Origin: Acidimicrobiales bacterium | Lineage (GTDB): Bacteria; Actinomycetota; Acidimicrobiia; Acidimicrobiales; GCA-2861595 | Assembly (NCBI GenBank): GCA_035536185.1 | Contig: DATLOM010000018.1 | Span: 135,865-199,864, forward strand | Direction: 5' to 3' | DNA: 64,000 nucleotides | Shown: in pieces, positions 1 through 64,000 of the stretch | How the letters are laid out: each line of letters opens with the position of its first letter | How positions within the stretch are numbered: the first letter of the stretch is position 1 | Position numbers and translations under genes: made by a program | The notes under the pieces: model-generated | What the model was told of the DNA's origin: nothing | Databases searched by the model: none | The model's input: the letters and a program-made list of their open reading frames with translations, nothing else

Positions 1-735
1 GTAGATCTCGAGGAGAGCCTCTTCCCGTGTGGGGGCCAGCTCCTTCTCCTTGGCCCACTGGCCCTCGAGGAAGTCGAAGTGGCGCACGAACTTGTCGAGC
101 AGGCCGGGCGCCCCCTCCTCGTCGTAGCCGAGGGCGCGCAGCAGCACGAACAGGCTGAGCCGGCGCTTGCGGGCGACGCGGGTGCCGGCGGTGATGTCCT
201 TGCCCGGCTTGGCTTCCACGTCGAACTCGATCCACTCACCCCGATAGGGGTGGATGGTGCCGGTGACGACGGTCTTGGCGTCGCGACCGGGCTGGAAGAT
301 CACGCCGGGGCTGCGCACCAGCTGCGACACGACGACCCGCTCGGTGCCGTTGATGATGAACGTGCCCTTGTTCGTCATCATGGGGAAGTCGCCCATGAAG
401 ACGGTCTGTTCCTTGATCTCACCGGTGGTGGCGTTCATGAACCGGGCCCGCACGAAGATCGGCGCGGAGTAGGTCATGTCCTTCTCCTTGCACTCCTCCA
501 TCGTGAACTTCGGAGGGGGCCGGAGATCCTGGTCGGTGGAGTCGAACTCCAGCTCGAGGCGCAGCTGGCCGGTGAAGTCCTCGATGGGGCTTATGTCCCG
601 GAACGTTTGAACCAGGCCGGAATCAAGGAACCATTCGAACGAGGATCGCTGGATGGCCACCAGATCCGGCAGCGGCAGGACCTCATCGAGGTTGGCGAAA
701 GAGAAACGTTCCCGTACGGCGGGACCAGACGGCAA
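1..735 (-). CDS. rpoB: DNA-directed RNA polymerase beta subunit, N-terminal 245 codons; the rest lies beyond the window edge
   Basis: Hand translation of the minus strand from TTG at 735 (GAGGAG 6 nt upstream) gives LPSGPAVRERFSFANLDEVLPLPDLVAIQRSSFEWFL...FMGDFPMMTNKGTFIINGTERVVVSQLVRSPGV. This is open to position 1 and lies downstream of rplL as in the canonical rplJL-rpoBC order. It is missing from the ORF track because it runs off the window. Confidence 0.9.
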   Translation of the reverse strand, partial: MPSGPAVRERFSFANLDEVLPLPDLVAIQRSSFEWFLDSGLVQTFRDISPIEDFTGQLRLELEFDSTDQDLRPPPKFTMEECKEKDMTYSAPIFVRARFMNATTGEIKEQTVFMGDFPMMTNKGTFIINGTERVVVSQLVRSPGVIFQPGRDAKTVVTGTIHPYRGEWIEFDVEAKPGKDITAGTRVARKRRLSLFVLLRALGYDEEGAPGLLDKFVRHFDFLEGQWAKEKELAPTREEALLEIY

Positions 736-891
736 GACCTACTCCTCGTGGAGATGGGGGGCGGAACGAGCGATGAGCGCGCGCCAGCCACGCTCAGAAC
801 TTCAGGGCGTGCAGCGGGCGGCCACGGCAACCACGCAGTATAAGCGCGGGCAGGCCAAAAAGACAATCCGGGGACAGACTCGGCAAGAGTA

Positions 892-939
892 GGGGCGTCG
901 AGCCCCTTCGTCAAGGGTTTCGTGCCGGGCCTGGCCCGG
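892..939 (-). terminator. Two GC-rich hairpins in the rplL-rpoB spacer (possible attenuator or partial terminator)
   Basis: CCGGGC-CTG-GCCCGG lies at 925-939, just after the rplL stop. GGGGC-GTCGA-GCCCC lies at 892-906. There is no U-tract, and function is inferred only from position. Confidence 0.3.
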
Positions 940-944
940 GGGAG

Positions 945-1328
945 CTACTTGACCTCGACGCTGGCGCCGGCGGCCTCGAGCTGCGCCTTGGCCTTCTCGG
1001 CGTCTTCCTTGGAGGCACGCTCGAGAACGGGCTTGGGGGCGCCGTCCACGAGATCCTTGGCCTCCTTGAGGCCGAGGCTGGTAAGAGCCCGCACCTCCTT
1101 GATGACCTGGATCTTCTTGTCACCGGCCGCGGTGAGGATGACGTCGAACTCGTCCTTCTCCTCCTCGACGGGTGCCGCGTCGCCGCCGCCGCCACCAGCG
1201 GCCGGGGCTGCTGCCACCGGAGCCGCGGCAGTCACGCCGAAACGCTCCTCGAAGTCCTTGAGCAGCTCGCTCAGCTCGAGGACGGTCATGTTGGAAATGG
1301 AATCCAGGATCTCTTCTTTGGTGCCCAT
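945..1328 (-). CDS. rplL: 50S ribosomal protein L7/L12
   Basis: 127 aa. It has an N-terminal dimerisation helix, an Ala/Pro/Gly hinge, and the C-terminal motif [23 protein letters not shown]. Confidence 0.95.
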
Positions 1329-2050
1329 CAGGACGCTCCTTGCTCTTCGGTTCGGTTATCTGGGGGATCGGAAGGGGTGGCCGGCTCGGGCTCGGGGGCG
1401 GCGGCTTCGGGCTCCGGGGCGGGGGCGGGAGCCTCGGGCTCGGTGGCAGCGGCTTCGGGCGCCGGAGCGGGGGCGGGAGCCTCGGGCTCGGGGGACGCCG
1501 CGGCTTCCGCTTCGCCGGCCTCCGGGGCGCCGCCCTTCTGGTCGATCAGAGCCTTGAGGCCGTAGGCGAAGTTGCGGGGCAGGGCTTGGAGCAGGCCGGC
1601 GAACTTGACCATCGGGGCGGCCAGGCCGCCGGCGATGCGGGCCAGCAGCACGTCCCGCGTCGGGAGGTCTGCGAGAGCGGCGGTATCGGGAGCGGAGAGG
1701 ACGCTGGTGCCGAGGAGCCCGCCCTTGACGATCAGCGCCGGGTTGGTCCGGGCGAAGTCCCGCAGCGCCTTGGCCACGGCCACGGCGTCACCGTCGACGA
1801 AGGCGATGGCCGTCGGGCCGAGGAGCAGGGCCTCCAGCTCGTCGAGGCCCAGGTCACGGGCAGCGAAGCGGACGAGGGTGTTCTTGTAGATCTTGTAGTC
1901 GCCGCCCACGTCGTTCAGCGAGCGGCGCAGCGTGGACAGCTCCTTCACGCCCAACCCGCGGTACTCGGTGAGAATGGCCGCGCTGGAGGAGGAGAGGCGC
2001 TCGCGCACCTCGTCCACCACGGCGACCTTCTCTGGCCTCGGATTGTCCAA
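1328..2050 (-). CDS. rplJ: 50S ribosomal protein L10 with a Pro/Glu/Ala-rich C-terminal tail
   Basis: The first ~170 aa are L10-like ([12 protein letters not shown]...). The stop overlaps the rplL ATG by 1 nt (TGATG). The last ~65 aa are a low-complexity PEA repeat. Confidence 0.9.
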
Positions 2051-2210
2051 CTCGCCTTCGCCTCCTCTGTCTTCAGCCCCACCGGCGCACGCAGGAAGCG
2101 AACGCCCTGGACTTCAGGAGGTTCACCTCGTCAGGCGGGCCAAGGCCCTTTCAGCGCACGGGGCGCACCGGATGTCTGCGGCGAAGCGATGGATCGTGCG
2201 GGCAACCGTA

Positions 2211-2942
2211 CTACGACGCGGCCGAAGCCGCCTGGGCGAGCTCGTCCTCGGTGATGCGGATGGTGCTCGGGTCCAGCTTGATGCCGGGCCCCATGGTGGA
2301 GGAGACCGTCACCGAGCGGACGTATTTTCCCTTGGACGCCGCCGGCTTGGCCTTCTGCAGCTCGTCCACCACGGCCCGGATGTTGTCGAGCAAGGCCTGG
2401 GTCTCGAACGAGACCTTGCCCACCGGCACGTGGATGTTGCCGAACTTGTCGGTGCGGTACTCCACCCGACCGCCCTTGAACTCGGTGACGGCCTTGGCCA
2501 CATCGGTGGTGACCGTTCCCGTCTTCGGGTTGGGCATGAGGCCCCGGGGGCCGAGCACCTTGCCGACCTTGCCGACCAGGGCCATGAGGTCCGGGGTGGC
2601 GATGGCGATGTCGAAATCGAAGAAACCCTCCTGCACCCGCTGCACCAGGTCGTCGGCACCGACGATGTCGGCGCCGGCACCACGGGCCGCCTCGGCGGCA
2701 TCGCCGGCGGCGAACACGGCTACCCGGACGGCCTTGCCGGTACCGGCAGGAAGGCTCACGGTGCCCCGGACGATCTGGTCGGCCCGGCGGGGGTCGACGC
2801 CCAGGCGCACAGCCAGCTCGACCGTCTCGTCGAAGCGGGCCGGCGCAAGGCTCTTGAGCAGTTCGACGGCCTGACGGGGGCGGTGCAGGTGGTCCCGGTC
2901 GAAGCGCCGGGTCGCGTCGGTGTACCTCTTGCCGCTGGGCAT
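2211..2942 (-). CDS. rplA: 50S ribosomal protein L1
   Basis: 243 aa containing [26 protein letters not shown] and [15 protein letters not shown], and positioned next to rplK. Confidence 0.95.
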
Positions 2943-2952
2943 CTGTTCTTTC

Positions 2953-3384
2953 CTAGTCCTTGGAGACGTTGATGCCCATGGAGCGGGCCGTGCCCGCCAC
3001 CTGGCGCTTGGCCGCCTCGAGATCGTTGGCGTTGAGGTCGGGCATCTTGGTCTGGGCGATCTCGGTGAGCTGGGCGGCGGTGATGGAGCCCACCGTGGCG
3101 CGACCGGCGGTGGTAGCGCCCTTGTCGATCCCTGCCGCCTGGCGCAGGAGCACCGGGGTGGGGGACGTCTTGAGCACGAAGGTGAAGGACCGGTCCTCGA
3201 ACACGGTGATCTCCACCGGGATGACGCTGCCCCGCTGGCTCTCGGTGGCCGCGTTGTACTGCTTGCAGAACTCCGGTGTGGAGACGCCGTGAGGGCCCAG
3301 GGCCGTACCGACCGGCGGCGCCGGCGTGGCCTGCCCGGCCGGGAGCTGGATCTTCACTATCGCCGCAACGCGCTTCTTTGCCAT
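2953..3384 (-). CDS. rplK: 50S ribosomal protein L11
   Basis: 143 aa containing [24 protein letters not shown] and FCKQYNA. Confidence 0.95.
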
Positions 3385-4080
3385 CTAGAGCTTCGCCACC
3401 TGACTGAACTCGAGCTCGACCGGAGTCTCCCGGCCGAAGATGTTGACGAGCACCTTGAGCTTGAGCTGGTCCTCGTTGATCTCTGCGATCTGCCCGGAGA
3501 AGTCGGCGAAGGGCCCTTCACGAACCCGGACGCTCTCCCCCACCTCGTACTCGAGGCGCGGGCGGGTCTTGCGCACGGTCTCCACACCCTCCTGCTGGAC
3601 CGGAAGGAACGTCTCCACGTCACGGCGGGACAGGGGCACCGGGCTGGATCCCTGGTGGACGAAGCCGGTTACGCCGGGAGTGTTGCGCACGACGTACCAG
3701 GCGTCGTCGTCGAGCTCGCAGCGCACGAGCAGGTACCCGGGGAAGACCTTCTTCTGGACGACGACCTTCTTGCCGTTCTTGAACTCGATGACGTCCTCGA
3801 CGGGGATCACGACCTCGTAGATCCGCTCCTCCATGTTCATGGACGAGATTCGGCTCTCGAGGTTGGACTTCACCTTGTTCTCGTAGCCCGCGTAGGTGTG
3901 CACCACGAACCACTGCCCAGGCCGGTCGTAGGGGCTCTCTACCCTCGTGACGACCGCCTCGTCAGCCGATTCTTCGAGAAGATCCTCGACCTCGATCACC
4001 TCAGCCTCGGCTTCAGGCGCGTCGGGCACGACATCGGGGGCGATGTCGTCAGGATCTTCGGCGAAGGCGGGGTCGGTCAT
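3385..4080 (-). CDS. nusG: Transcription termination/antitermination factor NusG
   Basis: The NGN domain shows [19 protein letters not shown]. The KOW domain shows [21 protein letters not shown]. It has an acidic N-terminal extension. Confidence 0.93.
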
Positions 4081-4376
4081 GTCTTGAAGAGGAAGAGGAC
4101 GCTCTTGGCGAAAGCGAGGTCGAGCACGAAGATGAGGGTTACCAGGAAGACGAGGGCGACGAGAACCACGGTGGAGTAGTTGACGACCTCACCCTTGGTG
4201 GGCCAGGCCACCTTCCGGAGCTCTCCCCGAACCTCCTTGAGGAAGGTAGCAGGCGAGGTGCGCTCGCTGGGCGGCTTGGGGCCGCGGGGCTGCGCCGGCC
4301 TCTTGGTCGCGACGGGAGACCCGTCGGCGCCCACCTGGCCCTGACGCTGCATCATCCGCTTCGTCTGTCGGTTCAT
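4077..4376 (-). CDS. secE: Preprotein translocase subunit SecE
   Basis: 99 aa with a basic N-terminus, [20 protein letters not shown], and a single C-terminal transmembrane segment. It overlaps nusG by 4 nt. Confidence 0.9.
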
Positions 4377-4413
4377 CTGCTACCTCGGGCGGTTCATGGG
4401 AAGAAGGGCCGAG

Positions 4414-4486
4414 CAGGGCAGGAGGGAGTCGAACCCCCAACCGCCGGTTTTGGAGACCGGTGCTCTGCCAGTTGAGCTACTGCCCT
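4414..4486 (-). tRNA. trpT: tRNA-Trp (anticodon CCA)
   Basis: The minus strand folds by hand into a cloverleaf: AGGGCAG-TA-GCTC..GAGC-A-CCGGT-CTCCAAA-ACCGG-CGGTT-GGGGG-TTCGACT-CCCTC-CTGCCCT-G. No CCA is encoded. Confidence 0.85.
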
Positions 4487-4560
4487 AGGGGCTCTGTCCG
4501 CCAGCAGGATAGCACCGGCCCCGCCGCCGCTCCCCAGGAAGAGGCGGCCGCGGCGCGAGG

Positions 4561-4926
4561 TCAACCGGCCAGGCGCATCTTCCGGCGGCCGCGGTTTGCC
4601 ATCACGAGGGCCCCGGCGGCGCCAGCGGCGGCCGTGGCCACCGCTATGCCGCCCAGGTAGGCGCCCCGCCGGCCAGCCAGCAGCGAGCGCATCGCACCTC
4701 GCTCGCCGGCCGCCTCGAGGTTGGCGAGGATGGCCGTGAGCGTGCCGGGAGCCGGCTGGAGAACGTCGGTACGCAGGTGGCGCAGCGCCTTCAGCAGCCT
4801 GCGGTACTGGACCAGCTCGGCCTGGCACCGCAAGCAGGCCTCGACGTGCGACCGAACCTGGGGATCGGCTTTCTCCGTGCCGTCGACGATCTGGGGCAGG
4901 AGGTCGGCGACGCGTTCACACCGCAT
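4561..4926 (-). CDS. Anti-sigma factor (zf-HC2 type, single C-terminal transmembrane segment)
   Basis: It starts at the internal ATG 4926 (MRCERVADLL...). The HxxxCxxC motif is HVEACLRC. The transmembrane segment is AYLGGIAVATAAAGAAGALVMA. It overlaps the 3' end of the sigma gene by 11 nt. Confidence 0.7.
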   Translation of the reverse strand: MRCERVADLLPQIVDGTEKADPQVRSHVEACLRCQAELVQYRRLLKALRHLRTDVLQPAPGTLTAILANLEAAGERGAMRSLLAGRRGAYLGGIAVATAAAGAAGALVMANRGRRKMRLAG

Positions 4927-5503
4927 GAGCGGTCTCCTCGCCGGTGAGCTCGCTCCGGAGGGGGAAGAGACGCTCCCGGAGCTTCTTGCGGGCCCGGTGC
5001 AGGCGGACCTTGGCCGCACCCTCGCTGATCCCGAGCTCGGCGGCGATGGCCTCGTGGGGAAGGTCGTAGATGTCCCGCAGCACCACGACGGCGCGCATCT
5101 CGGGTGACAGGCTCTGGAGGGCGGACTGCAGGATCCGCCGGTCGTCGCCGGCCCCCAGATGAGCGCCGGGGTCGCTGTCGACCGCCCTGGGGTCGGCCGC
5201 CGTCTCCTCGTCGCCGAGCTCGTCGTGGCGGTCCTTGGCCCGCCGTGACAGGTGGGTCACCGCGCAGTTGGCGGTGATCCGGTAGAGCCAGGTGTTGAAC
5301 TTGGCGTCGCCGCGAAAGCGCTTCAGGCCCTTCCAGGCCCGCAGGTAAGCCTCCTGCACCACGTCTTTCGCATCCTCCTCGTTGCCGGTCATCCGGAAGG
5401 CGAGGGTGTAGGCGTCGGCGTGTGTGACACGCACCAACTCCTCGAAGGCCGCCTGGTCGCCCGCTTTGGCCGCGGTGACCAGGTCAGCCAACTCCTGCGC
5501 CAT
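4916..5503 (-). CDS. ECF (sigma-70 family, group 4) RNA polymerase sigma factor
   Basis: The listed ORF is trimmed to ATG 5503 (MAQELADLV...). Region 2 shows DVVQEAYLRAWKGLKRFRGDAKFNTWLYRITAN. Region 4 shows REIAAELGISEGAAKVRLHRARKKL-like sequence. Confidence 0.85.
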   Translation of the reverse strand: MAQELADLVTAAKAGDQAAFEELVRVTHADAYTLAFRMTGNEEDAKDVVQEAYLRAWKGLKRFRGDAKFNTWLYRITANCAVTHLSRRAKDRHDELGDEETAADPRAVDSDPGAHLGAGDDRRILQSALQSLSPEMRAVVVLRDIYDLPHEAIAAELGISEGAAKVRLHRARKKLRERLFPLRSELTGEETAHAV

Positions 5504-5538
5504 CAGCCGGTTCGACTCGGCCGGAGCGGCAACGGTTA

Positions 5539-5703
5539 CTACCTGGTCTCTTTGTGGGAGGTGTGCTTGCGGTCCCACCGGCAGTACTTCTTCATCTCGA
5601 TGCGCTCGCGGTGGTTGGCCTTGTTCTTGGTGGTGATGTAGTTGCGCCGCTTGCACACCTCGCACGCGAGGGTGACCTTGACGCGCTTCTCGTTCCTGGC
5701 CAT
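5539..5703 (-). CDS. rpmG: 50S ribosomal protein L33
   Basis: Hand translation gives [54 protein letters not shown] (54 aa, below the ORF-track size cut-off). This is the typical L33 CxxC...C pattern and position. Confidence 0.9.
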
Positions 5704-5734
5704 CTGGCAACTCTACTTTCTCGTTCCCTGCGAG

Positions 5735-5808
5735 TAGCGGCGGTCGGATTCGAACCGACGACAACACGATTATGAGCCGTGTGCTCTAACCAACTGAGCT
5801 ACGCCGCC
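5735..5808 (-). tRNA. tRNA-Met (anticodon CAT; elongator-type acceptor stem, and a lysidine-modified tRNA-Ile is not excluded)
   Basis: Hand-folded cloverleaf: GGCGGCG-TA-GCTC-AGTTGGTTA-GAGC-A-CACGG-CTCATAA-TCGTG-TTGTC-GTCGG-TTCGAAT-CCGAC-CGCCGCT-A. Confidence 0.8.
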
Positions 5809-5812
5809 GCGG

Positions 5813-5885
5813 AGCCCTCTGTGGGAATTGAACCCACGACACCAGCCTTACCATGGCTGTGCTCTACCGACTGAGCTAAGAGGGC
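5813..5885 (-). tRNA. tRNA-Thr (anticodon GGT)
   Basis: Hand-folded cloverleaf: GCCCTCT-TA-GCTC-AGTCGGTA-GAGC-A-CAGCC-ATGGTAA-GGCTG-GTGTC-GTGGG-TTCAATT-CCCAC-AGAGGGC-T. Confidence 0.85.
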
Positions 5886-5914
5886 GCTGGCTGCACGAGA
5901 CATGATACTGCGCT

Positions 5915-6418
5915 GTGCCCGATTCCTCTCCCCTCGTTCGTCCCGCGGCCTTCGCGGACGCCGAGGCCATCCGCCTCATCTACAACCGGGAGGTCACTTC
6001 CTCGCTGGTCACCTTCGATCTGGTGCCGCGGACCCTGGAGGACCAGCATGCGTGGCTGGACGCCCATGCCGGCGCCCACCCGGCGGTGGTGGCGGTGAAG
6101 CTGGGCGAGGTCGTGGGCTTCGGCTCGCTGTCGCCCTACCGGGAGCGCCCCGCCTACGCCACCACGGTGGAGGACTCGGTGTACGTCCGCGAGGACCAGC
6201 GTGGTGAGGGTGTAGGGCGGCTGCTGCTCGAGGAGCTGGTGCGCCTGGCCCGGGCCCACGGCTTCCACGCCATGATGGCCCGCGTCGTCGGTGGCCACGA
6301 GGCGTCGATCGGCCTCCACCGCGCCTGTGGCTTCGAGCTGGTGGGCGTCGAGCGTGAAGTGGGACGGAAGCTGGGGCGTTGGCTGGACGTGGTGCTGATG
6401 CAGCGCCTTCTCAGCTGA
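5915..6418 (+). CDS. GNAT-family N-acetyltransferase (phosphinothricin-acetyltransferase-like)
   Basis: 167 aa containing IRPA..ADAEAIRLIYN, the acetyl-CoA motif RGEGVGRLLLEELV, and C-terminal HRACGFELVG. Confidence 0.8.
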   Translation: MPDSSPLVRPAAFADAEAIRLIYNREVTSSLVTFDLVPRTLEDQHAWLDAHAGAHPAVVAVKLGEVVGFGSLSPYRERPAYATTVEDSVYVREDQRGEGVGRLLLEELVRLARAHGFHAMMARVVGGHEASIGLHRACGFELVGVEREVGRKLGRWLDVVLMQRLLS

Positions 6419-8108
6419 TCCGGGCGCCCAGGACGGCGATGTCGTCGTTGGTCCGGTGGGGCACCATGTCCGAGATCACCTTCTCGCACAAGCCGTCGAC
6501 CCCCTCGGCTAGCCCTTCCACGGCCGAACCCACGACCTCGATCAGGCGGTCGAGCCCGTCCTGAAGGGCATCGGTCCGCGATTCCACCAGCCCGTCGGTG
6601 AAGAAGACCAGCACCGACCCCGGCTCGACGGCGAAGGTGGACGAAACGAACGCCTGCTCCAGCATCGTCCCCAGCGGCACATTGGGTTCGAGGTGCAGGT
6701 AGCGGGGGTGCCCGGCCGGAGGGACCAGGAGGGGCGGTGGGTGGCCGGCGCTGATCATCTCGACTTGGCGAGTGCCCAGGTCCACCACCACGTACACCGC
6801 GGTGGCCATGGCCGAGCCGGTGAGCTCCTGGAGGAGGCGGTCGAGGCTCGTCATGAGCTCGGCCGGCTTCAGGCCGTGAACGGCGTAGGCCCTGATCGCG
6901 GTACGGAGCTGGCCCATGACCGCCGCCGCCCTGGTCCCGCGCCCGACCACGTCACCCACCACCAGCGCCACCCGGCCGTCGTCGAGGGGGAACACGTCGT
7001 ACCAGTCGCCACCGACCTGGGTGCCGAGGCTGCCGGGCTGGTAACACGCGGCCAGCGCCAGGCCCGGCACCTTCGGCATCTCGTCGGGGAGCAGGCTGCG
7101 CTGCAACGTCTCGGCGATGCGGTGCTCGTGCTCGTAACGCTCGGCGTTCTCGATGGCGACGGCCGCCAGCTGCGCGAGCTGGACGAGCACCACCTCGTCC
7201 TCCTCGGTGAAGTCACCTTCGATCTTGTCCGCCACCTGGATCAGGCCCAGCATGCGTCCGGTGCGGCCCTTGAGGGGCACCGCCAGCCAGCCCTCCAGCA
7301 TCGGGTGCGAGCCGGTCAGGTCGAACAGGCCCCTGGAGACGAAGCTGGCCTCGATCTCCTTCTTGGTCATCCGCACCGGCTCGTCCCGCTCGTACACCAC
7401 GCTGTAGATCCCCGAAAGATCGGCCCGATCCGGGTCGCCGGACCAGCCCTCGTACTTCGGTGAGAACGAGCGGGAACGCTCCAGGTCCCCCGCCTCTCGC
7501 GCCGCGGTGATCACCGTCTCGGACTCGTGGGCGCCGATCACCTCACGGGCCCCGTCGTTGATGACCTGCAGGATCTCGTCGAGCGAGAGCGTCGAGTTGA
7601 TGACGACGGCAGCGTGGGCCAGCTTCCTGAGGTTCCGCGCTTCGGTTTCGAAGCGCTGGTCGAGGCGCCGGGCCAGCAGCTCACTCTGCCGGCGCAGCTC
7701 CTGGGTCTTCTGGTACAGCTCGATGAACACCCTCACCTTGGCCTGGAGCAGGCCGACCTCGAACGGCTTGGTGACGTAGTCCACGGCGCCATGGGAAAAT
7801 CCCTGCATGGCGTGCACGGCGTCCTTGCTGTACGCCGTGAGGAAGATGATCGGGATGTCCCGGTTGCGCTCGCGATCCTTGATCCGAGTCGCCGTCTCGA
7901 ACCCGTCCATCTCCGGCATCTGCACGTCGAGAAGGATGAGGGCGACGTCGTGGACGAGAAGTCGCTTCAGTGCCTCTTCCCCCGAGCCGGCGCACAGCAG
8001 GTTGTGACCCAACGGCTCGAGAACCGCCTCCAGGGCGATGAGGTTCTCGGGCCGGTCGTCCACCAGCAGGATGGTGGCCGGCACCTCGTCGTAGGCGGGA
8101 CGCGTCAT
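6411..8108 (-). CDS. Response-regulator receiver / GAF / PP2C (SpoIIE, RsbU-like) protein phosphatase
   Basis: Trimmed to ATG 8108, which forms an ATGA overlap with the upstream stop. REC shows ILLVDDRPENL...LLDVQMPEMDGFE...TKP. A GAF-like middle region follows. PP2C shows VGGDWYDVF, VVGDVVGRG and FTDGLVE. Confidence 0.85.
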   Translation of the reverse strand: MTRPAYDEVPATILLVDDRPENLIALEAVLEPLGHNLLCAGSGEEALKRLLVHDVALILLDVQMPEMDGFETATRIKDRERNRDIPIIFLTAYSKDAVHAMQGFSHGAVDYVTKPFEVGLLQAKVRVFIELYQKTQELRRQSELLARRLDQRFETEARNLRKLAHAAVVINSTLSLDEILQVINDGAREVIGAHESETVITAAREAGDLERSRSFSPKYEGWSGDPDRADLSGIYSVVYERDEPVRMTKKEIEASFVSRGLFDLTGSHPMLEGWLAVPLKGRTGRMLGLIQVADKIEGDFTEEDEVVLVQLAQLAAVAIENAERYEHEHRIAETLQRSLLPDEMPKVPGLALAACYQPGSLGTQVGGDWYDVFPLDDGRVALVVGDVVGRGTRAAAVMGQLRTAIRAYAVHGLKPAELMTSLDRLLQELTGSAMATAVYVVVDLGTRQVEMISAGHPPPLLVPPAGHPRYLHLEPNVPLGTMLEQAFVSSTFAVEPGSVLVFFTDGLVESRTDALQDGLDRLIEVVGSAVEGLAEGVDGLCEKVISDMVPHRTNDDIAVLGARIS

Positions 8109-9232
8109 CGGCCCGGCGCCGGAAGTGTGAACCGCACGGTCACACCACAATCGTCGTTGCTCTCCATCCATATGCGTCCTCCGGCCCGCTCCACGACCTT
8201 TCGGCACACGGCCAGGCCGAGCCCCGTGCCCGGGTAGGGATCGCCTTCCAGCCGCTCGAACACCTGGAACACCTGCTCGAGCCGATCGTTCGGCACCCCG
8301 CGGCCGTGATCCCGGACCGACACCGTCACCATCCCGTCCTGCTGGCGGGAACTGAGCTCCACCACGGGCGCGACATCTGGCTCGTGGAACTTGATGGCGT
8401 TGCCGACGAGGTTCTGGAAGACCTGGGTCAGGTCGGGCGCGCTGCCCATGGCGTAGCCGAGGGGCGTGCGCCTCAGGTCGACCGGGCGATCCTCGGGCCC
8501 CTGCGACAGGTTCTGCAGCGCCGTGTGGAGTGCGGCGTCCAGATCCACGGGTTCGAGGGGTGCGGGGTCCACACCGGCGCGGGCGTAGACGAGTAGGTCC
8601 GATATGAGCGCGGACATCCGCTCGGCCGTGGAGCTGACCCTCGACATCCACTCGCGGGCCTGGGGATCGTCGTCGCCGAGGCGGTCGGCGAGCAGCTCGA
8701 TGAAGCCGGAGATCACCCTCAGAGGGTCCTGAAGATCATGGGAGGCGATGTAGGCGAACTGCTCGAGGTCCTGGTTGGAGCGCTCGAGCTCTGCCTTCTG
8801 CTGGGCCAGCTGGTGGCGTTGCTCCTGCAGCATCCTGGTGTTCAGGTACAGCTCGAGGAAGACGGCCACCTTGGCCCGCAGAACCTCGGGCTCGACTGGC
8901 TTGAAGATGTAGTCGACGGCGCCGGTGCCGTAGCCACGCAGGCGATTGTCCAGGCCCTGGCTGATCGCGGTGAGGAAGATGATCGGGATGTCGCGCGTCC
9001 GATCCCGCTGCTTGATCTGCTCGGCCGTCTCGAAACCGTCTATGCCCGGCATCTGGACGTCCAGCACGATGACGGCGATGTCGTCGGCCAGCAGGTGGCG
9101 CAGGGCCTCCTCGCCCGAGCTCGCCCGCACCATCCGCTGGCCCAGTGGCTCCAGGACCGCCTCGAGAGCGAGGAGGTTCTCGGGCCGGTCGTCCACCAGC
9201 AGCAGGGCCGGCGCCGGCCCGCCGGGCGTCAT
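8105..9232 (-). CDS. Receiver-histidine kinase fusion (REC-HisKA-HATPase_c)
   Basis: Trimmed to ATG 9232, which forms an ATGA overlap with the cheB stop. REC shows LLLVDDRPENL..VLDVQMPGIDGFE. The H-box is FAYIASHDLQDPLR. The N/G boxes are NLVGNAIKF and GTGLGLAVCRKVVE. Confidence 0.85.
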   Translation of the reverse strand: MTPGGPAPALLLVDDRPENLLALEAVLEPLGQRMVRASSGEEALRHLLADDIAVIVLDVQMPGIDGFETAEQIKQRDRTRDIPIIFLTAISQGLDNRLRGYGTGAVDYIFKPVEPEVLRAKVAVFLELYLNTRMLQEQRHQLAQQKAELERSNQDLEQFAYIASHDLQDPLRVISGFIELLADRLGDDDPQAREWMSRVSSTAERMSALISDLLVYARAGVDPAPLEPVDLDAALHTALQNLSQGPEDRPVDLRRTPLGYAMGSAPDLTQVFQNLVGNAIKFHEPDVAPVVELSSRQQDGMVTVSVRDHGRGVPNDRLEQVFQVFERLEGDPYPGTGLGLAVCRKVVERAGGRIWMESNDDCGVTVRFTLPAPGR

Positions 9233-9798
9233 GACCGCCCCAGGTCGTTGAGCACCTCGGTGATCCGGTCGAGGGGCAACACCTGGTCGACGGCACCCGT
9301 GGCGATGGCAGCCTCGGGCATCTCCCGACGTACGGCGGTGAGGGGATCCTGGGCGAGCGTGACCCCACCCCGTCGCTTCACCTGCCGGATGCCGCGGCAG
9401 CCGTCGTCGTTGGAGCCGGTGAGGATCACCGCCACAGACTCGTCGGCGTACGCATCCGCCGCCGACTCGAACAGCACGTCTATCGACGGGCGGCTGTATT
9501 GCACCGGCGCGTCGATCGACAGCGCGAACCGACCTGGTTCCACGAGCAGGTGGTAGTCGGCCGGCGCCAAGTACACCCGACCGGGCTCGATCGCGTCCTT
9601 GTCCTCGGCCTCGGAGACCGGAAGGCTGCACCGGGCCTGGAGGTAGCTCACCAGAGCACCCTCGGGAGAGTTGGCCGCACGATGCAACGCGACGGCCAGG
9701 GCAAAGCTGCACCCCTCCTCCAGCAGGGCCACCACCTTCCCCAAGGCGTCGAGACCGCCCCACGAGCCGCCCACCACCACCAGCCGGAAAGACGTCAA
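9229..9798 (-). CDS. cheB: Protein-glutamate methylesterase catalytic domain only (CheB without a receiver domain)
   Basis: The sequence shows VVVGGSWGGLDAL...LTGSNDDGCRGIRQVKRRGGVTLAQD. The likely TTG start at 9798 overlaps the cheR TGA. The listed 425-aa ORF is mostly out-of-context run-on over cheR. Confidence 0.75.
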   Translation of the reverse strand: MTSFRLVVVGGSWGGLDALGKVVALLEEGCSFALAVALHRAANSPEGALVSYLQARCSLPVSEAEDKDAIEPGRVYLAPADYHLLVEPGRFALSIDAPVQYSRPSIDVLFESAADAYADESVAVILTGSNDDGCRGIRQVKRRGGVTLAQDPLTAVRREMPEAAIATGAVDQVLPLDRITEVLNDLGRS

Positions 9799-10619
9799 AG
9801 GATCCTCCGGTACACCTTCTCGTGGCCGTCGATCTCGGCGTAGGCGTCGGCGTGGCTGGTGAAGCGGATCGACTCCTTGTGGCCGAGGGCGAGGATGCCC
9901 GAACGGGCGAGGCTCCTGTGGAAGAGCCCGTGAACCTTGTCCTGCAGGGCCCGGTCGAAGTAGATCATCACGTTCCGGCACATGATCAGGTTGAACTCGT
10001 TGAACGAAGCGTCGGACACCAGGTTGTGCTGGGCGAAGACGGCGTTCTCCAGCAGAGTCGGGTCGAAACGGGCGCGGTCGCCGTACACCTTGTAGTAGTC
10101 GGAAAAGGAGCAGCGGCCGCCGTAACGGAGGTAGTTCTGGGTGAACTCCTGCATGCGCTCGAGGGGAAAGAGCCCTTCCTTGGCCCGCTGCACCACGGTG
10201 CCGTTGATGTCGGTGGCATAGATCCTGGTCCTGCCGTCCAGCCCCTCTTCGCGCAGCAGGATGGCCAGAGAGTAGGTCTCCTCGCCCGTCGAGCAACCAG
10301 GATTCCAGATGCGAACGAACGGATAGGTGCGGAGGAGCGGGACGACCTTGTCGCGAAGGGCGGCGTAGAAGGTCGGGTCCCGGAACATCGAGGTCACGTT
10401 TATGGAGAGGTCGAGCAGGAGCCGTTCCATGCAGGCGGAGTCGTGGAGCACCCGTTCCTGCAGGCCCGACAGCGTGGCCAAGCCCTCCTCCATCATGCGC
10501 CGCCACATCCGGCGCTTGATGGAGGCCCGGGCGTATTCACGGAAGTCGTAGCCGTAGTGGTGGTAGATGGCGTCGAGCAGCAACCGGAGCTCGAGCGCCT
10601 CCAGGTCTTCCCCGGGCAC
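9795..10619 (-). CDS. cheR: Protein-glutamate O-methyltransferase CheR
   Basis: 274 aa containing TSMFRDP, RIWNPGCSTGEETYSLAILL and CRNVMIYF. Confidence 0.9.
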   Translation of the reverse strand: MPGEDLEALELRLLLDAIYHHYGYDFREYARASIKRRMWRRMMEEGLATLSGLQERVLHDSACMERLLLDLSINVTSMFRDPTFYAALRDKVVPLLRTYPFVRIWNPGCSTGEETYSLAILLREEGLDGRTRIYATDINGTVVQRAKEGLFPLERMQEFTQNYLRYGGRCSFSDYYKVYGDRARFDPTLLENAVFAQHNLVSDASFNEFNLIMCRNVMIYFDRALQDKVHGLFHRSLARSGILALGHKESIRFTSHADAYAEIDGHEKVYRRIL

Positions 10620-10625
10620 GGGCTG

Positions 10626-17357
<6,732 letters not shown>

Positions 17358-17493
17358 CGCGTAGTCCTTCCGGGCTGATCCTCGTACCTACCGGTCGGTC
17401 GTCGCGTCTGCTCCACGGCGCCGTACCGCGCACCTGGGAAGGGTACCCCTGCCGGTTCCGCCAGGGACCGGCGCGCCAGGGCAGAATGGAGGG

Positions 17494-18297
17494 ATGACGG
17501 CCGACGCCTTCCGGGTGGTCGTCGCCGACGACTCCGTCGACATGAGGGATCTGCTAAGCGCCGCACTGGAGGCGACAGGTCGGTTCGAGGTGATCGCCCG
17601 GTGTGGCGACGGCACCGAAGCCCTCGAGGCCGTAAGGGACCAGCAGCCCGACCTCGCCCTGCTGGACCTGGGGATGCCCAACGTCGGGGGGATCGAGGTC
17701 CTTCCGGACCTGGTGGCCGCCTCGCCGCGCAGCCGGGTCATCGTGGTGTCCGGCTTCCCGAGGGGCCGGCTTGCCCACCTGACGCTTTCCCAGGGTGCGG
17801 TCGGCTACGTGGAGAAGAGCCTGTCGGCCAAGGCCATGGTCGACGACATCGTCTCGGTGGCGGGAATGATCGAGGCGGTTTCGTGGGCGCTGGCCGAGAA
17901 CCGGGCCCATCTCGAGAGGGACCCCCGCAGCAGTGCCGCCGCCCGTCGCTTCGTGGAGGAGACGTTGAGGCGATGGGAGTGCGACGACCTGCTGGACACG
18001 GTGAACCTCCTGGTTTCGGAGCTGGTCACCAACTCCGTCGTCCATGCCGACTCCGCGGCCGAGGTCGCCGTGCTGCTCAAGCCCCACGCCATACGCATCG
18101 AGGTCGCCGATCGGGGCCAGGCCGCTCTGGCGGTGCAGGAAGCCGACGAGACGGCCACTTCCGGGCGGGGCCTCGCCCTGGTGGAGGCCCTCTCCTCGTC
18201 CTGGGGTGTGGTCCCCGGCCACGATGGCAACACGGTGTGGTTCGAGGTACCCCGCCCGGACACCATGCCGCCCCGGCCGAGGATGGTGGCGCCGTAA
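17494..18297 (+). CDS. Receiver domain fused to an RsbW/SpoIIAB-like anti-sigma serine kinase (HATPase_c_2) domain
   Basis: REC shows VVVADDSVDMRDLL...LLDLGMPNVGGIE..VVSGF. The C-terminal part shows ARRFVEETLRRW..LLVSELVTNSVVHA...GRGLALVEALSSSWGV. Confidence 0.75.
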   Translation: MTADAFRVVVADDSVDMRDLLSAALEATGRFEVIARCGDGTEALEAVRDQQPDLALLDLGMPNVGGIEVLPDLVAASPRSRVIVVSGFPRGRLAHLTLSQGAVGYVEKSLSAKAMVDDIVSVAGMIEAVSWALAENRAHLERDPRSSAAARRFVEETLRRWECDDLLDTVNLLVSELVTNSVVHADSAAEVAVLLKPHAIRIEVADRGQAALAVQEADETATSGRGLALVEALSSSWGVVPGHDGNTVWFEVPRPDTMPPRPRMVAP

Positions 18298-18564
18298 CGC
18301 AACGCGCCGACTGAACCATCCCAGCGGCACTCCAAAGCTGGGAGCGGTGTCGGCCCTGGCCGTCGAATCCGGGCCTCGGCCGCGAGCGATGATCGAGACG
18401 CGGTAATGAGCGGCCCTTTCGGGGGCGAGGCCACGTTCAAGGACTGCCGGGCGATGCATAGAGGGCCAAAACAGCCAGACCTGGGACACGTCGCGGTTTG
18501 GATAACGATCGCCACTCGAGCAGGGTCGTCGGGGGCGCCGGGAGGCGCGCAGGCGCCCAATTAG

Positions 18565-18576
18565 GAACATCTGTTC
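18565..18576 (+). promoter_or_regulatory. LexA-type SOS box (GAAC-N4-GTTC) followed directly by a TATACT -10-like hexamer
   Basis: GAACATCTGTTC (with flanking G..GA) lies at 18565-18576. TATACT lies at 18579-18584. This is 45 nt upstream of the HNH gene ATG 18629, which has the RBS GGGAGG. Confidence 0.6.
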
Positions 18577-18628
18577 GATATACTTGGGCACAGGAAAAAC
18601 GCGAAGCCGAGTCGTGGGAGGCAGACGA

Positions 18629-20486
18629 ATGGGTGCACAGATTGACGTTGTCCGGGAGGCGGCAACCGAGGAGGTCCCGCTCGAGTACCTGGAGCGGGAG
18701 ATCTGCCAGCTGGGCAGCAACATCGCGGCGGCGACCTGCCGCTGGCTCATGCTGCTGGCCGAGTTCGACCGGCGCCAGGGCTGGGCGGTGTGGGGCGCCC
18801 GCTCGTGTGCCGAATGGCTCAGCTGGCGCTGTGGTGTCGGGGCCGTCGCCGCTCGTGATCATCTGCGGGTGGCGCACCGCCTCGGTGAGCTGAAGCTGGT
18901 GAGGGCGGGATTCGCCGCCGGCGAGCTGAGCTTCTCCAAGGTGCGCGCCATCAGCCGAGTCGCTACCGCCGAGACCGAGGCGACCCTGGTCGAGCTCGCC
19001 CGCCATGCCACCGCCAACCACATGGAACAGATCGCCCGTGCCTATCGGGGGCTCAAGCGCCGGATGGCCAAGGACGGGAAGGGCAAGGACCAGAAGGACG
19101 CCGGATACCTGCACTGGTACTGGGACGACGACGGGTACCTGGTCATCGTGGGCCGGTTCCCCCCCGAAGAGGGCGCCGTCTTCATACAGGCGCTCAACGC
19201 GGCCAGAAGTGCGCTGGCCGGCGAGCCCGAGAAGGATGAGCCGAGCGCCGACGATTCCGCGGAATCGCTGCCCACATCGCCCTTTCCCACCGATCGTCAC
19301 GATTCCGCGGAATCGTTGACCTCGTCGGGCGATCAGGCTGCTCCCAATGATTCCGCGGAATCGGGGCCCTCGTCGCCCGATCAGGCCGCTCCGGACGATT
19401 CCGCGGAATCGCTGGCCTGGCCGGCCGAACACAGCGGTCGCGATGACCTTGCGGAATCGCAGACCAGGGACCCGCGCGATTCCGCGGAATCCTGGACGCC
19501 GCCGGCCGGTGCCACAGAGGGTCCCGCTGCAGCGACAGGTTCCGGCGATTCCGCGGAATCGCGTTTGGGCAACGCCGGGGGACGATTCCGCGGAATCGCT
19601 GTGGGCCGAGGAGGACGAGGAGTACCTCAACGGGTACTGGATGGTGCCCGAGGATGAAGAGTCCGGCGAGCTCATTTGGGTGGCCGGAGAGGTGCCAGAA
19701 GATGACGATTCCGCGGAAGCGGCCCCTGCGTGCCCCGGAGACAACGACCCAAGCGCACGAGCGCCCGCCGCAACCAGACGCGATTCCGCGGAATCGCGAC
19801 CGACCGCAGCAGATGCCCTCCTGTCCATGGCCGAGACGATGCTCCGCTACGGGCCCCAGGCCCGGGACGGCGGTGACCGCTACCAGGCCGTGGTGATCGT
19901 CGACGCCGAGGTCCTGGCCGGCGACGGACCTGGGCGCTGCGAGATCGACGACGGGCCGGCCATAGCTCCTGAGACCGCAAGGTTCATCACCTGTGACTCC
20001 AGCCTCGTGTTCACCATCCTGGGTGCCGGCGGTGAGCCGCTCAACGTGGGACGAAGCACCAAGACGATCCCCAGGGCCATTCGCCGGGCCCTCAGGCTGC
20101 GCGACGGGAAGTGCCGCTTCCCCGGCTGCACCCAGCGCCGCTTCGTCGACGGCCACCACATCCAGCACTGGTCACAAGGGGGCGAGACGTCGCTCGAGAA
20201 CCTCGTCCTGCTGTGCCGCGTCCACCACCGCAAGGTCCACGAGCAGAAGTTCGCCGTCCGCTACGACGGCGGCACCAAGTTCACCTTCACCCGCCCCGAC
20301 GGCACCCTGATCCCCGAGGCCCCGACCGCAGTCCCCGCGCTCGAGGGCCACGTCGTCAAGGCTAACCGGCAGCTCGGCCTCAGCATCGGCCCCGACACCG
20401 CAAGCAGCCTGTGGGCCGGCGAGCAACTCGACCTCGCCATGGTCATGGATGGCCTTCTCGTCCTGGAGGCCCGCAACCTCAACTAG
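18629..20486 (+). pseudogene. DUF222 / HNH endonuclease (REP13E12-like), interrupted by a +1 frameshift near 19576-19581
   Basis: The N-terminal DUF222-like part (ICQLGSNIAAATCRWLMLLAEFDRRQGW...FSKVRAIS) is in the frame of ORF 18584-19657. The C-terminal HNH part (CRFPGC...DGHHIQHWSQGGETSLENLVLLCRVHHRKVHE) is in the frame of ORF 19347-20486. The frames switch between palindrome copies 7 and 8. Confidence 0.8.
19252..19796. repeat. Ten copies of the perfect palindrome (C)GATTCCGCGGAATC(G) inside the HNH gene
   Basis: Copies start at 19253, 19301, 19349, 19397, 19445 (degenerate), 19478, 19547, 19584, 19707 (degenerate) and 19782. The first five are exactly 48 bp apart. Each is read as DSAES in frame. 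Confidence 0.9.
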
Positions 20487-20733
20487 TGCCCTGTGAAGCG
20501 GCGTCGGCTTCACCCCAGCGCATCTGCGAAGACTCCGCACCGCTGGCAAGGAGCTGGTTGAACAATGCGTCCAAGCGGACGGCGACCTCCATGGTGAGCC
20601 AGATCTCGCCGCAAGATGGACATCCCTCAACGGGAACATCGAGGACGATAGCGGTGCGGCCGTCCTTCTGGGCGAGGCGCGCCCGATGTGTTGGACGCCG
20701 TGCACCGTCGTTGCAGTGTTCGCATCGCATCAT
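20479..20733 (-). CDS. YgiT-type (MqsA N-terminal-like) zinc-finger protein
   Basis: Trimmed to ATG 20733 (RBS GGAGGAAAC). The sequence MMRCEHCNDG...VPVEGCPSCGEIWLT has two CxxC pairs. 84 aa. Confidence 0.65.
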   Translation of the reverse strand: MMRCEHCNDGARRPTHRARLAQKDGRTAIVLDVPVEGCPSCGEIWLTMEVAVRLDALFNQLLASGAESSQMRWGEADAASQGTS

Positions 20734-20797
20734 GTTTCCTCCGTCAGGTACCCGGCTCGACGATCGGACCAGCGCCGATAAAGCGCAAGGGAGGAGA

Positions 20798-21102
20798 TCA
20801 GGCGAGTTGCTTGGTTGATGTGACGTCCCGAAAGCCCAGGCGCGCGTTTGGCTCGTAGTCTCCGTGGAGTACCTCTGGTGCGAGGTCCAAGCCATTCGGC
20901 CACACGGCGGTGCCTGCCTCCTGGTCGACCCGGACCTTGGCGAAGTAGGCGGGGTCATCGAGTGGCTCGAGGAGCGAACCCGAAGCCGCGCCAGGCACGT
21001 ACTGGACATCCCTCACTACGCCTCGTCGAATAGCAGGCGCATCACGTGCGGGCGAATGACAGCGACGCCTACAACTTCAGGGCTGCGACCTGGAGCAGTC
21101 AT
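20798..21102 (-). pseudogene. DUF2442-like protein, apparently split by a frameshift or stop at 21016-21018
   Basis: The C-terminal piece shows LEPLDDPAYFAKVRVDQEAGTAVWPNGLDLAPEVLH, the DUF2442 signature as I recall it. An upstream 28-codon piece (MTAPGRSPEVVGVAVIRPHVMRLLFDEA, ATG 21102) ends in TAG, one base out of frame. Confidence 0.45.
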
Positions 21103-21221
21103 TGGATCGCGATGGTACCCGGCGGTCCGCCGCTGCTCACCCTCTGCCAAGCCCTGACAAGTTCGCTTCGGTGCAGCTGGGCTCAGTCGCAAACGAGCCT
21201 TGTCTGAAAGGCTGGTAATCG

Positions 21222-21281
21222 AAATGGTGGGGCCGCGCAGGGATTTTAAACCTACGTAGGCTGTGCCGACAGATTTGCAGT
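21222..21281 (-). repeat. Degenerate copy of the 3' ~60 nt of tRNA-Tyr (att-like remnant)
   Basis: aaatggtggggccgcgcagggattttaaacctacgtaggctgtgccgacagatttgcagt aligns with 26451-26510 of the intact tRNA-Tyr, with a few substitutions and indels. It has no 5' half. Confidence 0.75.
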
Positions 21282-21459
21282 GGGCGAGGAAGTCTGCGAT
21301 CGCCCACAGCAGGCCCGGTGACCTGGCTCTTATCGGCAGGATCACCCGACCCGCCACGTGTGATTCGTGTGGGATCGGCGACCGCGTCGGCGCACGGCCG
21401 TCTGGTCGCAAAGCGCGATGCGGCAACCGCTTATGGAGCGGCAATACGCGGAAGGACGC

Positions 21460-22353
21460 TCAGCGGCTGAGATGGGCGGTGACGTTGCCGGCGTCATCGA
21501 CCCCGTACACGTCGAGTTGCAGAGTCCGCCGGATCGCCTCTGGTACGCGAAGGGCACCGGCGACGTGACGTTCCGGTACGACGATCGCGTAGCGCACGCC
21601 GTCGCTGTCGTCGCTCATGCGCCGGAGTAGCTGTCCATACCCGGTGTCGATGTCGAGGTTCGGCGCCAAAGTCGAGCCCTTTGCCTCCGCCACCAGGCGC
21701 TCGACCCCTCGGGTCGCGACGACATCGGCCCAGTCGACCTCCGTCTCGACGTCCCATCCCCGCGAGCGCAACCACGTTGAGAAGCCTGCGACGACGACGG
21801 CCTCGCTCGGTCCGGTTGTGGCGTTCCGGCTCGTCCGCCGGCGGGCGCTCTGGAGCAATGGGACCGGGTCGAAAGGGACGAGCGGCGTGGAGCGCCCCAG
21901 GCGTTGTGGATGGCGGGGGTGGCCCTTGCTCGTGGTCCCAAAGCACCACAGCTGGTGGGAGGCGACGAACCGGAGCACCGATGTTACGCGATCCGAGAAA
22001 TGTGATCCCTGCTCGCCCCAGCCAACGACGATGATGTCGGCGTCGCGCAGGTGTCGTGCGATCGTGGCGTCATTGTCCGGCCCGACGGGATCGGGATGCG
22101 ACCGCAAGAGCGCGGGGTCGGTGGTCCGAAGGGCGAACAGGTTGACGATCGTGACCGTTCCGACGGAGTGTTTTGGGATGGACACGGCGAACCGGAGCAC
22201 CGCGGCAACGGTGGGGTCGTCGCTGGTCTCGTCAGCGGTAGAGGGGTTGAGCAAGACGAGCACGGCCTGCGCGCCGTTTCCCAGCGTGCGCGTGAGGTCG
22301 TAACGGTAGATCCCATCGTCACTGATGGTCGCCGTCCGCTCCACGCCCCACAT
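21460..22353 (-). CDS. DUF1643-like N-terminal domain fused to a PD-(D/E)xK-type (restriction-endonuclease-like) C-terminal domain
   Basis: The N-terminus shows VLLNPSTADETSDDPTVAAVLRFA...VNLFALRTTDPALL. The C-terminus shows GWDVETEVDWADVVATRGVERLVAEAKG, which fits the D...E-x-K pattern. Confidence 0.6.
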   Translation of the reverse strand: MWGVERTATISDDGIYRYDLTRTLGNGAQAVLVLLNPSTADETSDDPTVAAVLRFAVSIPKHSVGTVTIVNLFALRTTDPALLRSHPDPVGPDNDATIARHLRDADIIVVGWGEQGSHFSDRVTSVLRFVASHQLWCFGTTSKGHPRHPQRLGRSTPLVPFDPVPLLQSARRRTSRNATTGPSEAVVVAGFSTWLRSRGWDVETEVDWADVVATRGVERLVAEAKGSTLAPNLDIDTGYGQLLRRMSDDSDGVRYAIVVPERHVAGALRVPEAIRRTLQLDVYGVDDAGNVTAHLSR

Positions 22354-22815
22354 TGTTACCGATCCTCAGCTGTCAGTGGCGATAGGTACGGACGAATTCG
22401 AAGCGGCTACGCGAAGCGCCGATGCGCCGATCGGTCCGGCTTCGGGCAGTCGGGGCACACCGGGTCAAGCGGCTGATAGTGGTGTCCCTGACTGGCATCT
22501 CGGGGCGATGCCCCACGTTGTTAGGCATGCACGTTCGGGGACACCCGTCGCCCGCCCTGCCACGCCAGAGCCGTCGTTCGGTCGCGACGATCGCCTTTGG
22601 GCAGCGTCTTGGTCTCGGAAGTCCCAGTCCGACACGATTACGTCATCGACGACGGTGGATGTTCGCTTGCGGATGCCGTCAGCTCCGGCGGTCCGCTGGG
22701 CCTTCTTCGGCGTGTCAAGCGGGCCGCGATCGGGGCGGCGGGCCGCAGCCGGCAAAAACGGTGCCAGGCACCGCTAATCAGTTGGCGTAGGAGGATTACG
22801 CCGTAGTCTCGATCC

Positions 22816-23472
22816 GTGGCGAGGGTCTACGTGTTCGGCGACGAAGCCGGCAATCTCGACTTCAAAGTGGCGAAAGGCGCCAGCAAGTACTTCATCGTAT
22901 GCAGCGTCACGATGCCGGACTGTGGCGCGGGGGATGACCTAATGGAGCTTCGACGGGAGCTCGCGTGGCAAGGAGTAGCCCTGGAGTCGACCTTCCACGC
23001 TACCGAGGACAAGCAGGTCGTGCGGGATGAGGTCTTTCGGCTTCTCGCCGACGTCGACCTCCGGGTGGACGCCACCATCCTCGAAAAGCGGAAGGCTCTG
23101 CCTCGCCTGCAGCAGGACAAGGAGCACTTCTACAAGTTCGCCTGGTACTACCACTTCAAGCATGTCGCCCCAAGGATCGCTTCTAGCAAGGACGAGCTGC
23201 TGGTTGTCATCGCCTCCATCGGAACGAAGAAGCGCCGCAAGGGCATTCGCCTCGGCATCGAGGACGTAATCTGGCAGTCGAGCCGGACAACCACTTGGGA
23301 GGTCGCATTCTGGCCCGCAGAGAGCGACCCATGCCTGCAGATCGCCGACTACTGCACGTGGGCTGTCCAGCGAAAGTGGGAGGCCAACGACGACCGGTCG
23401 TACCAGATCATCAAGCCGAAGATCCGCTCCGAGTACAACCTGTGGAGCGCAGGCACGACCTACTACTACTGA
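22816..23472 (+). CDS. DUF3800-family protein
   Basis: It shows VYVFGDEAGNLDF at the N-terminus and CLQIADYCTWAVQRK near the C-terminus. It uses a GTG start with no clear RBS. Confidence 0.6.
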   Translation: MARVYVFGDEAGNLDFKVAKGASKYFIVCSVTMPDCGAGDDLMELRRELAWQGVALESTFHATEDKQVVRDEVFRLLADVDLRVDATILEKRKALPRLQQDKEHFYKFAWYYHFKHVAPRIASSKDELLVVIASIGTKKRRKGIRLGIEDVIWQSSRTTTWEVAFWPAESDPCLQIADYCTWAVQRKWEANDDRSYQIIKPKIRSEYNLWSAGTTYYY

Positions 23473-23733
23473 GAGAGGTTCCCCAGCCAACTAGCGCTGC
23501 GGCAGAGCCCAGGGGCTCTTTCATCGGCTGAGCAACCTCACGCCCACCCTAGCAACAGCGTGGGACGACGCACGGGGATGGTCAGCTCTGAACGCCTCGT
23601 CGAAGGGCCGGGAACTTCGCCTCCAGCGCCTTCACGGTCAATCTTGCTGAGTGGTGGATCGTCGCAATCAGGAAGCGATAGCGCGCTGGGCGGGCGATCT
23701 AGGTCGACTCGCAGCGTCTTGGAAGGCGACGGG

Positions 23734-24687
23734 TCAGATGGTTCCAGGGCCCGTGGGGTCGATGCGTCCAGCCAGTGTATCGGCAATAGGGCCGTCCTGG
23801 CGCAGCGGATCGACCTCCTTCATCAAGTAGTCCGGCGGGAAGTCAAGGTTTCGCGTGCCGGCAATCTCGTGCACGGGGTACATGCAGTAGATGCCGTCGC
23901 CCAGCAGCTCTCCGGCCTCGTTCCGACGAAGGTTGCCGGTCGATCCCGAAAAGATGAAGCCGGGTTTCGATTCGTACCCATGCTCTGCGTCGTCCGGCCT
24001 CTCATCCTCGGCGGCGGGCGAGATCGAGTACTGCGTATAAAGCTCGATCCCTAAGAACCCTGGAAGCTCGCACTTCGCGTGCGGCAGGAGCACTCGGAGC
24101 TCAAGGACCGCTTTGGCAGGGTGAAAGACCCGGATGACGGGTCGGCCATTCGCGTCCAGTCGGATGAACCGGCGCCAAAGCGGCGGGAAGTAGTAACCCT
24201 CCAGCGATAGGACGTCAGCATCGTCGAGGCGCGTCACGTCCGCGTCGTCAAAGACGACTGTGTCGGCACTCTCAGTCGTCTCAGGCACGAAGTCCTCGAA
24301 CCTCGTGAGGGCCAGCCCGAAGGCGGGCCCGCGGATCGGATCCCAAAACGGCCAGGTCATCACCCCCATCCCGCGGATCGTGCCGTCCGCTTCTCGGCCA
24401 GAGACGAGTCCTGCACCTGAGAACTGCATGAACCCGTCGGGATGGTGGGAGAGCTTGATCTCCTTGTCCTCGGCTGCCGCCCCAGCGAGGTCGACCGCCT
24501 CCTCCAGCGGGACTTCCATCTGCTGCTTTGCGTAGTTCACCGTCATCTTGACGAACTGCGCCTTCTCTTCTGGATGGATTGGTGCCGTGACGTAGTACGA
24601 GCCGTCCGCGCCGTACACGATGCGGGTGAGCCGGTAGAGCTTGCCTTCGTGGCGATATGCAACGCGATACGAACTCCTGCCAGGCAT
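23734..24687 (-). CDS. Hypothetical protein with no family recognised
   Basis: The ORF has coding-like composition. I prefer the internal ATG 24687 (MPGRSSYRVAYRHEGKLY...) over the listed 24888 start, but the start remains uncertain. Confidence 0.4.
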   Translation of the reverse strand: MPGRSSYRVAYRHEGKLYRLTRIVYGADGSYYVTAPIHPEEKAQFVKMTVNYAKQQMEVPLEEAVDLAGAAAEDKEIKLSHHPDGFMQFSGAGLVSGREADGTIRGMGVMTWPFWDPIRGPAFGLALTRFEDFVPETTESADTVVFDDADVTRLDDADVLSLEGYYFPPLWRRFIRLDANGRPVIRVFHPAKAVLELRVLLPHAKCELPGFLGIELYTQYSISPAAEDERPDDAEHGYESKPGFIFSGSTGNLRRNEAGELLGDGIYCMYPVHEIAGTRNLDFPPDYLMKEVDPLRQDGPIADTLAGRIDPTGPGTI

Positions 24688-25167
24688 GGACCCCAGGATC
24701 GCACACCATAAATGGGTTCCGTTGTGGACCCGGCTCACAGAATCGGCGATCTGCTCGCAGGTCGTGACCCGCGGCGGTGTCCCAGAACGCGCTGCGACAC
24801 TCGGTTCTCTACAGATGCCCCCCAACGCCGGATGAAGGTCCCGGGTCGAAACGAAGCCGGTGTGGATGGCCGTGGCTCGGGTCCCCACCGGACGCCCGAG
24901 TCGAGTTGAGCGACTGGACGGCTGACCTGGCTCCGGGTCGTCGGTTGCTGGAGGTGGCCCGCCATGCCTACTTCGCCTTCACCATCACCATCACCATCTA
25001 CACCCTCGTCATGCCGAGCCTCCGCAGCGAAGCGGCCGACCTCATGGACGGGGTGCTCCGACCACCTGCTGAAGCGCCGGATCCTCAAGTGGCTACAAAA
25101 GTGGCTACAAAAGGCCTTGGCCGCGACCCCCCGGGAATGGCCTGAAACGCGAAACTGCTGGTCATCG

Positions 25168-25184
25168 AATGGTGGGCCGGGCAG
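25168..25184. repeat. 17-bp direct repeat AATGGTGGGCCGGGCAG, identical to the tRNA-Tyr 3' end at 26452-26468
   Basis: There is an exact match at both flanks of the IS element. Confidence 0.9.
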
Positions 25185-26451
25185 TGTGGGATCCCATGAC
25201 ATAGGCGACAGCTGTGTCAAGACATAGGAGACACCGAGCAGGAGGGTCTTCCTATGGAGCTAGGGCGGTATCTGGTCGAGGCACATCTTCGGGAGGGTCG
25301 CTCGGTCACTGAGCTGGCCGCAGCCCACGGGATCCACCCCAGCTGGATCTACAAGCTGTTGGGCCGCTACCGAGAACACGGCGAAGCGGGGCTGGCGGCG
25401 CGATCACGCCGGCCACGCTCGTCGCCGACCCAGGTGGCAACCGAGCTCGAGGACGAGATCGTGTTGCTGCGCAAGCAGCTCTTCGAGGAGGGCCTCGACG
25501 CCGGTGCGGTGACCATCCACTGGCACCTGAGCCGACGCCACCCCGAGGTGCCCTCGGTGAGCTCGATCTGGCGGGTCCTCAAACGCCGGGGCTTTGTTGT
25601 TCCACAGCCCAAGAAGCGGCCACGCTCGTCGTTCGTCCGCTTCGAGGCCGAGCTGCCCAATGAGACCTGGCAGTCAGACATGACGCACTGGTCCCTGGCC
25701 CACGGCACCGGGGTGGAGATCGTCAACTTCATCGACGACCACAGCCGGCTGTGCTTGGCCTCTGTGGCGCGGGCGGTGGCCCGGGCCACCGATGTGGCTG
25801 AGATCTTCATCGCCGCAGCTCAGCGCTACGGGACCCCGGCCTCGGTGCTCACCGACAACGGCTGCATCTACACCGCCAAGCACCGGGGCGGCAAGGTCGT
25901 CATGGAGACCCTGCTCGAGACCCTCGGGGTGACCTACAAGCACTCGAGCCCCTATCACCCCCAGACCTGCGGCAAGGTCGAGCGCTTCCACCAGACCGAA
26001 AAGAGGTTCCTGGCCAAACAGCCCGGTGCCGCTGATCTGGCCGAGCTGCAGGCCCAGCTCGATCGCTTCGTGGCCTACTACAACGCCTCCCGGCCTCATC
26101 GGGCCCTGGGGCGGCGAACCCCGGGGGAGGTCTTTGAGGCCAAGGTCAAAGCCCGGCCCCGCCACCACGTCCCCAACACCCACTTCCGGGTCCGCCACGA
26201 CAAGGTCGACAAGACCGGCTGTGTGACCTTGCGCTATGAGAGCCGGCTTCTCCACATCGGCATTGGTCGAGCCCACACCGGCGAGCGGGTTCTGATGCTC
26301 ATCGCCGATCGAGACGTGCGGGTGGTGAGCGAGAACGGCGAACTCATCCGCCAGCTGACCATCGACCCCACCCGTGACTACCAACGCCGCCGGTGAAGCC
26401 GATGTCTACGATGTCTCGCGACATCTGTCTCCGATGTCTCGCGACATCACA
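25185..26451 (+). mobile_element. IS481-family insertion sequence (1267 bp)
   Basis: It carries a single rve/DDE transposase gene. Imperfect ~50-bp terminal inverted repeats both begin with TGTG and share GACAT(A/C)GGAGACA modules (about 28 of 38 matched by eye). It is flanked by the 17-bp direct repeat. Confidence 0.75.
25254..26396 (+). CDS. IS481-family transposase (HTH + integrase-core DDE domain)
   Basis: 380 aa containing ETWQSDMTHW, FIDDHSR, LTDNG and SPYHPQTCGKVERFHQT. Confidence 0.85.
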   Translation: MELGRYLVEAHLREGRSVTELAAAHGIHPSWIYKLLGRYREHGEAGLAARSRRPRSSPTQVATELEDEIVLLRKQLFEEGLDAGAVTIHWHLSRRHPEVPSVSSIWRVLKRRGFVVPQPKKRPRSSFVRFEAELPNETWQSDMTHWSLAHGTGVEIVNFIDDHSRLCLASVARAVARATDVAEIFIAAAQRYGTPASVLTDNGCIYTAKHRGGKVVMETLLETLGVTYKHSSPYHPQTCGKVERFHQTEKRFLAKQPGAADLAELQAQLDRFVAYYNASRPHRALGRRTPGEVFEAKVKARPRHHVPNTHFRVRHDKVDKTGCVTLRYESRLLHIGIGRAHTGERVLMLIADRDVRVVSENGELIRQLTIDPTRDYQRRR

Positions 26452-26453
26452 AA

Positions 26454-26538
<85 letters not shown>

Positions 26539-26566
26539 TGGAGCGGATGAGGATACCGTCTGTGCC

Positions 26567-27055
26567 ATGCCCACCTTCGACGTGGTCTCCGAAGCCGACA
26601 TGCAAGAGGTGCGGAACGCCCTCGATCAGGCCAGCCGGGAGATCTCCACACGGTTCGATTTCAAGGACACCGGCTCCTCAGTGGAGCTGTCGGGCCAGGA
26701 GATCAAGCTCGCCTCGTCCACCGAGGACCGGTTGCGCGCCGTCGTGCAGGTCGTCGAGGAGAAGCTGGTGAAGCGCGGGGTCTCGCTCAAGGCCCTCGAC
26801 CGCGGTGGCGTGGAGGAGGCGGCCAAGGGGACGGTGCGCCAGACCATCACCATCAAGGCCGGGATCTCGCCCGATCACGCCCGGCAGATGAACAAGTTCA
26901 TCAAGGACCTGAAGCTCAAGGGGGTGTCGTCCCAGACCCAGGGGGACCAGGTGCGGGTCTCGGGGAAGAAGCGGGACGATCTTCAGGAGGTGATAGCCGC
27001 CCTCAAGGCTGAGGACTTCGGCATCCCCCTGCAGTTCAGCAACTTCCGCGACTGA
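26567..27055 (+). CDS. yajQ: YajQ-family (UPF0234) nucleotide / c-di-GMP-binding protein
   Basis: Trimmed to ATG 26567. The sequence shows MPTFDVVSEADMQEVRNALDQASREISTRFDFKD...LQFSNFRD. Confidence 0.85.
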   Translation: MPTFDVVSEADMQEVRNALDQASREISTRFDFKDTGSSVELSGQEIKLASSTEDRLRAVVQVVEEKLVKRGVSLKALDRGGVEEAAKGTVRQTITIKAGISPDHARQMNKFIKDLKLKGVSSQTQGDQVRVSGKKRDDLQEVIAALKAEDFGIPLQFSNFRD

Positions 27056-27078
27056 GCCGCGACCTGGCGGGCCTTGGG

Positions 27079-28539
27079 TCAGTCGGGGCCGGAGTGCTTG
27101 TCGCTGCGCATGGATGGCGGCGTGAGGGGGGTGAGCAGGGCCTGGGTCAGCTCTCGAGCCCGTTGCTCCTCCAGTAGGCGGGACTGCTGGCGCCGGGCCA
27201 GGCTGGTCCAGTCGACATCTGTGGCCACGGACAGGGCCTCGGCCTGGGCCAGCCGCCAGGCGCCGCCGGCGGGGCTGGCCGAGGTGGCCCACAGGAGCTG
27301 AGACCGGGGAGGAACGGCGGGGGCCGGGAAGGAACCGGCGCGGCCGTCGGCCATCCGGCGGGTGAGGCCGGTGGCGAGCAGGGCGCGGGGACGGCCCTCC
27401 ATGGCCGCGATCAGCTGGGGGACCTGGAGGCGGGCTTCCTCGAGCCAGGCGTCGAGATAAGGCTTCGGGTTGACCGGCTCCAGCTTGGACCCGATGGGCA
27501 CGGGACGGGGGACGAGGGTCACCCTCCGCTCCTTGCCCTTTCCCGTGACCACTTCCCGAGCGGGGGCGGGGTGGATCTCGAAATGGACGTGGCAGGGGCC
27601 GCCCACGGCGTTGCCGGTGTCGCCGACGTAGCCGATGGTCTCGCCGAGCTTCACCTGCTGGCCCGACTGCTGGCTGGGCACGAAGCGCTGAAGGTGCGCC
27701 AGGTAGTAGTACGTGCCGTCGGGTTGGTACACGTAGGCGGCCAGCCCGCCGGAGCCGCCCTGAGCCAGCTTCAGGGTCCCGTCCGCCGGCGAGCGCGCCG
27801 GCGTGCCGCAGGCGGCGAAGAGGTCGGTACCGACGTGGAGATGGAAGGTCGGCACGAACCGTGGGAAGTACCAGTCGTCGGTGAACGTCGTGCGGCCTCC
27901 CACCGGGAACCGGCCGAAACCGACGTCTACCAGCTCGGCATCGCTGAGACCGAATGACCGCAGGGGCGCCAGCGCCTCCATGAGGCGCCTGGTGTTGTTG
28001 GCGGGCGTGCGGCGGATCGAGTCCATTAGGCGCTGGGCATCCTCGGGAATGACACCGGCAGCCAGGGGCTCACCGGCCGCCGGGGCCCCAGGGGTGCCGG
28101 CGGCGGCGAAGGGGCCGGACGCCAGCTCCGGCGAAGCCGACGAAGACCCGGAGCCGCTGTCGGTCCCCCCCGGCGCCACCGGCCCCGCCGACTCACCGTC
28201 TCCCGGCGAGGAGGACGAATCGGGGTTGGGGGTGTCTCCTTGCGGACCCGGGGCCGGCCCCGGTCCGGGGCGCGGCTCGGGCTCGGGCTCCGGCGGCGGT
28301 GGCTGGGTCGTGGTCGTCGACTCGCTGGGCCTCAGAGGGATCGTCGTGGTGGTGGTGGTCGTGTCCGGTGGGCGAGTGGTGGTGGTGGTAGTAGCGGGCG
28401 CGGTGGTGGGCGTGGGCAGGGGCGGCACCTGGGCCCCGGCCGTCAGGGCCCCAACCAGGGCGGCGGCAGTGGCCAGGGCGGCGGCTAGGGAAGCGGTACG
28501 GGCGCGGGACATGGGAGAGGAAGACAGGAACCCCAACAT
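27079..28539 (-). CDS. Secreted M23-family metallopeptidase with a Pro/Thr/Ser-rich linker
   Basis: It has a signal-like N-terminus. M23 motifs are HVGTDLFA, GYVGDTGNA and HVHFEIH. Confidence 0.8.
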   Translation of the reverse strand: MLGFLSSSPMSRARTASLAAALATAAALVGALTAGAQVPPLPTPTTAPATTTTTTRPPDTTTTTTTIPLRPSESTTTTQPPPPEPEPEPRPGPGPAPGPQGDTPNPDSSSSPGDGESAGPVAPGGTDSGSGSSSASPELASGPFAAAGTPGAPAAGEPLAAGVIPEDAQRLMDSIRRTPANNTRRLMEALAPLRSFGLSDAELVDVGFGRFPVGGRTTFTDDWYFPRFVPTFHLHVGTDLFAACGTPARSPADGTLKLAQGGSGGLAAYVYQPDGTYYYLAHLQRFVPSQQSGQQVKLGETIGYVGDTGNAVGGPCHVHFEIHPAPAREVVTGKGKERRVTLVPRPVPIGSKLEPVNPKPYLDAWLEEARLQVPQLIAAMEGRPRALLATGLTRRMADGRAGSFPAPAVPPRSQLLWATSASPAGGAWRLAQAEALSVATDVDWTSLARRQQSRLLEEQRARELTQALLTPLTPPSMRSDKHSGPD

Positions 28540-28597
28540 GGTGACGTACGAAGCCGGCCGGCGCCAGCCCCCCCGCCGGAGGTCCGTGGTCAGAAGG

Positions 28598-29452
28598 CTA
28601 CGACCGCCACTCCCCGGCCCGGAGGCGCGCGACCCGCTCCTCCATGGGCGGGTGGGTGGTGAACAGCTTGGCGAACTGGACCTTTCGGCCTGTGAGAGGG
28701 TTGACGATGTAGGCCTGCGCTTGCGCCGGGTTCACGTCCATCGGGATGCGATGGGCCGCCATCTCCAGCTTCTGGAGGGCCCGGGCCAGCGGCTCGCCGT
28801 CGCCGATGAGGCGAGCCCCGGTGCGGTCGGCCTCGAACTCGCGGCTGCGGCTGAGAGCCATCTGGAGGAGACCAGCGGCCATGGGGGCCAGCAGGGCGGT
28901 GAGCAGCAGCACGATGGGATTGGTGTCGTCGTCGTCCCGGCCGCCACCGAACATGGCCCCCCACATGGCCATGTTGGCGATGAAGCTGATGCCGGTGGCC
29001 ACCGCGGCGGCAATCGAGCCGATGAGGATGTCACGGTTCCCCACGTGGCTGATCTCGTGGGCCAGCACGCCCCGCAGCTCGTCCCAGTCGAGGATCTGGA
29101 GTATCCCCTGGGTGACGGCGACGGCGGCGTGCTCGGGGTTGCGCCCGGTGGCGAAGGCGTTGGGCTGCATGTCCGGCGTCACGTACAGCCGGGGCATCGG
29201 CATCCCCGCCTGCTGGGTCAGCTCCCGCACGATCCGGAAGTACTCGGGCATCTGCGCCTCGTCGGCCGGCACGGCCCGGGCAGCACGGATGGCCAGCTTG
29301 TCGGAGCGCCAGTAGGAGAAACCGACGATCCCGAAGCCCAGCGCCATTCCCAGCACCGCCCCACCCCGCCCACCGAGGATGGACCCGACGGACACGAGGA
29401 GGCCGCCGATGGCGGCCAGCAGGACGAAGGTCTTGAAGGTGTTCTTGTTCAT
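28598..29452 (-). CDS. htpX: M48-family zinc protease HtpX
   Basis: Trimmed to ATG 29452 (MNKNTFKTF...). It shows HEISHVGNRD, the EFEADR glutamate motif, and four hydrophobic segments. Confidence 0.9.
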   Translation of the reverse strand: MNKNTFKTFVLLAAIGGLLVSVGSILGGRGGAVLGMALGFGIVGFSYWRSDKLAIRAARAVPADEAQMPEYFRIVRELTQQAGMPMPRLYVTPDMQPNAFATGRNPEHAAVAVTQGILQILDWDELRGVLAHEISHVGNRDILIGSIAAAVATGISFIANMAMWGAMFGGGRDDDDTNPIVLLLTALLAPMAAGLLQMALSRSREFEADRTGARLIGDGEPLARALQKLEMAAHRIPMDVNPAQAQAYIVNPLTGRKVQFAKLFTTHPPMEERVARLRAGEWRS

Positions 29453-29492
29453 GGTGATCCATTCAACATCTGGGGTTTTCACTTCGTTCCCG

Positions 29493-29921
29493 TCAGTCGT
29501 AGTACCCCGAGTGGATGTACACGCAGGGCACCCCTTCGGCGTGGAACATCTCCAGGTTACGGCGGTCATCCTCGAAAGCAAGTCGCAGGTCGAACTCCGC
29601 CTCCCGCAGGGCGTGGACGGTGAGCCGCTTGAACTCCCGAGCGGCCCGGTAGTCACCGAAGTTCCGCATGATCAACAGGTCCCACCGCAGCTGGTAGCGC
29701 TCCAACCAGGCCAGCGTCTGGGGCTGGACCCTCACCGGTCGCCCGGTGAGCAGGATGATCCGGAGGTCCGCGTCGAGAAGGGAGAGGAGCGTCGCCACCT
29801 CCTCGATGAGTGGGTCGTCGCCGCAGGCGTCGAAGAAGCCCCGCCAGTCCCGCCGTTCCGACTCGAGGAAGTGCTGGCGGCTCACCGCGTCCGAGAGCAC
29901 CCCGTCGATGTCGAACACCAC
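29493..29921 (-). CDS. HAD-superfamily phosphatase-like protein (start uncertain)
   Basis: Motif I is VVFDIDGVLSD. It also shows LLTGRP and FEDD. A GTG at 29921 or 29918 is the first plausible start downstream of the acs stop. The listed 227-aa ORF overlaps acs. Confidence 0.6.
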   Translation of the reverse strand: MVFDIDGVLSDAVSRQHFLESERRDWRGFFDACGDDPLIEEVATLLSLLDADLRIILLTGRPVRVQPQTLAWLERYQLRWDLLIMRNFGDYRAAREFKRLTVHALREAEFDLRLAFEDDRRNLEMFHAEGVPCVYIHSGYYD

Positions 29922-29985
29922 GGCCGCACCTGGATCGACGGGGCCCCCACGCCACCGCCAGTTGTCGGGTGCCTCGCCGGCCAGC

Positions 29986-31932
29986 TCAGTCTTCCTCGGG
30001 TGTGGCCGCGGCCCGCCTCTTGATCTCCTCGACCACAGACGCGTCGGCCAGCGTGGTGACGTCCCCCAGCTCCCGGCCCTCGGCCACATCCCGCAGCAGG
30101 CGGCGCATGATCTTGCCGCTGCGGGTCTTGGGGAGATCGTCGGTGAAGACGATGGTCCTCGGCCGGGCGATGGCACCGATGCGGGTGACGACGTGCTGGC
30201 GGAGCAGCTGGCCGTGCTCGGGACTGGCCGGATGGCCGCCTTTGAGGGTGACGAAGGCCACTATGGCCTGCCCGCTGATCTCGTCGCTGGCACCGACGAC
30301 GGCGGCCTCGGCCACCGACGGGCTGTCCACCAGGGCCGACTCGACCTCGGTGGTCGACACCCGGTGCCCCGACACGTTCATTACGTCGTCCACCCGCCCC
30401 ATGAACCAGAAGTAGCCCTCTTCGTCGACACGGGCGCCGTCGCCGGCGAAGTAGCGGCCGGGAAAGCGGCTCCAGTAGGTCTGGTGGTAGCGCTCGGGGT
30501 CCCCGTAGATGCCGCGGAGCATCGAGGGCCAGGGTTGAGTGATGGTGAGGTAGCCGCCGCCGGACCCCACCGGCTGGCCGGCGTCGTCCACCACCTCGGC
30601 CACCGTTCCGGGCAGGGGAAAGGTCGCCGACCCGGGCTTCAGGGTGGTGGCCCCGGGAAGGGGCGCGATGAGGATGGCGCCGGTCTCGGTCTGCCACCAC
30701 GTGTCCACCACCGGGCACCGCTCACCGCCCACGTGGCGCCAGTACCACATCCAGGCTTCGGGATTGATGGGCTCGCCCACGCTGCCGAGCAACCGGAGAG
30801 ATGAGAGATCGTGCTTCTCGAGCTCCTCCGTCCCCCACTTCATGAAGGTGCGGATGGCGGTCGGCGCGGTGTAGAGGATGGTGACGCCGTAACGCTCGAT
30901 GATCGACCACCAACGGTCCCGCTCGGGAAAGTCGGGGGTTCCCTCGAAAAGGACGTTGGTGGACCCGTTGGCCAGTGGCCCGTAGACGATGTAGCTGTGC
31001 CCGGTGACCCAGCCGATGTCGGCCGCACACCAGTACACGTCGGTATCGGGATGGAGGTCGAAGACGTAGCGGTGGGTGAAGGCGACCTGGGTCAGATAGC
31101 CGCCGGTGGTGTGCATGATGCCCTTCGGCCTGGCCGTGGTGCCGGAGGTGTACAGCAGGTACAGCAGGTCTTCGGCGCCCATGTGCTCGGCCTCGCATTC
31201 GCCGCCGGCCGACTCCATGAGGCCGTGCCACCAGTGGTCACGATCCTCCACCATGGCGATCTCCTGTGCCGTCCGGCGCACGACCACCACCGCCTCGATG
31301 GTCGGTGTGCCCTGGAGGGCCGCATCGGCATTGGCCTTCAGGGGAACAATGGACCCCCTCCGCCAGCCGCCGTCGGCCGTCACGAGAACCTTCGCCTGCG
31401 CGTCGTTGATGCGGTCACGCAGGGCTTCGGAGGAGAAGCCGCCGAACACCACCGAGTGGGCCGCGCCGATGCGGGTGCAGGCCAGCATGGCGACGGGCAG
31501 TTCCGGGATCATGGGCATGTAGATGGCGACACGGTCACCGCGCCGCACCCCGAGGTCCTTCAGCACGTTGGCGAAACGCTGCACGTCGGCCAGCAGGTCG
31601 GCGTAGGTGACGGTGCGGGTGTCGCCGGGCTCGCCCTCCCAGTGGAAAGCCACCTTGTCCCCCCTGCCGGCGGCCACGTGGCGGTCCACGCAGTTGACCG
31701 AGACGTTGAGCGTGCCCCCGTCGAACCACCGGGCAAACGGGAGCTGCCAGTCGCAGACCGTGCCCCATTCGTCGTACCAGTCGAGAGCCTCGGCCTGGCG
31801 GGCCCAGAAGCCCTGCCAGTCCTCCCTCGCCTCGTCGTAGAGGGACTCGTCGGTGACGAGGGCGTGCTGCTGGAACGACGCCCGGGGCGGGAAGCGCCGG
31901 TCCTCGGAGGAGAAGGACTCGATACCGGACAT
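29986..31932 (-). CDS. acs: Acetyl-CoA synthetase (AMP-forming)
   Basis: Trimmed to ATG 31932. It shows [32 protein letters not shown] and [10 protein letters not shown]. Confidence 0.93.
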
Positions 31933-32017
31933 CGGCGGCGAGCCTAACGACCAGCCCCGGTTCCGAGTGCATAGGGGGTGGAAACCGCCCACTATGTACT
32001 CGAAACGGGGTGGGGGG

Positions 32018-33094
32018 TCAGCCCACGCGCCACTCGAGGACGTGGAAGTCCCCTAGGCCGGTGGGATCGGTGAGGGCGGCGGCCTCGCCGACGCGGCTGC
32101 GGGCTTTGAGGGCCTCGAGGTCGCCCAGGTGCGCTCTCTCGTGCCACACGGTTCGGGCGGCCGCGGTGACCTCGTCGATCCCGTGAGCCCGGAGGAAGTC
32201 CGCCTGCGTTCGTTCGAAAGAGGGCCGCCGCACCCGGGCCAGCTGGTCCAGGGCGACCTCGCAGGTGACATCCTGCCCGCCCGGGTAATCGAGCGGGTGG
32301 CCGCCACGGCTGTGACTCCTGTAGGTGCGAAGCCACTCCGTGGGTGGCCGCCTGGCCAACGAGGGGGTGTTGTCGGCGTAGTCGATCACCACCAGACGGC
32401 CCCGCTCCAGCAGGGAGAGTGCCCGTGACAGCCACCTTTGGGCCTCGAGCTGGAGCGGTACCCGGGCTCCCTCGCCGGCGTCCGGCACCAGCGTCTCCGC
32501 CTCTGCCGAGAGCCCCGTCGGGGCCGGTACCAGCACCTCCACCAGCCGGCCGTCCACCTCGCCGACCCGCACCTCTTGCCAGTCCTCCCGCCACTCGAGG
32601 AGGTGAAAGGGGAGGTTGTCGAGCAGCTCGTTGGCGAGGACCAGGCCGGTGAAGGGCGCCGCCGGGAGCTCGGCCAGCGAGGTGAAGGTCGGGCCGCCGG
32701 CGGCGAGGTGGCCGGCCGAGGCGGGCGCGTCGTCGCAGTCGTCATCGGCACCGGCCGGGCCGAAACCGACGCTCGGTGGCTCCAGGGGAACGGCCGTCGA
32801 CTGCCGTTCCCGCAGGGGCTCGGAGCGCTCGACCATCACGTAATGCATGGCCGGAGCGCATGCCGGCTTCGCGGCCCGGACGGCGGCGGCCAGGGCGCCG
32901 GCACCGGCACCGGCCTCCACCACGACGAACGGGTCAGGCTCTCCCAGCTCGATCCACCACGAGTCCAGCGCGCGTGCGATAACGGCACCGAAGAGCGGCC
33001 CCACCTCGGGGCTGGTGATGAAGTCGCCGCCCCGCCCCGCCGCTCCTCCGGTGCTGAAGAATCCGCCGGCCCGGTCGTACAGGGCCATCTCCAT
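32018..33094 (-). CDS. DUF185 / MidA / NDUFAF7-like SAM-dependent methyltransferase (true start probably upstream of 33094)
   Basis: It shows [18 protein letters not shown] and [15 protein letters not shown]. The 25 sense codons between the nuoN TAA and the first ATG encode ...LEAIHRLGPITFADF, which resembles the family N-terminus. Confidence 0.75.
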
Positions 33095-33169
33095 GAAGTC
33101 GGCAAAGGTGATGGGGCCGAGGCGGTGGATGGCCTCCAGGACCTGGGCTAGCGCGGGCGCCGGCGTGGC

Positions 33170-34678
33170 TTACCGCAAGGTGAGGTGGGCCAGGTCCCCG
33201 AGGCGGGCGATGGCCTGCGGGTAGACGCCGAGGGCGACCACCACGATGGCGGTGAAGGCCAGGGCGGCAGCCAGCGCCGGCGGCACCGGGATCGGTGTGG
33301 TGTCGCCGTCGGGCACGGGCTTCATCCACATCTCCTTGGCGACGGCCGAGTAGTAGAAGAGGGCGATAACCGCGTTGAGGCCGGCCACGACGGCCAAAGT
33401 GACCGACGAAGCGGTGCCGGCGTCGAGCGCCGACTCGAAGATGTAGAGCTTGGCGAACCAGCCGGCCAGCGGAGGGAGGCCGGCCAGCGAGAAGAGAAAG
33501 ATGCTCATCAGCAGGGTCAGCCCCGGGGCATAGGTGAACAGCCCGCCGTAGGACGAGATCTCACCGGAATGGGTCTTGCGGGCGACGGCCATGACGATGG
33601 CGAAGGCGCCGAGGTTCATCGCCGCGTAGATCAGCAGGTACACCAGCACCGCCGTCTGCGCCGTGGCTTCTGCTGCCGGGTTCGAGCCGGCCACCGCGAA
33701 GGGCACGAGGATGTACCCGGCCTGGGCCACCGACGAGTAGGCCAGCAGCCGCACGATGTTCGTCTGGCGCAGCGCCACCAGGTTCCCGACCGTCATGGTG
33801 AGGGCGGCGAGCACCCAGAACAGAGGGCCCCAGACCTCCTCCCGGCCGAAGAAGCCGACGAAGACGAGTTGCAGGAGAGCGACGAAACCGGCCGTCTTGG
33901 AGGCCACCGACAAAAAGGCGGTGACCGGCGTGGGAGCGCCCTCATAGGTGTCCGGAGCCCAGAAGTGAAAGGGAACGGCCGAGACCTTGAAGGCGAAGCC
34001 GACGATGACGAAGAAGATGCCGAGGGTGATGATCGGCTGCTCACCCACCGAACCACCCACCTCACGACCGATGGTGCGAAGCACCGTGGACCCGGTGGCG
34101 CCGAAGATCAGCGACATCCCATAGAGCATGACCGCCGACGCCAGCACGCCCAGGAGGTAGTACTTCAGGCACGCCTCGTTGCTGCGCAGGTCCCGCTTGC
34201 GCCAGCCGGCGAGCAGGTATGCGGGAATGGAGAGGAGCTCGAGAGCGACGAAGATCGTGATGAGGTCGCGTGAGGAGCCCATGACCAACATGCCCAGCAG
34301 GGACGAGAGCAGGAGGAACGAGTACTCGCCCTCGTAGTAGTCGCCCTCCCCGATGTAGTTGGAGGACATGAGAAGGACGATGTACCCGGTGACGAGGAAC
34401 AGCCCCTTGACCAGTAGGGCGAAGTTGTCGACCACGTAGGCGCCGCCCAGCATGGACCGGTCGGCGCCGTCGACGGCCAGCAGGATCACCGGTACCAGGC
34501 TCACGAGCACCCCCACACCTGCGAGCTGGGTGACCAGGTACTTGCGGGTCTCGTCCACGAAGACGTCGACCAGGAGGATGCCGACCAGCACCGCGGTGAG
34601 CACGATCTCCGGCGACAGCGCGAAGTAGTCGAGATCCGGAGCCTTCAGGGTCTGGGCCGCGGCCAGGACGGCGTCCAT
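33170..34678 (-). CDS. nuoN: NADH-quinone oxidoreductase subunit N
   Basis: 502 aa, polytopic. It shows KVSAVPFHFWAPDTYEGAPTPVTAFL. Confidence 0.9.
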   Translation of the reverse strand: MDAVLAAAQTLKAPDLDYFALSPEIVLTAVLVGILLVDVFVDETRKYLVTQLAGVGVLVSLVPVILLAVDGADRSMLGGAYVVDNFALLVKGLFLVTGYIVLLMSSNYIGEGDYYEGEYSFLLLSSLLGMLVMGSSRDLITIFVALELLSIPAYLLAGWRKRDLRSNEACLKYYLLGVLASAVMLYGMSLIFGATGSTVLRTIGREVGGSVGEQPIITLGIFFVIVGFAFKVSAVPFHFWAPDTYEGAPTPVTAFLSVASKTAGFVALLQLVFVGFFGREEVWGPLFWVLAALTMTVGNLVALRQTNIVRLLAYSSVAQAGYILVPFAVAGSNPAAEATAQTAVLVYLLIYAAMNLGAFAIVMAVARKTHSGEISSYGGLFTYAPGLTLLMSIFLFSLAGLPPLAGWFAKLYIFESALDAGTASSVTLAVVAGLNAVIALFYYSAVAKEMWMKPVPDGDTTPIPVPPALAAALAFTAIVVVALGVYPQAIARLGDLAHLTLR

Positions 34679-36208
34679 CTAGCCGCCGATGGCCCGGAAG
34701 GCGCTGGACACCGTCCGGACCGACTCGTCGGTGATGCCGAAGATGAGTCGCGGGTACACCCCGAGGACGAAGATGAGGGCGAGCATCGGAGCCCACGCCA
34801 CCCACTCGAGCGGGTGCACGTCGTGCACGTGGGCCTTGGCGAACTCCTCCTTCGGAGTCCCGAACGCGGTGCGCTGGAACATCCACAGCAGGTACCCGGC
34901 GGCCAGCACCGTGCCCACGGCGGCGATGACCATGTAGGTCCGGAACACACCCTCTGAGAGCCCCTCTGCCGGTTGGTAGGCGGAGAGGATGGCCGGGAAC
35001 TCGCCCCAGAACCCGGCAAGACCGGGAAGCCCGAGCGACGCCATGGCGCAGAAACCGAGGATCCATCCGAGCTTCGGCGCCTGCACCAGCAGTCCGCCGA
35101 GCCGGGCCAGCTCGCGCGTTTGATAGCGCTCCTGGATGGAGCCGGCCACGAAGAACAGCATCCCCGTGATCAGGCCGTGGGCGACCATCCCGAAGATGGC
35201 GGCGTTGATGCCGAAGTCGGTGAGGGTGGCGATACCGAGCATCACGAAGCCCATGTGGGCCACGGACGAGAAGGCGATGAGGCGTTTCATGTCCTTCTGG
35301 GCCAGGCAACCGAGCGCTCCGTAGATGATGCCCACCACCGCCAGACCACCTATGTACGGAGCCCACGAGATGGCGGCGTCCGGGAGTATGGGCAGGGCGA
35401 TGCGGATGAAGCCGTAGGTGCCCAGCTTGAGCAGCACGGCGGCGAGGATCACCGATCCGACGGTGGGCGCTTCGGTGTGGGCGTCGGGCAGCCACGTGTG
35501 GAACGGGAACATCGGGACCTTGATGGCGAAGCCCATGAAGAGCCCACCGAAGATCCACAGCTGGACGTTGTGGGGGATGGCGTCGCCGGCGTTGAGGATG
35601 AGCGTCGGGATGTCGAAGGTGTTGCCGGCCCGGAAGAACAGGGCCAGGAACGACAGGATCATCAGGGCGGACCCGAACAGCGTGTAGAGGAAGAACTTGA
35701 TCGAGGCGTACTGGCGGTTGGCGCCCCCCCAAACGCCGATCATGAAGTACATGGGCAGCAGGACCAGCTCGAAGAAGACGAAGAACAGGATCAGGTCCTG
35801 GGCGATGAAGGTGCCGTTCATGCCGACCTCGAGCACGAGCATCAGCATCAGGAAGGCCTTGGGGTTGTGCGGCTCCGGGAAGTGGTCCCACGAATAGATG
35901 ACGCACAGGACGGTGATGAACATGGACAGCACGAGCAGCGGCAGCGAGATGCCGTCGATGCCGACGTGGTACCGGCTGTTGATCACGTCGATCCAGGAGT
36001 GGTCCACCTCGAACTGCAGTTTCCTGCCTGCCCCGTAATCGAAGCGGGAGAGGATGCCGAAGCCGACGGCGGCGGTGATCAGGGTGGTGGCCAGGGCGAC
36101 CGTCTTCTGAGCCTTCTCCTGGGCCTTGGGCAGGGCGGCGAGCACGACCATGCCGATCACGGGCACGAGGACCGCCAGGCTCAGGGCCCAGGAGTCGAAC
36201 ACGTTCAC
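34679..36208 (-). CDS. nuoM: NADH-quinone oxidoreductase subunit M
   Basis: 509 aa. It shows KVPMFPFHTWLPDAHTEAPTVGSVILA. It abuts nuoN with no gap. Confidence 0.9.
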   Translation of the reverse strand: MNVFDSWALSLAVLVPVIGMVVLAALPKAQEKAQKTVALATTLITAAVGFGILSRFDYGAGRKLQFEVDHSWIDVINSRYHVGIDGISLPLLVLSMFITVLCVIYSWDHFPEPHNPKAFLMLMLVLEVGMNGTFIAQDLILFFVFFELVLLPMYFMIGVWGGANRQYASIKFFLYTLFGSALMILSFLALFFRAGNTFDIPTLILNAGDAIPHNVQLWIFGGLFMGFAIKVPMFPFHTWLPDAHTEAPTVGSVILAAVLLKLGTYGFIRIALPILPDAAISWAPYIGGLAVVGIIYGALGCLAQKDMKRLIAFSSVAHMGFVMLGIATLTDFGINAAIFGMVAHGLITGMLFFVAGSIQERYQTRELARLGGLLVQAPKLGWILGFCAMASLGLPGLAGFWGEFPAILSAYQPAEGLSEGVFRTYMVIAAVGTVLAAGYLLWMFQRTAFGTPKEEFAKAHVHDVHPLEWVAWAPMLALIFVLGVYPRLIFGITDESVRTVSSAFRAIGG

Positions 36209-36235
36209 AGGTGCTTCCCTTCGTTGAAGTGGAGA

Positions 36236-38422
36236 TCAGGTGAAGAGGACAAGGGCTCCGCCGAGTAGAGCGACAGCACCGAACAGGAAGGCGGCATACT
36301 GCTGCACGCGACCGGTCTGGAGCACGCGGAGAACCGACCCACCCTCTTCGGCGGTGAGTCCGACGCCGTTCACGAGGCCGTCGACACCCTTCTGGTCGAG
36401 GACGTCGTAGGTGAAGTTGCCGGCCTTGCGGGCACCGATGCCCGCGGCGTTGACGACGGCGTCGATCACCCGCTGGTTCACGATGTAGGCGCCGCGGGCG
36501 ATCGGTCCCTTGATGGAGCCGACGATCCCATCGGTGTACAGACGGTCGAGGTAGTACTTGTTCTCGAGGAGGCGGTAGCCGGCCAGGGCCGCACCATTGC
36601 GCTCCGTGAGCCGGTGCGGTCCCAGGTTGCGCCAGTAATAGAGGTAGCTGGCGGTGATGCCGGCGAGACCGAAGGCCATCCCCATCACCGCGGTGCTGAT
36701 GGAGAACTCGTGGTGAGCGACGCCGGCCAGGAGCACCGCTTCGTTCTCGGTCCACTCGGAGAAGAGCTCGATGCCCGGGGCGTTGAGCAGACCGGCGACG
36801 GCGGAGAGCACGGCCAGCACGATCAGGGGAACGGTGATGGCCGGCGGTGACTCGTGAGGGTGGCCGTGGCCCCGGTACTCGCCGAAGAAGGTGAGGTAGA
36901 CGCACCGGGTCATGTAGGCCGCGGTCATGAACGCACCCACCAGGCCCACGACGAGGAAGAGCTCGTAGCCGTTCTCGCCGGCCCCCAGCAGTATCTCGTC
37001 CTTCGACCAGAACCCGGCCAGGGGGAAGATGCCGGCCAGGGCGAGGGTACCGACCATGAACGTCTTGTAGGTGGTCGGCATGGCCTTGCGCATCCCTCCC
37101 ATGTCCTTCTTCATGTCGAAGCTGTGGACGGCGTGGCTGACGGAGCCGGCACCGAGGAAGAGGAGCCCCTTGAAGAAGGCGTGGGTGAACAGGTGGAAGA
37201 TGCCGGCCGTCCACGCCCCTACTCCAAGGGCCATCACCATGTACCCGAGCTGGCTGACGGTGGAGTAGGCGAGGACCTTCTTGATGTCGCTCTGCACGAA
37301 GGCGAGGAGAGCGGCGATGATGACGGTGATGCCGCCGATGAGGGCGATGGGATTGATCCCTCCTCCGCCGATGTCGAAGGCCGACCAGAACACGCCGTAC
37401 ATGCGGGCGACCAGGTAGACGCCGGCCACGACCATGGTCGCGGCATGGATCAGGGCCGAGACCGGTGTGGGGCCGGCCATGGCGTCGGGTAGCCAGGTGT
37501 GGAGCGGGAACTGGGCGCTCTTGCCGATGACGGCACAGAAGAGGGCGGCGGCGGCGGCCAGCAGGACGGTGTGGCTGATGTCGCCGGCGAGGGCGGCGCG
37601 GTTCGTGGTGGCGATGTCGAAGGTGGTGCCGGCGGCGAAGAACAGGATGGAGATGCCGACCAGTAGGCCGATGTCACCCGTGCGGGTGGTGAAGAAGGCC
37701 TTGAGGGCGGCATCGGAGTTGTTCTTCTCCTCCCACCAGTGCCCGATGAGCATGAACGAGCACAGGCCCATCATCTCCCAGCCGAAGAGGAGCTGAAGGG
37801 TGTTGCCGGCGGTGACCATGATGAGCATGCCGGCGGTGAAGAGGCTGAGGGCGGCGAAGAAGTGGGTGTAGCGGCGGTCGTCGTGCATGTAGCTGGTGGA
37901 GAACACATGGACGGCCAGTGAGATCAGGGTCACAACGAAGAGCATGACGACGGCCAATCCGTCCATGTGTATGCCGGCGTTGATCCTCACGGGGCCGTTC
38001 TCGAACCAGGTGCCCTCGCGCACCACCGGCTTGCGGATGGGCTCGGCCTCGTGGCCTCCTTCCTCGCCACCGTGGCCGCCGCCTTCCTCCTCGGCGGCCG
38101 ACGCAGCCGGGGTGGCATCGTGTTCGGCCGCCTCGCCCTGCCCCGACTCCTCCGCCCCGTGCCCGGCTTCCTCCTCTGGTTCGTGGTGCTCCTCCCCGGA
38201 GCCCTGGGGCTCACCATGCCCGGCGGCGGCCGCCGGCTCCACGGTGAGATCAGCCGGACGCCCCACCCACTCCACGGCACAGATGGAGGAGAGGACAAAG
38301 GCGATGGCGATGGCGGCCAGCCCGATCTCGTGGCCCTTGCGGGGCAGCCGCTTGCCGAAGAAGAGGATGAGGGCGAAGGAGAGGACCATCACCGCAGGGA
38401 TGACCCAGGCGTAGGCGAGCAC
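36236..38422 (-). CDS. nuoL: NADH-quinone oxidoreductase subunit L, with a ~75-aa His/Glu/Gly-rich insertion after TM1
   Basis: 728 aa. It shows GDIGLLVGI and SAQFPLHTWLPDAMAGPTPVSALIHAATMV. The insertion runs GHGEPQGSGEEHHEPEEEAGHGAEE...GGGHGGEEGGHEAE. Confidence 0.9.
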   Translation of the reverse strand: MLAYAWVIPAVMVLSFALILFFGKRLPRKGHEIGLAAIAIAFVLSSICAVEWVGRPADLTVEPAAAAGHGEPQGSGEEHHEPEEEAGHGAEESGQGEAAEHDATPAASAAEEEGGGHGGEEGGHEAEPIRKPVVREGTWFENGPVRINAGIHMDGLAVVMLFVVTLISLAVHVFSTSYMHDDRRYTHFFAALSLFTAGMLIMVTAGNTLQLLFGWEMMGLCSFMLIGHWWEEKNNSDAALKAFFTTRTGDIGLLVGISILFFAAGTTFDIATTNRAALAGDISHTVLLAAAAALFCAVIGKSAQFPLHTWLPDAMAGPTPVSALIHAATMVVAGVYLVARMYGVFWSAFDIGGGGINPIALIGGITVIIAALLAFVQSDIKKVLAYSTVSQLGYMVMALGVGAWTAGIFHLFTHAFFKGLLFLGAGSVSHAVHSFDMKKDMGGMRKAMPTTYKTFMVGTLALAGIFPLAGFWSKDEILLGAGENGYELFLVVGLVGAFMTAAYMTRCVYLTFFGEYRGHGHPHESPPAITVPLIVLAVLSAVAGLLNAPGIELFSEWTENEAVLLAGVAHHEFSISTAVMGMAFGLAGITASYLYYWRNLGPHRLTERNGAALAGYRLLENKYYLDRLYTDGIVGSIKGPIARGAYIVNQRVIDAVVNAAGIGARKAGNFTYDVLDQKGVDGLVNGVGLTAEEGGSVLRVLQTGRVQQYAAFLFGAVALLGGALVLFT

Positions 38423-38424
38423 CG

Positions 38425-38724
38425 TCAGCCCTTCATCAAATCGACTTCGGACAGGTCGATGGACTGGCGGTTGCGGTAGATGAGCAGGACGATGGCCAGC
38501 CCGACCCCGACCTCGGCGGCGGCCACGGCGATGACGAACAGGGCGAAGACCTGCCCGGCCACGGTGTTGTGGAAGGCGCCGAAGGCGACGAGATTGATGT
38601 TCACGGCGTTGAGGATGAGCTCGACGGACATCAGCACGAGCACCCCGTTCTTGCGGGCCAGCACGCCGTACACGCCGACGCTGAACAGGAAGGCGGCCAG
38701 GAGCAGGAACTGGTTCAGGTACAC
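38425..38724 (-). CDS. nuoK: NADH-quinone oxidoreductase subunit K
   Basis: 99 aa with three hydrophobic helices. It shows MSVELILNAVNINLVAF. Confidence 0.88.
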   Translation of the reverse strand: MYLNQFLLLAAFLFSVGVYGVLARKNGVLVLMSVELILNAVNINLVAFGAFHNTVAGQVFALFVIAVAAAEVGVGLAIVLLIYRNRQSIDLSEVDLMKG

Positions 38725-38725
38725 C

Positions 38726-39220
38726 TCAGTCCCTCCTGGCGATCACGACGGCGCCTATCAGGGCGGCGAGGAGGAGGACCGAGATCACCTCGAAGGGGAT
38801 CACGTAGACCTGGAAGATCGAGGTGCCGACCTCGCTGCTCCGCTGCACGGCACCGTCGGCCGGCAGCTTCACGTCGTCGTAGGCATCGGTGAGCACCCCG
38901 GCCAGCACCCCGAGCATGAGCATGGACACCACGAGGGCCAGCCAGCGCTGGTCGTTGTCGAGATCGGACGTGCGCCCGATGGGCGCGCGGGTCAGCATGA
39001 TCCCGAACAGGAACAGCACGACGATGGCCCCGATGTAGACGAGGATCTGCGCGGCGGCGGTGAACTCGGCGGCCAGGAGGATGAACATGGCGGCCACGCC
39101 GGCCAGCACCACCACCAGGTACAGAGCGGCGTGCACGATGTTCTTCGTGGTCACGACACGGATGGCGGCCAGGCCCATGGCCACGGCAATTATCCCGAAG
39201 ATGATGTTCTGGGCCAGCAT
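38726..39220 (-). CDS. nuoJ: NADH-quinone oxidoreductase subunit J
   Basis: 164 aa and hydrophobic. It lies between nuoI and nuoK and shows AAAQILVYIGAIVVLFLF. Confidence 0.85.
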   Translation of the reverse strand: MLAQNIIFGIIAVAMGLAAIRVVTTKNIVHAALYLVVVLAGVAAMFILLAAEFTAAAQILVYIGAIVVLFLFGIMLTRAPIGRTSDLDNDQRWLALVVSMLMLGVLAGVLTDAYDDVKLPADGAVQRSSEVGTSIFQVYVIPFEVISVLLLAALIGAVVIARRD

Positions 39221-39223
39221 CGG

Positions 39224-39709
39224 CTACTTCTTGGCGCCCTTCTTGGCCTCGGCCCCCCGCTCCAGGGCCGGCGGCTCCGGAACGGTCTCCATCCACTCCC
39301 CCAACTTGGTCTTGTCGTGCAGGAGGTCGGCGATCTTCACCTCGGAGTACTCGAACTCAGGGCTCCAGAACAGGGCGTCGAAGGGGCAGACCTCGACGCA
39401 GATCCCGCAGTACATGCACAGCGAGTAGTCGATGTCGAAACGGTCGAGCTTCTGGACGGTGCGCGGTTTGCCCCCTTCCCGCCGGGGCGGTGCCTTGTCC
39501 TTGTAGCCCTCGATGTAGATGCACCAGTCGGGGCACTCCCGGGCGCACAGCATGCAGACCGTGCAGTTCTCCTCCTTCAAGGCGATCACGCCGCGAGCTC
39601 GGGTTGGCGGAGCCTCCTTGACGTGGGGGTACTGCACCGTCACCGCCGGCTTCATCATCGTCTTGAAGGTGACGCCGAGGCCCTTGAGCAGGCCGGGTAT
39701 CTGAGCCAT
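39224..39709 (-). CDS. nuoI: NADH-quinone oxidoreductase subunit I (2x[4Fe-4S] ferredoxin)
   Basis: It shows [12 protein letters not shown] and [12 protein letters not shown]. Confidence 0.92.
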
Positions 39710-40740
39710 CAGAAGACAACTTTCAGGACGCCGGTGGCGGCGATGTTGAGGAGGGAGAGCGGTATGAGCAGCTTCCAGGCGAAGGCCTGGAGCTGATCCT
39801 CCCGCAGCCGCGGGTAGCTGAAGCGGAACCAGAAGATGAAGAAGGCCACGAGCATGATCTTGGCTCCGAGCACGAGCGGCCCGAGAACGTCGGCGAGGGT
39901 CCCCTCCACCCCGGGGACGTACCAGCCGCCCAGGAACAAGGTGGCGCCGATGGCGGAGAAGGCGAAGGCGGTGCCGAACTCGCCCATGAAGAAGAAGAGG
40001 AACCGGAACCCGGTGTACTCGGTCATGTAGCCGGCCACCAGCTCGGACTCGGCGACGGGCATGTCGAACGGCGCCTGGGTGAGCTCGGCCTGAGCGGCGA
40101 TGAGGAAGAGGGCGAAGCCGATGAACTGGGTGAAGATGAAAGGGTTGCCGATGAGGCCGACACCGAAGATCTCGCCGTCGGCCTGCGCCATCACGATGCC
40201 CTGGAGGCTCATGGTGCCGGCCTGGATGACCACTCCCACCACGGCCAGGACCAGGGGCAGCTCATAGGCGATCAGCTGGCCGGCGGCCCGCAGGGCACCG
40301 ATCAGGGAGTACTTGTTGGCCGAGGCCCAGCCGGCCATGAGGATGCCGAGCACCGACAGCGAGGACACGGCCAGGGCGAAGAAGATCCCGGTGTCCAGGT
40401 CCTCGATGATCAGCCGGGGGCCCGCGGGAATGACGATGTAGAGCAGGAAGGTGGACATCAGCACCACGATGGGTGCGGCGGCGAAGACGAAGCGGTCGGA
40501 GCGCTCCGGGAAGATGTCCTCCTTCTGGATGAACTTCAGGCCGTCGGCCACGAGCTGCAGGGAACCGTGCGGCCCGGCTTCCATGGGGCCGAGACGGCTC
40601 TGCATGTGACTCATCATCTTGAGCAGGAACACGTAGCCGAGGATGATGGCGCCGGCGGGGATGAGCCCGAGCACGACGACCACCTTCAGCAGCGTGGTGG
40701 CCCAGTAGGCGCCGAAGTCGACTCCCAGCATCAGGGGCAT
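39709..40740 (-). CDS. nuoH: NADH-quinone oxidoreductase subunit H
   Basis: Trimmed to ATG 40740, which forms a TGATG overlap with the nuoD stop. It shows [25 protein letters not shown]. Confidence 0.9.
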
Positions 40741-41912
40741 CAGCGGTCGATGTCCCCGAGGATGAAGTAGAGCGACGCCAGGATCGTGATCACGTCCGGA
40801 ACGTAGACGCCGCGGAGGAGCCAGGGCACGATGGAGATGTTGTTGAACGAGGCGCTGCGGATCTTGACCCGGAAGGGGCCCCGGCCGCCCTTGCTGACGA
40901 CGTAGTAACCCATCTCGCCCAGCGGGTTCTCGGTGTGGCACCACGCCTCACCGGCCGGCACCTTGATGATGCGGGGAACCTTGGCCTGGATCGAGCCCGA
41001 GGGAAGGCCGTCGAGCAACTGGGTGATGATCTTGGCCGCCTCCCGGGTCTCCTGCAGCCGGACCCAGTAGCGGGCGTAGGAATCACCGTCGGGGTGGGTC
41101 CAGACCTTCCAGTCGCAGTGCTTCCACGCCAGCGGAGAATCCTCGTCCCGGCGCAGGTCCCAGTCCACGCCGCTGGCCCGGATGTTCGCGCCGGAGAGGC
41201 CGTACTCGAGGCCCACGGCGGCGGGAATGACGCCGATCCCGCGGGTACGGGTCTGGAAGATCTCGTTGCCCATGAGCAGGTCCTCCATCTCCTGGCAGAA
41301 GGAGATGACACGGGCCATCACGCCATGGCATTCGTCGACCCAGCCCCGGGGCAGGTCCTCCTTGAGGCCGCCCAGGCGATCGAAGTTCGGGTGGAAGCGG
41401 CCGCCGGTGGCCGCCTCCATGAGGTTCAGCACGTACTCACGGTCCCGGAAGGCGTAGAAGACCGGCGTGATGGCGCCGAGCTGGATGCCCATGTCGCCCA
41501 GGAACAGGCTGACGTTGGCGATGCGGGCCATCTCGAAGAAGATGGTGCGGATCCACTGGGCCCGCGGCGGAGCCTCGATCCCCATGAGCTGCTCGGCGGC
41601 GAGGATGAACGGGACCTCGTTGGCGAAGTGGCCGAGCCAGTCGATGCGGTTGATGAGGGTGGTCACCTGGGGATAGGTGCGCACCTCGCAGAGCTTTTCG
41701 TAGCCCCGGTGCATGTAGCCGCAGATCGGCTCGGCCCACACCACCTGCTCGCCGTCGAGGCGGACGACGATGCGCAAGGTGCCGTGGGTGGCGGGGTGCT
41801 GAGGGCCGAGGTTGAGGGTCATCCCCTCGGTCTCGAGCTCCACGTTCACCCTTGCGTCGGCGGCCTGGCCGGCGATGTAGGCCGACTTCTGCCAATCGGT
41901 GGTGACGGCCAT
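40740..41912 (-). CDS. nuoD: NADH-quinone oxidoreductase subunit D
   Basis: Trimmed to ATG 41912, which forms a TGATG overlap with the nuoC stop. It shows LNLGPQHPATHGTLR and ends ...LASLYFILGDIDR. Confidence 0.92.
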   Translation of the reverse strand: MAVTTDWQKSAYIAGQAADARVNVELETEGMTLNLGPQHPATHGTLRIVVRLDGEQVVWAEPICGYMHRGYEKLCEVRTYPQVTTLINRIDWLGHFANEVPFILAAEQLMGIEAPPRAQWIRTIFFEMARIANVSLFLGDMGIQLGAITPVFYAFRDREYVLNLMEAATGGRFHPNFDRLGGLKEDLPRGWVDECHGVMARVISFCQEMEDLLMGNEIFQTRTRGIGVIPAAVGLEYGLSGANIRASGVDWDLRRDEDSPLAWKHCDWKVWTHPDGDSYARYWVRLQETREAAKIITQLLDGLPSGSIQAKVPRIIKVPAGEAWCHTENPLGEMGYYVVSKGGRGPFRVKIRSASFNNISIVPWLLRGVYVPDVITILASLYFILGDIDR

Positions 41913-42565
41913 CAGGAATCCGCTCCCGCGCCGGCGGCGGCCACGCTGTCGTCGACCTCGGCCTCCTCGCCGGGCATCGGCTCCACGTCCACCAGGCCGG
42001 GCCAGGGCTTTACCTCCCGCGACAGCAGTGGGAAGTCCTTCCGCAGGGGATGGCCCTCGAACTCCCCGGGGAGGTACATGTGACGCAGGCGGGGGTGACC
42101 GTCGAAGTCGAAGCCGTACATCTCCCAGGCCTCGCGCTCGTGCCAGTCGGCACCGCGGTAGACGCCGACCCACGACTCGACTCGAGGATCGGTCTCGTCG
42201 AGGTCCGCCTTCAGCGTGAGCCCCCGCTTCTCGGTCGTCGAGTACAGCCTGGCGAAGACCTGGAACCTCGTGTCCCCACCGGCCGCGCCGGTCTGGATCC
42301 CTGCTGCTGGCTCTGGCTCGGCCTCGTCGCCCTCCATGACGACGCCGCCGCCCTCCGGTTCCCAGACCTTCTCCCCCGACATGGCCGGGTTCACCATCCA
42401 GTCGATGCCGGACAGGAAGCAGAAGTAGTCCATGTCCAGCTCGTCCCGGCAGAGCTCGGCCAGGCGGCGCCACATGGTGCGATCGACGCGCACACAGAGG
42501 TCCGATCCGGTGATCTCAGAGCCCAGGATCCCTCCGCCGAGCTCACGCCTGAGCACCTCCAGCAT
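41912..42565 (-). CDS. nuoC: NADH-quinone oxidoreductase subunit C
   Basis: It starts at ATG 42565 with GAGGAGG 11 nt upstream. It shows ADWHEREAWEMYGFDFDGHP. Confidence 0.85.
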   Translation of the reverse strand: MLEVLRRELGGGILGSEITGSDLCVRVDRTMWRRLAELCRDELDMDYFCFLSGIDWMVNPAMSGEKVWEPEGGGVVMEGDEAEPEPAAGIQTGAAGGDTRFQVFARLYSTTEKRGLTLKADLDETDPRVESWVGVYRGADWHEREAWEMYGFDFDGHPRLRHMYLPGEFEGHPLRKDFPLLSREVKPWPGLVDVEPMPGEEAEVDDSVAAAGAGADS

Positions 42566-42581
42566 CCGCTGAGGTGCCTCC

Positions 42582-43085
42582 TCAGGAGCCGACGACAATG
42601 GGGTCACCCTTCCACCGCTCGGCCATGTCCTCGTGCTGGATCCGCTCCTGCAGCAGGACGATCCCCTCCAACAGAGCCTCGGGTCGGGGCGGGCAACCGG
42701 GTACGTACACGTCGACCGGGATGATCTGGTCGACACCCTTGGTCACTGAGTAGCTGTCCCAGTACGGCCCGCCGCAGTTCGCACAGGATCCCATGGAGAT
42801 GACGTACTTCGGGTCCGGCATCTGCTCCCACAGGCGGCGGATCGGCGGCGCCATCTTGTCGGTCACCGTTCCCGAGATGACGACGAGATCGGCTTGGCGG
42901 GCGCTGGCCGGGAACGGGATGACGCCCAGGCGCATGACGTCGTACCGAGGCGAGCCGAAGGCCGCTCCCATCTCGATGGCGCAGCAGGCGAGGCCCCACT
43001 GGTACACCCACAGGGAGTACTTGCGGCTGAGGTTGAGCAGGTAGGTGAGGGGCTTCGGGATGAGCCCCTTCTCGACTAGACCCAC
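42582..43085 (-). CDS. nuoB: NADH-quinone oxidoreductase subunit B
   Basis: Trimmed to GTG 43085. The cluster N2 ligands are [20 protein letters not shown] and VPGCPP. Confidence 0.9.
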
Positions 43086-43441
43086 CTCAGCACTCCCTTG
43101 CGCCAGGCGTAGATCAGGCCCAGGGCGAGGATGAAGATGAAGATGAGCATCTCCACCAGCCCGAAGACCCCCAGAGCCTCCAGCTGGATGGCCCAGGGGA
43201 AGATGAACACGGCCTCCACGTCGAACATGACGAACAGCAGGGCGAAGATGTAGTAGCGCACCTGGCTCTGGGACCAACCGGTGCCGACGGGGTCGACGCC
43301 GCTCTCGTAGGAGATGTACTTCTGGGGCTGCGGACGGGTCGGGCGCAGGAGGCTGCCGGCCCCCAGCATGGCCCCCACCATGGCCACCGCGGCACAACCG
43401 AAGATGAGGACGCTGAGATAGCCCCGGAGGAACTGCGACAT
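43076..43441 (-). CDS. nuoA: NADH-quinone oxidoreductase subunit A
   Basis: 121 aa with three transmembrane segments. It shows YESGVDPVG and [12 protein letters not shown]. Confidence 0.9.
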
Positions 43442-43736
43442 CGCGGCGGGAGCCTAACCGCATGGTTTCTGGACCTGCCACACCCGACCCCGGCGGCCAC
43501 GCAGTGGCGTCCACCGACACGAGGTCGGTGTGGCGATTTCGTGCATTACCACGCTGAGTGATGGGTCGAGCCGCATCAGTGGGGTTTTGCCCTGCAAACA
43601 ACGTAGTGAAAGTCACCCAAAGAGGGGTTCCATCCCACCACTGGGGGCGCGAAGTTAGGTACAGGTTCCGAAGAGCCATGTCGGGTTGTGGCCCAGGCGT
43701 GGTGCGAGACACTGACCAACACCACTGAGGGCACAC

Positions 43737-45185
43737 GTGACACTGGCGACCAGAGCGAAAAGACAATCACCCGGCTTTCGCTGGAACCCCCCCTTCCGGC
43801 GGGCGGCGGGTGTGGTCGAGGTGGACTTCGAGACGCCACCGAGGGCGCGGGCACGGTCGGGACAGCGGCTTGCCGTCGTTCGGCTGCTCCCGGTCCTGTT
43901 GGACTCGGCCTGCCTGGCCGTTGCGTGGCTGGCCGTCGTCGCCGTGCTGGGAACGCCGAGCTCGATGGAGACGGCGTCGTTCACCGGTTTCGCCATCGCC
44001 TCGATGATCGTCGCCGGCCTCATCCACGCCTTCATGGGGCTGTACGCCGCAGGTCCCGCCGCCCTGGGCATCATCGACGTCACCAACGTCGTACGCGCCT
44101 CGCTGGGCTGGGGCACCCTCGCCGCCGGCGCCGCGTTCCTGATCGAGCCGCCCATCCCGCAGGCATGGGTGGCCCTGTCCTGCCTCTTCGGCTGCGTGCT
44201 CGTCGCCGCCACCAGGCGGGCCCTGTGGCACTGGTGCCCCGACCACGGCAAGAGCCTGTACGGCCGCCCTTCACCGGCCGATCCGGACGTTCGCCTGGGG
44301 TACGACATGGGCCGCCTCCGGAAGCGCTACATGGTGATCGCGGCCATGGGAGGACGGCGGCAGCGTTGCCAGGAGGTGCTCAAGCGGGGCGTCGACCTCG
44401 TCCTGACGCCCGTGATCATCGCCTTCACGTTGCCGGTCATGGCTGTGGCCGCGCTCGTGATCCTCGTGAGCGAGGGCCGGCCCATCCTGTTCCGCCAGCG
44501 CAGGGTCGGGCGCAACGGGGTCCCGTTCACCATCTTCAAGTTCCGCACGATGGTGCCGGATGCCGAGAAGCAGCTGATCGACCTGCGCGAGCTCAACGAG
44601 CGGGACGGTCCCCTGTTCAAGCTGACCCACGATCCGAGGGTCACCCGTACCGGCCGGCTCCTCCGAGAATCGAGCATCGACGAGCTGCCCCAGCTGTTCA
44701 ACGTCCTCGTCGGGACCATGAGCCTCGTCGGGCCCCGGCCGGCGCTGGCGGACGAGACCGAGCTGTTCGAAGCGGACCTGCTGCGCCGGCACCACCTTCG
44801 CCCCGGGATCACCGGGCTCTGGCAGGTGCGCTCGCGGGACGACGCTTCCTTCGAGTCCTACCGGTACCTCGACCTCTGCTACCTGGAGAACTGGTCCGTC
44901 CTGACCGACATGGTCATCCTCTTCGCCACTGTGCCCGCCGTCCTCCGCCGTGGCTGGAGCCTCCTCCTGCGGGCGGCACCGGGCAACTCGTTCTCGGCAG
45001 GACGGCGCCTCATGGTCAGGCTCGGCCGTCGCCCGCAGGATGACGGTGGCGTCCTTGCTCCGGCCGGAGCGTCTCTCTTCCCCGCCGCCACCGCTTCAGC
45101 ACCGGGGGTGCGCGAGGTGATCCTGAGCTCGAGCCTGGACGTGGCCCTTCCTATGAACGAGGCGGGGCTCAGCCAAGGACGGTGA
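43737..45185 (+). CDS. Polyprenyl-phosphate sugar phosphotransferase (WbaP / Bac_transf-type priming enzyme)
   Basis: It has N-terminal transmembrane segments. It shows [54 protein letters not shown] and [10 protein letters not shown]. Confidence 0.85.
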
Positions 45186-47109
45186 CGGCGACGACGGGGC
45201 TGGGCGGCGGGTTGCTGCCGAGGGAGCCGTCGAAAGGCTTGTCGCTGAACACGAAGGCACCGCCGTCGGCCGCCACCAGCAGGTAGCCGTTGCCGTAGCT
45301 GACCATCCCGCTGACCGGCTTGTTCAGGCGGAGGTCGCCGAGCGAGCCCCTGAACGGGGCACTGAAGGCGAACACACCTCCGTCGGAGGCCACCATGTAG
45401 TAGCCGTCACCGTCGGGGTCGGGTACGAGCGACTGGACCGGGGCGTTCAGGCGCTTGCCGCCCATCGACCCGTGGAACGCGGCGGCGCCGAAGGCGAAGG
45501 TGCCCCCGTCGGAAGCGACCATGTAGTAGCCGTCACCGCGGGAGGTGGTGACCGAGTCCCGGATCGGCCCGTTCAGCGGCTTTCCCGCCATGTCGCCGAA
45601 GTGGGTCGCGTCGCCAAAGGTGAGCACCCGGCCTTTGGTGGTGAACATCCAGTAGCCGTTGCCGCTCCTGGTCCTCGACAGCGACGTGACGGACTCGCCG
45701 GCAGAGAGGGGCGTGGCATTTCCGTGCCAACGGGCGGTGCCGAACGCGAAGACCCGGCCGGCGGTGTCGACGACCCAGTACCCGTCCCCCCCGCTGGTGG
45801 CCTCGATGTCCACCGCGTTGGCATCCCTAACCGGGGCGTTGCCAAGGTAGGGGGCGGCGCCGAAGGCGTAGACGGCACCCTTCTGAGCCACCATCCAGTA
45901 GCCCGACCGGCCCGAAGAGGGCCGGGCGCCGATGGATCCCCCGGAGAGCAGTGCGGGCTCGCCGAACGGCGGTGCCAGCGCCACCCGGGGGGTGCCGCCG
46001 CCACCGATGCTGCCGGGGCCGTTGTTCGTGACGTGGTGGAGCTGGTCGAAGAGGCGGTTCATGTCCCGGTTCCAGGCGGTGTCGGACCAGCCTGAGTTCG
46101 AATAGGTCGACATGTTGATGCCGGCGGCGGCCATCTCGGCCTTGACGCCGTGCTCGACGTTGAGCAGGTTCTGGCCCCAGCCGGTGTCGAACCCGGAGTT
46201 GTCCACGACGTAGGAGCCGTAGTTCTGCCACGCCTCGGCCAGCTTGCGGGCGGGGCCGGTCTCCAGACCGAGGGAGTTGATGTCGACCCAGCCCGGGATG
46301 GAGAGCAGCGATCCCATCTTGAGGATCGGGGTGTAGCCGCGGGCGTTGACGCCGTAGTTCTGTCCGGTGTTGTTCGAGTCGGCGGCGTAGGCCGGCCACT
46401 GGTAGGCGTTGCGGTCCGCTTCACGGGTGCCCCACCGGCTCATGTCGACGGTCAACTTGGTGACGTGGCGGATCGGGGCGACACCGGTCAGCTCCCCTCG
46501 GCGGATGCTGCCGCCGACGCCGCTCAGACCGGAGCCGCCGTGGCCGCCGAAGAACGACGACGGCCGGCCGTTGCCGTAGAGGTCGAGGGTGCTGCGAAGG
46601 CCGTCGCCGGTGAGGCTGGCCGGGCCTCCGGCGTCGCACCGGGACAGGTAGTTGAACTCCCGGATGGTCCGCCCGTCGGCCAGCAGGGCTCCGCCGGCCA
46701 GGTTGGGCATCTTGCCCTCCCAGCTCCCGTCACCGGGGGCCACCACGTAGTCATCGGGGATGGGAAGGGAGACGCCGCTGCTGGCGTCGCCACTCTGGTG
46801 GCAACGGGCCGGCCAGGCGTGGGTGTGCACCGGCCGCAGCGGGCTGGACGGCGCCATGACGATCGGGTTGGAGTCGGTTCCGTACCCGTTTGGCGGCTGG
46901 AAGAAGTTCGGATCGGCGAAGGTCGCCCCCGAGCCCACGGGCATGTTCCAGATGCTGTCGGATGAGAACGGCCAGGCGTAGGGGTTCCGGGCGGTGGGAT
47001 CGGCCGCCGCTGCGGTCGGGGAGAGGCTCAGCCCGACGAGGCCGGAGATGAGGGTGAGGGCGGCGGCGAGCAGCGCGATGCCGGCATGCCGGCGGGGGGG
47101 CGATTGCAT
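45169..47109 (-). CDS. Secreted protein: uncharacterised ~370-aa domain (paralogue 1) plus six C-terminal ~41-aa beta-propeller-like repeats
   Basis: It has a signal peptide and the conserved block NPYAWPFSSDSIWNMPVGSGATF...GGGGTPRVALAPP. The repeats have the form (D/N)GY(W/Y)xVxxDGGxFAFGxAxFxGS. Confidence 0.7.
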   Translation of the reverse strand: MQSPPRRHAGIALLAAALTLISGLVGLSLSPTAAAADPTARNPYAWPFSSDSIWNMPVGSGATFADPNFFQPPNGYGTDSNPIVMAPSSPLRPVHTHAWPARCHQSGDASSGVSLPIPDDYVVAPGDGSWEGKMPNLAGGALLADGRTIREFNYLSRCDAGGPASLTGDGLRSTLDLYGNGRPSSFFGGHGGSGLSGVGGSIRRGELTGVAPIRHVTKLTVDMSRWGTREADRNAYQWPAYAADSNNTGQNYGVNARGYTPILKMGSLLSIPGWVDINSLGLETGPARKLAEAWQNYGSYVVDNSGFDTGWGQNLLNVEHGVKAEMAAAGINMSTYSNSGWSDTAWNRDMNRLFDQLHHVTNNGPGSIGGGGTPRVALAPPFGEPALLSGGSIGARPSSGRSGYWMVAQKGAVYAFGAAPYLGNAPVRDANAVDIEATSGGDGYWVVDTAGRVFAFGTARWHGNATPLSAGESVTSLSRTRSGNGYWMFTTKGRVLTFGDATHFGDMAGKPLNGPIRDSVTTSRGDGYYMVASDGGTFAFGAAAFHGSMGGKRLNAPVQSLVPDPDGDGYYMVASDGGVFAFSAPFRGSLGDLRLNKPVSGMVSYGNGYLLVAADGGAFVFSDKPFDGSLGSNPPPSPVVAVTVLG

Positions 47110-47133
47110 GGTCTTGGCTCCAGCGGGACCAGG

Positions 47134-47220
47134 ACCGGTCGGTTTCGGTAGTCCGGCTAGGTCAATGACCCCCGTGACTTTGCGCCTCCGCCTCGCGACG
47201 GATTTGCCGGTTCGACCGAT
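47134..47220 (-). ncRNA. Candidate c-di-GMP-I (GEMM-I) riboswitch aptamer, copy A
   Basis: The minus strand reads AUCGGUCGAACCGGCAAAUCCGUC-GCGA-GGCGGAGGCGCAAAGUCACGGGGGUCAUUGACCUAGCCGGACUACCGAAACCGACCGGU. It contains GGCAAA, a GNRA-capped hairpin, CGCAAAG, a second hairpin, and an 8-bp closing helix. It ends 24 nt upstream of ATG 47109. Confidence 0.6.
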
Positions 47221-47308
47221 CTAACGGACGTTTCTTCAGCCTTGATCGACAGGTGCAGCGAGGGGCTTTAGCGGGCGATCCCGGACGTGGTTCGTCCATC
47301 GGAGGTGT

Positions 47309-48985
47309 TCATCGGCTCGACTGCTTCTTGAGCCTGGGCGCCTTCGTGGTCGTGGTGGTGGCCGGCATCGTGGTCGTGGTCGTGGTCGTCGTCGTGGCGA
47401 TCGTCGGAATCGTCGTGGTCGTGGTCGTGGTCGTGGTGGTGGTCGTCACCACCGCGTCCGCTCGGGTGAAGCCGGCCTCGGCGTAGAAAACGTTCCCGTT
47501 GGTCAGGGTCATCCGGGCACCGATCCGGTGGGTGCCCAGCGACAGTTGCCTCAGCGGGGTCGCCAGACTGGTGCTCTGCTCGAAGTCGTAAGGCGTGGCC
47601 GCCTCCGATCGGGTATCGACGCCGTCGAGCGTGAAGCTCACCGCGGTTACGCCCGGATCGTTCACGAAGACATAGGTCTGGCTGTCGACGGCGGTGTCCC
47701 GGAGGGCTCGCCCGTTGCTGCGGTCGGCGTTGTCGCTGACCCTGATCAGGTCGACCATGTCGACGGGAGCAGTGGTTGTCGGAGCCGGCGTGGTCGTCGT
47801 GGTCGTGGTCACGTCCGGTGCCGGGCTCGACGCTGTGGCGAACGGCGGCGCCAGGGCCACCCGGGGGGTGCCGCCGCCGCCCACGGTGGCCGCGCTGTTG
47901 TTGGTGACGTGGCGGAGCTGGTCGAAGAGGCGGTTCATGTCCCGGTTCCAGGCCGTGTTGGCCCAACCCGAGCTCGCGTAGGTCGACATGTCGATGCCGG
48001 CGGCGGCCATCTCGGCCTTGACGCCGTGCTCGACGTTCAGCAGGTTCTGCCCCCAGCCGGTGTCGAAGCCGGAGTTGTCCACGATGTAGGAGCCGTAGTC
48101 CTGCCAGGCCTGGGCCAGCTTGCGGGCCGGTCCGGTCTCCAGGCCGATGGCGTTGACATCCACCCAACCCGGGATGGACAGCAGCGACCCCATCTTGAGG
48201 ATCGGGGTGTAGCCGCTGGCGTTGACGCCGTAGGTCTGGCCGGTGTTCTCGGAGTCGGCGGCATAGGCGGGCCACTGGTAGGCGTTGCGGCCCCCTTCAC
48301 GGGTGCCCCACCGGCTCATGTCGACGGTCAACTTGGTGGCGTGGCGGATCGGCTCGGCACCGGTGAGCTCACCCCGGCGGATGCTGCCCCCGACCCCGCT
48401 CAGCCCTGAGCCGCCGTGGCCGCCGAAGAACGAGGACGGCCGGCCGTTGCCGTAGAGGTCGAGGGTGCTGCGCAGCCCGTCGCCCGTGAGGCTGATCGGA
48501 CCTCCGGCGCTGCAGCGGGAGAGGTAGTTGAACTCACGGATGGTGCGCCCGTCGCCCAGCAGGATCCCACCCGCCAGGTTGGGCATGTTGCCCTCCCAGC
48601 TGCCGTCGCCGGGGGCCACGATGTAGCCGTCGGGGATCGGGAGTGACACTCCGCTGTAGGTGTCGCCACTCTGGTAACAGCGGGCCGGCCAGGCGTGGGT
48701 GTGGACCGGCCGCAGCGGGCTGGACGGCGCCATGACGATCGGGTTCGAGTCGGTGCCGTACCCGTTGGGCGGCTGGAAGAAGTTCGGGTCCGAGAAGGTC
48801 GCTCCCGAACCGACCGGCATGTTCCAGATGCTGTCGGATGAGAACGGCCAGGTGTACGGGTTGCGACTGGTAGCCTCGGCGGCAGCTCCCGTCTGGGAGA
48901 GGTTCAACCCGACCAGCCCCGAAGCAAGGGTGAGGAGGGCAGCGAACACCGGAACGCCCGAACGGCGGCGGGTGGGCGATTGCAT
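47309..48985 (-). CDS. Secreted protein: the same ~370-aa domain (paralogue 2), then a poly-Thr linker, a ~110-aa domain and a poly-Thr tail
   Basis: It has a signal peptide and the block NPYTWPFSSDSIWNMPVGSGATF...GGGGTPRVALAPP, followed by TTTTTTTPAPTTT. The C-terminus is TTTTTTTTTTTTIPTIATTTTTTTTTMPATTTTTKAPRLKKQSSR. Confidence 0.7.
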   Translation of the reverse strand: MQSPTRRRSGVPVFAALLTLASGLVGLNLSQTGAAAEATSRNPYTWPFSSDSIWNMPVGSGATFSDPNFFQPPNGYGTDSNPIVMAPSSPLRPVHTHAWPARCYQSGDTYSGVSLPIPDGYIVAPGDGSWEGNMPNLAGGILLGDGRTIREFNYLSRCSAGGPISLTGDGLRSTLDLYGNGRPSSFFGGHGGSGLSGVGGSIRRGELTGAEPIRHATKLTVDMSRWGTREGGRNAYQWPAYAADSENTGQTYGVNASGYTPILKMGSLLSIPGWVDVNAIGLETGPARKLAQAWQDYGSYIVDNSGFDTGWGQNLLNVEHGVKAEMAAAGIDMSTYASSGWANTAWNRDMNRLFDQLRHVTNNSAATVGGGGTPRVALAPPFATASSPAPDVTTTTTTTPAPTTTAPVDMVDLIRVSDNADRSNGRALRDTAVDSQTYVFVNDPGVTAVSFTLDGVDTRSEAATPYDFEQSTSLATPLRQLSLGTHRIGARMTLTNGNVFYAEAGFTRADAVVTTTTTTTTTTTTIPTIATTTTTTTTTMPATTTTTKAPRLKKQSSR

Positions 48986-49009
48986 GGTCTTGGCTCCAAA
49001 GGGACCAGG

Positions 49010-49096
49010 ACCGGTCGGTTTCGGTAGTCCGGCTGGGTACGAGACCTCCGTGACTTTGCGTCTCCGCCTCGCGACGGATTTGCCGGTTCGACCGAT
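49010..49096 (-). ncRNA. Candidate c-di-GMP-I (GEMM-I) riboswitch aptamer, copy B
   Basis: It is near-identical to copy A. It has GACGCAAAG instead of GGCGCAAAG and a different apical sequence in hairpin 2. It sits at the same 24-nt distance from ATG 48985. Confidence 0.6.
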
Positions 49097-49202
49097 CTAA
49101 GCGGGCGGGACCTCGTCTCCATCGGCCGGCGCTCGGTGGTGCTTGAGCGCGACGTTCCCGCTGAGCCAACGTGCGTAAGGGCCCCCGTAGCGGAACGGAA
49201 GA

Positions 49203-50705
49203 TCAGGGATGCGTCGCGGGCTCCGGCACCGATGTCGTGGCGATACGCACCTGCCACGCCGGATTGCGGCTGAGGGCCCATGCAAGGGGCACGCACAGGT
49301 ACCACTGCACCACCGGCTGGGCCAGCAGGTTCTCCGACGAGCACTGGACGACGAACGCGGCAAATGCGGCGGCGGCGCCGACGACCACGCCTCGATTGAT
49401 CCCCGCCGGCAGGGCCCGCAGCGCCCGCCTCAGCTCGAAGGTCACGGCCAGGAAGAAGGCCACAAGAGCGAGTAGCCCGGCGGCCCCGGTCTCGACGACT
49501 GCCTGGACGAAAACGTTGTGGGGAGGAAGCTTGTATGCGGTACGGCGCTCCACGACGTTGAGCCCGATACCTGTGATCGGCCCGTCCGACGTGAAGGGCA
49601 GTACGTCCTGCCAGTACTGGATCCGCCATGACAACGAGTCGGGGTCGCCGATCACCGAACCGGAGTCGCCGCCGAGGTCAGCCAGGCGGCTGGCCGCCGA
49701 CGGAACGGCCAGCAGGACGACGGCAGTGCCCGCGATCACGAGCCAGATGAGGCGCCGGTCCTGGAGCCATCCGATGAGCATCACGCCGACGAAGGCCGCC
49801 GCCCAAGCTCCCCTGGCATAGGTGAAGAACAGCAGGAACCCCGACGCGCCGGCCACGGTCACGATCCCGACGCGGACGAAGCGGCGGACGTGGGGCAACA
49901 GAGCCACCGCCACCGGGAAGAGCATGGTGAGATAGGCGGCGAACACGTTGGGATGGACGAAGGTCCCCTGAATGCGGCCGACGTCGAGGGCCGGACCGTA
50001 GAGCGGGACCTCGGGGACGTTGCCTTGAAGCTGAAGGGCGGCCGTGAAGGCGGGAACGATCATCGAAGCGAAGGTGGCCACGAGGAGACCGGGGAGCCGA
50101 TCGGGCCGGTCGCGCAGCGCCTGCTCGAGGACGATGAGCATGACCGCGGTCGACACCACCCTCAGGGCCGCCTGGAAGCTGACAGTCGGGGCGTCCGAGG
50201 TGACCGAGCTCAGGACGCAGACCCCGGCCAGCGCCACGAAGGCGAGGCTCGAGCGGGAGGAGACGATGGGCAGGCCCGAACGCCAGCGCCGGTAGAGCCA
50301 GACGGCCGAAGCACACAGGATCACCATGCCGAGGACCGTCGACGGTTCGGCGGGGAGAGCAGCCTCTCCGGACTTGAAGTAGTCGAGCCCCGGCCGGCTG
50401 GCGAAGACGATCACGACCGCGGCCCAGAACCGGCTGGCCGCCCAGCGGACGGTCGTGTACCCGACGACCACAGCCAGTATGCCGAAGAGGGGCAGCCCCA
50501 GGCCCGGACGGGAGGCCGAGACGGCGCCGGTGACGACGGACGCGACCACGACGGCTACGGCGAGCATTGGGAGGAACAGACCTGACCGCTCGGCCGCTGC
50601 AGGCGAAGACCCGTTGTCACTCCGGGAGTCGCTATGGCCGCCCGCACCACCGCTTCGGGAGGCTCTGAACGCCTGCGTGGTGGGCGCCCCGCCTGTCGGG
50701 CTCAC
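49203..50705 (-). CDS. O-antigen ligase / Wzy-like polymerase family membrane protein (start uncertain)
   Basis: It has about 10 or more hydrophobic segments. The motif FLLFFTYARGAWAAAFVGV is typical of Wzy_C proteins. Confidence 0.6.
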   Translation of the reverse strand: MSPTGGAPTTQAFRASRSGGAGGHSDSRSDNGSSPAAAERSGLFLPMLAVAVVVASVVTGAVSASRPGLGLPLFGILAVVVGYTTVRWAASRFWAAVVIVFASRPGLDYFKSGEAALPAEPSTVLGMVILCASAVWLYRRWRSGLPIVSSRSSLAFVALAGVCVLSSVTSDAPTVSFQAALRVVSTAVMLIVLEQALRDRPDRLPGLLVATFASMIVPAFTAALQLQGNVPEVPLYGPALDVGRIQGTFVHPNVFAAYLTMLFPVAVALLPHVRRFVRVGIVTVAGASGFLLFFTYARGAWAAAFVGVMLIGWLQDRRLIWLVIAGTAVVLLAVPSAASRLADLGGDSGSVIGDPDSLSWRIQYWQDVLPFTSDGPITGIGLNVVERRTAYKLPPHNVFVQAVVETGAAGLLALVAFFLAVTFELRRALRALPAGINRGVVVGAAAAFAAFVVQCSSENLLAQPVVQWYLCVPLAWALSRNPAWQVRIATTSVPEPATHP

Positions 50706-50748
50706 AGGAAAACGGCCCGGTCAGCGGGCGGCGTCGGCCGCCGACCCA

Positions 50749-51735
50749 TCACGCCTCATCCGCGACCCTCACCGGCTGAGAAGCGACGTCACGGCCCCCG
50801 GGGGGCCACCCGACCACATCGGCCTGCCTTGCCTGGACAGCTTCCGCCCGGCGGCGCTTGCGCCAGTCCAGGAGGGCGAAACCGCCGAGGGTGCCCACCA
50901 CTGTCACCAGCGTCGATCCGACCACCCCCCGAGCGATGGCGGACGTTCGGGAGACGGGCGAAGCTCCCCCGTCCTTCACCAACCCCGGAGTCTCCACGGC
51001 CGCAAGCCTGGCCGTAGCCAGCTGCCGGTCGCTCTCGGCTTTGGCGATGGTCTCCTCTGACCGGTCGAGACGGTTGAGCAGCACGTCACGCCGGGAGCGC
51101 AGGGCGCTCATCTCGGCCAGCTGCGCGACGACCGCGTCCGCCTGGGCACTCGTGGCCGGGTCCGCCCGCAGCGCGGCGAGCCTCCGCCTCTGGTTCTCGT
51201 ACTCGGCGTCGAGGTCGGCGAAGCCGGTGGACTCGTCCAGCGCCGCCAGCTCGTCACGCGTCGCTTGCAGATTGCTGGAAGCCTCCTTCACCTGCGAGTC
51301 CGCGAGGGCCCGGTCCTGCTCGGCCAGAGCTCTGAGGGTGGCCAGGGCCGCCTCTCTCGGAACTCGAGCGGCGATCTCGGGGTCCTCGGAACCTTTGAAG
51401 ACGATGGAGACGATTGTGCCCTGGTTCGCCCGGGAGGAGACGGTGCCGAGCGCTATGTCGAGGGCGGGCACCCCTGTCGACTTGGAAACGGCGTCGGTCG
51501 TCTCGGAAAAGGTGAGGCTGGACTGGAAGGTCGACACGAACGGGTCCATCTCGATCCCGGCCCGCCCGGGATAGAGCTTGGAGAGGAAGACCACCGCCCT
51601 GCCCTCGTACAAGGGAGGAGGGCTGACGATCGTCCCCACGGTCAGCCCGATGCTCAAGGCCGTGACGGCAACGAGGAGAACCCGGCGACGAACCGTGAGG
51701 TTCACCAGAGGAGGGGCTGGAGCCGTGGGGATCAT
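50749..51735 (-). CDS. Wzz-like polysaccharide co-polymerase (chain-length determinant)
   Basis: It has N- and C-terminal transmembrane segments flanking a long coiled-coil region (ALADSQVKEASSNLQATRDELAALD...). There is no kinase domain. Confidence 0.55.
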   Translation of the reverse strand: MIPTAPAPPLVNLTVRRRVLLVAVTALSIGLTVGTIVSPPPLYEGRAVVFLSKLYPGRAGIEMDPFVSTFQSSLTFSETTDAVSKSTGVPALDIALGTVSSRANQGTIVSIVFKGSEDPEIAARVPREAALATLRALAEQDRALADSQVKEASSNLQATRDELAALDESTGFADLDAEYENQRRRLAALRADPATSAQADAVVAQLAEMSALRSRRDVLLNRLDRSEETIAKAESDRQLATARLAAVETPGLVKDGGASPVSRTSAIARGVVGSTLVTVVGTLGGFALLDWRKRRRAEAVQARQADVVGWPPGGRDVASQPVRVADEA

Positions 51736-52005
51736 CGCCGCTCGACCTCGTCCGCTTGGCTCACGTTGTGCACCTGCTCCAACCTTTCAGCACCACCTGG
51801 CGAAGAGCTCGTGCGCCGTCACGCTGCGGCTGACGAACGCGGTACGTCTACCGCCATCAAGCAAGGTACCAGACCTCCCAGTCATCTTTTCTTCGCCTCG
51901 CCGCGCAAAACCGCAAGGTTGTCCTCGAGCCTCGAACCTCGGAGGGCACCACTAGGGTTGCCTGGTGGCTCGGGATCGGCATCAACGGAGGCGGAAGCCG
52001 CGCTG

Positions 52006-53109
52006 ATGCGGATCGCGCTGGTGGGCACCCGCGGCGTGCCGGCCCGCTATGGAGGGTTCGAAACCGCCGCCGAGGAGATCGGGCGGCGCCTGGTCGAGCG
52101 GGGTCACGAGGTGGTCGTCTACTGCCGCAACGCGGATCCGGAACAAGTCGAGTACCTGGGAATGGAGCTCGTTCACCTGCGGTCGCTGCGGCTGAAGTTC
52201 AGTGAGACCCTCACTCATACCGCGATGTCGCTGATGCATCTTCGGAGCCGGCCGGTGGACGTCGCCGTCGTCTTCAATGCCGCGAACGCCCCACTTCTAC
52301 CCATAGTTCGCCGGCGCGGGATCCCGGTGGCGGTTCACGTCGACGGCCTCGAGTCGTTGCGAGCCAAATGGGGCGGGATCGGCCGTGCCTATTACAAGAA
52401 GGCCGAGAAGGTGGCCGTCAGGTGGGCCGACGAGCTGATCGCCGATGCTCGAGGGATCCAGGAGCACTACGCCCTCACCTACGGCGTGTCCAGCCGGCTC
52501 ATCGCTTACGGCGCGCCCCTCCTGTACGACCGTCCCGATCATCGGCTGGAAGAGCTGGGCCTGAGGAGCGCCAGGTACCACCTAGTCGTCGCCCGCTTCG
52601 AGCCGGAGAACTGCATCGACGTCATAGTCGACGGCTACCAGCAGAGTGAGGCGGAGCTCCCGCTGATCGTCGTCGGGTCGGCCCCGTACGGGAACCGGTA
52701 CCGGCAGCGGGTGGAATCACGGGCGGCGAACGACGAGAGGGTCCGCCTCCTCGGGCCGGTCTGGGACCAGGAGCTACTCGACCAGCTGTACGCCCACGCC
52801 TCCAGCTACGTGCATGGTCATTCGGTCGGAGGTACGAACCCGTCGCTGCTGCGAGCCATGGGTGCCGGCGCTCCCGTCATCGCCATCGACGTCCGGTTCA
52901 CGCGGGAGGTGCTCGAGGACACCGGCGTGTTCTTCCGGGGCCCATCCGACCTCGCCGGCCTGATCAGCGGTGCGGAGGCCGATCCGAAGGCCGCGAGAGA
53001 ACGCGGCCGGCGAGGCCGGGAACGCGCCGCCTCGGCCTACGTGTGGGAGGACGTGGTGGACGACTACGAGCGGATGTGCCAGCGGCTGCACGAGGATGCG
53101 CAGAGCTAG
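52006..53109 (+). CDS. GT4-family glycosyltransferase with a DUF1972-type N-terminus
   Basis: Trimmed to ATG 52006. It shows MRIALVGTRGVPARYGGFETAAEEIGRRLVERGHEVVVYC and the C-terminal motif GHSVGGTNPSLLRAMGAG. Confidence 0.8.
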   Translation: MRIALVGTRGVPARYGGFETAAEEIGRRLVERGHEVVVYCRNADPEQVEYLGMELVHLRSLRLKFSETLTHTAMSLMHLRSRPVDVAVVFNAANAPLLPIVRRRGIPVAVHVDGLESLRAKWGGIGRAYYKKAEKVAVRWADELIADARGIQEHYALTYGVSSRLIAYGAPLLYDRPDHRLEELGLRSARYHLVVARFEPENCIDVIVDGYQQSEAELPLIVVGSAPYGNRYRQRVESRAANDERVRLLGPVWDQELLDQLYAHASSYVHGHSVGGTNPSLLRAMGAGAPVIAIDVRFTREVLEDTGVFFRGPSDLAGLISGAEADPKAARERGRRGRERAASAYVWEDVVDDYERMCQRLHEDAQS

Positions 53110-53124
53110 CCAAGCCACTCCGGC

Positions 53125-54366
53125 TCAGGCAGCCGCGGTCACCAACTCGGCCGCCTCGGCGTAGAGCCGGTCGAGGCCCTGTAGGTGCCCCGGGATCGAG
53201 TAGTCCCGCTCTACCTTGACTCGTCCGGCTCGGCCCATCGCCGCGGCCCGGTCGGTGTCGGAAAGAAGAGCGTTGAGCGCGGTAGCCAGGGCGCGAGGGT
53301 CCTCGGGCGGAACGAGAAGACCGTCCACCCCGGGTTCGATCAGCTCCCGGACGCCGCCGCGATCCGAGCCGACCACGGCGACACCGGACGCGAAAGCCTC
53401 GAGAATGATCATCGGCTGGTTCTCGTAGAACCGGGACGGGATGGCAAGCACGGCCGCAGCATCGAGATGCTGTTGCAGTTCGACCTTGGAGAGGCGACCG
53501 AGAAAGCGGACCCGCCCGGGGGCCACCCGCGAGGCCAGCTCCTCCAGCTTCTCCTGCTCGGGCCCCTCCCCGGCGATGTCCAGGATCGTGGAAGCATCCA
53601 TCCACTGGAGCGCTTCGACGACGAGATCGACGCCCTTCTCAACGGAGAGCCGTCCGGCGAAGAGAAGCCCCTTCTTGAGGGTGGCGGTTCGCCCCCGCCC
53701 TGATGCCTGGGCGAAATGTGGCAGCACGCGCAGTTTGTCGGGGAACACGCCGGCTTCCGTCATCTTCGCCGCAATGAACCGGCTCGGGCAGATGAACAGC
53801 TGGATGGGCGCGTAGGCCCTGAAGTAGGTGTGAAGGGTGAGCTCGCCGGCGAGGAGGGCGCTTTCGACGAGCGACCCGTTCTTGCACCGCCGCAGGACGG
53901 CGTTCTGGAACTTGCCGCCGAGGCATGCCTCGCACACCTTGCCCTTGTCGAGGAAGTGGTAGGTGGGGCAGGCGAGCTTGAAATCGTGAAGGGTCATGAC
54001 ACTGGGCACACGGTGCTGGGCCAACGGTCGCAGGATCGACGGCGAGAGCTGGTGGTGGATGATGTGGAGGTGGGCCACATCCGGCTTGAACTCCCGGATC
54101 ACCTTTTCCATCCCGGCTGCCGACGACGAGCTCCATACCATCCGGGCGGCCGCTTTCAACTTTCCGGCCACACCGGCAGGAGCCGGATTGAGCTCCAAGT
54201 AGGTGGGGAAATGCTGTTCCAGGGGCGCCGGCTCGTTGTCCGGGTGCTGCATCGAGAAGAAGGTCACGTCGTGACCGGCCTGTCGTTGCAGTGCCGCCAG
54301 CTCCAGCATGTACGCCTCCGAGCCGCCCCTGCGGTGGAGGAACTTGTTCACGTGGAGTATCCGCAT
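53125..54366 (-). CDS. GT4-family glycosyltransferase
   Basis: It shows MRILHVNKFLHRRGGSEAYM, FAGRLSVEKG, and an E-x7-E region (ENQPMIILEAFASG). Confidence 0.8.
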   Translation of the reverse strand: MRILHVNKFLHRRGGSEAYMLELAALQRQAGHDVTFFSMQHPDNEPAPLEQHFPTYLELNPAPAGVAGKLKAAARMVWSSSSAAGMEKVIREFKPDVAHLHIIHHQLSPSILRPLAQHRVPSVMTLHDFKLACPTYHFLDKGKVCEACLGGKFQNAVLRRCKNGSLVESALLAGELTLHTYFRAYAPIQLFICPSRFIAAKMTEAGVFPDKLRVLPHFAQASGRGRTATLKKGLLFAGRLSVEKGVDLVVEALQWMDASTILDIAGEGPEQEKLEELASRVAPGRVRFLGRLSKVELQQHLDAAAVLAIPSRFYENQPMIILEAFASGVAVVGSDRGGVRELIEPGVDGLLVPPEDPRALATALNALLSDTDRAAAMGRAGRVKVERDYSIPGHLQGLDRLYAEAAELVTAAA

Positions 54367-54429
54367 CAGTTGGGCGAACGTCCTCTCGAGGCGTCAAGGC
54401 CGATACTACAGCCGCAGAGGCGGCCGTCC

Positions 54430-55386
54430 TCAGCCGAGGCGCACCTCGCGGGACGCCCGGTTGTCCCGGCGCTCGACCATCTGTGCGGGCGCCACCGCGC
54501 ACATCAGGGCCCGGAGTGTCACGCTTCCCGCCGGGTCGAGGCCGCCCCGCACGCTCCGATCCTGCAGCGCGGCCCGCAGCATCGCCCACCGGGCGGCACC
54601 GGCTCGACCGACCCGGGCATGGGCATATCCTTCGAGCAGCCGGACCCGCGCCCGACGCCGCCGAAGTGCCTGCTCGACAATAGGGCGCTCCTCCGCGGTC
54701 ACCTGATCGAGAAGCTCTTCCAGGATGACGATGTCCCAGGCCAGGTAGCGCTCGCCGGACGAGAGGCTGTCCGGTCGGTTCCGGAAGGCGACCGTGCAGG
54801 TGCCCGGCACGGCCACCCTGCACCCGTTGCGGATCATGCGTATCCAGAGGTCCCAGTCCTCGTCGCAGCGCAGATCGCGGAAACCGCCGACGGCGTCGTA
54901 GCTCGCCCGCTCCATGACAACGTTGGAGAAGAGAAAGTTGCGGCGCAGGATCTCCCGGGGTTGATCCTGCTCTGCCGGAATGGCGGCGATCAGGTTCCAG
55001 GGGGTCTTCGCGACCCGACGCTCCGGCACCCAGCGGAAGCCGGCGGCTGCGACTATTCCGCCATGCCGGGCGTGACATTCCAGCATGACCTCGAGGTGGT
55101 CGGGCAACAAGTAGTCATCGGCGTCGAGCAGGGCCAGGAGCTCGCCTGAGGACCGGGCGATACCATCCCGGCGCGCCACTCCGAGACCTTCGTTCTCGGG
55201 CTTGGTCACCAGTACGAGTGGGAGGTGGTCCGACCACCGCCTCGCGATCTCCCCCGTCTCGTCGGTGGAGCCGTCGTCGATGACGACCACCTCGTCCGCC
55301 GGACGCGACTGCGCCGCAACGGAAGCCAGGGCGGCATCGAGGAAGCGACCGGCATTGAACGCAGGAATGATCATCGACACAGTCAT
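54430..55386 (-). CDS. GT2-family glycosyltransferase (paralogue of 58758-59771)
   Basis: Trimmed to ATG 55386. It shows MIIPAFNAGRFLDAALASV, VVVIDDGSTDET, LLDADD and EDWDLWIRM. Confidence 0.8.
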   Translation of the reverse strand: MTVSMIIPAFNAGRFLDAALASVAAQSRPADEVVVIDDGSTDETGEIARRWSDHLPLVLVTKPENEGLGVARRDGIARSSGELLALLDADDYLLPDHLEVMLECHARHGGIVAAAGFRWVPERRVAKTPWNLIAAIPAEQDQPREILRRNFLFSNVVMERASYDAVGGFRDLRCDEDWDLWIRMIRNGCRVAVPGTCTVAFRNRPDSLSSGERYLAWDIVILEELLDQVTAEERPIVEQALRRRRARVRLLEGYAHARVGRAGAARWAMLRAALQDRSVRGGLDPAGSVTLRALMCAVAPAQMVERRDNRASREVRLG

Positions 55387-55583
55387 CTGTCCCGCCTTCT
55401 TCGAGAGACGGCGAATGCTAGATGCCGTCCCCGACAGTCCTCCCGACCAGGATCGTGCCGCCGCTACCGCTACCGTGCCCCATCGTGGCGGAAACCCAGA
55501 CGGTCGACACCCTGGAGCGCCAGGAGCGCCCGGAGACTCCGAGCTCAGGCGGCCGGGAGCGGGTACCGCGGCGGGAGCCGGTG

Positions 55584-56870
55584 ATGATCTACATGCTGGC
55601 CTGTCTCGTCCTGCTGGCCGGTGGCTTGTGGGCGGCGGCCCACCACCGTGAGCAAGAGCAGCCCTCGCCGGTGCCGGCGCCGGCGCCGGAGCGGCAAGGC
55701 TCTGCGGCCGAGGGGCCCGGAGCGGTATCGCCTCCCGCCATGGCCGAGTCACCGGAGACTCCGCCCTCGGTCGTCACTCAGGCGCCGAAGCCGAAGCCAC
55801 CTCCCACACCCCCGACAACCGCTCCGATCCGGTCGAGGAACGCCCAGCAGTGGCCCTTCTCCTCCGACAGCATCTGGAACATGCCGATCGGTTCAGGTGC
55901 GACCTTTGCCGACCCGAACTTCTTCCAGCCGCCCAACGGTTACGGCTCCGACGCCAACCCGATCGTCATGTCGCCCTCCAGCCCGCTGCGCCCGATCCAC
56001 ACCCACGCCTGGCCCGCCCGCTGCCACAAGAGCGGCGACGCCTACAGCGGTGTCTCGGTCCCCATCCCCGACGACTATGTGGTGGCCCCCGACGACGGCA
56101 ACTGGGATGGCAAGACGCCCAACCTCTCGGGGGGCGTGCTGCTGGCTGACGGGAGGACCGTCCGGGAGCTCAACTACTTCTCCCGCTGTGAAGCCGGTGG
56201 GCCGGCGAGCGTCACCACCGACGGGATGCGCAGCACCCACGACCTCTACGGCAACGGGCGCCCGGATTCGTTCCTCGGGGGCCACGGCGGATCGGGGCTG
56301 AGTGGTGTCGGCGGCAGCATCCGCCGGGGGGAGCTGATCGGTGCCGCCCCGATCCGCCACGTCACCAAGCTGACCGTCGACATGAGCCGGTGGGGCACCC
56401 GTGAAGGGGGCCGCAACGCCCATCAGTGGCCCGCCTACGTCGCCGACTCCGACACCACCAGCCAGACCTACGGGCTCAACGCCCGCGGCTACACGCCGAT
56501 CCTCAAGATGGGATCACTGCTGGCCATCCCTGGGCCGGTCGACCTCGACTCGCTCGGCCTGGAGACCCGTCCCGCCCGCAAGCTGGCCGAGGCCTGGCAG
56601 AACTACGGCTCCTACGTCGTGGACAACTCCGGGTTCGACACCGGCTGGGGCCAGAACCTGCTCAACGTCGAGCACGGCGTCAAGGCCGAGATGGCCGCCG
56701 CCGGCATCAACATGTCGACCTATTCGAGCTCAGGCTGGTCCGACACCGCCTGGAACCGGGACATGAACCGCCTCTTCGACCAGCTCCACCACGTCACCAA
56801 CAACGGCCCCGGCAGCATCGGTGGCGGCGGCACCCCCCGGGTGGCGCTGGCACCGCCGTTGGTCCCGTAG
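55584..56870 (+). CDS. Membrane-anchored protein carrying the same ~370-aa domain (paralogue 3)
   Basis: The likely start is ATG 55584 (MIYMLACLVLLAGGLWAAA, a transmembrane anchor). A Pro-rich linker follows, then QQWPFSSDSIWNMPIGSGATF...GGGGTPRVALAPP. Confidence 0.7.
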   Translation: MIYMLACLVLLAGGLWAAAHHREQEQPSPVPAPAPERQGSAAEGPGAVSPPAMAESPETPPSVVTQAPKPKPPPTPPTTAPIRSRNAQQWPFSSDSIWNMPIGSGATFADPNFFQPPNGYGSDANPIVMSPSSPLRPIHTHAWPARCHKSGDAYSGVSVPIPDDYVVAPDDGNWDGKTPNLSGGVLLADGRTVRELNYFSRCEAGGPASVTTDGMRSTHDLYGNGRPDSFLGGHGGSGLSGVGGSIRRGELIGAAPIRHVTKLTVDMSRWGTREGGRNAHQWPAYVADSDTTSQTYGLNARGYTPILKMGSLLAIPGPVDLDSLGLETRPARKLAEAWQNYGSYVVDNSGFDTGWGQNLLNVEHGVKAEMAAAGINMSTYSSSGWSDTAWNRDMNRLFDQLHHVTNNGPGSIGGGGTPRVALAPPLVP

Positions 56871-57030
56871 CTGGCCCGTCTTCGACAGAAAAAACCCTCA
56901 ACCTGATTCATCGAGCAGGCGGAAGGGTTATATACTAGACGTTGCGTGGTGTTCGGACCGCGTAGAGTGATGGGATTGGCGCCCCGCCCGGGGCCGCTCA
57001 GCGTGCGCTTGAGCCAAGGAAGGGGCCGAC

Positions 57031-58746
57031 ATGGCGAAACCGAGAGTTGCAGCTATCGGCATCGACGCAGCCGAGTGGGCCGCAGTGGAGTCGCTGGTCG
57101 AGGAGGGCGCGCTGCCCAACATCGAGAAGCATCTGGATGCCAGCTCCATGCTCGAGATGCACGGAGATGCTCCTTACCGGGCCGAGGCGAGCTGGACCGA
57201 GTTCCTGACGGGCCGGAAGGCGGCGGACAACAGGTACTGGTCGACGGCGCAGTTCGACCCGGGTACCTACGAGATGTGGGAGGTGGGCGCCTACCGAGGA
57301 GTCCCCTTCTACGGGCGGCCCGACATCAAGTCCATCGTGTTCGACACGCCCCACGCCCACCTGGCGCCCGAGGCTCGGGGAGTGCAGATCACCGGATGGG
57401 GCGCCCACTCTCCGCAGTTCCCCACGGCCTCGTCACCCCGGGCTCTCGTCGCCGAAGTCGACAGGCGCTTCGGCGTTCACCGCGCGATCAAATCGGACAG
57501 CCTCGTCGGGTGGCACAACGACACGTACGGCCGCAACCTGACCGAAGCCATGCTCGACGGCCTCGACAAGAAAGCCGACATCAGCGCCTGGCTGCTCGAT
57601 GAGTACCCCGACTGGGACCTGTTCGTGACGGTGCTGTCCGAGACCCATGTGGCCGGCCACCAGTTCCTGCACGGGGTGCTCGAAAAGCATCCCCTGCACG
57701 GTTCTCGGTTCTCGCCTGCCGCCGACGCGCACTTCCGGGCCACCTACAGCAAGGTCGACGAGGTGATCGGCCGGCTGACCGCCAGCCTGGGTGACGACAC
57801 CACGGTCGTGCTGTTCGCCGTGCACGGTATGGCGTGGAACGGTGCCGACACGGCCTGCGTCTGGTTGCCCGAGCTCCTCCACCGGATGAGCTTCGGGAAG
57901 CCGTTCATCGACTTTCCCGCCTGGACGCCTGGAATGCCCCTGGTCGACCTCGAGCCGGAGATGGCGCCGGTGGAGTACCTGTTGAGGTACACAACCGAGC
58001 CGGTGGGCAGCATGTACAAGTCGAAGCCGTCCGCTCTCAAGAACCGGATCGCCTGGGGGATGAGGCGGATGACGCCACCCGGCCCGCTGACAACCATCGA
58101 AGGGATGTGGAGGCGTGCCTCAGGGGTGAAGTCACGCCATGTGTGGTGGGAGATGGATGTCCGCGAGCCGGGGTCGCCCACCACGGACCTCGCCATGGCC
58201 AGCGCCCGCCAGCCCTGCGACTATCACGTCGCCTCGTGGTTCTGCGCCCACTGGCCGAAGATGAGGTACTTCGTACTCCCGTCATTCTCCGACACCCACA
58301 TCCGGATCAACCTGAAGGGCCGGGAGCAGAACGGCCTTGTCGACCCCCGCGAGTACGGCAAGGTGCTCGACGAGGTCGAGGAGATGCTGCGGGGGCTCAC
58401 GAATGCCCGCACCGGTACACCCGTCGTGGCCGAGACGTACCGCGTGAGGGCTGACGACCCCATGAACCCCGACGGGCCTACGGCGGACCTGGTCATCACC
58501 TTCGCCGACGTCGCCGATGTCGTCCACTCCCCCGATGTCGGCGTGGTCGGGCCGTGCCCCTTCCTCCGCTCGGGGGAGCACACCAACAACGGGTGGGCCG
58601 CCTTCCGCACCCCCAGTGGCGCCTCCGGAGCGTTGGGAGAGGGCCGCCCGCTCGACCTCGCGCCCACCCTGCTCGACCTCTTGGGACGGCCGCAGTCACC
58701 TCTCAACACCGGTCGCTCGGTCGCGCCGCTACTCCAGAGTCGCTGA
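57031..58746 (+). CDS. Alkaline-phosphatase-superfamily (type I phosphodiesterase / nucleotide pyrophosphatase-like) protein
   Basis: It shows VAAIGIDAA at the N-terminus, plus SETHVAGHQF and FAVHGM. The family assignment is tentative. Confidence 0.45.
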   Translation: MAKPRVAAIGIDAAEWAAVESLVEEGALPNIEKHLDASSMLEMHGDAPYRAEASWTEFLTGRKAADNRYWSTAQFDPGTYEMWEVGAYRGVPFYGRPDIKSIVFDTPHAHLAPEARGVQITGWGAHSPQFPTASSPRALVAEVDRRFGVHRAIKSDSLVGWHNDTYGRNLTEAMLDGLDKKADISAWLLDEYPDWDLFVTVLSETHVAGHQFLHGVLEKHPLHGSRFSPAADAHFRATYSKVDEVIGRLTASLGDDTTVVLFAVHGMAWNGADTACVWLPELLHRMSFGKPFIDFPAWTPGMPLVDLEPEMAPVEYLLRYTTEPVGSMYKSKPSALKNRIAWGMRRMTPPGPLTTIEGMWRRASGVKSRHVWWEMDVREPGSPTTDLAMASARQPCDYHVASWFCAHWPKMRYFVLPSFSDTHIRINLKGREQNGLVDPREYGKVLDEVEEMLRGLTNARTGTPVVAETYRVRADDPMNPDGPTADLVITFADVADVVHSPDVGVVGPCPFLRSGEHTNNGWAAFRTPSGASGALGEGRPLDLAPTLLDLLGRPQSPLNTGRSVAPLLQSR

Positions 58747-58757
58747 GGCTCGTACCG

Positions 58758-59771
58758 ATGGCGGAGGAGCCCCCGCTCCCAGGCAGCACCGGAGGAGGAC
58801 GAGGCGGCGGCGAGACGATCAGCGTGATCGTGCCGGCCTACAACGCCGCTGAGTTCCTCGATGCCACCCTCGCCTCCGTCGTCGCCCAGTCGCGGGCGCC
58901 CGACGAGGTGGTGGTCCTCGACGATGCCTCCACCGACGACACTGCCGTCGTGGCCAAGCGATGGGCGGACCTTTTGCCCCTGGTGCTGGTCGAACGAAGG
59001 CAGAACGAGGGCCTCGGGGCGGCTCGCCAGCTGGCCATCGAGCACTCCAGCGGCTCGCTGATCGCCCTCCTCGATTCCGACGACTACTGGTTGCCGGACC
59101 ACCTCGCCGTGTTGCAGGCCGCGTGGGAGCGTGCCGGGGGCGTGGTCACAGCCGACAAGATCGACTGGGTCCCGGGCCGGCGCCTCAGCCGCACCAGCTG
59201 GGCCGAGAGTGTCGCCATCCCGGCGCCGGAGCTCCAGGCCCAGGCGATCATCTCCGGGAACTTCGGCTTGTACTGCTCGCTGTTCAGCCGAGCCGACTAC
59301 GAAGCGGCCGGCGGCTTTCGGCCGCTGCGGAAGAGCGAGGACTGGGACCTCTGGATCCGGATGGTCCGAAGTGGCAGCCCCCTACGGGTCGCTCCCACGC
59401 CGACGGTCATCTACCGAAAGCGTCCGGACAGCCTCTCGGCCAACAACGGCTGCATCGGGGCGGAGATCGCCATCCTCGAGGGTCTCTGCCAAGAGGTGGG
59501 CCCGGATGAGCAGCCCATCGTCCACCGGGCGCTGCGGCTGTACCGGGCGCGCCATGAGTACCTCGCAGCCTTTGCCGACGTCGCCGACGGTTCGGTAAGT
59601 CGCGCCCGATGGCGCTGGTTGCGGGCTGCTGCCCGGGACCGCCGGGTCGGCCGCGGCCCAGGGGGCTACCCGAGTGTCGCTCTACGGGCCGTCGCCTGCA
59701 GCGTCGCCCCCCGCAGGGCGCTGGCCATTCAGCGCTCGCGGCAATCCGACGTGAAGCTGCTCGCGAAGTAG
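58758..59771 (+). CDS. GT2-family glycosyltransferase (paralogue of 54430-55386)
   Basis: Trimmed to ATG 58758. It shows ISVIVPAYNAAEFLDATLASV, VVVLDDASTDDT, LLDSDD and EDWDLWIRM. Confidence 0.8.
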   Translation: MAEEPPLPGSTGGGRGGGETISVIVPAYNAAEFLDATLASVVAQSRAPDEVVVLDDASTDDTAVVAKRWADLLPLVLVERRQNEGLGAARQLAIEHSSGSLIALLDSDDYWLPDHLAVLQAAWERAGGVVTADKIDWVPGRRLSRTSWAESVAIPAPELQAQAIISGNFGLYCSLFSRADYEAAGGFRPLRKSEDWDLWIRMVRSGSPLRVAPTPTVIYRKRPDSLSANNGCIGAEIAILEGLCQEVGPDEQPIVHRALRLYRARHEYLAAFADVADGSVSRARWRWLRAAARDRRVGRGPGGYPSVALRAVACSVAPRRALAIQRSRQSDVKLLAK

Positions 59772-59775
59772 CCGG

Positions 59776-61155
59776 TTGACCGTCGGCATGAAGCCTTCGG
59801 CTGAGGCTGCCGAAGGGCTGCGCCGGCCATCGGTAGCGCAGTCGATGCTGGTCACCGTCGGCGCCAGCGCGGTCACTCTGGTGGTGACCCTCTTCACCGG
59901 CGTCCTCACCGCCCGGCTGCTCAACCCCGCCGGCCGGGGTGAGGTCGCGGCCGTCGTGGGATGGGCCACCACGGTTGCCCTCCTCGCGTCGCTCGGGTCC
60001 AAGGAGTCCGTCACCTACCTCCAGTCGAAGGAGCCGGCTCACGCCCGCTCCCTGCTCACCACTTCGATCGTTTACATCTGCCTGCTGGGATCGGCAGGCG
60101 TGGCCGTGGCCGAGCTGCTGGTGCCGATCGGGTTCGCATCCCAGCGGGGCGAGGTCGTCGATCTGGTGCGGGTATTTCTCCTCATGACGGTGCCGATCAT
60201 GATGTGGGAGGGCCTCATCGGGGTTCTGAACGGCCATCAGCTGTTCGTGGCCGCCAGCGCCGCTCGTGTCGGCCAGCTCACCGCCTTCGCAGTCGGCCTC
60301 TTCGCGCTGTGGCAGCTGGACCGGGTCCACGTGCTCTCGGTACTGCTGGCGCAGGCTCTCAGCCACGTGGGCACCGCCGCTGTGCTGATCGTCTTTCTCG
60401 GGCACCGGGTCGGTTTCGGCCGCTTCTCACCGGCCCTGGCCCGCCGGATGCTCACGGACGGCCTGAAGCTGCACATGGGCAGCCTGGGCAGCATCGGCAA
60501 CGCCCGGATGGACATCCTGGTGATGCCGGCGATCCTGGCTCCGAGGGAGATCGGGCTGTACGCGGTGGCGGTGAGCGGCGCCTCCATCGTCGTCTCGCTC
60601 TTCGGCGGCCTCCGCGCCGTCGTCTATCCCATCGCCGCCCGCCGCGGGGCGGACAGCGGCATGCCGCTGGTCGAGACGACCCTGCGCTTCACCATGACGG
60701 GGGCGTTCCTCGTCGGTGCCGTCCTGGCGCTGGGCGCGCCGTTCCTCGTGCGCCTTCTCTACGGCGACGACTTCGCCGGCGCCGTCCGGTCCCTGCAGAT
60801 CCTGATCCCCGGTCTCGTGCTGTGGTCGGGGGCGGCGATCCTCGGCGGCGGGATGAATGCCCTCGGCAAGCCGCTCCTCACCAGCCTGGCCCAGTTCGCC
60901 GGCCTCGCCGTCACCGTGGTGGGGCTGCTGGTGACCTTGCCCACGCTCGGGATCGTCGGTGCCGCACTCACCTCCACGCTGGCCTACGGGACCGTCTTTG
61001 GGATCCTCTTGGTCCTCCTGTCCCGGCAACCCGGCTTCTCGGCCCGCCGCGCCCTGTCGCCGCGGCGCTTCGTCCATGACGCGGTGAGGCTTCTGGCCAT
61101 GGCCAACGGCGCCGCCCGGCGGAGGCGGCACGAGCACGAGCACGAGCACGAGTGA
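59776..61155 (+). CDS. Wzx-like polysaccharide flippase (MOP superfamily)
   Basis: 459 aa with about 12 or more hydrophobic helices. Its N-terminus is typical of polysaccharide biosynthesis proteins. The C-terminus is RRRRHEHEHEHE. Confidence 0.6.
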   Translation: MTVGMKPSAEAAEGLRRPSVAQSMLVTVGASAVTLVVTLFTGVLTARLLNPAGRGEVAAVVGWATTVALLASLGSKESVTYLQSKEPAHARSLLTTSIVYICLLGSAGVAVAELLVPIGFASQRGEVVDLVRVFLLMTVPIMMWEGLIGVLNGHQLFVAASAARVGQLTAFAVGLFALWQLDRVHVLSVLLAQALSHVGTAAVLIVFLGHRVGFGRFSPALARRMLTDGLKLHMGSLGSIGNARMDILVMPAILAPREIGLYAVAVSGASIVVSLFGGLRAVVYPIAARRGADSGMPLVETTLRFTMTGAFLVGAVLALGAPFLVRLLYGDDFAGAVRSLQILIPGLVLWSGAAILGGGMNALGKPLLTSLAQFAGLAVTVVGLLVTLPTLGIVGAALTSTLAYGTVFGILLVLLSRQPGFSARRALSPRRFVHDAVRLLAMANGAARRRRHEHEHEHE

Positions 61156-61198
61156 CCCCGAGACTCGCCGGGTCAGCCGCCCGGATCAGCTGCCCGGA

Positions 61199-62344
61199 TC
61201 AGCTGGTGGACATAGCCCGAGGAGCGCGCAGGCGGCGCTCCATCGGTCGCTCCACAGTAGAGAACAGGGTCGCGCTCGCCGCTACGGAAACAGCCAGCAG
61301 CGTCAGGATGCCGGCCACGATGAACGCCGGCCCCCTCCCGCGCAGATCGACGGCCCCGTCGGCGACCTCGAGCACCATCGCGTGAAGCAGGTAGAAGGCG
61401 AAGGACCACTCACCGAGGCGGACGAGGGCGCGGTGACGGGCGAATGACCGTCGACCGGCGATGTCGGCCTGGGCGGCGGCCACGATAAGCAGGGCGAAGG
61501 GCACCAGGGTGACGGCGGCGACCTGGAAGGCCGGCGGTACGGCCCGGCAGGCCAACCAGACCGCCACGGCCAGAGCCAGAGCCGGAGCGAGCCGAAAACG
61601 ACCCGTCGCTCCCGCACGAACCTCGAGAGCCAGGAGGATGCCGAGGACGAACTCGGGGAGCCGGGCTACTGGGAACACGTACACGAGCCAGTGCCGGGCC
61701 GCGGGGGCGGCGGCGTAACCGGCACCGGCGGCCAGGAGGGTGCCTGAGACACTCAGGCCCATCAAAGCCCGACGCCAGCGCTGGCCAAAGTGAGCTAGAA
61801 CGGGCAAAAGGAACGGGAACGTGGCGTAGAAGAACGCCTCGACCGCCAGTGTCCAGGCGACAGCGTTCACCGCGAAGTGCACATCTGGTGACGGGTGCCA
61901 GGACTGCAGGAGCGTGAGACTCAAGACGGCGGGTACCAACCCGACGGAGTGGCCGGCGGCAAGCAGGACGACCAGCGCGAGCAGCCAGGCCACCGCGTGG
62001 TTGGGCACGATCCTGGCCACCCGCCGGCGGTAGAAGGCCGCCGGCCGATCACCCGGCCGGGCAGACCAGGTGAGGACGAAGCCGCTTAGCACGAAGAAGA
62101 AGGAGACGCCGGCGAAGCCGGTCTGGGCTGTCCCGTTCACAGGGTTCTCCGGGTCGAGAAACGCGTCGCCGGCATGGTTGGCGAAGACGGCCAGCGCGGC
62201 CAGGAACCGCAGCCCCGTCAAGGACGGCAGCCGGACTACCTCCTGCCCACGATCAGGCAGGATGGGCGATTCCTCGGGCCGAGACGTCGGCGCCAATGCT
62301 TCGGGCGGCAGACTCGCTGGGGAGGTGATGCGCGAACGGAACAT
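61199..62344 (-). CDS. Acyltransferase family 3 (O-acyl/acetyltransferase) membrane protein (start uncertain)
   Basis: It shows LPSLTGLRFLAALAVFANH and about 10 transmembrane segments. The listed start overlaps the upstream methyltransferase by 92 nt. Confidence 0.65.
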   Translation of the reverse strand: MFRSRITSPASLPPEALAPTSRPEESPILPDRGQEVVRLPSLTGLRFLAALAVFANHAGDAFLDPENPVNGTAQTGFAGVSFFFVLSGFVLTWSARPGDRPAAFYRRRVARIVPNHAVAWLLALVVLLAAGHSVGLVPAVLSLTLLQSWHPSPDVHFAVNAVAWTLAVEAFFYATFPFLLPVLAHFGQRWRRALMGLSVSGTLLAAGAGYAAAPAARHWLVYVFPVARLPEFVLGILLALEVRAGATGRFRLAPALALAVAVWLACRAVPPAFQVAAVTLVPFALLIVAAAQADIAGRRSFARHRALVRLGEWSFAFYLLHAMVLEVADGAVDLRGRGPAFIVAGILTLLAVSVAASATLFSTVERPMERRLRAPRAMSTS

Positions 62345-63065
62345 CGGCGGGCTCGCAGATGAAGGTCTGGACGAAGGCCTCGGGAAGATGGCGGATGACC
62401 CGGAACCCCGCCACGGCGAGCAGGGACGCGAGGCAACTCGGCGTCAGGCCCCAAAACCAGTTGCCATAACCCTGCTCGGGCTCGAAGCCGTCGGTGATGC
62501 CCACCTGACGATCGAGGCCCAGTGAGGAGAGGTTCCACCGGCGGCGGGCGCGAGGGGCGAGCATGGGATAGAAGACGGCAGCATTGGGCATGCCGTTCAT
62601 CTCCGGGATCGTCGACGTGCGCAGGATCAGTGTCTGGCCGCACACGCGGCGCAAGGCGACCAGGACGTCGAAGGGGCTGGGGTGGTGGTACAGCACGCCG
62701 GCGCACAGGACGACGTCGGCCACGCCAAGGCGCTGGATGGTGTCGCCGTCGGTGATGTCGCCGAGGACGAATGAAACTGCGGACCCACGTCGCTCCTTGG
62801 CGGCCTCGAATTCGGGAGTCGGGCCGAACACGTCCAGGCCGGTCACAGTGGTCGCTCCGGCATCCTCGGCGACGAAGGAGAATTCGCCATTGACTCCCCA
62901 CATGCAACCGACGTCGAGGAAGCTCTTGCCTGGGGCGTACTGGCGGACGTGCTCAGGGAGCCGGTCGTAGCTGCCCACGTCGTCGCCCCGGTAAGCCCGC
63001 CAGCGCCGCCATGCCAGGTTCGCCTTGCGATTCCTGAGCATCCACACCTTGGTGCGATAGAGCAT
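62253..63065 (-). CDS. Class I SAM-dependent methyltransferase
   Basis: Trimmed to ATG 63065, which forms a TGATG overlap with the upstream stop. Motif I is FLDVGCMWGVNG. It also shows VVLCAGVLYHHPSP. Confidence 0.6.
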   Translation of the reverse strand: MLYRTKVWMLRNRKANLAWRRWRAYRGDDVGSYDRLPEHVRQYAPGKSFLDVGCMWGVNGEFSFVAEDAGATTVTGLDVFGPTPEFEAAKERRGSAVSFVLGDITDGDTIQRLGVADVVLCAGVLYHHPSPFDVLVALRRVCGQTLILRTSTIPEMNGMPNAAVFYPMLAPRARRRWNLSSLGLDRQVGITDGFEPEQGYGNWFWGLTPSCLASLLAVAGFRVIRHLPEAFVQTFICEPADVPFAHHLPSESAARSIGADVSARGIAHPA

Positions 63066-64000
63066 CAAGTCTCCGTCCTCTCGTTTGTCGCCGCCGACTG
63101 CGGCCCGGCCCCAGCTTGCCTGGCCAGCCGCCTGGACTGGTGGAAAGCCAGAGGGCCGAGGATGTTCCCGGCGATCTCCAGCAGGTTGAGCTTGATCGGG
63201 TAAGGAGAGGGGCCTTTCGCCGACTGACGCAGCCGCTGGAAGTGGCTCTTGGGGAGCTTCCAGGCGAGGTAGTGCAAGGAGCGCAGGTCGCGGTCGTCGA
63301 TCAGCGTGGTGAGGTGGTAGGCGACGTGGCCCTTGCTGTACCCGTACAGCTGACGCTGAAGGCCCGCCATGTCGGAGCGGTGGCGGTGCCACACCCAGGC
63401 GTCGGGCTCGTACGCGATGGTGTGCCCGGCCTTCAAGACCTTGTAGAAGAGGTAGGTGTCCTCGCCCACGGCGGCCGGTATGCCTGCTCCGAGTGCCTCG
63501 TGCAGCAGCCCGATCTCGGGATCCTGGAACACCCAGGAGCGAAAGGCGGTGTTGGCCGTTCCGCCGATCTCCCAGGTCGGCACGGCCGACCTCCGGCCCT
63601 CGAACCAGGCGGGGGTGAACTCCTTGCGCCGGAACCCCCGGCCGAGACCTCCATAGGCTTCGAACAGGCGCTGCGCGGAGCCCTCGAGCTCCAACGGGAG
63701 AATGTTTCCCGTCACGCCGGCCACATCGGGTCGACCGAAGGGAGCCAAGAGGCGCTCCACCCAGTGGGCAGGTGCACGGACGTCGTCGTCGGTCATGAGA
63801 ATGATGTCACCCGTCGCCGCCCGGATGCCGGCGTTCCTGGCGAACGAAGAGCCTCTTCGGGCCTCCTCGACCAAGCGGACGGAAGGAAATTCGGCGACAA
63901 CCGGCGGGGTCAATCCCGATGCGGGATTGTTGTCGACGACCACCACCTCCACGTCTCGGTCCACCTGCTGTCCAGTGAGGCAGCCCAGGCACATCCGGAG
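63065..64000 (-). CDS. GT2-family glycosyltransferase, 5' end beyond the window
   Basis: It shows VVVVDNNPASG, ILMTDDDV and GEDTYLFYK. The typical N-terminal beta-strand is missing, so the ORF probably continues past 64000. Confidence 0.75.
   Translation of the reverse strand, partial: LRMCLGCLTGQQVDRDVEVVVVDNNPASGLTPPVVAEFPSVRLVEEARRGSSFARNAGIRAATGDIILMTDDDVRAPAHWVERLLAPFGRPDVAGVTGNILPLELEGSAQRLFEAYGGLGRGFRRKEFTPAWFEGRRSAVPTWEIGGTANTAFRSWVFQDPEIGLLHEALGAGIPAAVGEDTYLFYKVLKAGHTIAYEPDAWVWHRHRSDMAGLQRQLYGYSKGHVAYHLTTLIDDRDLRSLHYLAWKLPKSHFQRLRQSAKGPSPYPIKLNLLEIAGNILGPLAFHQSRRLARQAGAGPQSAATNERTET

Follow-up and report, generated by a model that had tools for sequence, protein, structure and literature searches.

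The locus analysed here is best read, with a probability of roughly 0.65, as the Acidimicrobiales version of an RsbK-type methylatable hybrid kinase module whose STAS/sigma partner-switching output is encoded elsewhere. The sequence, referred to below as the window, is a 64,000-nt stretch (GenBank GCA_035536185.1, contig DATLOM010000018.1, positions 135,865–199,864) from an uncultured Acidimicrobiales bacterium. The proposal of the earlier note, that a soluble methylation-modulated kinase feeds a REC-PP2C/RsbW-like output with the partner switch located elsewhere, agrees with the homology to RsbK, RsbM and RsbY, with the CheR–kinase linkage and with a sigma link in Egibacteraceae. Its remark that no mechanistic description was known did not hold, since related systems are described in Bacillus cereus (PMC4574943, PMC12848376) and Pseudomonas putida (PMC4951495), and poly-HAMP kinases are covered in PMC13446029. 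The locus is a lineage-specific version of a widespread, partly characterised module, in which CheR/CheB-type enzymes tune a sensor kinase and not chemoreceptors.

Table 1. Features of the kinase–CheR–CheB locus and its surroundings (window coordinates; aa, residues of the hybrid kinase).
Feature	Position	Strand	Basis and remarks
ECF sigma and putative anti-sigma	~4561–5500	-	Pfam; ~1 kb beyond the PP2C gene
REC-GAF-PP2C (SpoIIE family) phosphatase, RsbY-like with inserted GAF	6411–8108	-	Pfam
REC-HisKA-HATPase_c second kinase, CfcD-like position	8105–9232	-	Pfam
Receiver-less CheB-type methylesterase/deamidase	9229–9798	-	Pfam CheB_methylest only, no REC
CheR-type (RsbM/CfcB-type) protein-glutamate methyltransferase	9795–10619	-	Pfam CheR_N and CheR
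Soluble RsbK-type hybrid histidine kinase, 2243 aa	10626–17357	-	Pfam; poly-HAMP, GAF, coiled-coil S-helix, HisKA, HATPase_c, three receivers
Three C-terminal receivers, aa ~1855–2243	10629–11795	-	Pfam, three REC stretches
HisKA and HATPase_c catalytic core, aa 1552–1789	11991–12704	-	Pfam
Coiled-coil signalling helix, aa ~1450–1551, continuing into the H-box	12705–13010	-	Heptad-spaced Glu-Glu pairs
Kinase GAF domain, aa 1306–1445	13023–13442	-	Pfam GAF_2, E 6e-18; aligned to its counterpart in the RsbK orthologue
Poly-HAMP array, aa ~38–1290	13488–17246	-	13 canonical (GDL[ST]) and 12 non-canonical (GTW) HAMPs; 92-aa di-HAMP units
Divergent intergenic region, kinase operon versus REC-RsbW-like gene	17358–17493	.	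136 bp; sequence read directly
REC fused to RsbW-like HATPase_c_2 (anti-sigma/serine-kinase fold)	17494–18297	+	Pfam; divergent

The six genes reported in the earlier note, with their coordinates and domains, were borne out by an ORF check of the window and by Pfam, which upheld all domain calls on the six proteins. The tight packing was likewise recovered when the junctions were read from the sequence: the kinase and cheR are separated by a 6-nt gap (TGA-CAGCCC-GTG), cheR and cheB share a TTGA overlap, and ATGA overlaps lie at 9229–9232 and 8105–8108. A ribosome-binding site (GGAAGGA) was found 7 nt 5' of the kinase ATG. The gene overlaps suggest that the five minus-strand genes are co-transcribed. 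The divergent intergenic region contains no consensus sigma-70 promoter or terminator above chance. The arrangement is kept in relatives with differing flanks and across phyla, and is therefore beyond chance; the actinobacterial relatives that keep the cassette are L001–L003 and L084–L088.

The hybrid kinase has no transmembrane segment in its 2243 residues. Pfam recognised 13 stretches each of HAMP and HAMP_2, followed after the GAF domain by HisKA (1552–1619) and HATPase_c (1666–1789). Alignment of residues 1280–2243 with the Neobacillus cucumis RsbK orthologue gives 39% identity over 693 aa (E 1e-137), and 59% identity between the last receiver (REC3) and the inhibitory receiver of that protein. 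The second and third receivers have the canonical acidic pocket, Asp, Thr and Lys on inspection, and the first looks degenerate. Motif spacing across the HAMP array is exactly 92 aa, and a degenerate HAMP pair lies at the N-terminus in addition to the canonical and non-canonical HAMPs. The underlying DNA is a 276-bp tandem repeat (11.8 copies, 79% matches, no indels), and the di-HAMP units have a mean identity of 81% at both the amino-acid and nucleotide levels. The longest exact run common to the units is 45 nt, so assembly collapse of the array is unlikely. As judged from its sequence, the array matches the kinase-associated poly-HAMP class of PMC13446029. The number of HAMP units varies among homologues, with kinase lengths of 2243, 2151 and 1897 aa.

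Both enzymes next to the kinase look active. The SAM motifs of CheR and the Ser/His/Asp triad of CheB are intact, and CheB aligns with the structures of Thermotoga maritima and other CheB proteins. CheR, which is 100% identical to an NCBI protein from an Acidimicrobiales MAG, is 53% identical to the RsbM orthologue of a Neobacillus locus (L027) and 50% identical to its counterpart in the P. putida locus (L073), whereas its matches to chemotaxis CheR structures are weaker (best 5ftw, E 1.5e-30). The TTG start of CheB, overlapping the CheR stop, is the least certain because GTG codons come after it; in relative L003 (88% identical), CheB was also called at 189 aa, with a 4-nt overlap. Without a receiver, CheB offers no evident route for the phospho-feedback of true adaptation. 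In B. cereus RsbK, the methylated element is the S-helix (PMC4574943). A helix profile of 69 distinct CheR-linked kinases, anchored on the phospho-accepting His (H1561 in the window kinase), showed hydrophobic positions every seven residues from -16 to -86, with Glu at -53/-52 (78/80%), -60/-59 (70/81%) and -88/-87 (64/81%). E1473/E1474, E1501/E1502 and E1508/E1509 are accordingly named as candidate methylation sites of the window kinase. To our knowledge, no poly-HAMP kinase has yet been reported to be methylated.

The phosphatase aligns with Neobacillus RsbY in both its receiver (31% identity, E 2e-18) and its PP2C domain (25%, E 1e-17), and a phmmer search with the RsbY PP2C domain retrieved it with an E value of 2.8e-13. 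The REC-GAF-PP2C gene is kept in L001, L002 and L084–L088. The REC-kinase and the PP2C protein have paralogous receivers, 64% identical in the window and 53–69% identical within each of four genomes, and the phosphorelay is therefore more likely branched than linear. The REC-RsbW-like gene is found at the same position in L001 and L003; in Egibacteraceae locus L084 the corresponding divergent site is occupied by an RsbW-like gene lacking a receiver, to which the C-terminal domain of the window protein is 43% identical. The earlier note had described an RsbW-like serine kinase fused to a receiver; Pfam confirmed the fusion of REC to HATPase_c_2, and serine-kinase activity is uncertain.

The presence of CheR and CheB in a window without a Che system is, on sequence comparison, no puzzle given the kinase linkage of this CheR subfamily. 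Among 80 loci from more than 10 phyla, with CheRs 46–67% identical to the window CheR, the gene immediately upstream of CheR encodes an RsbK-type hybrid kinase in 64 of 68, from many phyla; CheB follows CheR immediately in 55 of 76; and of the 63 loci that extend at least 4.5 kb past CheR on its downstream side, 36 have a REC-...-kinase gene after CheR/CheB. The linked kinases have the same core as the window kinase: GAF, receivers, an H-box that does not vary, and an extended coiled coil in which Glu-Glu pairs recur at heptad spacing. A poly-HAMP kinase followed by CheR, mostly with CheB, occurs here and in 14 of the 80 loci. It is highly improbable that the two enzymes serve a canonical chemotaxis or Che-like pathway elsewhere, with MCPs as substrates and an incidental place in the kinase operon. 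A Che cluster could sit outside the 64 kb visible, and every catalytic motif of the chemotaxis counterparts is kept, but besides the linkage to RsbK-type kinases, a single MCP was encountered in all the flanks examined, start/stop overlaps bind the CheR/CheB genes to the kinase, and CheB has no receiver through which CheA acts. Furthermore, RsbM methylates RsbK in B. cereus (PMC4574943), and P. putida possesses full Che systems, yet its cfcB/C (CheR/CheB) pair is excluded from chemotaxis according to PMC4951495, citing Garcia-Fontana 2013.

The nature of the output is the part most affected by absent partners. CheA, CheW, MCPsignal, Hpt and STAS were not found by Pfam in most other window ORFs, nor did any CheW, MCP, STAS or SigB-type gene come up in phmmer searches of every six-frame ORF, in which Tsr, CheW, RsbV, RsbW and SigB served as queries. 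The statement of the earlier note that these components and a cognate sigma are missing stands for CheA, CheW, MCP, Hpt and STAS; taken literally as no sigma gene in the window, it is wrong because an ECF sigma is present; this sigma does not belong to the SigB/F type, and relatives do not keep it beside the cassette. STAS, RsbV-like and SigB/F-type sigma genes are absent from the 64-kb window and from within 10 kb of the cassette in the Acidimicrobiales/Actinomycetia-type relatives examined (L001–L003, L086–L088). The missing switch protein would be explained if the module did not use STAS partner switching at all, the REC-RsbW-like protein being a phosphorylation-controlled anti-sigma or binding protein that has lost kinase activity and PP2C acting on another phosphoprotein, a reading regarded as unlikely. 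It gains from the lack of a STAS gene near any actinobacterial cassette, even at an Egibacteraceae locus with RsbW-like and sigma genes, and from the ATP-binding G1 box (DxGxG), which is degenerate or lost in the REC-fused proteins (DRGQA in the window, DRGPV, and DQAPE in L001) and makes kinase activity doubtful, whereas the receiver-less L084 positional orthologue retains DPGPG. However, the best solved relative of the domain, the RsbW-like domain of Mycobacterium tuberculosis Rv1364c, reads DRGQW at this position and reportedly keeps kinase function, and degeneracy of the motif therefore does not decide the question. Moreover, STAS genes are often unlinked, and SpoIIE-family PP2C proteins that pair with RsbW-like partners usually target STAS-P (PMC4574943, PMC10950880). 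An output other than sigma control, either second-messenger or developmental as for CfcA-CfcR and AskA, with PP2C and RsbW-like proteins as accessories, appears quite improbable. The outputs of the family do vary by lineage (PMC4951495; developmental phenotypes of AskA, PMC13446029), and two c-di-GMP-I riboswitches lie at 47–49 kb of the window; nevertheless, the window ORFs covered by Pfam include no GGDEF/EAL gene, six related actinobacterial loci keep PP2C and RsbW-like genes as partners specific to the cassette, and in one of the relatives (Egibacteraceae L085) the order is kinase-CheR-CheB-REC-GAF-PP2C-CsbD-RsbW-like-sigma(r2,r3,r4), the last being a group-3 sigma gene.

Under the preferred reading of an RsbK-type module with a distant partner switch, we infer the following course. 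Input would be received by the array of ~25 HAMPs and the GAF domain of a soluble dimeric kinase and would pass through the uninterrupted coiled coil (S-helix) to the DHp helix. The co-translated CheR-type enzyme would methylate Glu residues in the heptad-spaced pairs named above, and the CheB-type esterase would strip the methyl groups and may deamidate nearby Gln; together with the C-terminal inhibitory receiver(s), the two enzymes would set kinase gain or set-point. The kinase would phosphorylate the two paralogous receivers, of the REC-GAF-PP2C protein and of the REC-kinase, in parallel, and PP2C and the divergent REC-RsbW-like protein would set the partner-switching state for a SigB/SigF-type sigma encoded elsewhere in the genome.

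The closest characterised system is the RsbK-RsbM-RsbY sigma-B module of B. cereus (de Been 2010/2011; Chen 2012; PMC4574943; PMC12848376), in which the CheR-type RsbM methylates RsbK and represses σB, the RsbK receiver is inhibitory, and no esterase is involved, demethylation being judged an unlikely activating step (PMC4574943); RsbK-RsbY activates σB via RsbV/RsbW (PMC12848376, PMC4574943). The Neobacillus locus L027 has the full B. cereus order, STAS-RsbW-SigB-RsbY-(ferritin)-RsbK-RsbM. The window shares with this module the GAF, S-helix, HisKA, HATPase and terminal receiver of the kinase, the adjacent CheR of the same subfamily, the REC-PP2C partner and the Glu-Glu heptads before the H-box. 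It differs in its soluble HAMP array in place of a membrane CHASE3-HAMP sensor, two extra kinase receivers, a CheB, an extra REC-kinase gene, a GAF in the RsbY-like protein, a REC-fused RsbW-like protein and no adjacent rsbV-rsbW-sigB. The cfcABCDE cluster of P. putida, where CfcA (PP_3761) acts through H496 on CfcR (PMC4951495), resembles the window in having a hybrid GAF kinase, CheR, CheB and then a receiver protein (the L073 layout is identical in order), and a cluster receiver paralogous to that of the output protein. There, however, the kinase has a CHASE3 sensor, a c-di-GMP output is provided by a REC-GGDEF-EAL diguanylate cyclase whose gene lies elsewhere, and PP2C or RsbW-like genes are lacking; the output of the RsbK-type family is thus not fixed. 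Soluble poly-HAMP-GAF kinases such as Myxococcus xanthus AskA were described structurally in 2026 (PMC13446029), with no mention of CheR or of kinase methylation. Like AskA/AskB and the fungal group III hybrid kinases, the window kinase has alternating canonical and non-canonical HAMPs in near-identical di-HAMPs, followed by GAF, DHp, CA and receiver(s); unlike AskA, which is linked to development, it goes with PP2C and RsbW-like proteins. In M. smegmatis, RsfS phosphorylates the REC-PP2C protein RsfR; RsfR controls SigF by dephosphorylating RsfB, a STAS protein (PMC10950880). The window shares the actinobacterial pairing of a kinase and a REC-PP2C phosphatase, which here too would act on a STAS/SigF-type switch, whereas RsfS, a simple CHASE3 kinase, is not accompanied by CheR/CheB. 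The sign of regulation of the window PP2C is not assumable, because phosphorylation lowers phosphatase activity in RsfS-RsfR. Pseudomonas aeruginosa HsbR and Shewanella CrsR combine REC, PP2C and an RsbW-like kinase in one protein, which sets STAS phosphorylation downstream of a hybrid-kinase phosphorelay. In the window, with no Hpt intermediary or adjacent STAS gene, these activities are divided between two proteins whose receivers are unrelated, but as in HsbR/CrsR a receiver-controlled PP2C and an RsbW-like kinase would jointly act on STAS phosphorylation. Local novelties of the locus are a receiver fused to the RsbW-like protein, a GAF domain within the RsbY-like phosphatase and a sensor of 25 HAMPs.

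The five open reading frames of the minus strand and the divergent one of the plus strand were found where the earlier note had placed them, and its domain assignments for all six proteins were borne out by a Pfam search. The tight packing that it described was also confirmed on reading the sequence, with junctions of TGA-6 nt-GTG, TTGA, ATGA and ATGA, and a ribosome-binding site (GGAAGGA) lies ahead of the kinase start. A promoter and terminator scan of 5.7–18.6 kb gave nothing above chance. The G+C content is 63–71% across the window. In NCBIfam, the sole family to reach its curated cut-off was the ECF superfamily, a generic one, matched by the neighbouring sigma factor. At the other end of the operon, the PP2C gene is convergent with a GNAT acetyltransferase gene (5915–6418, plus strand), the two overlapping by 8 bp at their 3' ends.

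Genes of the operon, the divergent gene and the nearby sigma factor pair, with the basis of each assignment
Feature	Position	Strand	Basis or remark
Kinase, 2243 aa; HAMP and HAMP_2 (13 stretches each), GAF, HisKA, HATPase_c, three receiver stretches	10626-17357	-	Pfam
CheR (CheR_N + CheR)	9795-10619	-	Pfam
CheB, 189 aa; methylesterase domain only, no receiver	9229-9798	-	Pfam
Second kinase, REC-HisKA-HATPase_c	8105-9232	-	Pfam
REC-GAF-SpoIIE (PP2C)	6411-8108	-	Pfam
RsbW-like protein, REC-HATPase_c_2	17494-18297	+	Pfam
ECF sigma factor and putative anti-sigma	~4561-5500	-	~1 kb from the PP2C gene

CheR has a 100% identical match at NCBI in a metagenome-assembled Acidimicrobiales bacterium, on a contig of 204,727 bp. 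Its SAM-binding motifs are retained, and the Ser/His/Asp triad of CheB aligns with that of solved CheB structures. In the canonical Che pathway, CheB carries an N-terminal receiver under the control of CheA, whereas the CheB of the window has none and is therefore outside any CheA-style feedback. Any adaptation would have to stem from conformation-dependent availability of the substrate. The canonical pathway also relies on CheA, CheW and the MCP signalling domain, none of which was matched within the window. Neither these nor Hpt or STAS domains were detected by Pfam in the other window ORFs scanned, or by phmmer with Tsr, CheW, RsbV, RsbW and SigB as queries against all six-frame ORFs of the window. 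The earlier note was correct in reporting these absences, but its statement that a cognate sigma gene was also missing needs qualification, as an ECF sigma factor is present together with a putative anti-sigma. Several close relatives of the window CheR (the homologues P0153, P0170, P0164 and P0252, among others) are single-chain fusions, of about 470–510 aa in the order CheR-CheB and about 530–570 aa in the order CheB-CheR. The occurrence of such fusions supports the view of CheR and CheB as one functional unit outside chemotaxis.

The distribution of this enzyme pair was evaluated by a profile-free CheR search of 1.84 billion representative proteins (clustered at 50% identity, E ≤ 1e-30), which returned a subfamily of 2,121 clusters, some of them CheR-CheB fusions. 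When one genome per species was scanned with an alignment of 64 CheR representatives, at least 600 matches were obtained, and those listed comprised at least 80 loci from more than 10 phyla, including Gemmatimonadota, Acidobacteriota, Cyanobacteria, Bacillota, Gaiellales, Myxococcota, Pseudomonas, Bacteroidota, Deinococcus and Verrucomicrobiota. The listed loci were mapped by phmmer with the window's own domains. Among them, a gene encoding a GAF-coiled coil-kinase-receiver protein was found directly upstream of CheR at 64 of the 68 loci with enough upstream sequence, CheB directly downstream of CheR at 55 of 76, the exceptions being mainly Bacillota, and a REC-kinase type of gene after CheR/CheB at 36 of 63. 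Poly-HAMP sensors were present at 14 of the listed loci, and across all of their flanks just one MCP was found. Contigs with a CheR 72–89% identical to that of the window share the same gene set within unrelated flanks. In the Acidimicrobiales/Actinomycetia-type relatives L001 and L003, a REC-HATPase_c_2 gene is divergent from the poly-HAMP kinase gene, which is followed by CheR and CheB, and in L001, L002 and L086–L088 the cassette goes on with the REC-kinase and REC-GAF-PP2C genes. The conservation of the neighbourhood, which the earlier note had proposed to examine, thus holds both for the cassette in close relatives and for the kinase-CheR linkage across phyla.

The N-terminal 1290 residues of the kinase form a single unbroken poly-HAMP array, in which, after a degenerate HAMP pair, 13 canonical HAMPs (GDL[ST] motif) alternate with 12 non-canonical ones (GTW motif) at a period of exactly 92 aa. 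No segment of the kinase is hydrophobic enough for a membrane helix, which indicates a soluble protein. Of its receivers, the first is without the usual acidic pair, and the second and third look functional on inspection of the sequence. At the DNA level, the array consists of 11.8 tandem copies of a 276-bp unit, which match at 79% and show no indels. The length of such an array could be an artefact of assembly. This explanation was rejected, and a collapse of the repeat is unlikely, because the units, with a mean identity of 81% for protein and DNA alike, have no exact stretch longer than 45 nt in common and show many synonymous differences (about 21 codons, beside 18 non-synonymous ones). 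The number of units varies between genomes, the kinase having 2243 aa in the window, 2151 aa in L003 (exactly one unit fewer) and 1897 aa in L001. The L001 and L002 assemblies have an identical CheR and different upstream regions, with the REC-RsbW-like gene ahead of a 1897-aa kinase in the former and a Cys/Met-metabolism gene ahead of a kinase of 1525 aa in the latter; this may be real variation or an assembly break within the poly-HAMP repeat. A family of soluble poly-HAMP-GAF-kinase-receiver proteins was reported in August 2026, together with crystal structures from Myxococcus xanthus AskA (PMC13446029). By its described architecture, the AskA type resembles the window kinase, both having a soluble N-terminal array of tightly joined, alternating HAMPs before GAF, DHp, CA and REC. 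The term CheR does not occur in that paper, and the link that emerges here, namely that CheR and CheB genes usually accompany those of poly-HAMP kinases, is not drawn there.

The coiled coil that follows the GAF domain runs uninterrupted into the H-box of the window kinase (H-box histidine H1561) and contains EEL motifs at 1473, 1493, 1501 and 1508. This helix was compared in 69 distinct kinases, ungapped and anchored on the phospho-accepting histidine. The H-box was found to be essentially invariant, with hydrophobic positions every seven residues from -16 to -86 and Glu-Glu pairs standing just ahead of them. Glutamate frequencies were 78/80% at -53/-52, 70/81% at -60/-59 and 64/81% at -88/-87, and Glu or Gln occupied -52 in 97% of the kinases. 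The window kinase has Glu-Glu at all three of these sites, and the Neobacillus RsbK orthologues show EEL at -74/-73, -67/-66 and -60/-59. Methyl-accepting chemoreceptors likewise show heptad-spaced acidic pairs along one helix face. The methylated residues of RsbK, which we take to be E439 and E446 with H505 as the phosphorylated histidine, would correspond to -66 and -59, each the second Glu of a conserved pair. As judged from the alignment, conserved heptad-spaced Glu-Glu pairs in an uninterrupted coiled coil before the H-box provide what methylation of the signalling helix (S-helix) would require.

Two arrangements of phosphate flow were weighed. A linear relay would pass from the large kinase to the REC-kinase and then to the PP2C protein, whereas in a branched arrangement both receivers would be charged by the large kinase. 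The REC-kinase and the PP2C protein have receivers that share 64% identity, compared with 23–45% for every other pair of receivers in the cassette, and this likeness holds in four genomes (53–69%). Because these receivers are close paralogues, they probably take phosphate from one donor, the large kinase, and the linear relay appears less likely than the branched one. The RsbW-like protein has a receiver of another type, with the N-terminal receiver of CheB as its best NCBIfam match (E = 1.3e-19, below the curated cut-off), and the REC-kinase is a candidate phosphate donor for it. That this receiver (17494–17870) is CheB-like and the operon CheB has no receiver may be a coincidence.

Around the cassette, neither the window nor its Acidimicrobiales-type relatives showed a STAS or SigB/F-type sigma gene. 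The ECF sigma factor and its partner were considered as the output and rejected, because an RsbW-type partner would call for another class of sigma factor and because this one has its own anti-sigma and is absent from the flanks of related cassettes; the pair sits between tRNA-Met/tRNA-Thr (5734–5885) and tRNA-Trp-secE-nusG-rplK-rplA. The cassette of Egibacteraceae, with a 75% identical CheR, is without the REC-kinase gene. At one of these loci (L085), it is directly followed by csbD, an RsbW-like gene and a group-3 sigma factor with regions 2, 3 and 4, and no STAS gene was found there despite the presence of the latter two. A receiver-less RsbW-like gene (L084) lies divergently upstream of the kinase gene. 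Since its product matches the C-terminal domain of the window REC-RsbW-like protein (43% identity), the receiver is a lineage-specific addition to a positional orthologue. The receiver-less protein keeps an intact ATP-binding G1 motif (DPGPG), which is degenerate in the REC-fused ones (DRGQA, DRGPV and DQAPE). Among solved structures, the RsbW-like domain of Mycobacterium tuberculosis Rv1364c is the closest relative, and it reads DRGQW at this position, which leaves kinase activity of the window protein uncertain, though not excluded.

Beyond the RsbW-like gene, the distance to yajQ is 8.2 kb in the window, compared with 163 bp in L003. A perfect 16-bp palindrome, CGATTCCGCGGAATCG, occurs in at least nine copies at 19248–19800, irregularly spaced by 37–123 bp, inside a DUF222...HNH endonuclease gene whose DUF222 part (18506–19657) and HNH part (19347–20486) are in different reading frames; the array is translated as repeated DSAES or IPRNR, depending on the frame. 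A probable genomic island (21245–26538) is integrated at tRNA-Tyr (26454–26538, minus strand), where a 37-nt direct repeat (26471–26507) has a 92% identical copy at 21245–21281. The stretch of about 5.2 kb between the copies has a lower G+C (0.63–0.645) and contains DUF1643, DUF3800, an IS481-family transposase and an unknown ORF of 384 aa. Two c-di-GMP-I riboswitch aptamers (47144–47218 and 49020–49094, minus strand; 55 and 53 bits, above the Rfam gathering threshold) each lie just upstream of a large ORF without a Pfam match (45169–47109, 646 aa, and 47309–48985, 558 aa), within a polysaccharide-synthesis cluster (Bac_transf, Wzy_C, GT4, flippase and acyltransferase).

A bolder reading, to which we give a probability of about one in four, is that AskA-type poly-HAMP kinases are a methyl-accepting class whose GAF-DHp coiled coil is reversibly methylated by CheR and CheB, giving a transcriptional stress response a chemotaxis-like adaptation or memory, and that in Acidimicrobiales the kinase drives a push-pull pair, the REC-GAF-PP2C phosphatase and the REC-fused, possibly kinase-dead RsbW-like anti-sigma, which would act on a SigB/F-type sigma factor directly through phosphorylation of Asp, with no dedicated STAS switch encoded beside them. 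The CheR/CheB linkage suggests that poly-HAMP arrays may be tuned by methylation of the conserved Glu-Glu heptads. This connection of AskA-type kinases with CheR/CheB is the most useful by-product of the analysis, and methylation of the kinase is directly testable. The cassette, a natural "split" version of REC-PP2C-kinase regulators, also predicts how uncultured Acidimicrobiales may tie a cytoplasmic sensor to a general-stress sigma factor.

Comparison with known systems places this apparently odd operon, with CheR/CheB and no chemotaxis, in a very widespread family. From the GAF domain onward, the kinase is 39% identical over 693 aa (E = 1e-137) to the RsbK orthologue of Neobacillus cucumis (L027), and the last receivers of both are 59% identical. 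CheR, 6 nt after the kinase gene, is 53% identical to the RsbM orthologue, and the terminal REC-GAF-SpoIIE protein is homologous to RsbY, differing from the REC-PP2C of the B. cereus type by the additional GAF. The gene order at L027 (STAS, RsbW, sigma with regions 2–4, REC-PP2C, ferritin on the other strand, CHASE3-HAMP-GAF-HisKA-HATPase-REC and CheR) is that of the B. cereus sigB cluster, and STAS-RsbW-SigB lies beside the cassette at seven or more further Bacillota loci among the matches listed. In contrast to the RsbK module, with adjacent rsbV (STAS), rsbW and sigB, the window has none of these, and its one RsbW-like domain is fused to a receiver. In B. cereus, methylation of the RsbK S-helix by RsbM represses σB, the receiver of RsbK has an inhibitory role, and RsbK works via RsbY upon RsbV/RsbW/σB; RsbK-like kinases have been reported from 10 phyla (PMC4574943; PMC12848376). 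The genomic association of RsbK with CheR is credited to de Been in PMC12848376. In Mycobacterium smegmatis, SigF is controlled through dephosphorylation of the STAS protein RsfB by RsfR, which is of the REC-PP2C type (PMC10950880).

The core layout also matches the Pseudomonas putida locus (L073) and other Pseudomonas loci. At the head of the cfcABCDE cluster stands CfcA, a hybrid kinase with CHASE3 and GAF domains; a CheR and a CheB that were excluded from chemotaxis come next, and the order of hybrid GAF kinase, CheR, CheB and receiver-containing protein is that of the window. CfcA controls the unlinked REC-GGDEF-EAL protein CfcR, whose receiver resembles that of CfcD most closely (PMC4951495). 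Pfam gave no GGDEF/EAL gene among the window ORFs scanned; in P. putida, CfcR itself is unlinked. The mechanism suggested in the earlier note was largely right, as the homology to RsbK/RsbM/RsbY indicates, and its suggestion of an undescribed mechanism does not hold. The core idea was reportedly put forward in 2011 and demonstrated in B. cereus in 2012–2015; de Been 2011 and Chen 2012 are the original publications on the predicted role of CheR/CheB and on the methylation sites of RsbK. The window system is not a new kind of system; it is a member of the widespread, partly characterised RsbK/CfcA-type family of methylatable hybrid kinases, distinguished by the combination of a soluble 25-HAMP sensor with CheR and CheB, and by a GAF-bearing RsbY-like phosphatase, a receiver-fused RsbW-like protein and an unlinked output module.

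Follow-up and report, generated by a model that had tools for sequence, protein, structure and literature searches.

A DUF222-HNH (REP13E12-type) nuclease gene in the window (the whole stretch of Acidimicrobiales DNA analyzed, 64,000 nucleotides) carries inside its coding sequence ten copies of a palindrome on which the constraint acts at the level of the DNA, changes in one arm being compensated by matching changes in the other. We rate at about even chances a single joint reading, namely that the array is a lineage-specific amplification, in 48-bp units and within a disordered linker, of a palindrome found across the gene family, and that this palindrome is bound by the encoded protein, the sites serving also as recombination points. 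In this family, a DNA element is preserved within genes by changes that come in pairs and alter the encoded peptide (DSAES becoming DAAAS, DPAGS, VTAVT, and others). Few unexplained multi-copy genes of the Actinomycetota are as common as DUF222/REP13E12 genes, and those of Mycobacterium tuberculosis are SOS-induced and lie at the breakpoints of large inversions. To our knowledge, no role has been assigned to the DUF222 domain or to any cis-acting site of these genes, and the combination of a 16-bp site, a predicted ParB/Noc-type domain, an attached nuclease, and sites inside the gene offers a concrete hypothesis for one.

As sequenced, the gene is split into open reading frames (ORFs) 18584-19657 and 19347-20486 by a +1 frameshift within the palindrome array, between 19561 and 19583, probably at a run of five G (table 1). 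Deletion of one G restores the frame, gives a 618-aa protein, and produces the reading ...RLGNAGD-DSAES..., the same pattern as in the other repeat units; in homologues of 78% and 72% identity, the ORF is uninterrupted. The 37-bp spacing between two of the copies marks this frameshift, which places the first seven and the last three in different frames of the given sequence. Because the window gene is frameshifted, the full protein may not be made. The repaired gene belongs to the DUF222-HNH family: Pfam DUF222 (PF02720) matches the two gene halves with 47.2 and 25.2 bits (cut-off 24.4), HNH (PF01844) follows C-terminally in the same protein with 35.7 bits (cut-off 21.4), and the closest homologues are annotated as DUF222 or HNH endonuclease. 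Homology between paralogues is confined to 18617-20486, which makes the ORF itself the unit of repetition; no transposon-defining terminal repeats or conserved flanks were found, homology stopping at the ORF. The neighbors of the window gene encode a response-regulator/HATPase fusion and a DUF1643 protein, and a related metagenome-assembled genome (MAG GCA_035525365.1) holds two full paralogues and one remnant.

A LexA/SOS-box-like palindrome, GAAC-N4-GTTC, stands 53 bp before the start codon. It is the single occurrence in the 64-kb window, where one site alone is not significant; across the family, 13 of 57 loci have this motif at their 5′ end, versus a single occurrence in the other 177 kb of those loci. 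[quoted passage not shown]

Table 1. Features of the DUF222-HNH gene and its palindrome array (positions in the window; a period marks features given without strand)
Feature	Position	Strand	Basis or remark
LexA/SOS-box-like palindrome AGGAACATCTGTTCGA (GAAC-N4-GTTC)	18563..18578	.	upstream of start codon
DUF222-HNH (REP13E12-type) nuclease gene	18629..20486	+	Pfam DUF222 and HNH matches, repaired ORF
DUF222 N-terminal helical domain, predicted ParB/Noc-like DNA-binding fold	18629..19240	+	AlphaFold2, Foldseek
Putative helix-turn-helix: helix aa 89-96, turn with Gly98, helix aa 102-111 (GELSFSKVRAISR)	18893..18961	+	model and alignment
48-bp tandem repeat, 3.5 units, 75% matches	19251..19418	+	Tandem Repeats Finder
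Copy 1, CGATTCCGCGGAATCG (DSAES), upstream linker edge	19252..19267	.	motif and palindrome search, codon comparison
Copy 2, ACGATTCCGCGGAATCGT, 18 bp	19299..19316	.	motif and palindrome search
Copy 3, GATTCCGCGGAATC	19349..19362	.	motif and palindrome search
Copy 4, CGATTCCGCGGAATCG	19396..19411	.	motif and palindrome search
Copy 5, decayed, GACCTTGCGGAATC (DLAES), 4 mismatches, only right half-site intact	19445..19458	.	not returned at ≤2 mismatches
Copy 6, GATTCCGCGGAATC	19478..19491	.	motif and palindrome search
Copy 7, GCGATTCCGCGGAATCGC, 18 bp	19545..19562	.	motif and palindrome search
Run of five G	19574..19578	+	probable +1 frameshift site (mutation or assembly error)
Copy 8, CGATTCCGCGGAATCG	19583..19598	.	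motif and palindrome search
Copy 9, GATTCCGCGGAAGC (DSAEA), 1 mismatch (GAAGC)	19707..19720	.	motif search
Copy 10, CGCGATTCCGCGGAATCGCG, 20 bp, downstream linker edge, directly before conserved RPTAADAL block	19779..19798	.	motif and palindrome search
HNH nuclease motif	20139..20244	+	Pfam PF01844, E 9.7e-9

All ten copies lie within 19252-19798, and eight of them are perfect matches to GATTCCGCGGAATC (starting at 19253, 19301, 19349, 19397, 19478, 19547, 19584, and 19782). A sequence-only reading of this DNA had arrived at the same ten and eight and had allowed the other two copies one or two differences; this holds for the copy at 19707, with one mismatch, but the half-decayed copy at 19445 has four. 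The spacings it gave (48 bp four times, then 33, 69, 37, 123, and 75 bp) are correct. It had taken the segments between copies to be unrelated, whereas Tandem Repeats Finder shows the spacers of the 48-bp units to be related, and this tandem repeat is what generated the first palindrome copies. The array, which it had located between DUF222 and HNH, sits inside the DUF222 model, broken near profile position 190, in a linker that is predicted to be disordered and is acidic and rich in Ser and Pro. All ten copies are in frame once the gene is repaired; copy 5 encodes DLAES and copy 9 DSAEA in place of DSAES, and the frameshift falls within the array; the antisense ORFs do show DSAES and RFRGI. 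Copy 10 is the family-conserved site near HMM position 275 and the sole copy in homologue P0006, and P0002 and P0004 have the copy 9 variant at the corresponding site. No promoters or terminators were found inside the array.

A chance origin of the array is rejected both by shuffling and by the count of palindromes. At up to two mismatches, GATTCCGCGGAATC has nine matches versus 0.40 expected, a number reached by none of 100 shuffles, and no copies were found in the 64-kb window outside 19252-19798. Perfect palindromes with arms of at least 7 number 19 in the 64 kb; 8 are in the array, and the other 11 fit the chance expectation (8.1 ± 2.1).

The motif is invariant at synonymous positions, as the sequence-only reading had noted. 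Among 23 DSAES motifs from four genes with 64-78% amino-acid identity, the codons are GAT TCC GCG GAA TCN in 22, and the last codon is TCG in 21; given the codon usage of these genes, the exact set GAT TCC GCG GAA TCG has a probability of 4e-4 per motif. The homologues do not carry freely varying DSAES codons, which bears out the earlier claim that the constraint lies on DNA or RNA and not on the peptide. Across 120 homologues, the residues of D-x-A-x′-S vary in pairs (S..E 52, A..A 21, P..G 6, with few off-diagonal). A T..V pair was predicted from the pairing pattern and then found, and the outer residues of the family sites pair as D..S, V..T, A..A, G..P, and R..R. Palindromic DNA was verified directly in homologues as CGATGCCGCGGCATCG, CGATCCCGCGGGATCG, GACGTTACCGCGGTAACGTC, GCTTCC..GGAAGC, and GGTTCC..GGAACC, and the peptide outcomes of the matched arm changes include DSAES, DAAAS, DPAGS, and VTAVT. 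Cells changed on both arms number 143 versus 64 ± 6 in shuffles (none of 500 reaches 143), and the arm covariation score is 0.256 versus 0.124, slid partners scoring 0.06-0.15. The same DNA is also read in a second frame and is occasionally noncoding. Since the arm pairings are unpredictable from any peptide constraint, the constraint acts on the DNA, and the arm changes are compensatory. The bases T3, C5, G7/C8, G10, and A12 are invariant and persist despite codon bias, position 4/11 is mismatched in roughly one site in four, and the centers are CGCG in 92 sites and AGCT in 8, versus AGCG in 8.

The palindrome of the relatives has the form NN-T-N-CCGCGG-N′-A-NN (also written NNTNCCGCGGN′ANN), with ACGTTTCCGCGGAAACGT as its most frequent version, and the element as a whole is a 14-22-bp site of two-fold symmetry with arms of 7 to 11. 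The window variant, CGATTCCG-CGGAATCG (16-mer CGATTCCGCGGAATCG), departs from the family consensus, CGTTTCCG-CGGAAACG (16-mer CGTTTCCGCGGAAACG), by one symmetric change, A/T for T/A at position 2. Sites occupy conserved places in the gene, at the two edges of the disordered linker, behind the HNH motif, and at the C-terminal end, and lie at HMM positions ∼200-210, ∼271-279, ∼399 (in the second frame, RFRGN), ∼418, and ∼450/C-terminus. There are ∼110 sites in 110 kb of family genes versus ∼4 in 129 kb of flanks, and the element tracks the gene family through Acidimicrobiia, Actinomycetes, Thermoleophilia, Kofleriaceae, Gammaproteobacteria, and Gemmatimonadota. A distant Rhodococcus/Ornithinimicrobium branch has it as GSAEP, CSAEH, RSAER, and RFRGT. 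The Rhodococcus plasmid gene that was the closest Mycobacteriales representative compared lacks an internal site and has CGTCCCCGCGGGGACG 95 bp upstream, but many relatives of the Rhodococcus branch carry sites of the GSAEP type.

Individual genomes carry the window 16-mer at several loci, including some between genes and some upstream of DUF222 genes, and intergenic palindrome arrays occur in Paraconexibacter and other genomes. An exact scan for the 16-mer over 596 Gb returned at least 120 matches, with ∼200-300 chance matches estimated. Among the matches listed, most single ones in unrelated phyla lie in any frame and fit chance, so the genome-wide count of coding versus intergenic hits that had been suggested as a check is uninformative on its own; the signal is found only in clusters within one genome and in matches adjoining DUF222 genes. 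Pfam searches of ORFs near other 16-mer matches mostly found nothing. A phage target was considered and rejected: in 2.9 million viral contigs, the family 18-mer occurs once and the window 16-mer five times, none near a DUF222 gene and all chance-like. A plasmid collection yielded two weak homologues only.

Copies within one gene evolve in concert, sharing the same variant even across reading frames (loci L157, L181, L184, and P0211). They also act as recombination points, as seen in a deletion between two copies and in a mosaic junction within the array. Compared with P0002, P0003 has lost 216 bp lying exactly between two palindrome copies. Identity between L205 and L206 falls from 99.1% before the array to 94.1% behind it (p = 1e-6), that between L205 and L207 rises from 87.0% to 92.2% (p = 0.003), and the window gene is equidistant from all three on both sides. 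13E12 genes are ∼400-fold enriched at inversion breakpoints (PMC13157036). Among the roles first proposed for the array, a set of binding sites for a dimeric protein is best supported, by the likeness of the palindrome to parS and by a predicted ParB-like fold, and a recombination target is supported as well.

The disordered linker makes a fold search with the full-length protein uninformative, and the N-terminal domain was therefore modeled alone. The AlphaFold2 model has a mean pLDDT of 90.2, and its nine best Foldseek matches in the PDB are all ParB, Spo0J, or Noc proteins, with probabilities of 0.97-1.0 at weak E values of 0.06-0.3. Eight of these superpose with an rmsd of 2.4-3.4 Å over 78-106 columns, and the ninth, the Noc DNA-binding domain on its DNA (6y93), with 5.6 Å over 119 columns. 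Judged from this model, the DUF222 N-domain appears to share the ParB-family DNA-binding fold. No sequence link between the two was found: hhalign against Spo0J gives a probability of 0.1, Pfam finds DUF222 only and no ParB family in the N-domain and no ParB/Srx CTPase domain in the protein, and a PDB profile search matched only the HNH part (to the HNH domains of IscB, Cas8f-HNH, and McrA) and no ParB. No ParA partner is present among the neighbors of the window gene. The most conserved DUF222 block is a helix-Gly-helix that is nearly invariant across all palindrome classes, with columns G98, R106, A107, and R110 invariant in a 60-sequence alignment, and its second helix (aa 102-111) is the putative recognition helix. 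No covariation was seen between this helix and palindrome class; it is nearly identical in lineages with palindromes differing at positions 2/13 and 4/11. Because the helix is constant while the palindromes differ, direct base readout fails to explain the symmetry at these positions, which may need homogenization of half-sites or pairing of hairpin arms.

The family consensus CGTTTCCGCGGAAACG is itself a 16-bp palindrome with GTTTC...GAAAC arms. Consensus parS is TGTTTCAC-GTGAAACA, and the Noc site (NBS) is TATTTCCC-GGGAAATA (PMC7383237); parS is also written TGTTNCAC... with a degenerate N (PMC7022226), which falls at the most variable position of the family palindrome. The arms of the family site match those of both, position 1 (G) being shared with parS and position 6 (C) with NBS. 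Canonical parS, which is absent from the 64-kb window, differs from the family site at the specificity-determining position 6, and the central four bases differ (CCGCGG in the family versus CACGTG or CCCGGG). The DUF222-HNH proteins further differ from ParB/Noc systems in having no detectable sequence homology to them, no CTPase domain, no ParA, and no link to the origin region, and in bearing an HNH nuclease; their sites differ in holding fixed coding positions, in being able to form arrays, and in drifting by compensatory change. The first Bacillus subtilis parS was found inside spo0J, so that there is a precedent for a binding site housed in its binder's gene. If the relationship to ParB holds, the family site would represent a third specificity class (G1...C6 G7) beside parS and NBS, and the proteins a new use of the fold.

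We propose that the palindrome is a candidate cognate site of the encoded DUF222-HNH protein, each half-site being bound by the predicted ParB/Noc-like helix-turn-helix of one N-domain, with two protomers per palindrome; both the identity of the binder and the effect of binding are what we infer. DNA damage would de-repress the gene via the putative LexA box at its promoter, and the bound N-domain would bring the C-terminal HNH nuclease to its own gene and to a few other genomic sites. With sites before and after the nuclease-coding half, binding could throttle the gene's own expression; alternatively, the sites could be nicked or cut, starting recombination between copies. Intact targets in the gene of the nuclease would be self-destructive unless the enzyme only nicks or is tightly controlled. 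A broader and more doubtful proposal, to which we give limited credence, is that the 13E12 proteins are ParB-like, SOS-triggered, site-specific nucleases that nick or cut parS-like palindromes lying at the domain boundaries of their own genes and of paralogues, starting short-tract gene conversion and ectopic recombination between copies. If true, this would be a self-targeting, SOS-triggered recombination system and would account for why sites evolve in concert, for mosaic paralogues, and for the 13E12 inversion and rearrangement hot spots in mycobacteria.

An unlikely alternative is that the palindrome works as single-strand structure, each copy forming a hairpin or cruciform; such structures could be targets of RNase III or a structure-specific nuclease, or cause ribosome or polymerase pausing or slippage. 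Compensatory arm changes are the classic signature of a stem, the arm length is variable (7 to 11), and the center mismatch CAGCGG is tolerated in 8 sites, as it would be in a loop. All copies being reverse complements of one another, any two could also form a 16-20-bp duplex with the linker looped out, in mRNA or in SOS-exposed single-stranded DNA; the minimum-energy DNA fold of 19240-19810 (z = −6.7) pairs different copies, and such pairing would explain why copies within a gene need to be identical, as structure would explain symmetry at positions that a conserved putative recognition helix seems not to read. However, a single hairpin stem is only 5-7 bp long, and the center is mostly symmetric and sequence-specific, neither of which a loop needs. 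Rare codons (GAT/GTT...GAA) are kept though GAC/GTC...GAG would pair equally and fit codon bias, so that particular bases matter beyond pairing. Mismatches do not favor G:T over C:A as RNA wobble would, and a known RNA family is rejected, the covariance models of Rfam 15 giving nothing but a chance-level miRNA match (E 0.33). Structure also leaves the parS-like sequence and the predicted ParB-like fold unexplained. That DSAES is instead a functional peptide repeat, an acidic or phospho-acceptor linker motif with incidental DNA symmetry, is scarcely credible. The in-frame position of all ten copies in the repaired protein and the acidic, Ser/Pro-rich character of the linker agree with it, but DAAAS, DPAGS, VTAVT, ASAEA, GSAEP, and RSAER are chemically unrelated and are exactly the combinations that keep the palindrome, the same DNA encodes RFRGN/RFRGI in the other frame and occurs in noncoding DNA, and the codons are fixed in a linker predicted to be disordered; we regard this explanation as effectively refuted.

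The concerted behavior of the copies could also come from a functionless, self-propagating micro-repeat, in which slippage, along with short-tract gene conversion in either orientation, would homogenize half-sites without selection and spread copies within disordered linkers and to other loci. Close relatives do vary in copy number and spacing, the P0003 deletion runs between two copies, spacers evolve fast, arrays exist between genes in Paraconexibacter and elsewhere, and concordance within a gene extends to a neutral-looking center mismatch in both L184 copies. We nevertheless hold this explanation to be decidedly unlikely. Lineages far apart carry sites at the same four or five gene positions, in both frames, which implies long-term retention and not turnover; single-copy sites are perfectly conserved (e.g., in P0006), T3, C5, G7/C8, G10, and A12 persist against codon bias, and the tie to one gene family is very tight (∼110 sites vs. 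∼4). Selection for binding, in turn, might be exerted by another dimeric host factor, either a regulator conserved across phyla or a divergent ParB/Noc/KorB paralogue. This would suit a palindrome resembling parS and Noc sites, which are bound by stand-alone proteins, as well as the copies away from DUF222 genes and the perfect sites still kept by the frameshifted window gene. We think it very unlikely, as an element following one gene family across phyla would be hard to arrange with a separate factor, no conserved neighbor was apparent in an unsystematic look at the 1.5-kb flanks, homology ends at the ORF, and canonical parS differs at position 6 and is missing from the window, whereas the encoded protein itself has a suitable predicted fold.

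Among known systems, the REP13E12 genes of M. tuberculosis share with the window family the DUF222 and HNH architecture and the multi-copy state, predicted LexA/SOS control would fit as well, and the mosaic and deleted copies of the window family parallel the role of REP13E12 as a recombination hot spot. No mention of an intragenic palindrome or ParB-like fold for REP13E12 was met in the literature searched, and we take the phiRv1 attB core in REP13E12 to be unrelated to the palindrome. HNH homing endonucleases and HNH restriction enzymes have in common with the window gene an HNH domain with a specific DNA-binding module and a stand-alone, selfish-looking gene, and dimeric type II enzymes a palindromic site; unlike HNH restriction enzymes, the window gene has no methyltransferase partner. 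When the gene of a homing endonuclease inserts, it disrupts the enzyme's own target. An HNH homing endonuclease with a disrupted target was rejected here, given the intact palindromes inside the gene and no flanking target halves at the ORF boundaries. A CRISPR array was likewise rejected, as the repeat is 14-20 bp (vs. 23-47), the array is coding, and the spacers are related and homologous between orthologues; no cas genes were found among the window ORFs or neighbors. The in-frame palindromic elements of Rickettsia (RPE) and the mitochondrial GC clusters resemble the window family in that in-frame insertion into coding sequence is tolerated. REP elements with their RAYT transposases offer a further likeness, short palindromes tied to one nuclease gene family with some dispersed copies or intergenic arrays. 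RAYT is an HUH/Y1 transposase, whereas the window family has HNH, and its palindromes differ from REP elements in being mainly intragenic, at conserved positions, few per genome, 14-22 bp long, and perfectly symmetric.

The perfect palindrome GATTCCGCGGAATC was found eight times in the DUF222-HNH gene of the window (at 19253, 19301, 19349, 19397, 19478, 19547, 19584 and 19782) and once more with a single mismatch at 19707. These nine matches compare with 0.40 expected, none of 100 shuffles got to nine, and zero copies occur in the rest of the 64-kb window. Perfect palindromes whose arms reach 7 or more number 19 in the window; eight of them lie within 19252-19798, and the remaining 11 are at chance level (8.1 ± 2.1). 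Individual array copies reach 16-20 bp once flanking bases are counted. The sequence-only reading gave the spacings correctly, and its count of ten copies holds for eight perfect sites and one near-perfect site, but the remaining copy carries four mismatches. The spacers are also not unrelated, as it had proposed, since Tandem Repeats Finder recovers a 48-bp unit in 3.5 copies with 75% matches; nor does the array separate DUF222 from HNH, as it falls inside the DUF222 model of Pfam and breaks it near profile position 190. The interrupting linker is predicted to be disordered (pLDDT <50, residues 201-361) in an AlphaFold2 model of P0001, a 78%-identical homologue. The first and last copies occupy two linker-edge positions conserved in the family, and the eight intermediate copies are a lineage-specific amplification common to the window gene and its homologues P0001-P0004. 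A 48-bp tandem duplication inside the linker would have produced the ten copies.

The window gene is divided into ORFs 18584-19657 and 19347-20486 by a +1 frameshift located at the 37-bp copy spacing. Removing one G from a five-G run at ~19574-19578 restores a 618-aa protein in which the unit ...AGD-DSAES agrees with the other units. Orthologues have an intact reading frame, and the NCBI entry for the product is the truncated 342-aa form only (P0005, Acidimicrobiales MAG). The frameshift may be a genuine inactivating mutation or a short-read MAG assembly error in a repetitive region.

Codon use points to constraint below the level of the peptide. The window gene was compared with three relatives at 64-78% amino-acid identity, a pair of which are paralogues from a single MAG. 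In these four genes GAT TCC GCG GAA TCN encodes 22 of 23 DSAES motifs, with TCG as the final codon in 21; from the codon usage of the same genes, the exact set GAT TCC GCG GAA TCG has P = 4e-4 per motif and any palindromic DSAES a probability of 0.07. At the same place distant homologues encode DAAAS, DPAGS, ASAEA, GSAEP, VSAET or RSAER, the products of GAT-NCC-GCG-GN'A-TC and NNT-TCC-GCG-GAA-N'N' with N and N' complementary. Among 120 homologues the inner residue pair is S..E in 52, A..A in 21 and P..G in 6, with few, scattered exceptions, and a fourth type forecast from the pattern, T..V, was later observed as GACGTTACCGCGGTAACGTC. DNA confirmed these forms at loci L001 (CGATGCCGCGGCATCG and GACGATCCCGCGGGATCGTC) and L002 (ACTCTTCCGCGGAAGAGT). 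An alignment of 150 distinct sites, fixed only at T3, C5, G7C8, G10 and A12 with all other pairs free, contains 143 cells changed on both sides versus 64 ± 6 when shuffled (0 of 500 shuffles as high), and its covariation score is 0.256 versus 0.124, slid partners giving 0.06-0.15. In an independent test with CCGCGG as the sole anchor, flanking bases were complementary at 58-69% of sites within family genes and at 18-37% in gene flanks and the rest of the window. The shared codons, together with peptide variants that keep the DNA palindromic, uphold the earlier proposal of nucleic acid-level constraint, and these comparisons indicate that it acts on DNA.

Relatives encoded at 80 metagenomic loci most often carry the palindrome (G)ACGTTTCCGCGGAAACGT(C), which can extend to 22 bp. 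It varies at positions 2/13, 4/11 and the centre, where CAGCTG represents a double change that is silent, with CAGCGG as the state in between. Family sites number about 110 per 110 kb of genes versus about 4 per 129 kb of flanking DNA, and recur at particular positions of the family HMM (table). In a distant branch that includes Rhodococcus and Ornithinimicrobium, GSAEP (GGTTCCGCGGAACC) occurs 38 times alongside CSAEH and RSAER, with RFRGT in the other frame. Copies within one gene are nearly always the same variant, across frames and ~600 bp apart (L157, L181, L184, L144, L176 and P0211); L001 and L002 have mixed variants. Some family members are without the site. The DUF222-HNH gene of Rhodococcus erythropolis plasmid NZ_CP050126.1 (L204) has no internal palindrome, and the CCGCGG-centred CGTCCCCGCGGGGACG lies 95 bp upstream of it (16542-16557); this could serve the preceding gene as a terminator, or belong to the same class of site as a divergent form. 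A degraded DUF222 fragment in the MAG of P0002 and P0004 (L016 2185-2375, minus strand, RDSAES-RRLTAADALLS...) retains a single perfect palindrome of 20 bp plus a decayed copy.

Palindromic sites and the upstream box in the window gene and its family
Feature	Position	Remarks
LexA-type box AGGAACATCTGTTCGA	window 18563-18578	GAAC-N4-GTTC; 53 bp upstream of start codon
Decayed copy GACCTTGCGGAATC	window 19445	four positions differ; right half alone kept
Extended copy CGCGATTCCGCGGAATCGCG	window 19779-19798	in array
Family site	HMM ~200-210	linker edge
Family site	HMM ~271-279	other linker edge
Family site	HMM ~399	past HNH motif; different reading frame, encodes RFRGN
Family site	HMM ~418	
Family site	HMM ~450	C-terminus

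The N-terminal 204 residues, modelled separately from a 60-sequence alignment, form a confident all-helical domain (pLDDT 90.2) whose top nine PDB matches by Foldseek are all ParB, Spo0J or Noc, including the Noc DNA-binding domain on its site (6y93); Spo0J on parS (4umk) ranks lower. Eight of these nine superpose at 2.4-3.4 Å rmsd over 78-106 columns (6y93 at 5.6 Å over 119), with probabilities of 0.97-1.0 and E-values of only 0.06-0.3. The most conserved DUF222 block is arranged like a helix-turn-helix, in which invariant Gly98 sits in the turn and the second helix carries invariant R106, A107 and R110 (GELSYSKVRA). Because sequence comparison detects no relationship to ParB (the Spo0J sequence compared was checked against 6sdk) and the ParB CTPase domain is absent from the DUF222-HNH protein, a ParB-like DNA-binding domain is supported by the model at fold level, not proven. 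The sites are also alike. Consensus parS is TGTTTCAC-GTGAAACA and the Noc site TATTTCCC-GGGAAATA (PMC7383237); the family site, CGTTTCCG-CGGAAACG, has the parS arms GTTTC/GAAAC, shares G at position 1 with parS and C at position 6 with the Noc site, and differs from both in G at position 7. The N in the usual parS notation, TGTTNCACGTGAAACA (PMC7022226), coincides with 4/11, the most variable position in the family sites.

The box upstream of the window gene is a putative SOS box of the actinobacterial type and the single GAAC-N4-GTTC in the 64-kb window. The motif is found at the 5' end in 13 of 57 family loci versus one occurrence in 177 kb elsewhere, in agreement with published work in which LexA bound six M. 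tuberculosis genes of this type (13E12; PMC3381160). Genes of the 13E12 type are also enriched ~400-fold at inversion breakpoints (PMC13157036).

Comparison of gene copies indicates recombination at the array. P0003 differs from P0002 by a 216-bp deletion with palindrome copies at both ends, the two being 94-98% identical elsewhere. Locus L205, which carries the P0002 gene, is 99.1% identical to L206 upstream of the array and 94.1% downstream (p = 1e-6), and 87.0% and 92.2% identical, respectively, to L207, its paralogue in one MAG (p = 0.003); the window gene shows no significant difference from any of the three (84-86% upstream, 85-86% downstream). These identities point to exchange among gene copies, the junction lying within the array. 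Paralogue homology starts 12 bp 5' of the start codon and stops at the stop codon, with no transposon-like ends at these boundaries.

Of the readings considered, the best supported takes the palindrome as a duplex site cognate to the DUF222-HNH protein that the gene encodes. Two ParB-like N-domains would bind one palindrome, with the HNH nuclease tethered to them by the disordered linker. Because sites lie before and after the nuclease-coding half, binding could plausibly act as a roadblock, or give feedback, on a potentially toxic SOS gene; the other plausible outcome is nicking that leads to the gene conversion observed among copies. However, simple base readout leaves one point unexplained: lineages with different bases at 2/13 and 4/11 have nearly identical putative recognition helices, and yet these positions remain symmetric. 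Conversion in either orientation could explain this by homogenising the half-sites. So could a hairpin whose arms pair in single-stranded DNA or RNA, a serious rival given that the array region folds with z = -6.7 and that different palindrome copies pair together in this fold. No open-access paper among those searched ties DUF222/13E12 genes to ParB or to a palindrome within the gene. Taken singly, the components of a cognate-site system are familiar (helix-turn-helix proteins that have palindromic sites, binding sites within the binder's own gene, HNH nucleases); the combination, with sites at coding-sequence domain boundaries maintained by compensatory change that alters the peptide, appears to be new.

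The genome-wide search proposed from the sequence alone was only partly informative. Scanning 185,579 genomes (596 Gb) for the exact 16-mer gave at least 128 matches versus an estimated 200-300 by chance, and most single matches among those listed look like chance. Of the 128 listed, eleven lie in or adjoining genes recognisable as DUF222-HNH, including four located 130-450 bp upstream of the start; at least 11 genomes give between two and four loci each, a recurrence beyond what chance can explain. These include Paraconexibacter with intergenic arrays, and therefore the site also occurs outside DUF222-HNH genes in genomes carrying them. Paraconexibacter sp. AEG42_29 (NZ_CP114014.1; L005 3160-3460, L101 1216-1280 and L006 5024) has apparently non-coding arrays, one of three copies (spacings 114 and 94 bp) and one of two (spacing 45 bp), a 20-bp palindrome directly past a stop codon, and a copy 130 bp upstream of a DUF222-HNH gene.

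Other matches have different settings. In one Solirubrobacterales MAG, a ~620-bp repeat without a Pfam domain (L042 7047-7667 and L072 225-816, 87% identity, mutually inverted) terminates a few bases past the palindrome, which may thus be the end or target of another repeat. A Deltaproteobacteria MAG (L122 4794-5095) has ACGATTCCGCGGAATCGCG once in each of three ~140-bp tandem units, 92-93% alike, with no recognisable gene, and a low-GC Candidatus Uhrbacteria genome (46%; L071 2111 and 2462) has the 30-bp perfect palindrome CATTCTGCGATTCCGCGGAATCGCAGAATG twice, 351 bp apart and unrelated to DUF222 genes. In Acidobacteriota and related genomes (L015, L046, L092 and L118), the 16-mer lies inside one orthologous coding gene (…ERFRGIE…), seemingly through protein-level conservation by descent, so single matches need context.

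In the window, the neighbouring fusion of a response-regulator receiver with an HATPase_c_2 domain (17494-18297) and DUF1643 protein (21460-22353), and the Trp, Met, Thr and Tyr tRNA genes elsewhere (4413-5885 and 26454-26538), showed no link to the palindrome. The P0002 gene (L205, DATLEK010000013.1) is surrounded by genes with PIN_2, NERD, UvrD_C and PDDEXK_1 domains, apparently a defence or mobile-element island.

Follow-up and report, generated by a model that had tools for sequence, protein, structure and literature searches.

The window analysed here, a 64,000-nucleotide stretch of DNA from an Acidimicrobiales metagenome-assembled genome, carries a Wzx/Wzy-dependent polysaccharide cluster in which three paralogous genes for extracytoplasmic proteins are embedded. 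These surroundings had been recognised in an initial annotation and are borne out by Pfam matches (Bac_transf, Wzy_C, Polysacc_synt, GT2, GT4, and Acyl_transf_3): an initiating transferase, a flippase, and a polymerase are found together with two GT4 and at least two GT2 genes, and a further GT2 gene was also identified. The initiating phosphoglycosyl transferase (Bac_transf, E 5.6e-61) occupies 43737-45185 (+), and the Wzy-type polymerase or O-antigen ligase-like protein (Wzy_C, E 5.1e-19) is encoded at 49203-50705 (-). Next to the latter, a conserved cluster protein with hydrophobic segments at both ends (50749-51735, -) has no Pfam match and shares 42% identity with the equivalent gene of relatives; it is possibly a chain-length regulator (Wzz/PCP-type polysaccharide co-polymerase). 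Two GT4 glycosyltransferases follow, one with DUF1972 and Glycos_transf_1 matches and counterparts in relatives (52006-53109, +), the other assigned by Pfam (53125-54366, -). A GT2 glycosyltransferase (54430-55386, -), divergently oriented to paralogue 3, and a second one (58815-59771, +), whose ORF opens at 58554 with homology from near 58815, were both assigned by Pfam and by comparison with relatives. The remaining Pfam-assigned genes encode an alkaline-phosphatase-superfamily protein (Phosphodiest; 57031-58746, +) that is kept in relatives' clusters, a Wzx-type flippase (Polysacc_synt, E 4e-11; 59776-61155, +), and an Acyltransferase_3 (61199-62344, -) that probably O-acylates the polymer. 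The CE4 and FemAB-like genes of relatives' clusters have no counterpart in the window.

The ORFs of paralogue 1 (45169-47109, -; 646 aa) and paralogue 2 (47309-48985, -; 558 aa) are as first described, the former matching NCBI protein HVE45823.1 (VNA57_03620) exactly. Paralogue 3 (HVE45830.1, 461 aa) lies in an ORF at 55422-56870 (+) and has positional orthologues in syntenic clusters. Paralogues 1 and 3 are listed as 'hypothetical protein' at NCBI. The three intact genes share a core that is exactly collinear, without a single indel, and in which all the landmark motifs quoted earlier are found in every copy; its length is 341 aa, not the ~370 aa first proposed. It spans residues 41-381 in paralogues 1 and 2 (45967-46989 and 47843-48865, both -) and residues 139-479 in paralogue 3, counted from the ORF opening at 55422 (55836-56858, +). 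Pairwise identity between cores is 0.86-0.89 for DNA and 0.81-0.89 for protein, a similarity that, judged from the alignment, is far beyond chance. Differences at third codon positions (~0.20) exceed those at first and second positions (0.06-0.10), and purifying selection therefore acts on all copies. Over the terminal ~300 nt of the core, paralogues 1 and 3 are 96-100% identical, a pattern that indicates gene conversion between their core ends.

Outside the core, each copy has its own targeting and accessory modules, as had been claimed and as seen from N-terminal comparison, repeat analysis, and modelling. Paralogue 1 starts with an Arg-containing signal peptide (residues 11-29 hydrophobic, followed by an Ala-rich stretch) and ends with six repeats of 40-42 aa (residues 403-646; 45172-45903, -), predicted by AlphaFold2 (AF2) to form a six-bladed beta-propeller (pLDDT 95.2). 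Foldseek returned 811 PDB propeller matches for this module at E<=1e-3, the closest being the six-bladed LRP6 YWTD propellers (TM 0.66), and the propeller-like repeats originally described are thus supported by the repeats, the model, and the fold comparison alike. Homologues of the module number more than 2,600, with fusions to CHAP, Amidase_2, NlpC/P60, S8, and CAP domains; on these sequence relationships, it is a common Acidimicrobiia C-terminal module without a Pfam model, and likely serves for surface retention or binding. Paralogue 2 consists of a signal peptide, the core, a poly-Thr linker, a domain of ~108 aa (47447-47770, -), a second poly-Thr tract, and a basic C-terminus. The extra domain, previously put at ~110 aa, gave no matches in Pfam and PDB searches.

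Sequence inspection of paralogue 3 agrees with the anchored architecture first proposed, with an N-terminal membrane helix (~55581-55637, +), present in close relatives too, and a Pro-rich stalk (~55656-55826, +). Its end at 56870 (+) stands, and the start suggested at 55584 is probably too far downstream: HVE45830.1 begins 21 codons inside the ORF, which corresponds to a GTG at 55485, and an Arg-rich flank that precedes the membrane helix in all close relatives would be deleted by a start at 55584. The best Shine-Dalgarno sequence, read by eye, is nevertheless the one at 55584, which runs counter to an upstream start. Since paralogue 3 and all its close relatives combine an N-terminal anchor and an extracytoplasmic domain with a conserved place in a Wzy-dependent cluster, and a Pfam scan found no LCP family gene in the sampled part of the cluster, the anchored form could be conceived as an LCP-like transferase or ligase that links the completed polymer to the wall or to some other acceptor. 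This is highly improbable, as the secreted, CBM-fused, polysaccharide-utilisation-locus-encoded, and phage-tail versions of the core described below make no sense with the need for a lipid-linked donor, and the core matches no LCP profile.

The 'riboswitch-like' leaders noted earlier on two copies are full-length matches to the c-di-GMP-I model RF01051, covering positions 1-87 of 87 with scores well above the Rfam gathering score of 35 bits. The leader of paralogue 1 (47110-47224, -) contains its aptamer at 47144-47218 (55.4 bits), and that of paralogue 2 (48986-49100, -) at 49020-49094 (53.0 bits); both aptamers lie on the strand of their gene, 35 nt upstream of the start codon. The two leaders are nearly identical from aptamer start through ATG and share one expression platform, which in paralogue 1 comprises an extended 9-bp P1 helix, a hairpin sequestering the Shine-Dalgarno sequence, and the GGAG Shine-Dalgarno itself. 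Thermodynamic folding gave -13.1 kcal/mol for the helix versus -5.5 to -6.5 kcal/mol for the hairpin. A fold with the aptamer simply blocked was uninformative on polarity; the extended-P1 model performed better but was still weak, including for paralogue 2. Formation of P1 would take 4 nt from the sequestering hairpin, so that c-di-GMP probably turns both switches, and with them the translation of secreted paralogues 1 and 2, ON alongside matrix production. No c-di-GMP-I aptamer was found at paralogue 3, nor at other family genes in 89 loci searched for the GEMM-I motif and 8 loci scanned with Rfam; one metagenome scan for paralogue 1 relatives likewise gave none, having returned just 3 distant relatives. 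A promoter scan yielded no sigma-70-like sites, and its terminator-like matches fall within coding repeats.

The best reading of these sequence comparisons is that paralogue 3 is the ancestral, conserved cluster member and that paralogues 1 and 2 represent a lineage-specific duplication of a riboswitch-plus-gene unit. This unit would have entered the cluster later, at a site flanked by the genes for the priming transferase and for Wzy, and then been duplicated, yielding two secreted products, one with the six-bladed propeller and one with Thr-rich linkers and the ~108-aa domain. The three copies are non-equivalent, and a division of labour among them can be envisaged.

The core itself fits no named family, as the initial annotation had held. 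It has no Pfam or NCBIfam match in any of the three paralogues, phmmer and hmmsearch found nothing among PDB sequences at E<=10, and Foldseek found no PDB fold matching its confident AF2 model (pLDDT 95.5, pTM 0.94 for paralogue 1; best E 1.4), while the propeller served as a positive control in the same search. A profile match to a well-characterised family, named at the outset as grounds for abandoning the reading, was thus absent from the searches. The modelled core is loop-rich, with mixed beta and alpha/beta elements by DSSP, and resembles no catalytic fold that has been characterised. Literature searches for the family found no paper and, to our knowledge, no enzymatic activity has been reported for any member. 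The family is nonetheless large, with 4,140 representatives (50% identity clustering) at E<=1e-3, and occurs in more than 550 loci of Bacteroidota, Cyanobacteria, Chloroflexota, Proteobacteria, Planctomycetota, Bacillota, and Actinomycetota.

In bulk domain scans of 115 and 56 family members, each domain family listed was a recognisable accessory module. Among the fusion partners are CBM13-like, CBM6, CBM35, F5/8-C, PA14, ricin, and H-lectin domains; further ones are dockerin, a T9SS tail, GDSL esterase, and Wzt_C. The overall architecture is of the CAZyme type. Could the core then be a non-catalytic lectin, adhesin, or matrix scaffold that organises the EPS or anchors cells or phage tails? 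The missing catalytic fold would suit such a protein, as would the phage tail homologues, since phage tail proteins are often receptor-binding, and the tandem multiplication of family genes (14 of 80 loci) and multi-copy proteins are also typical of adhesins, which are commonly under c-di-GMP control. We regard it as unlikely, however, because a domain so often found in fusion with a variety of CBMs and lectins looks like a catalytic module and not like one more binder, family genes stand beside glycosidases in SusC/SusD catabolic loci, and four carboxylates together with Arg, His, and Tyr are conserved from bacteria to phages.

The residues kept into the phage branch are E206, D244, D303, E319, R203, H215, Y252, Y300, S52, and N55, an enzyme-like pattern of conservation, and all ten are present in the three aligned paralogues; phage copies lack D79 and the HGGSGLS motif of the bacterial proteins. 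Invariant S52 (in FSxDSIWN), H215, and the acidic residues could form a Ser-His-acid triad, and the acyltransferase and phosphodiesterase-superfamily genes of the cluster suggest that removable substituents probably exist; the core might accordingly be a carbohydrate esterase or another non-glycosidic hydrolase removing acyl or phospho groups. This alternative has little probability in our view, given that the core matches no esterase profile and that esterases recur as its fusion partners or companions (GDSL in 5 of the 56 long family members; CE4 in the clusters of relatives and in phage Forza, whose gp90 is a CE4 deacetylase plus the core domain), which suggests that its activity complements theirs and does not duplicate it.

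Homologues elsewhere do lie at polysaccharide loci, although a lack of such association had been named as the other ground for dropping the proposed role. Relatives of ~70% identity are surrounded by syntenic EPS clusters, and further members occur in Wzy/Wzz and sulfotransferase EPS clusters. In 10 Nostocales loci, the distance between glf and the family gene is 89-2,280 bp, and genes for a GlfT2-like GT2 and for a Wzt exporter accompany them. Bacteroidota loci have SusC/SusD, alpha-galactosidase, GH2, GH31, and BNR neighbours. A recurrent glycan-related neighbour is present in at least 40 of the 79 loci, a raw count that includes no formal control for background. Several contexts each trace back to a single evolutionary event, repeated through synteny. 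Action on galactofuranan was also considered for the window's own clade and rejected: tblastn found neither Glf nor GlfT2 in the window or its syntenic relatives, and Wzt homologues were also absent; the Glf/GlfT2 linkage holds for the 10 Nostocales loci.

Some neighbourhoods are not obviously glycan-related, such as locus L001 with its CHAP and SH3 neighbours. Together with the CHAP, Amidase_2, and NlpC/P60 wall hydrolases to which the paralogue 1 propeller is fused elsewhere, L001 would fit a peptidoglycan or cell-wall hydrolase, acting in wall remodelling and, in phages, in wall penetration; wall hydrolases are often carried by actinophage tail proteins. Such a role is very unlikely, as loci for EPS biosynthesis, Glf/GlfT2 loci, and SusC/SusD plus alpha-galactosidase loci predominate among the contexts, peptidoglycan is not what the CBM6/13/35 and lectin partners bind, the family extends through didermic phyla and there carries T9SS tails and dockerins, and the core bears no likeness to known muramidases, amidases, or peptidases.

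The core domain is found in 31 Gordonia phages, the family HMM matches phage copies over nearly full length (E 1e-35), and Foldseek against BFVD gave E values of 1e-20 to 1e-15 for the core model, with a beta-helix protein and a Gordonia minor tail protein among the matches. In viral loci, the neighbouring genes encode terminase, portal, head, tail, and tail-fibre proteins. PHROG 17388, annotated as 'minor tail protein' with no tested function, matches the three paralogues over the C-terminal half (E 2e-13 to 7e-10) and is matched by 11 viral proteins. Against PDB sequences, Forza gp90 and Stormageddon gp18 gave nothing, and large viral proteins gave one tail-fibre segment and nothing else.

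The glycan-acting role first suggested as plausible, still putative, is strengthened by the CBM, dockerin, lectin, and CE fusions and by the phage tail homologues. We consider it fairly probable that the core is the catalytic module of a previously unnamed extracytoplasmic glycan-cleaving family, with paralogue 3 as the ancestral form and the secreted copies under riboswitch control. We infer catalysis by the core, as well as its substrate: the core would most likely be an endo-acting glycoside hydrolase, a lyase being less likely. Tethered by its helix and stalk, paralogue 3 would probably trim, release, or size the Wzx/Wzy polymer at the surface. Different clades of the family would have been taken up by clusters for EPS biosynthesis, by catabolic loci for polysaccharide utilisation (PULs), and by the tail proteins of phages. 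The wider proposal, of a new carbohydrate-active family with a fold absent from the PDB that serves in all these settings, is c-di-GMP-gated here, and includes a Nostocales, possibly also Gordonia-phage, clade acting on galactofuranose polymers, is held tentatively, its likelihood falling slightly short of even.

EPS-cluster glycanases offer the nearest functional parallel, with PslG (GH39), BcsZ (GH8), the PelA hydrolase domain (GH166), AlgL (PL5), and ExoK/ExsH of succinoglycan as known examples. Like them, the putative enzymes described here are extracytoplasmic, have their genes within the cluster that makes the polymer, and are presumed to trim, size, or release the nascent polymer. Membrane tethering of paralogue 3 recalls PslG, and deacetylase-plus-hydrolase pairing as in PelA and PgaB is seen in relatives' clusters and phage Forza. 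Unlike those glycanases, the core has no sequence, profile, or Foldseek similarity to them and is a putative enzyme only, and it occurs as three paralogues with different modules, two under riboswitch control.

The endo-D-arabinanases of GH183, formerly the DUF4185 family (Al-Jourani et al. 2023, PMC10115798), are a model for de-orphaning the core family. They share with it an unusual distribution over Actinomycetota, Bacteroidota PULs, and Gordonia phages. The two families are nevertheless separate, as the Pfam model DUF4185 is matched by no core-family member scanned, and the core family is also abundant in cyanobacteria and EPS clusters. The core homologues in phages, putative depolymerases themselves, further resemble tailspike and tail-fibre depolymerases in being domains of large tail proteins within structural modules, sometimes beside beta-helix, CE4, or fibre segments; they differ in that the predicted core fold is not the classical right-handed beta-helix.

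Should the core prove catalytic, several thousand sequences would make up a new CAZy-type family that has a new fold and is absent from curated libraries; EPS clusters, PULs, and phage tail proteins would then be better annotated in seven or more phyla. The links to phages and to Nostocales point to enzymes that attack galactofuran-containing envelopes, possible tools for Mycobacteriales cell-wall analysis and phage biology. The secreted copies would, if the reading is true, constitute a second-messenger-controlled set of matrix-remodelling enzymes and, beside the ungated membrane-anchored copy, a compact natural model system from which the coupling of matrix synthesis and matrix remodelling by c-di-GMP could be learnt for the Acidimicrobiia, a class that has received little study. 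Extracellular factors controlled by c-di-GMP-I (GEMM-I) riboswitches include Vibrio gbpA and, in Clostridioides difficile, the protease ZmpI/PPEP-1 and adhesins. As in those cases, a class I aptamer stands directly upstream of a secreted-protein gene; here, in contrast, it controls an uncharacterised putative enzyme family with a predicted polarity, and aptamer and platform have been duplicated together with the gene inside an Acidimicrobiales EPS cluster.

Three genes within the Wzx/Wzy polysaccharide cluster of an Acidimicrobiales MAG share a common extracytoplasmic block, as the initial annotation had stated, and the ORF listing confirms their extents: paralogue 1 (45169-47109, minus strand; NCBI HVE45823.1, VNA57_03620), paralogue 2 (47309-48985, minus strand), and paralogue 3 (plus strand, ORF opening at 55422 and ending at 56870; NCBI HVE45830.1, VNA57_03655). 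NCBI labels both HVE45823.1 and HVE45830.1 'hypothetical protein'. The block, hereafter the core, is exactly collinear in the three copies, with no indels, but measures 341 aa rather than the ~370 aa first estimated (residues 41-381 in paralogues 1 and 2; 139-479 in paralogue 3, counted from 55422). Pairwise identity of the cores is 0.86-0.89 for DNA and 0.81-0.89 for protein. Differences are more frequent at codon position 3 (~0.20) than at positions 1 and 2 (0.06-0.10); all three copies are therefore maintained by selection, and each keeps every residue that is invariant across the wider family.

The core lies outside any named family, as first suspected: single-sequence and profile searches against Pfam, NCBIfam, and PDB return no match, and no paper describing the family was found in the literature. 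Its AlphaFold model (from a 115-sequence alignment; pLDDT 95.5, pTM 0.94) is loop-rich, with an N-terminal half rich in beta structure and an alpha/beta C-terminal half, and is unmatched in PDB fold searches. A word-indexed search yields 358 matches, every one unnamed, and the family comprises 4,140 representatives at 50% identity (1,454 at E<=1e-30), with more than 550 loci in species-representative genomes of Bacteroidota, Cyanobacteria, Chloroflexota, Proteobacteria, Planctomycetota, Bacillota, Acidobacteriota, and Actinomycetota. Tandem paralogy recurs (two to four copies in 14 of 80 loci), and some single proteins carry two or three copies. The family is real, large, unannotated, and structurally unmatched.

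Family members are fused to CBM13-like, CBM6, CBM35, F5/8-C, PA14, ricin, H-lectin, and Wzt_C domains, as well as to dockerin, T9SS tail, GDSL esterase, fn3, Big, and PKD modules. Their association with polysaccharide loci also holds elsewhere, with family genes located in other EPS clusters. For example, 10 Nostocales loci (L014, L026, L047, L048, L051, L052, L061, L067, L068, and L074) have glf at a distance of 89-2,280 bp from the family gene, which there often forms two or three tandem copies; seven of the ten also encode a GlfT2-like GT2, and a Wzt exporter is found as well. This conserved cluster implies an uncharacterised galactofuranose polymer pathway. Bacteroidota neighbours include SusC (11 loci), SusD (8), alpha-galactosidase (8), BNR/sortilin (7), GH2, and GH31. 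A glycan-type neighbour occurs in at least 40 of 79 loci, a raw count with no background rate beside it. On an apparently cyanobacterial metagenome contig (L087:7527-12105), PMT_2 and DUF2079 predicted membrane glycosyltransferase-like proteins flank the family gene; PMT_2 is also recurrent among neighbours in genome loci.

The domain extends to phages. Foldseek against BFVD retrieves a Gordonia minor tail protein and a 'parallel beta-helix repeat' protein (E 1e-20 to 1e-15), and the domain is present in 31 Gordonia phages. The family HMM covers nearly the full domain in Forza gp90 (E 1e-33) and Stormageddon gp18 (E 1e-35). Forza gp90 (L082:2570-5524) is a tail protein in which a CE4 polysaccharide deacetylase is fused upstream of the family domain. 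IMG/VR provides 22 contigs that encode the domain in proteins of 394-2,207 aa, mostly at least 560 aa, with terminase, portal, head, tail, and tail-fibre genes nearby. From bacteria to phages, E206, D244, D303, E319, R203, H215, Y252, Y300, S52, and N55 (paralogue 1 numbering) are retained; the HGGSGLS motif and D79 are restricted to bacterial members.

Together, domain partners, genomic contexts, phage homologues, and residue conservation make a polysaccharide-active catalytic module the favoured reading, most likely a hydrolase, ahead of a lyase or an esterase. Context gives good support to a predicted glycanase function and sharpens the glycan-acting role first proposed. EPS clusters encode EPS glycanases such as PslG, BcsZ, PelA, AlgL, and ExoK/ExsH, and these are the closest functional analogues of the core family. 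Regarding the substrate, the Gordonia wall contains a galactofuran, and cultured-phage homologues are restricted to Gordonia; combined with the Nostocales Glf/GlfT2 linkage, this suggests galactofuranan activity in some clades. Neither Glf nor GlfT2 was found in the window or its syntenic relatives, and the window clade presumably acts on whatever polymer the local cluster makes. By distribution, the family most resembles GH183/DUF4185, once a DUF, which occurs in Actinomycetota, Bacteroidota PULs, and one Gordonia phage (PMC10115798). Profile and fold searches for membership of the core in any of these analogous families were negative.

The copies differ in their accessory modules, as initially described. 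The N-termini of paralogues 1 and 2 (an Arg-containing n-region, a hydrophobic segment at residues 11-29, then an Ala-rich site) have the features of putative cleavable signal peptides. Paralogue 1 ends with six repeats of 40-42 aa (residues 403-646; 45172-45903, minus strand). Modelled from 87 aligned homologues (pLDDT 95.2), they match 811 beta-propellers in PDB at E<=1e-3, the top TM-scores being for six-bladed YWTD propellers. No Pfam model covers this unannotated module, which has more than 2,600 matches elsewhere, is C-terminal, and is very common in Acidimicrobiia/Actinomycetota, where its partners are CHAP, Amidase_2, NlpC/P60, S8 peptidase, and CAP domains; it is therefore read as a general-purpose module for surface retention or binding. 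Several JGI records of propeller-bearing proteins are mislabelled 'ribosomal protein L24E'. Paralogue 2 carries two poly-Thr tracts on either side of a ~108-aa domain with no Pfam or PDB match. Paralogue 3 has an Arg-rich tail, a single membrane helix, and a Pro-rich stalk, an architecture found in all close relatives (54-75% identity). The start initially assigned to it, 55584, has the best Shine-Dalgarno, yet it would remove a positively charged flank kept by every relative; this makes an upstream start more likely, whether at 55422 or at the position used by NCBI, which lies 21 codons into that ORF (computed as 55485).

The 'riboswitch-like' leaders of two copies proved to be full-length c-di-GMP-I aptamers, scoring 55.4 bits for paralogue 1 (47144-47218, minus strand) and 53.0 bits for paralogue 2 (49020-49094, minus strand), above the Rfam gathering score of 35. 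Both stop 35 nt ahead of the start codon. Paralogue 3 has no aptamer, and neither 89 other loci with family genes nor a metagenome scan yielded one. The two leaders are near-identical from 6 nt before the aptamer to the ATG and unrelated farther upstream, so riboswitch and gene were copied as one unit. No terminator-like element was found after either aptamer. Folding gives a possible 9-bp helix closing each aptamer (GAUCGGUCG / CGACCGGUC), whose 3' strand shares 4 nt with a hairpin sequestering the GGAG Shine-Dalgarno; this hairpin has an energy of -13.1 kcal/mol intact versus -5.5 to -6.5 kcal/mol without those nucleotides. With the closing helix (P1) enforced, the first two Gs of GGAG are unpaired with a probability of ~0.5 instead of ~0 in paralogue 1, and the rise is smaller in paralogue 2. 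The modelling weakly favours a translational ON switch.

Relatives (P0003 and P0004 at ~70% identity, P0002 at 75%) lie in orthologous clusters with gene identities of 42-72%. A single family gene is present in each cluster, at the paralogue 3 position, with no gene between Bac_transf and Wzy_C; paralogue 3 is therefore the ancestral cluster member, and paralogues 1 and 2 arose by an insertion and a duplication specific to this lineage. No riboswitch was found in the relatives' clusters. In the data sampled, this genome alone combines riboswitch-gated secreted duplicates with an ungated ancestral copy anchored in the membrane. The last ~300 nt of the paralogue 1 and 3 cores, which are inverted relative to one another and 9 kb apart, are 96-100% identical in sliding windows (45967-46270, minus strand, versus 56555-56858, plus strand), against 80-90% upstream, where paralogue 2 is nearest to paralogue 1. 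This mosaic indicates recent gene conversion overlying a ((paralogue 1, paralogue 2), paralogue 3) history.

The embedding in a Wzx/Wzy cluster is confirmed by the surrounding Bac_transf, Wzy_C, Polysacc_synt, and Acyl_transf_3 genes, two GT4 genes, GT2 genes, and a Phosphodiest-superfamily protein, with a methyltransferase-like protein and an additional GT2 at the window edge. A conserved protein whose two ends carry hydrophobic segments (50749-51735, minus strand; no Pfam match; 42% identical to the relatives' equivalent) sits where a chain-length regulator is expected. By eye, from translations, NuoA- and NuoB-like ORFs (42582-43441, minus strand) abut the cluster, which places its left border near 43.7 kb. 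No CE4 gene was found in the window; the relatives' EPS clusters have a separate one, three genes away from the family gene (L084:8489-9541; L086:11295-12347).

Elsewhere, an unusually elaborate signalling cluster (6411-17357, minus strand) encodes a 2,243-aa hybrid histidine kinase (10626-17357) with ~12 tandem HAMP domains, a GAF domain, HisKA/HATPase_c, and a trio of receiver domains, after which come a receiver-histidine kinase (8105-9763) and then a receiver-GAF-SpoIIE/PP2C phosphatase (6411-8651). The region 21460-26538, with a GC content of 0.63-0.65 versus ~0.68 elsewhere, holds a DUF1643 gene (21460-22353) and an rve-type IS transposase (25254-26396, plus strand) adjoining a tRNA (26457-26538, minus strand), and may be a mobile island.

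Follow-up and report, generated by a model that had tools for sequence, protein, structure and literature searches.

Two complete c-di-GMP-I riboswitches, lying on one strand and spaced 1.9 kb apart, precede two paralogous genes for secreted proteins in the 64-kb stretch of Acidimicrobiales DNA analysed here (64,000 nucleotides, hereafter the window). The interpretation that we favour, with moderate confidence, is that these tandem genes each stand behind a functional, canonical c-di-GMP-I riboswitch of the GYRA subtype, which would act as an OFF switch through a slip in the register of its closing helix, P1. The class is already well known, the present pair being a further example of textbook material. 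The genes, leaders and aptamers are as follows.

45169-47109, minus strand: regulated gene 1, 646 aa, with a signal peptide, an unannotated domain of ~350 aa and a C-terminal repeat module
47309-48985, minus strand: regulated gene 2, 558 aa, with the same N-terminal domain, Thr-rich linkers and a different C-terminal region
47110-47224, minus strand: whole leader 1, comprising aptamer and expression platform, from TTAG to the last base ahead of ATG, recognised by its likeness to leader 2
48986-49100, minus strand: whole leader 2, recognised by its likeness to leader 1, each element lying at the leader 1 coordinate + 1876
47144-47218, minus strand: c-di-GMP-I aptamer copy 1, match to RF01051 (55.4 bits, E 4.2e-8)
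49020-49094, minus strand: c-di-GMP-I aptamer copy 2, match to RF01051 (53.0 bits, E 1.6e-7)

Both matches are full-length (model positions 1-87 of 87) and stand above the RF01051 gathering score of 35; the E-values refer to a search of the whole 64-kb window against all 4227 Rfam families, in which the only other matches were four tRNAs. The first-pass annotation of this DNA had called a c-di-GMP-I (GEMM-I) aptamer in leader 1 and had named cmsearch with RF01051 as the check. That search returned the site and its twin, the ligand-contact nucleotides are intact, and the earlier minus-strand transcription of 47110-47224 agrees exactly with the sequence. The annotation was thus right about the aptamer that it described, but it missed the near-identical second copy. 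In our judgement the site is almost certainly a genuine c-di-GMP-I riboswitch.

In the ligand-bound aptamer, G20 contacts one guanine of c-di-GMP, A47 intercalates between both guanines, and C92 is the Watson-Crick partner of the second guanine. These are the ligand-contacting nucleotides of the c-di-GMP-I aptamer (PMC4744006, PMC6140456), and the interhelical C44-G83 pair is universally conserved in GEMM (PMC4744006). The corresponding positions and the two hairpins are as follows.

47208 (copy 2: 49084), minus strand: G20 equivalent, from the RF01051 alignment and structural mapping
47181 (copy 2: + 1876), minus strand: A47 equivalent, an A and not the G of the GGC variant, from alignment and mapping
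47148 (copy 2: + 1876), minus strand: C92 equivalent, from alignment and mapping
47184, minus strand: C44 equivalent, partner of the G83 equivalent at 47157, from the RF01051 alignment
47187-47202, minus strand: P2 hairpin UCCGUC-GCGA-GGCGGA, with a GYRA-type GNRA tetraloop at 47196-47193, from alignment and mapping
47150-47179, minus strand: P3 hairpin AGUC-A-CGGGGGUC AUU GACCU-AG-CCGGACU with a short distal tip, from alignment, mapping and folding

The GGCAAA element, the GNRA-capped hairpin and the CGCAAAG element noted earlier are present at 47208-47203, 47202-47187 and 47184-47178 (minus strand), respectively; the hairpin is supported by the model as P2, and the last element is followed by the second hairpin (47179-47150). 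The alignment places C47184 and G47157 at the positions of the interhelical P2/P3 pair C44-G83, and C92 is a C in 93 of 96 family members. Minimum free energy (MFE) folding of the isolated aptamer reproduces P2, P3 and the G21-C46 pairs. The aptamer lies on the sense strand, in the 5' leader, and ends ~35 nt before the ATG.

The GCGA loop is the second commonest P2 loop among ~94 distinct metagenome relatives. The signature of the 11-nt receptor accompanies 26 of 37 GAAA loops and none of 90 loops other than GAAA. A GCGA loop combined with a short P3 assigns the present aptamers to the GYRA, or helix-docking, subtype, in which the P2 loop is predicted to dock on P3.

A change of specificity, by which the RNA would belong to the c-GAMP-sensing GEMM-Ib or the c-di-GMP-I-GGC variants and bind a ligand other than c-di-GMP, is in our view very improbable. 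In a permissive scan, clan competition did retain the GGC model (RF03167) by E-value; however, RF01051 is higher in bits and above its gathering score, whereas RF03167, at 53.5 and 50.5 bits, remains below its own score of 59. Moreover, the GGC consensus reads CGCGAAG, against CGCAAAG here, where A47 is kept. It is an A at position 20 (G20A) that confers c-GAMP acceptance on GEMM-I aptamers (PMC6140456), and GEMM-Ib needs this A; both present copies have G (G47208 and G49084). The low RF03167 scores, A47 and G20 thus place the pair in the canonical c-di-GMP class.

Another line of evidence for function is the conservation of the leaders, which are identical at 106 of 115 positions. Of 206 fourfold-degenerate sites in the paralogous genes that follow, 33% differ, and at that neutral rate nine differences in 115 positions would be highly improbable (binomial P 1.4e-10). 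The differences fall where the riboswitch family tolerates change: the distal tip of P3 carries six, the loop of the Shine-Dalgarno (SD) hairpin described below carries two, and the remaining one (G or A) is at position 43. No difference touches either P1 strand, the junctions, P2, the P3 base or either arm of the SD hairpin. Conservation so far above that of neighbouring fourfold sites is the strongest evidence in this analysis that selection acts on the aptamer and on the expression platform; judged by this sequence comparison, we count selection on the aptamer, both P1 strands and the SD hairpin as established. A recent conversion tract is an unlikely explanation, since the likeness stops abruptly upstream of 47224, where the 100 nt 5' of TTAG show no relationship (identity in 49 of 111 aligned columns), and since the signal peptides just downstream of the leaders have diverged between the paralogues.

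It might be argued that the resemblance arose by chance, or that the site is a decayed relic that regulates nothing. In plain MFE folds of the 131-nt leaders the aptamer fails to appear (z about -0.6), and close protein homologues have no aptamer. Leader 1, however, is diverted in its MFE fold by base pairs with a C-rich coding stretch that is absent from leader 2, and we do not count the long-leader folds against the aptamer, because the isolated aptamer folds correctly. Two independent matches (E 4e-8 and 2e-7), strong purifying selection relative to neighbouring synonymous sites and the integrity of every ligand-contact nucleotide effectively refute this view, to which we assign a negligible probability.

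The closing helix P1 can form in two registers, and the choice between them determines the state of the expression platform in the model proposed below. The segments involved are as follows.

47213-47221, minus strand: P1 5' strand (G)AUCGGUCG, common to both registers, with AUCGGUCG at 47220-47213, from sequence and mapping
47139-47147, minus strand: canonical P1 3' strand CGA-AA-CCGA, directly after C92, from valid pairs, family architecture and a permutation control
47133-47141, minus strand: slipped partner CGACCGGUC of the P1 5' strand (CGACCGGU at 47141-47134), from mapping and folding
47110-47136, minus strand: SD-sequestering hairpin GGUCCUGGUCCC-GCU-GGAGCCAAGACC, with the SD GGAG at 47121-47118, from folding, shuffles and conservation
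48986-49012, minus strand: SD hairpin of leader 2, at the leader 1 coordinate + 1876

The canonical register consists of 3 bp (UCG:CGA; U47215-C47214-G47213 with A47145-G47146-C47147), an AA bulge (47144-47143) and 4 bp (UCGG:CCGA; U47219-C47218-G47217-G47216 with A47139-G47140-C47141-C47142), all of which are valid pairs. The slipped register pairs the same 5' strand with a partner 6 nt further downstream, which overlaps both the canonical 3' strand and an arm of the SD hairpin. It comprises 8 contiguous bp, extended to 9 bp by G47221:C47133, and leaves an 8-nt J3/1 (ACCGAAAC) after C92, so that the highly conserved C93-G94 is unpaired and the junction is expanded. Two registers are possible because CCGA is repeated on the 3' side (CCGA-AA-CCGA-CCGG), and they are mutually exclusive.

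Comparison with the family indicates which register is typical of P1. In 96 distinct family members, where P1 was found by locating the P3 3' strand and C92, a P1 directly after C92 is present in 87 and, by the rule used, absent in nine. Cognate P1 strands form 6.2 bp on average, compared with 3.9 +/- 0.17 bp for permuted partners (maximum 4.45 in 500 permutations), which signifies that the family P1 covaries. In the commonest form, CG is followed by a 2-nt AA bulge in the 3' strand and then by a longer helix, and both aptamers of the window fit it exactly (3 bp, 2-nt bulge, 4 bp). Neither P1, the slipped helix nor the SD hairpin shows covariation between the two copies in the window, because these are near-identical in the segments concerned. 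A family-wide enrichment test of other partners for the P1 5' strand further downstream does not tell slipped helices from canonical lower-P1 segments.

The closing helix proposed in the first-pass annotation, AUCGGUCG:CGACCGGU with 8 bp and one G-U pair, is the slipped register. The pairing itself is valid, but it is not a P1 of the family type. This contiguous helix is probably not the ligand-bound P1; it is more likely a competing, slipped pairing, in which case the logic implied earlier is reversed and the ligand would turn the gene off, not on.

The SD hairpin is the other half of the putative switch. A GGAG Shine-Dalgarno sequence and an ATG at 47109 are present as annotated, and the sequestering fold proposed next to the aptamer reaches -13.1 kcal/mol (z -3.0; none of 200 shuffles folds as well), pairs SD bases G47121, G47120 and A47119, and has stems that are identical in both leaders. 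Intrinsic terminators and sigma-70-like promoters were sought in both leaders, and none was found. The absence of a terminator, together with a significant SD hairpin whose stems are conserved while its loop varies, makes the earlier proposal of translational control reasonable, and we consider it fairly probable that control is exerted on translation through this hairpin.

The slipped helix uses up GGUC (47136-47133), which would otherwise form the lower stem of the SD hairpin. The rest of the hairpin is worth -6.5 and -5.5 kcal/mol (z about -0.5), like shuffled sequence. In nearest-neighbour energies, which ignore tertiary structure, Mg2+ and co-transcriptional folding, the slipped register is preferred throughout: -30.3 against -24.2 kcal/mol for the aptamer (~6 kcal/mol apart), -58.0 against -55.2 kcal/mol for the whole of leader 1, and -53.0 against -51.2 kcal/mol for the whole of leader 2. 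The GG of the SD is unpaired with a probability of 0.01-0.02 in the canonical state of both leaders; in the slipped state this value rises to 0.70 in leader 1 and, modestly, to 0.08-0.36 in leader 2.

We infer the register shift and the direction of regulation from thermodynamic argument only. When no ligand is present, the slipped 9-bp helix would prevail, taking the GGUC arm and halving the stability of the SD hairpin, and the gene would be translated. c-di-GMP, bound at the three-helix junction through G20, A47 and C92, would pay for the canonical register and release GGUC; the full hairpin of -13 kcal/mol could then form and bury the GGAG, and translation would drop. The Kd of Vc2 for c-di-GMP is picomolar (PMC6140456), and a binding energy of this class far exceeds the 3 kcal/mol at stake, so that the ligand could select the canonical register. 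An OFF switch by register slip is, in our opinion, the somewhat better supported direction in these models.

In the opposite reading, the 8-9-bp helix is itself the ligand-stabilised P1, which would take GGU(C), weaken the SD hairpin and turn expression on in response to c-di-GMP. In its favour, the pairs of this helix are valid, and thermodynamics prefers it as the helix that closes the isolated aptamer; it overlaps the hairpin arm and raises the accessibility of the SD, and ~9% of the family lack a P1 directly after C92. Yet it needs the 8-nt J3/1, whereas P1 abuts C92 in most relatives, and it leaves C93-G94 unpaired. Moreover, it is already the most stable state when no ligand is present, and as a ligand-bound P1 it would leave little to switch. 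We regard an ON switch as unlikely, though deserving of consideration. A functional aptamer might instead act mainly through Rho-dependent termination or mRNA stability in an operon of wzy, paralogue 2 and paralogue 1, the SD hairpin being a constitutive damper. Both riboswitches are intercistronic and on the same strand as the upstream genes, the leaders have no sigma-70-like promoter, and every modelled state of leader 2 keeps the SD mostly paired. Against this, the hairpin stems and the P1 overlap are constrained as strongly as the aptamer, as expected if they are part of the switch, and we consider such a mode of action improbable. Our preference stays with translational repression by c-di-GMP through the register slip.

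The two regulated proteins share 86% identity over their common 385 residues, and their best protein matches are in Acidimicrobiales metagenome-assembled genomes (MAGs). The domain of ~350 residues has no sequence or profile match in Pfam, NCBIfam or the PDB. A homology search places it in 362 proteins, and more than 517 genomic loci, of Actinomycetota, Cyanobacteria, Bacteroidota, Proteobacteria, Chloroflexota and Planctomycetota; some members are fused to dockerin, CBM4_9, PKD, fn3 or Por-secretion domains. The confident AlphaFold model of the domain (pLDDT 94.9, pTM 0.93) has no significant Foldseek match among solved structures in the PDB (best E 0.87, TM 0.09). Foldseek does match it to domains of phage tail components, one a minor tail protein of a Gordonia phage and the other a parallel-beta-helix tail protein (E 1e-15 to 2e-21, TM ~0.65). 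The profile phrog_17388, "minor tail protein", matches residues 140-346 (E 9.2e-12), and tblastn matches the domain to five Gordonia phages (E 1e-7), which confirms the likeness to phage tails at the sequence level. No characterised glycoside hydrolase or polysaccharide lyase family matches the regulated protein in sequence or fold. Residues E171, H180, D209 and D268 of the domain are invariant. The domain looks like an undescribed glycan-acting domain common to bacteria and phages, and the regulated proteins are, on this analysis, probably secreted enzymes that process or degrade polysaccharide.

The C-terminal parts of the proteins have features of their own. In gene 1, the last ~250 aa (45169-45960) consist of ~6 repeats of the type GYWMVAxDGGVFAFGdAxFxGS. 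This module has more than 2100 homologues in Acidimicrobiia/Actinomycetota and no Pfam family; it occurs fused to S8 peptidase, CAP, CHAP and fn3 domains, and JGI mislabels it 'ribosomal protein L24E'. In gene 2 (minus strand), long runs of ACC/ACG codons at 47330-47500 and 47700-47790 encode poly-threonine linkers (TTTTTTTTTTT), which are probably O-glycosylated and flank a C-terminal domain of ~110 aa without a family match.

The context of a polysaccharide cluster and secreted proteins, to which the first-pass annotation had appealed, is borne out: each protein carries a signal peptide, and each gene is part of a complete Wzx/Wzy-type cluster that also holds two GT4 and two GT2 glycosyltransferases and an acyltransferase. 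The principal cluster genes, and those of a separate signalling island, are as follows.

43737-45185: initiating transferase
49203-50705: Wzy_C polymerase
50749-51735: chain-length-like protein
59776-61155: Wzx flippase
10626-17357 (minus strand), 9795-10619 (minus strand), 6411-8651 (minus strand) and 17494-18297 (plus strand): signalling island genes

No GGDEF/EAL gene was found among the larger ORFs of the window that were tested. The unusual signalling island encodes a hybrid histidine kinase of 2243 aa (~13 HAMP repeats, a GAF domain and three receiver domains) and, next to it, a CheR methyltransferase, a REC-GAF-SpoIIE phosphatase and a REC-HATPase protein. A 482-aa ORF inside the polysaccharide cluster (55422-56870, plus strand) has a GC3 of 0.89, gene-like codon bias and no Pfam match. 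The region 19347-26538 resembles a mobile element, with an HNH/DUF222 protein, DUF1643, DUF3800 and an IS481-type integrase (25254-26396) that abuts a long-arm tRNA (26457-26538).

The closest homologues of the regulated proteins are encoded in the same kind of cluster, between GT4 and GT2 genes, without an aptamer; the four of them with 63-75% identity (P0002-P0005) have no Rfam match. Likewise, no aptamer motif was found upstream of the gene in 80 genome loci of the protein family, and none of ~125 metagenome aptamers with the same core is orthologous or precedes a homologous gene. The long N-terminus of a homologue with 87% identity (P0001) was considered as a translated leader and proved to be a membrane anchor. 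Five loci (L001, L002, L084-L086) share a conserved order of Bac_transf, Wzy_C, an unannotated protein of 437-516 aa, DUF1972-GT4, GT4, the homologue, GT2, Acetyltransf_6 and polysaccharide deacetylase. All five are without a riboswitch, which marks the RNA as a lineage-specific addition. The 63-75% homologues lacking an aptamer, together with the sharing of leader and gene as a unit by the two paralogues, indicate that this lineage gained the riboswitch and later duplicated it along with its gene.

These riboswitches mark two uncharacterised secreted proteins as c-di-GMP outputs in a poorly studied, mostly uncultured actinobacterial lineage. They tie an unannotated, widespread domain to the biofilm/matrix decision, with exopolysaccharide processing or degradation as the functional hypothesis, and the slipped-P1 design offers a compact, testable example of a translational riboswitch built in a high-GC genome. 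The presence of the class is unsurprising; the value of the locus rests mainly on the uncharacterised phage-related domain and the compact platform. A bolder and quite tentative proposition combines the two: a 6-nt slip, in which the P1 5' strand forms either the bulged helix that can accept ligand or the more stable one that takes the SD hairpin apart, would control a family of secreted enzymes, hitherto unrecognised, that acts on polysaccharides and is shared with phage tail proteins. Should it be true, c-di-GMP would be linked directly, at the level of translation, to matrix remodelling in Acidimicrobiia.

Among known systems, the nearest reference is Vc2 of Vibrio cholerae, the prototype of RF01051, with which the present aptamers share the three-helix junction, G20, A47 and C92, the C44-G83 pair and a GNRA loop on P2. 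As in the family at large, P1 is available directly after C92 with the typical AA bulge, and the RNA lies in the 5' leader of a secreted-protein gene. Vc2, however, represents the subtype with GAAA and its receptor, whereas the loop here is GCGA (GYRA), the 11-nt receptor is absent and P3 is short, in keeping with helix docking. J1/2 reads AACC in place of the usual A-rich run. Also unlike Vc2, the host is a high-GC actinobacterium, and the expression platform contains a second, slipped partner for the P1 5' strand.

Related in mode of action are GEMM-I loci from metagenomes that are of the translational OFF type (L100, L113, L121, L173, L177-L179, L199), in which the SD lies inside the P1 3' strand. 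These loci, too, are high in GC, have no terminator, place the SD ~10-40 nt from C92 and tie a ligand-stabilised P1 to occlusion of the SD; in the present leaders, by contrast, the SD belongs to a hairpin of its own, the lower stem of which is in competition with the slipped P1. At seven of the metagenome loci (L100, L113, L173, L177, L178, L179 and L199), the riboswitch precedes ORFs that start M-[SD]-[FY]-W-[ND]-G-[TS]-[RH]-W, a recurrent, unnamed association with high-GC c-di-GMP-I riboswitches whose SD is embedded in the P1 3' strand.

A tendency of c-di-GMP riboswitches towards tandem occurrence has been reported (PMC12452182), and four metagenome loci (L121, L133, L141 and L150) with two or three c-di-GMP-I aptamers per short contig fit it. 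Like the triple tandem Bc3-5 of Bacillus thuringiensis, the present system is multi-copy, with two riboswitches within 1.9 kb; unlike in Bc3-5, the copies are in separate leaders, each before its own paralogue, through duplication of gene plus leader. As to the proteins, PslG, BcsZ and ExoK are dedicated glycanases encoded in exopolysaccharide clusters; the regulated proteins are secreted and, like their homologues, encoded in a Wzx/Wzy polysaccharide cluster. In contrast to these enzymes, the regulated proteins match no characterised glycoside hydrolase or lyase, and their catalytic activity is putative. They also resemble the tail depolymerases of phages, in that phage minor tail proteins (phrog_17388) contain the same domain, which elsewhere occurs in fusions with dockerin, CBM and PKD modules.
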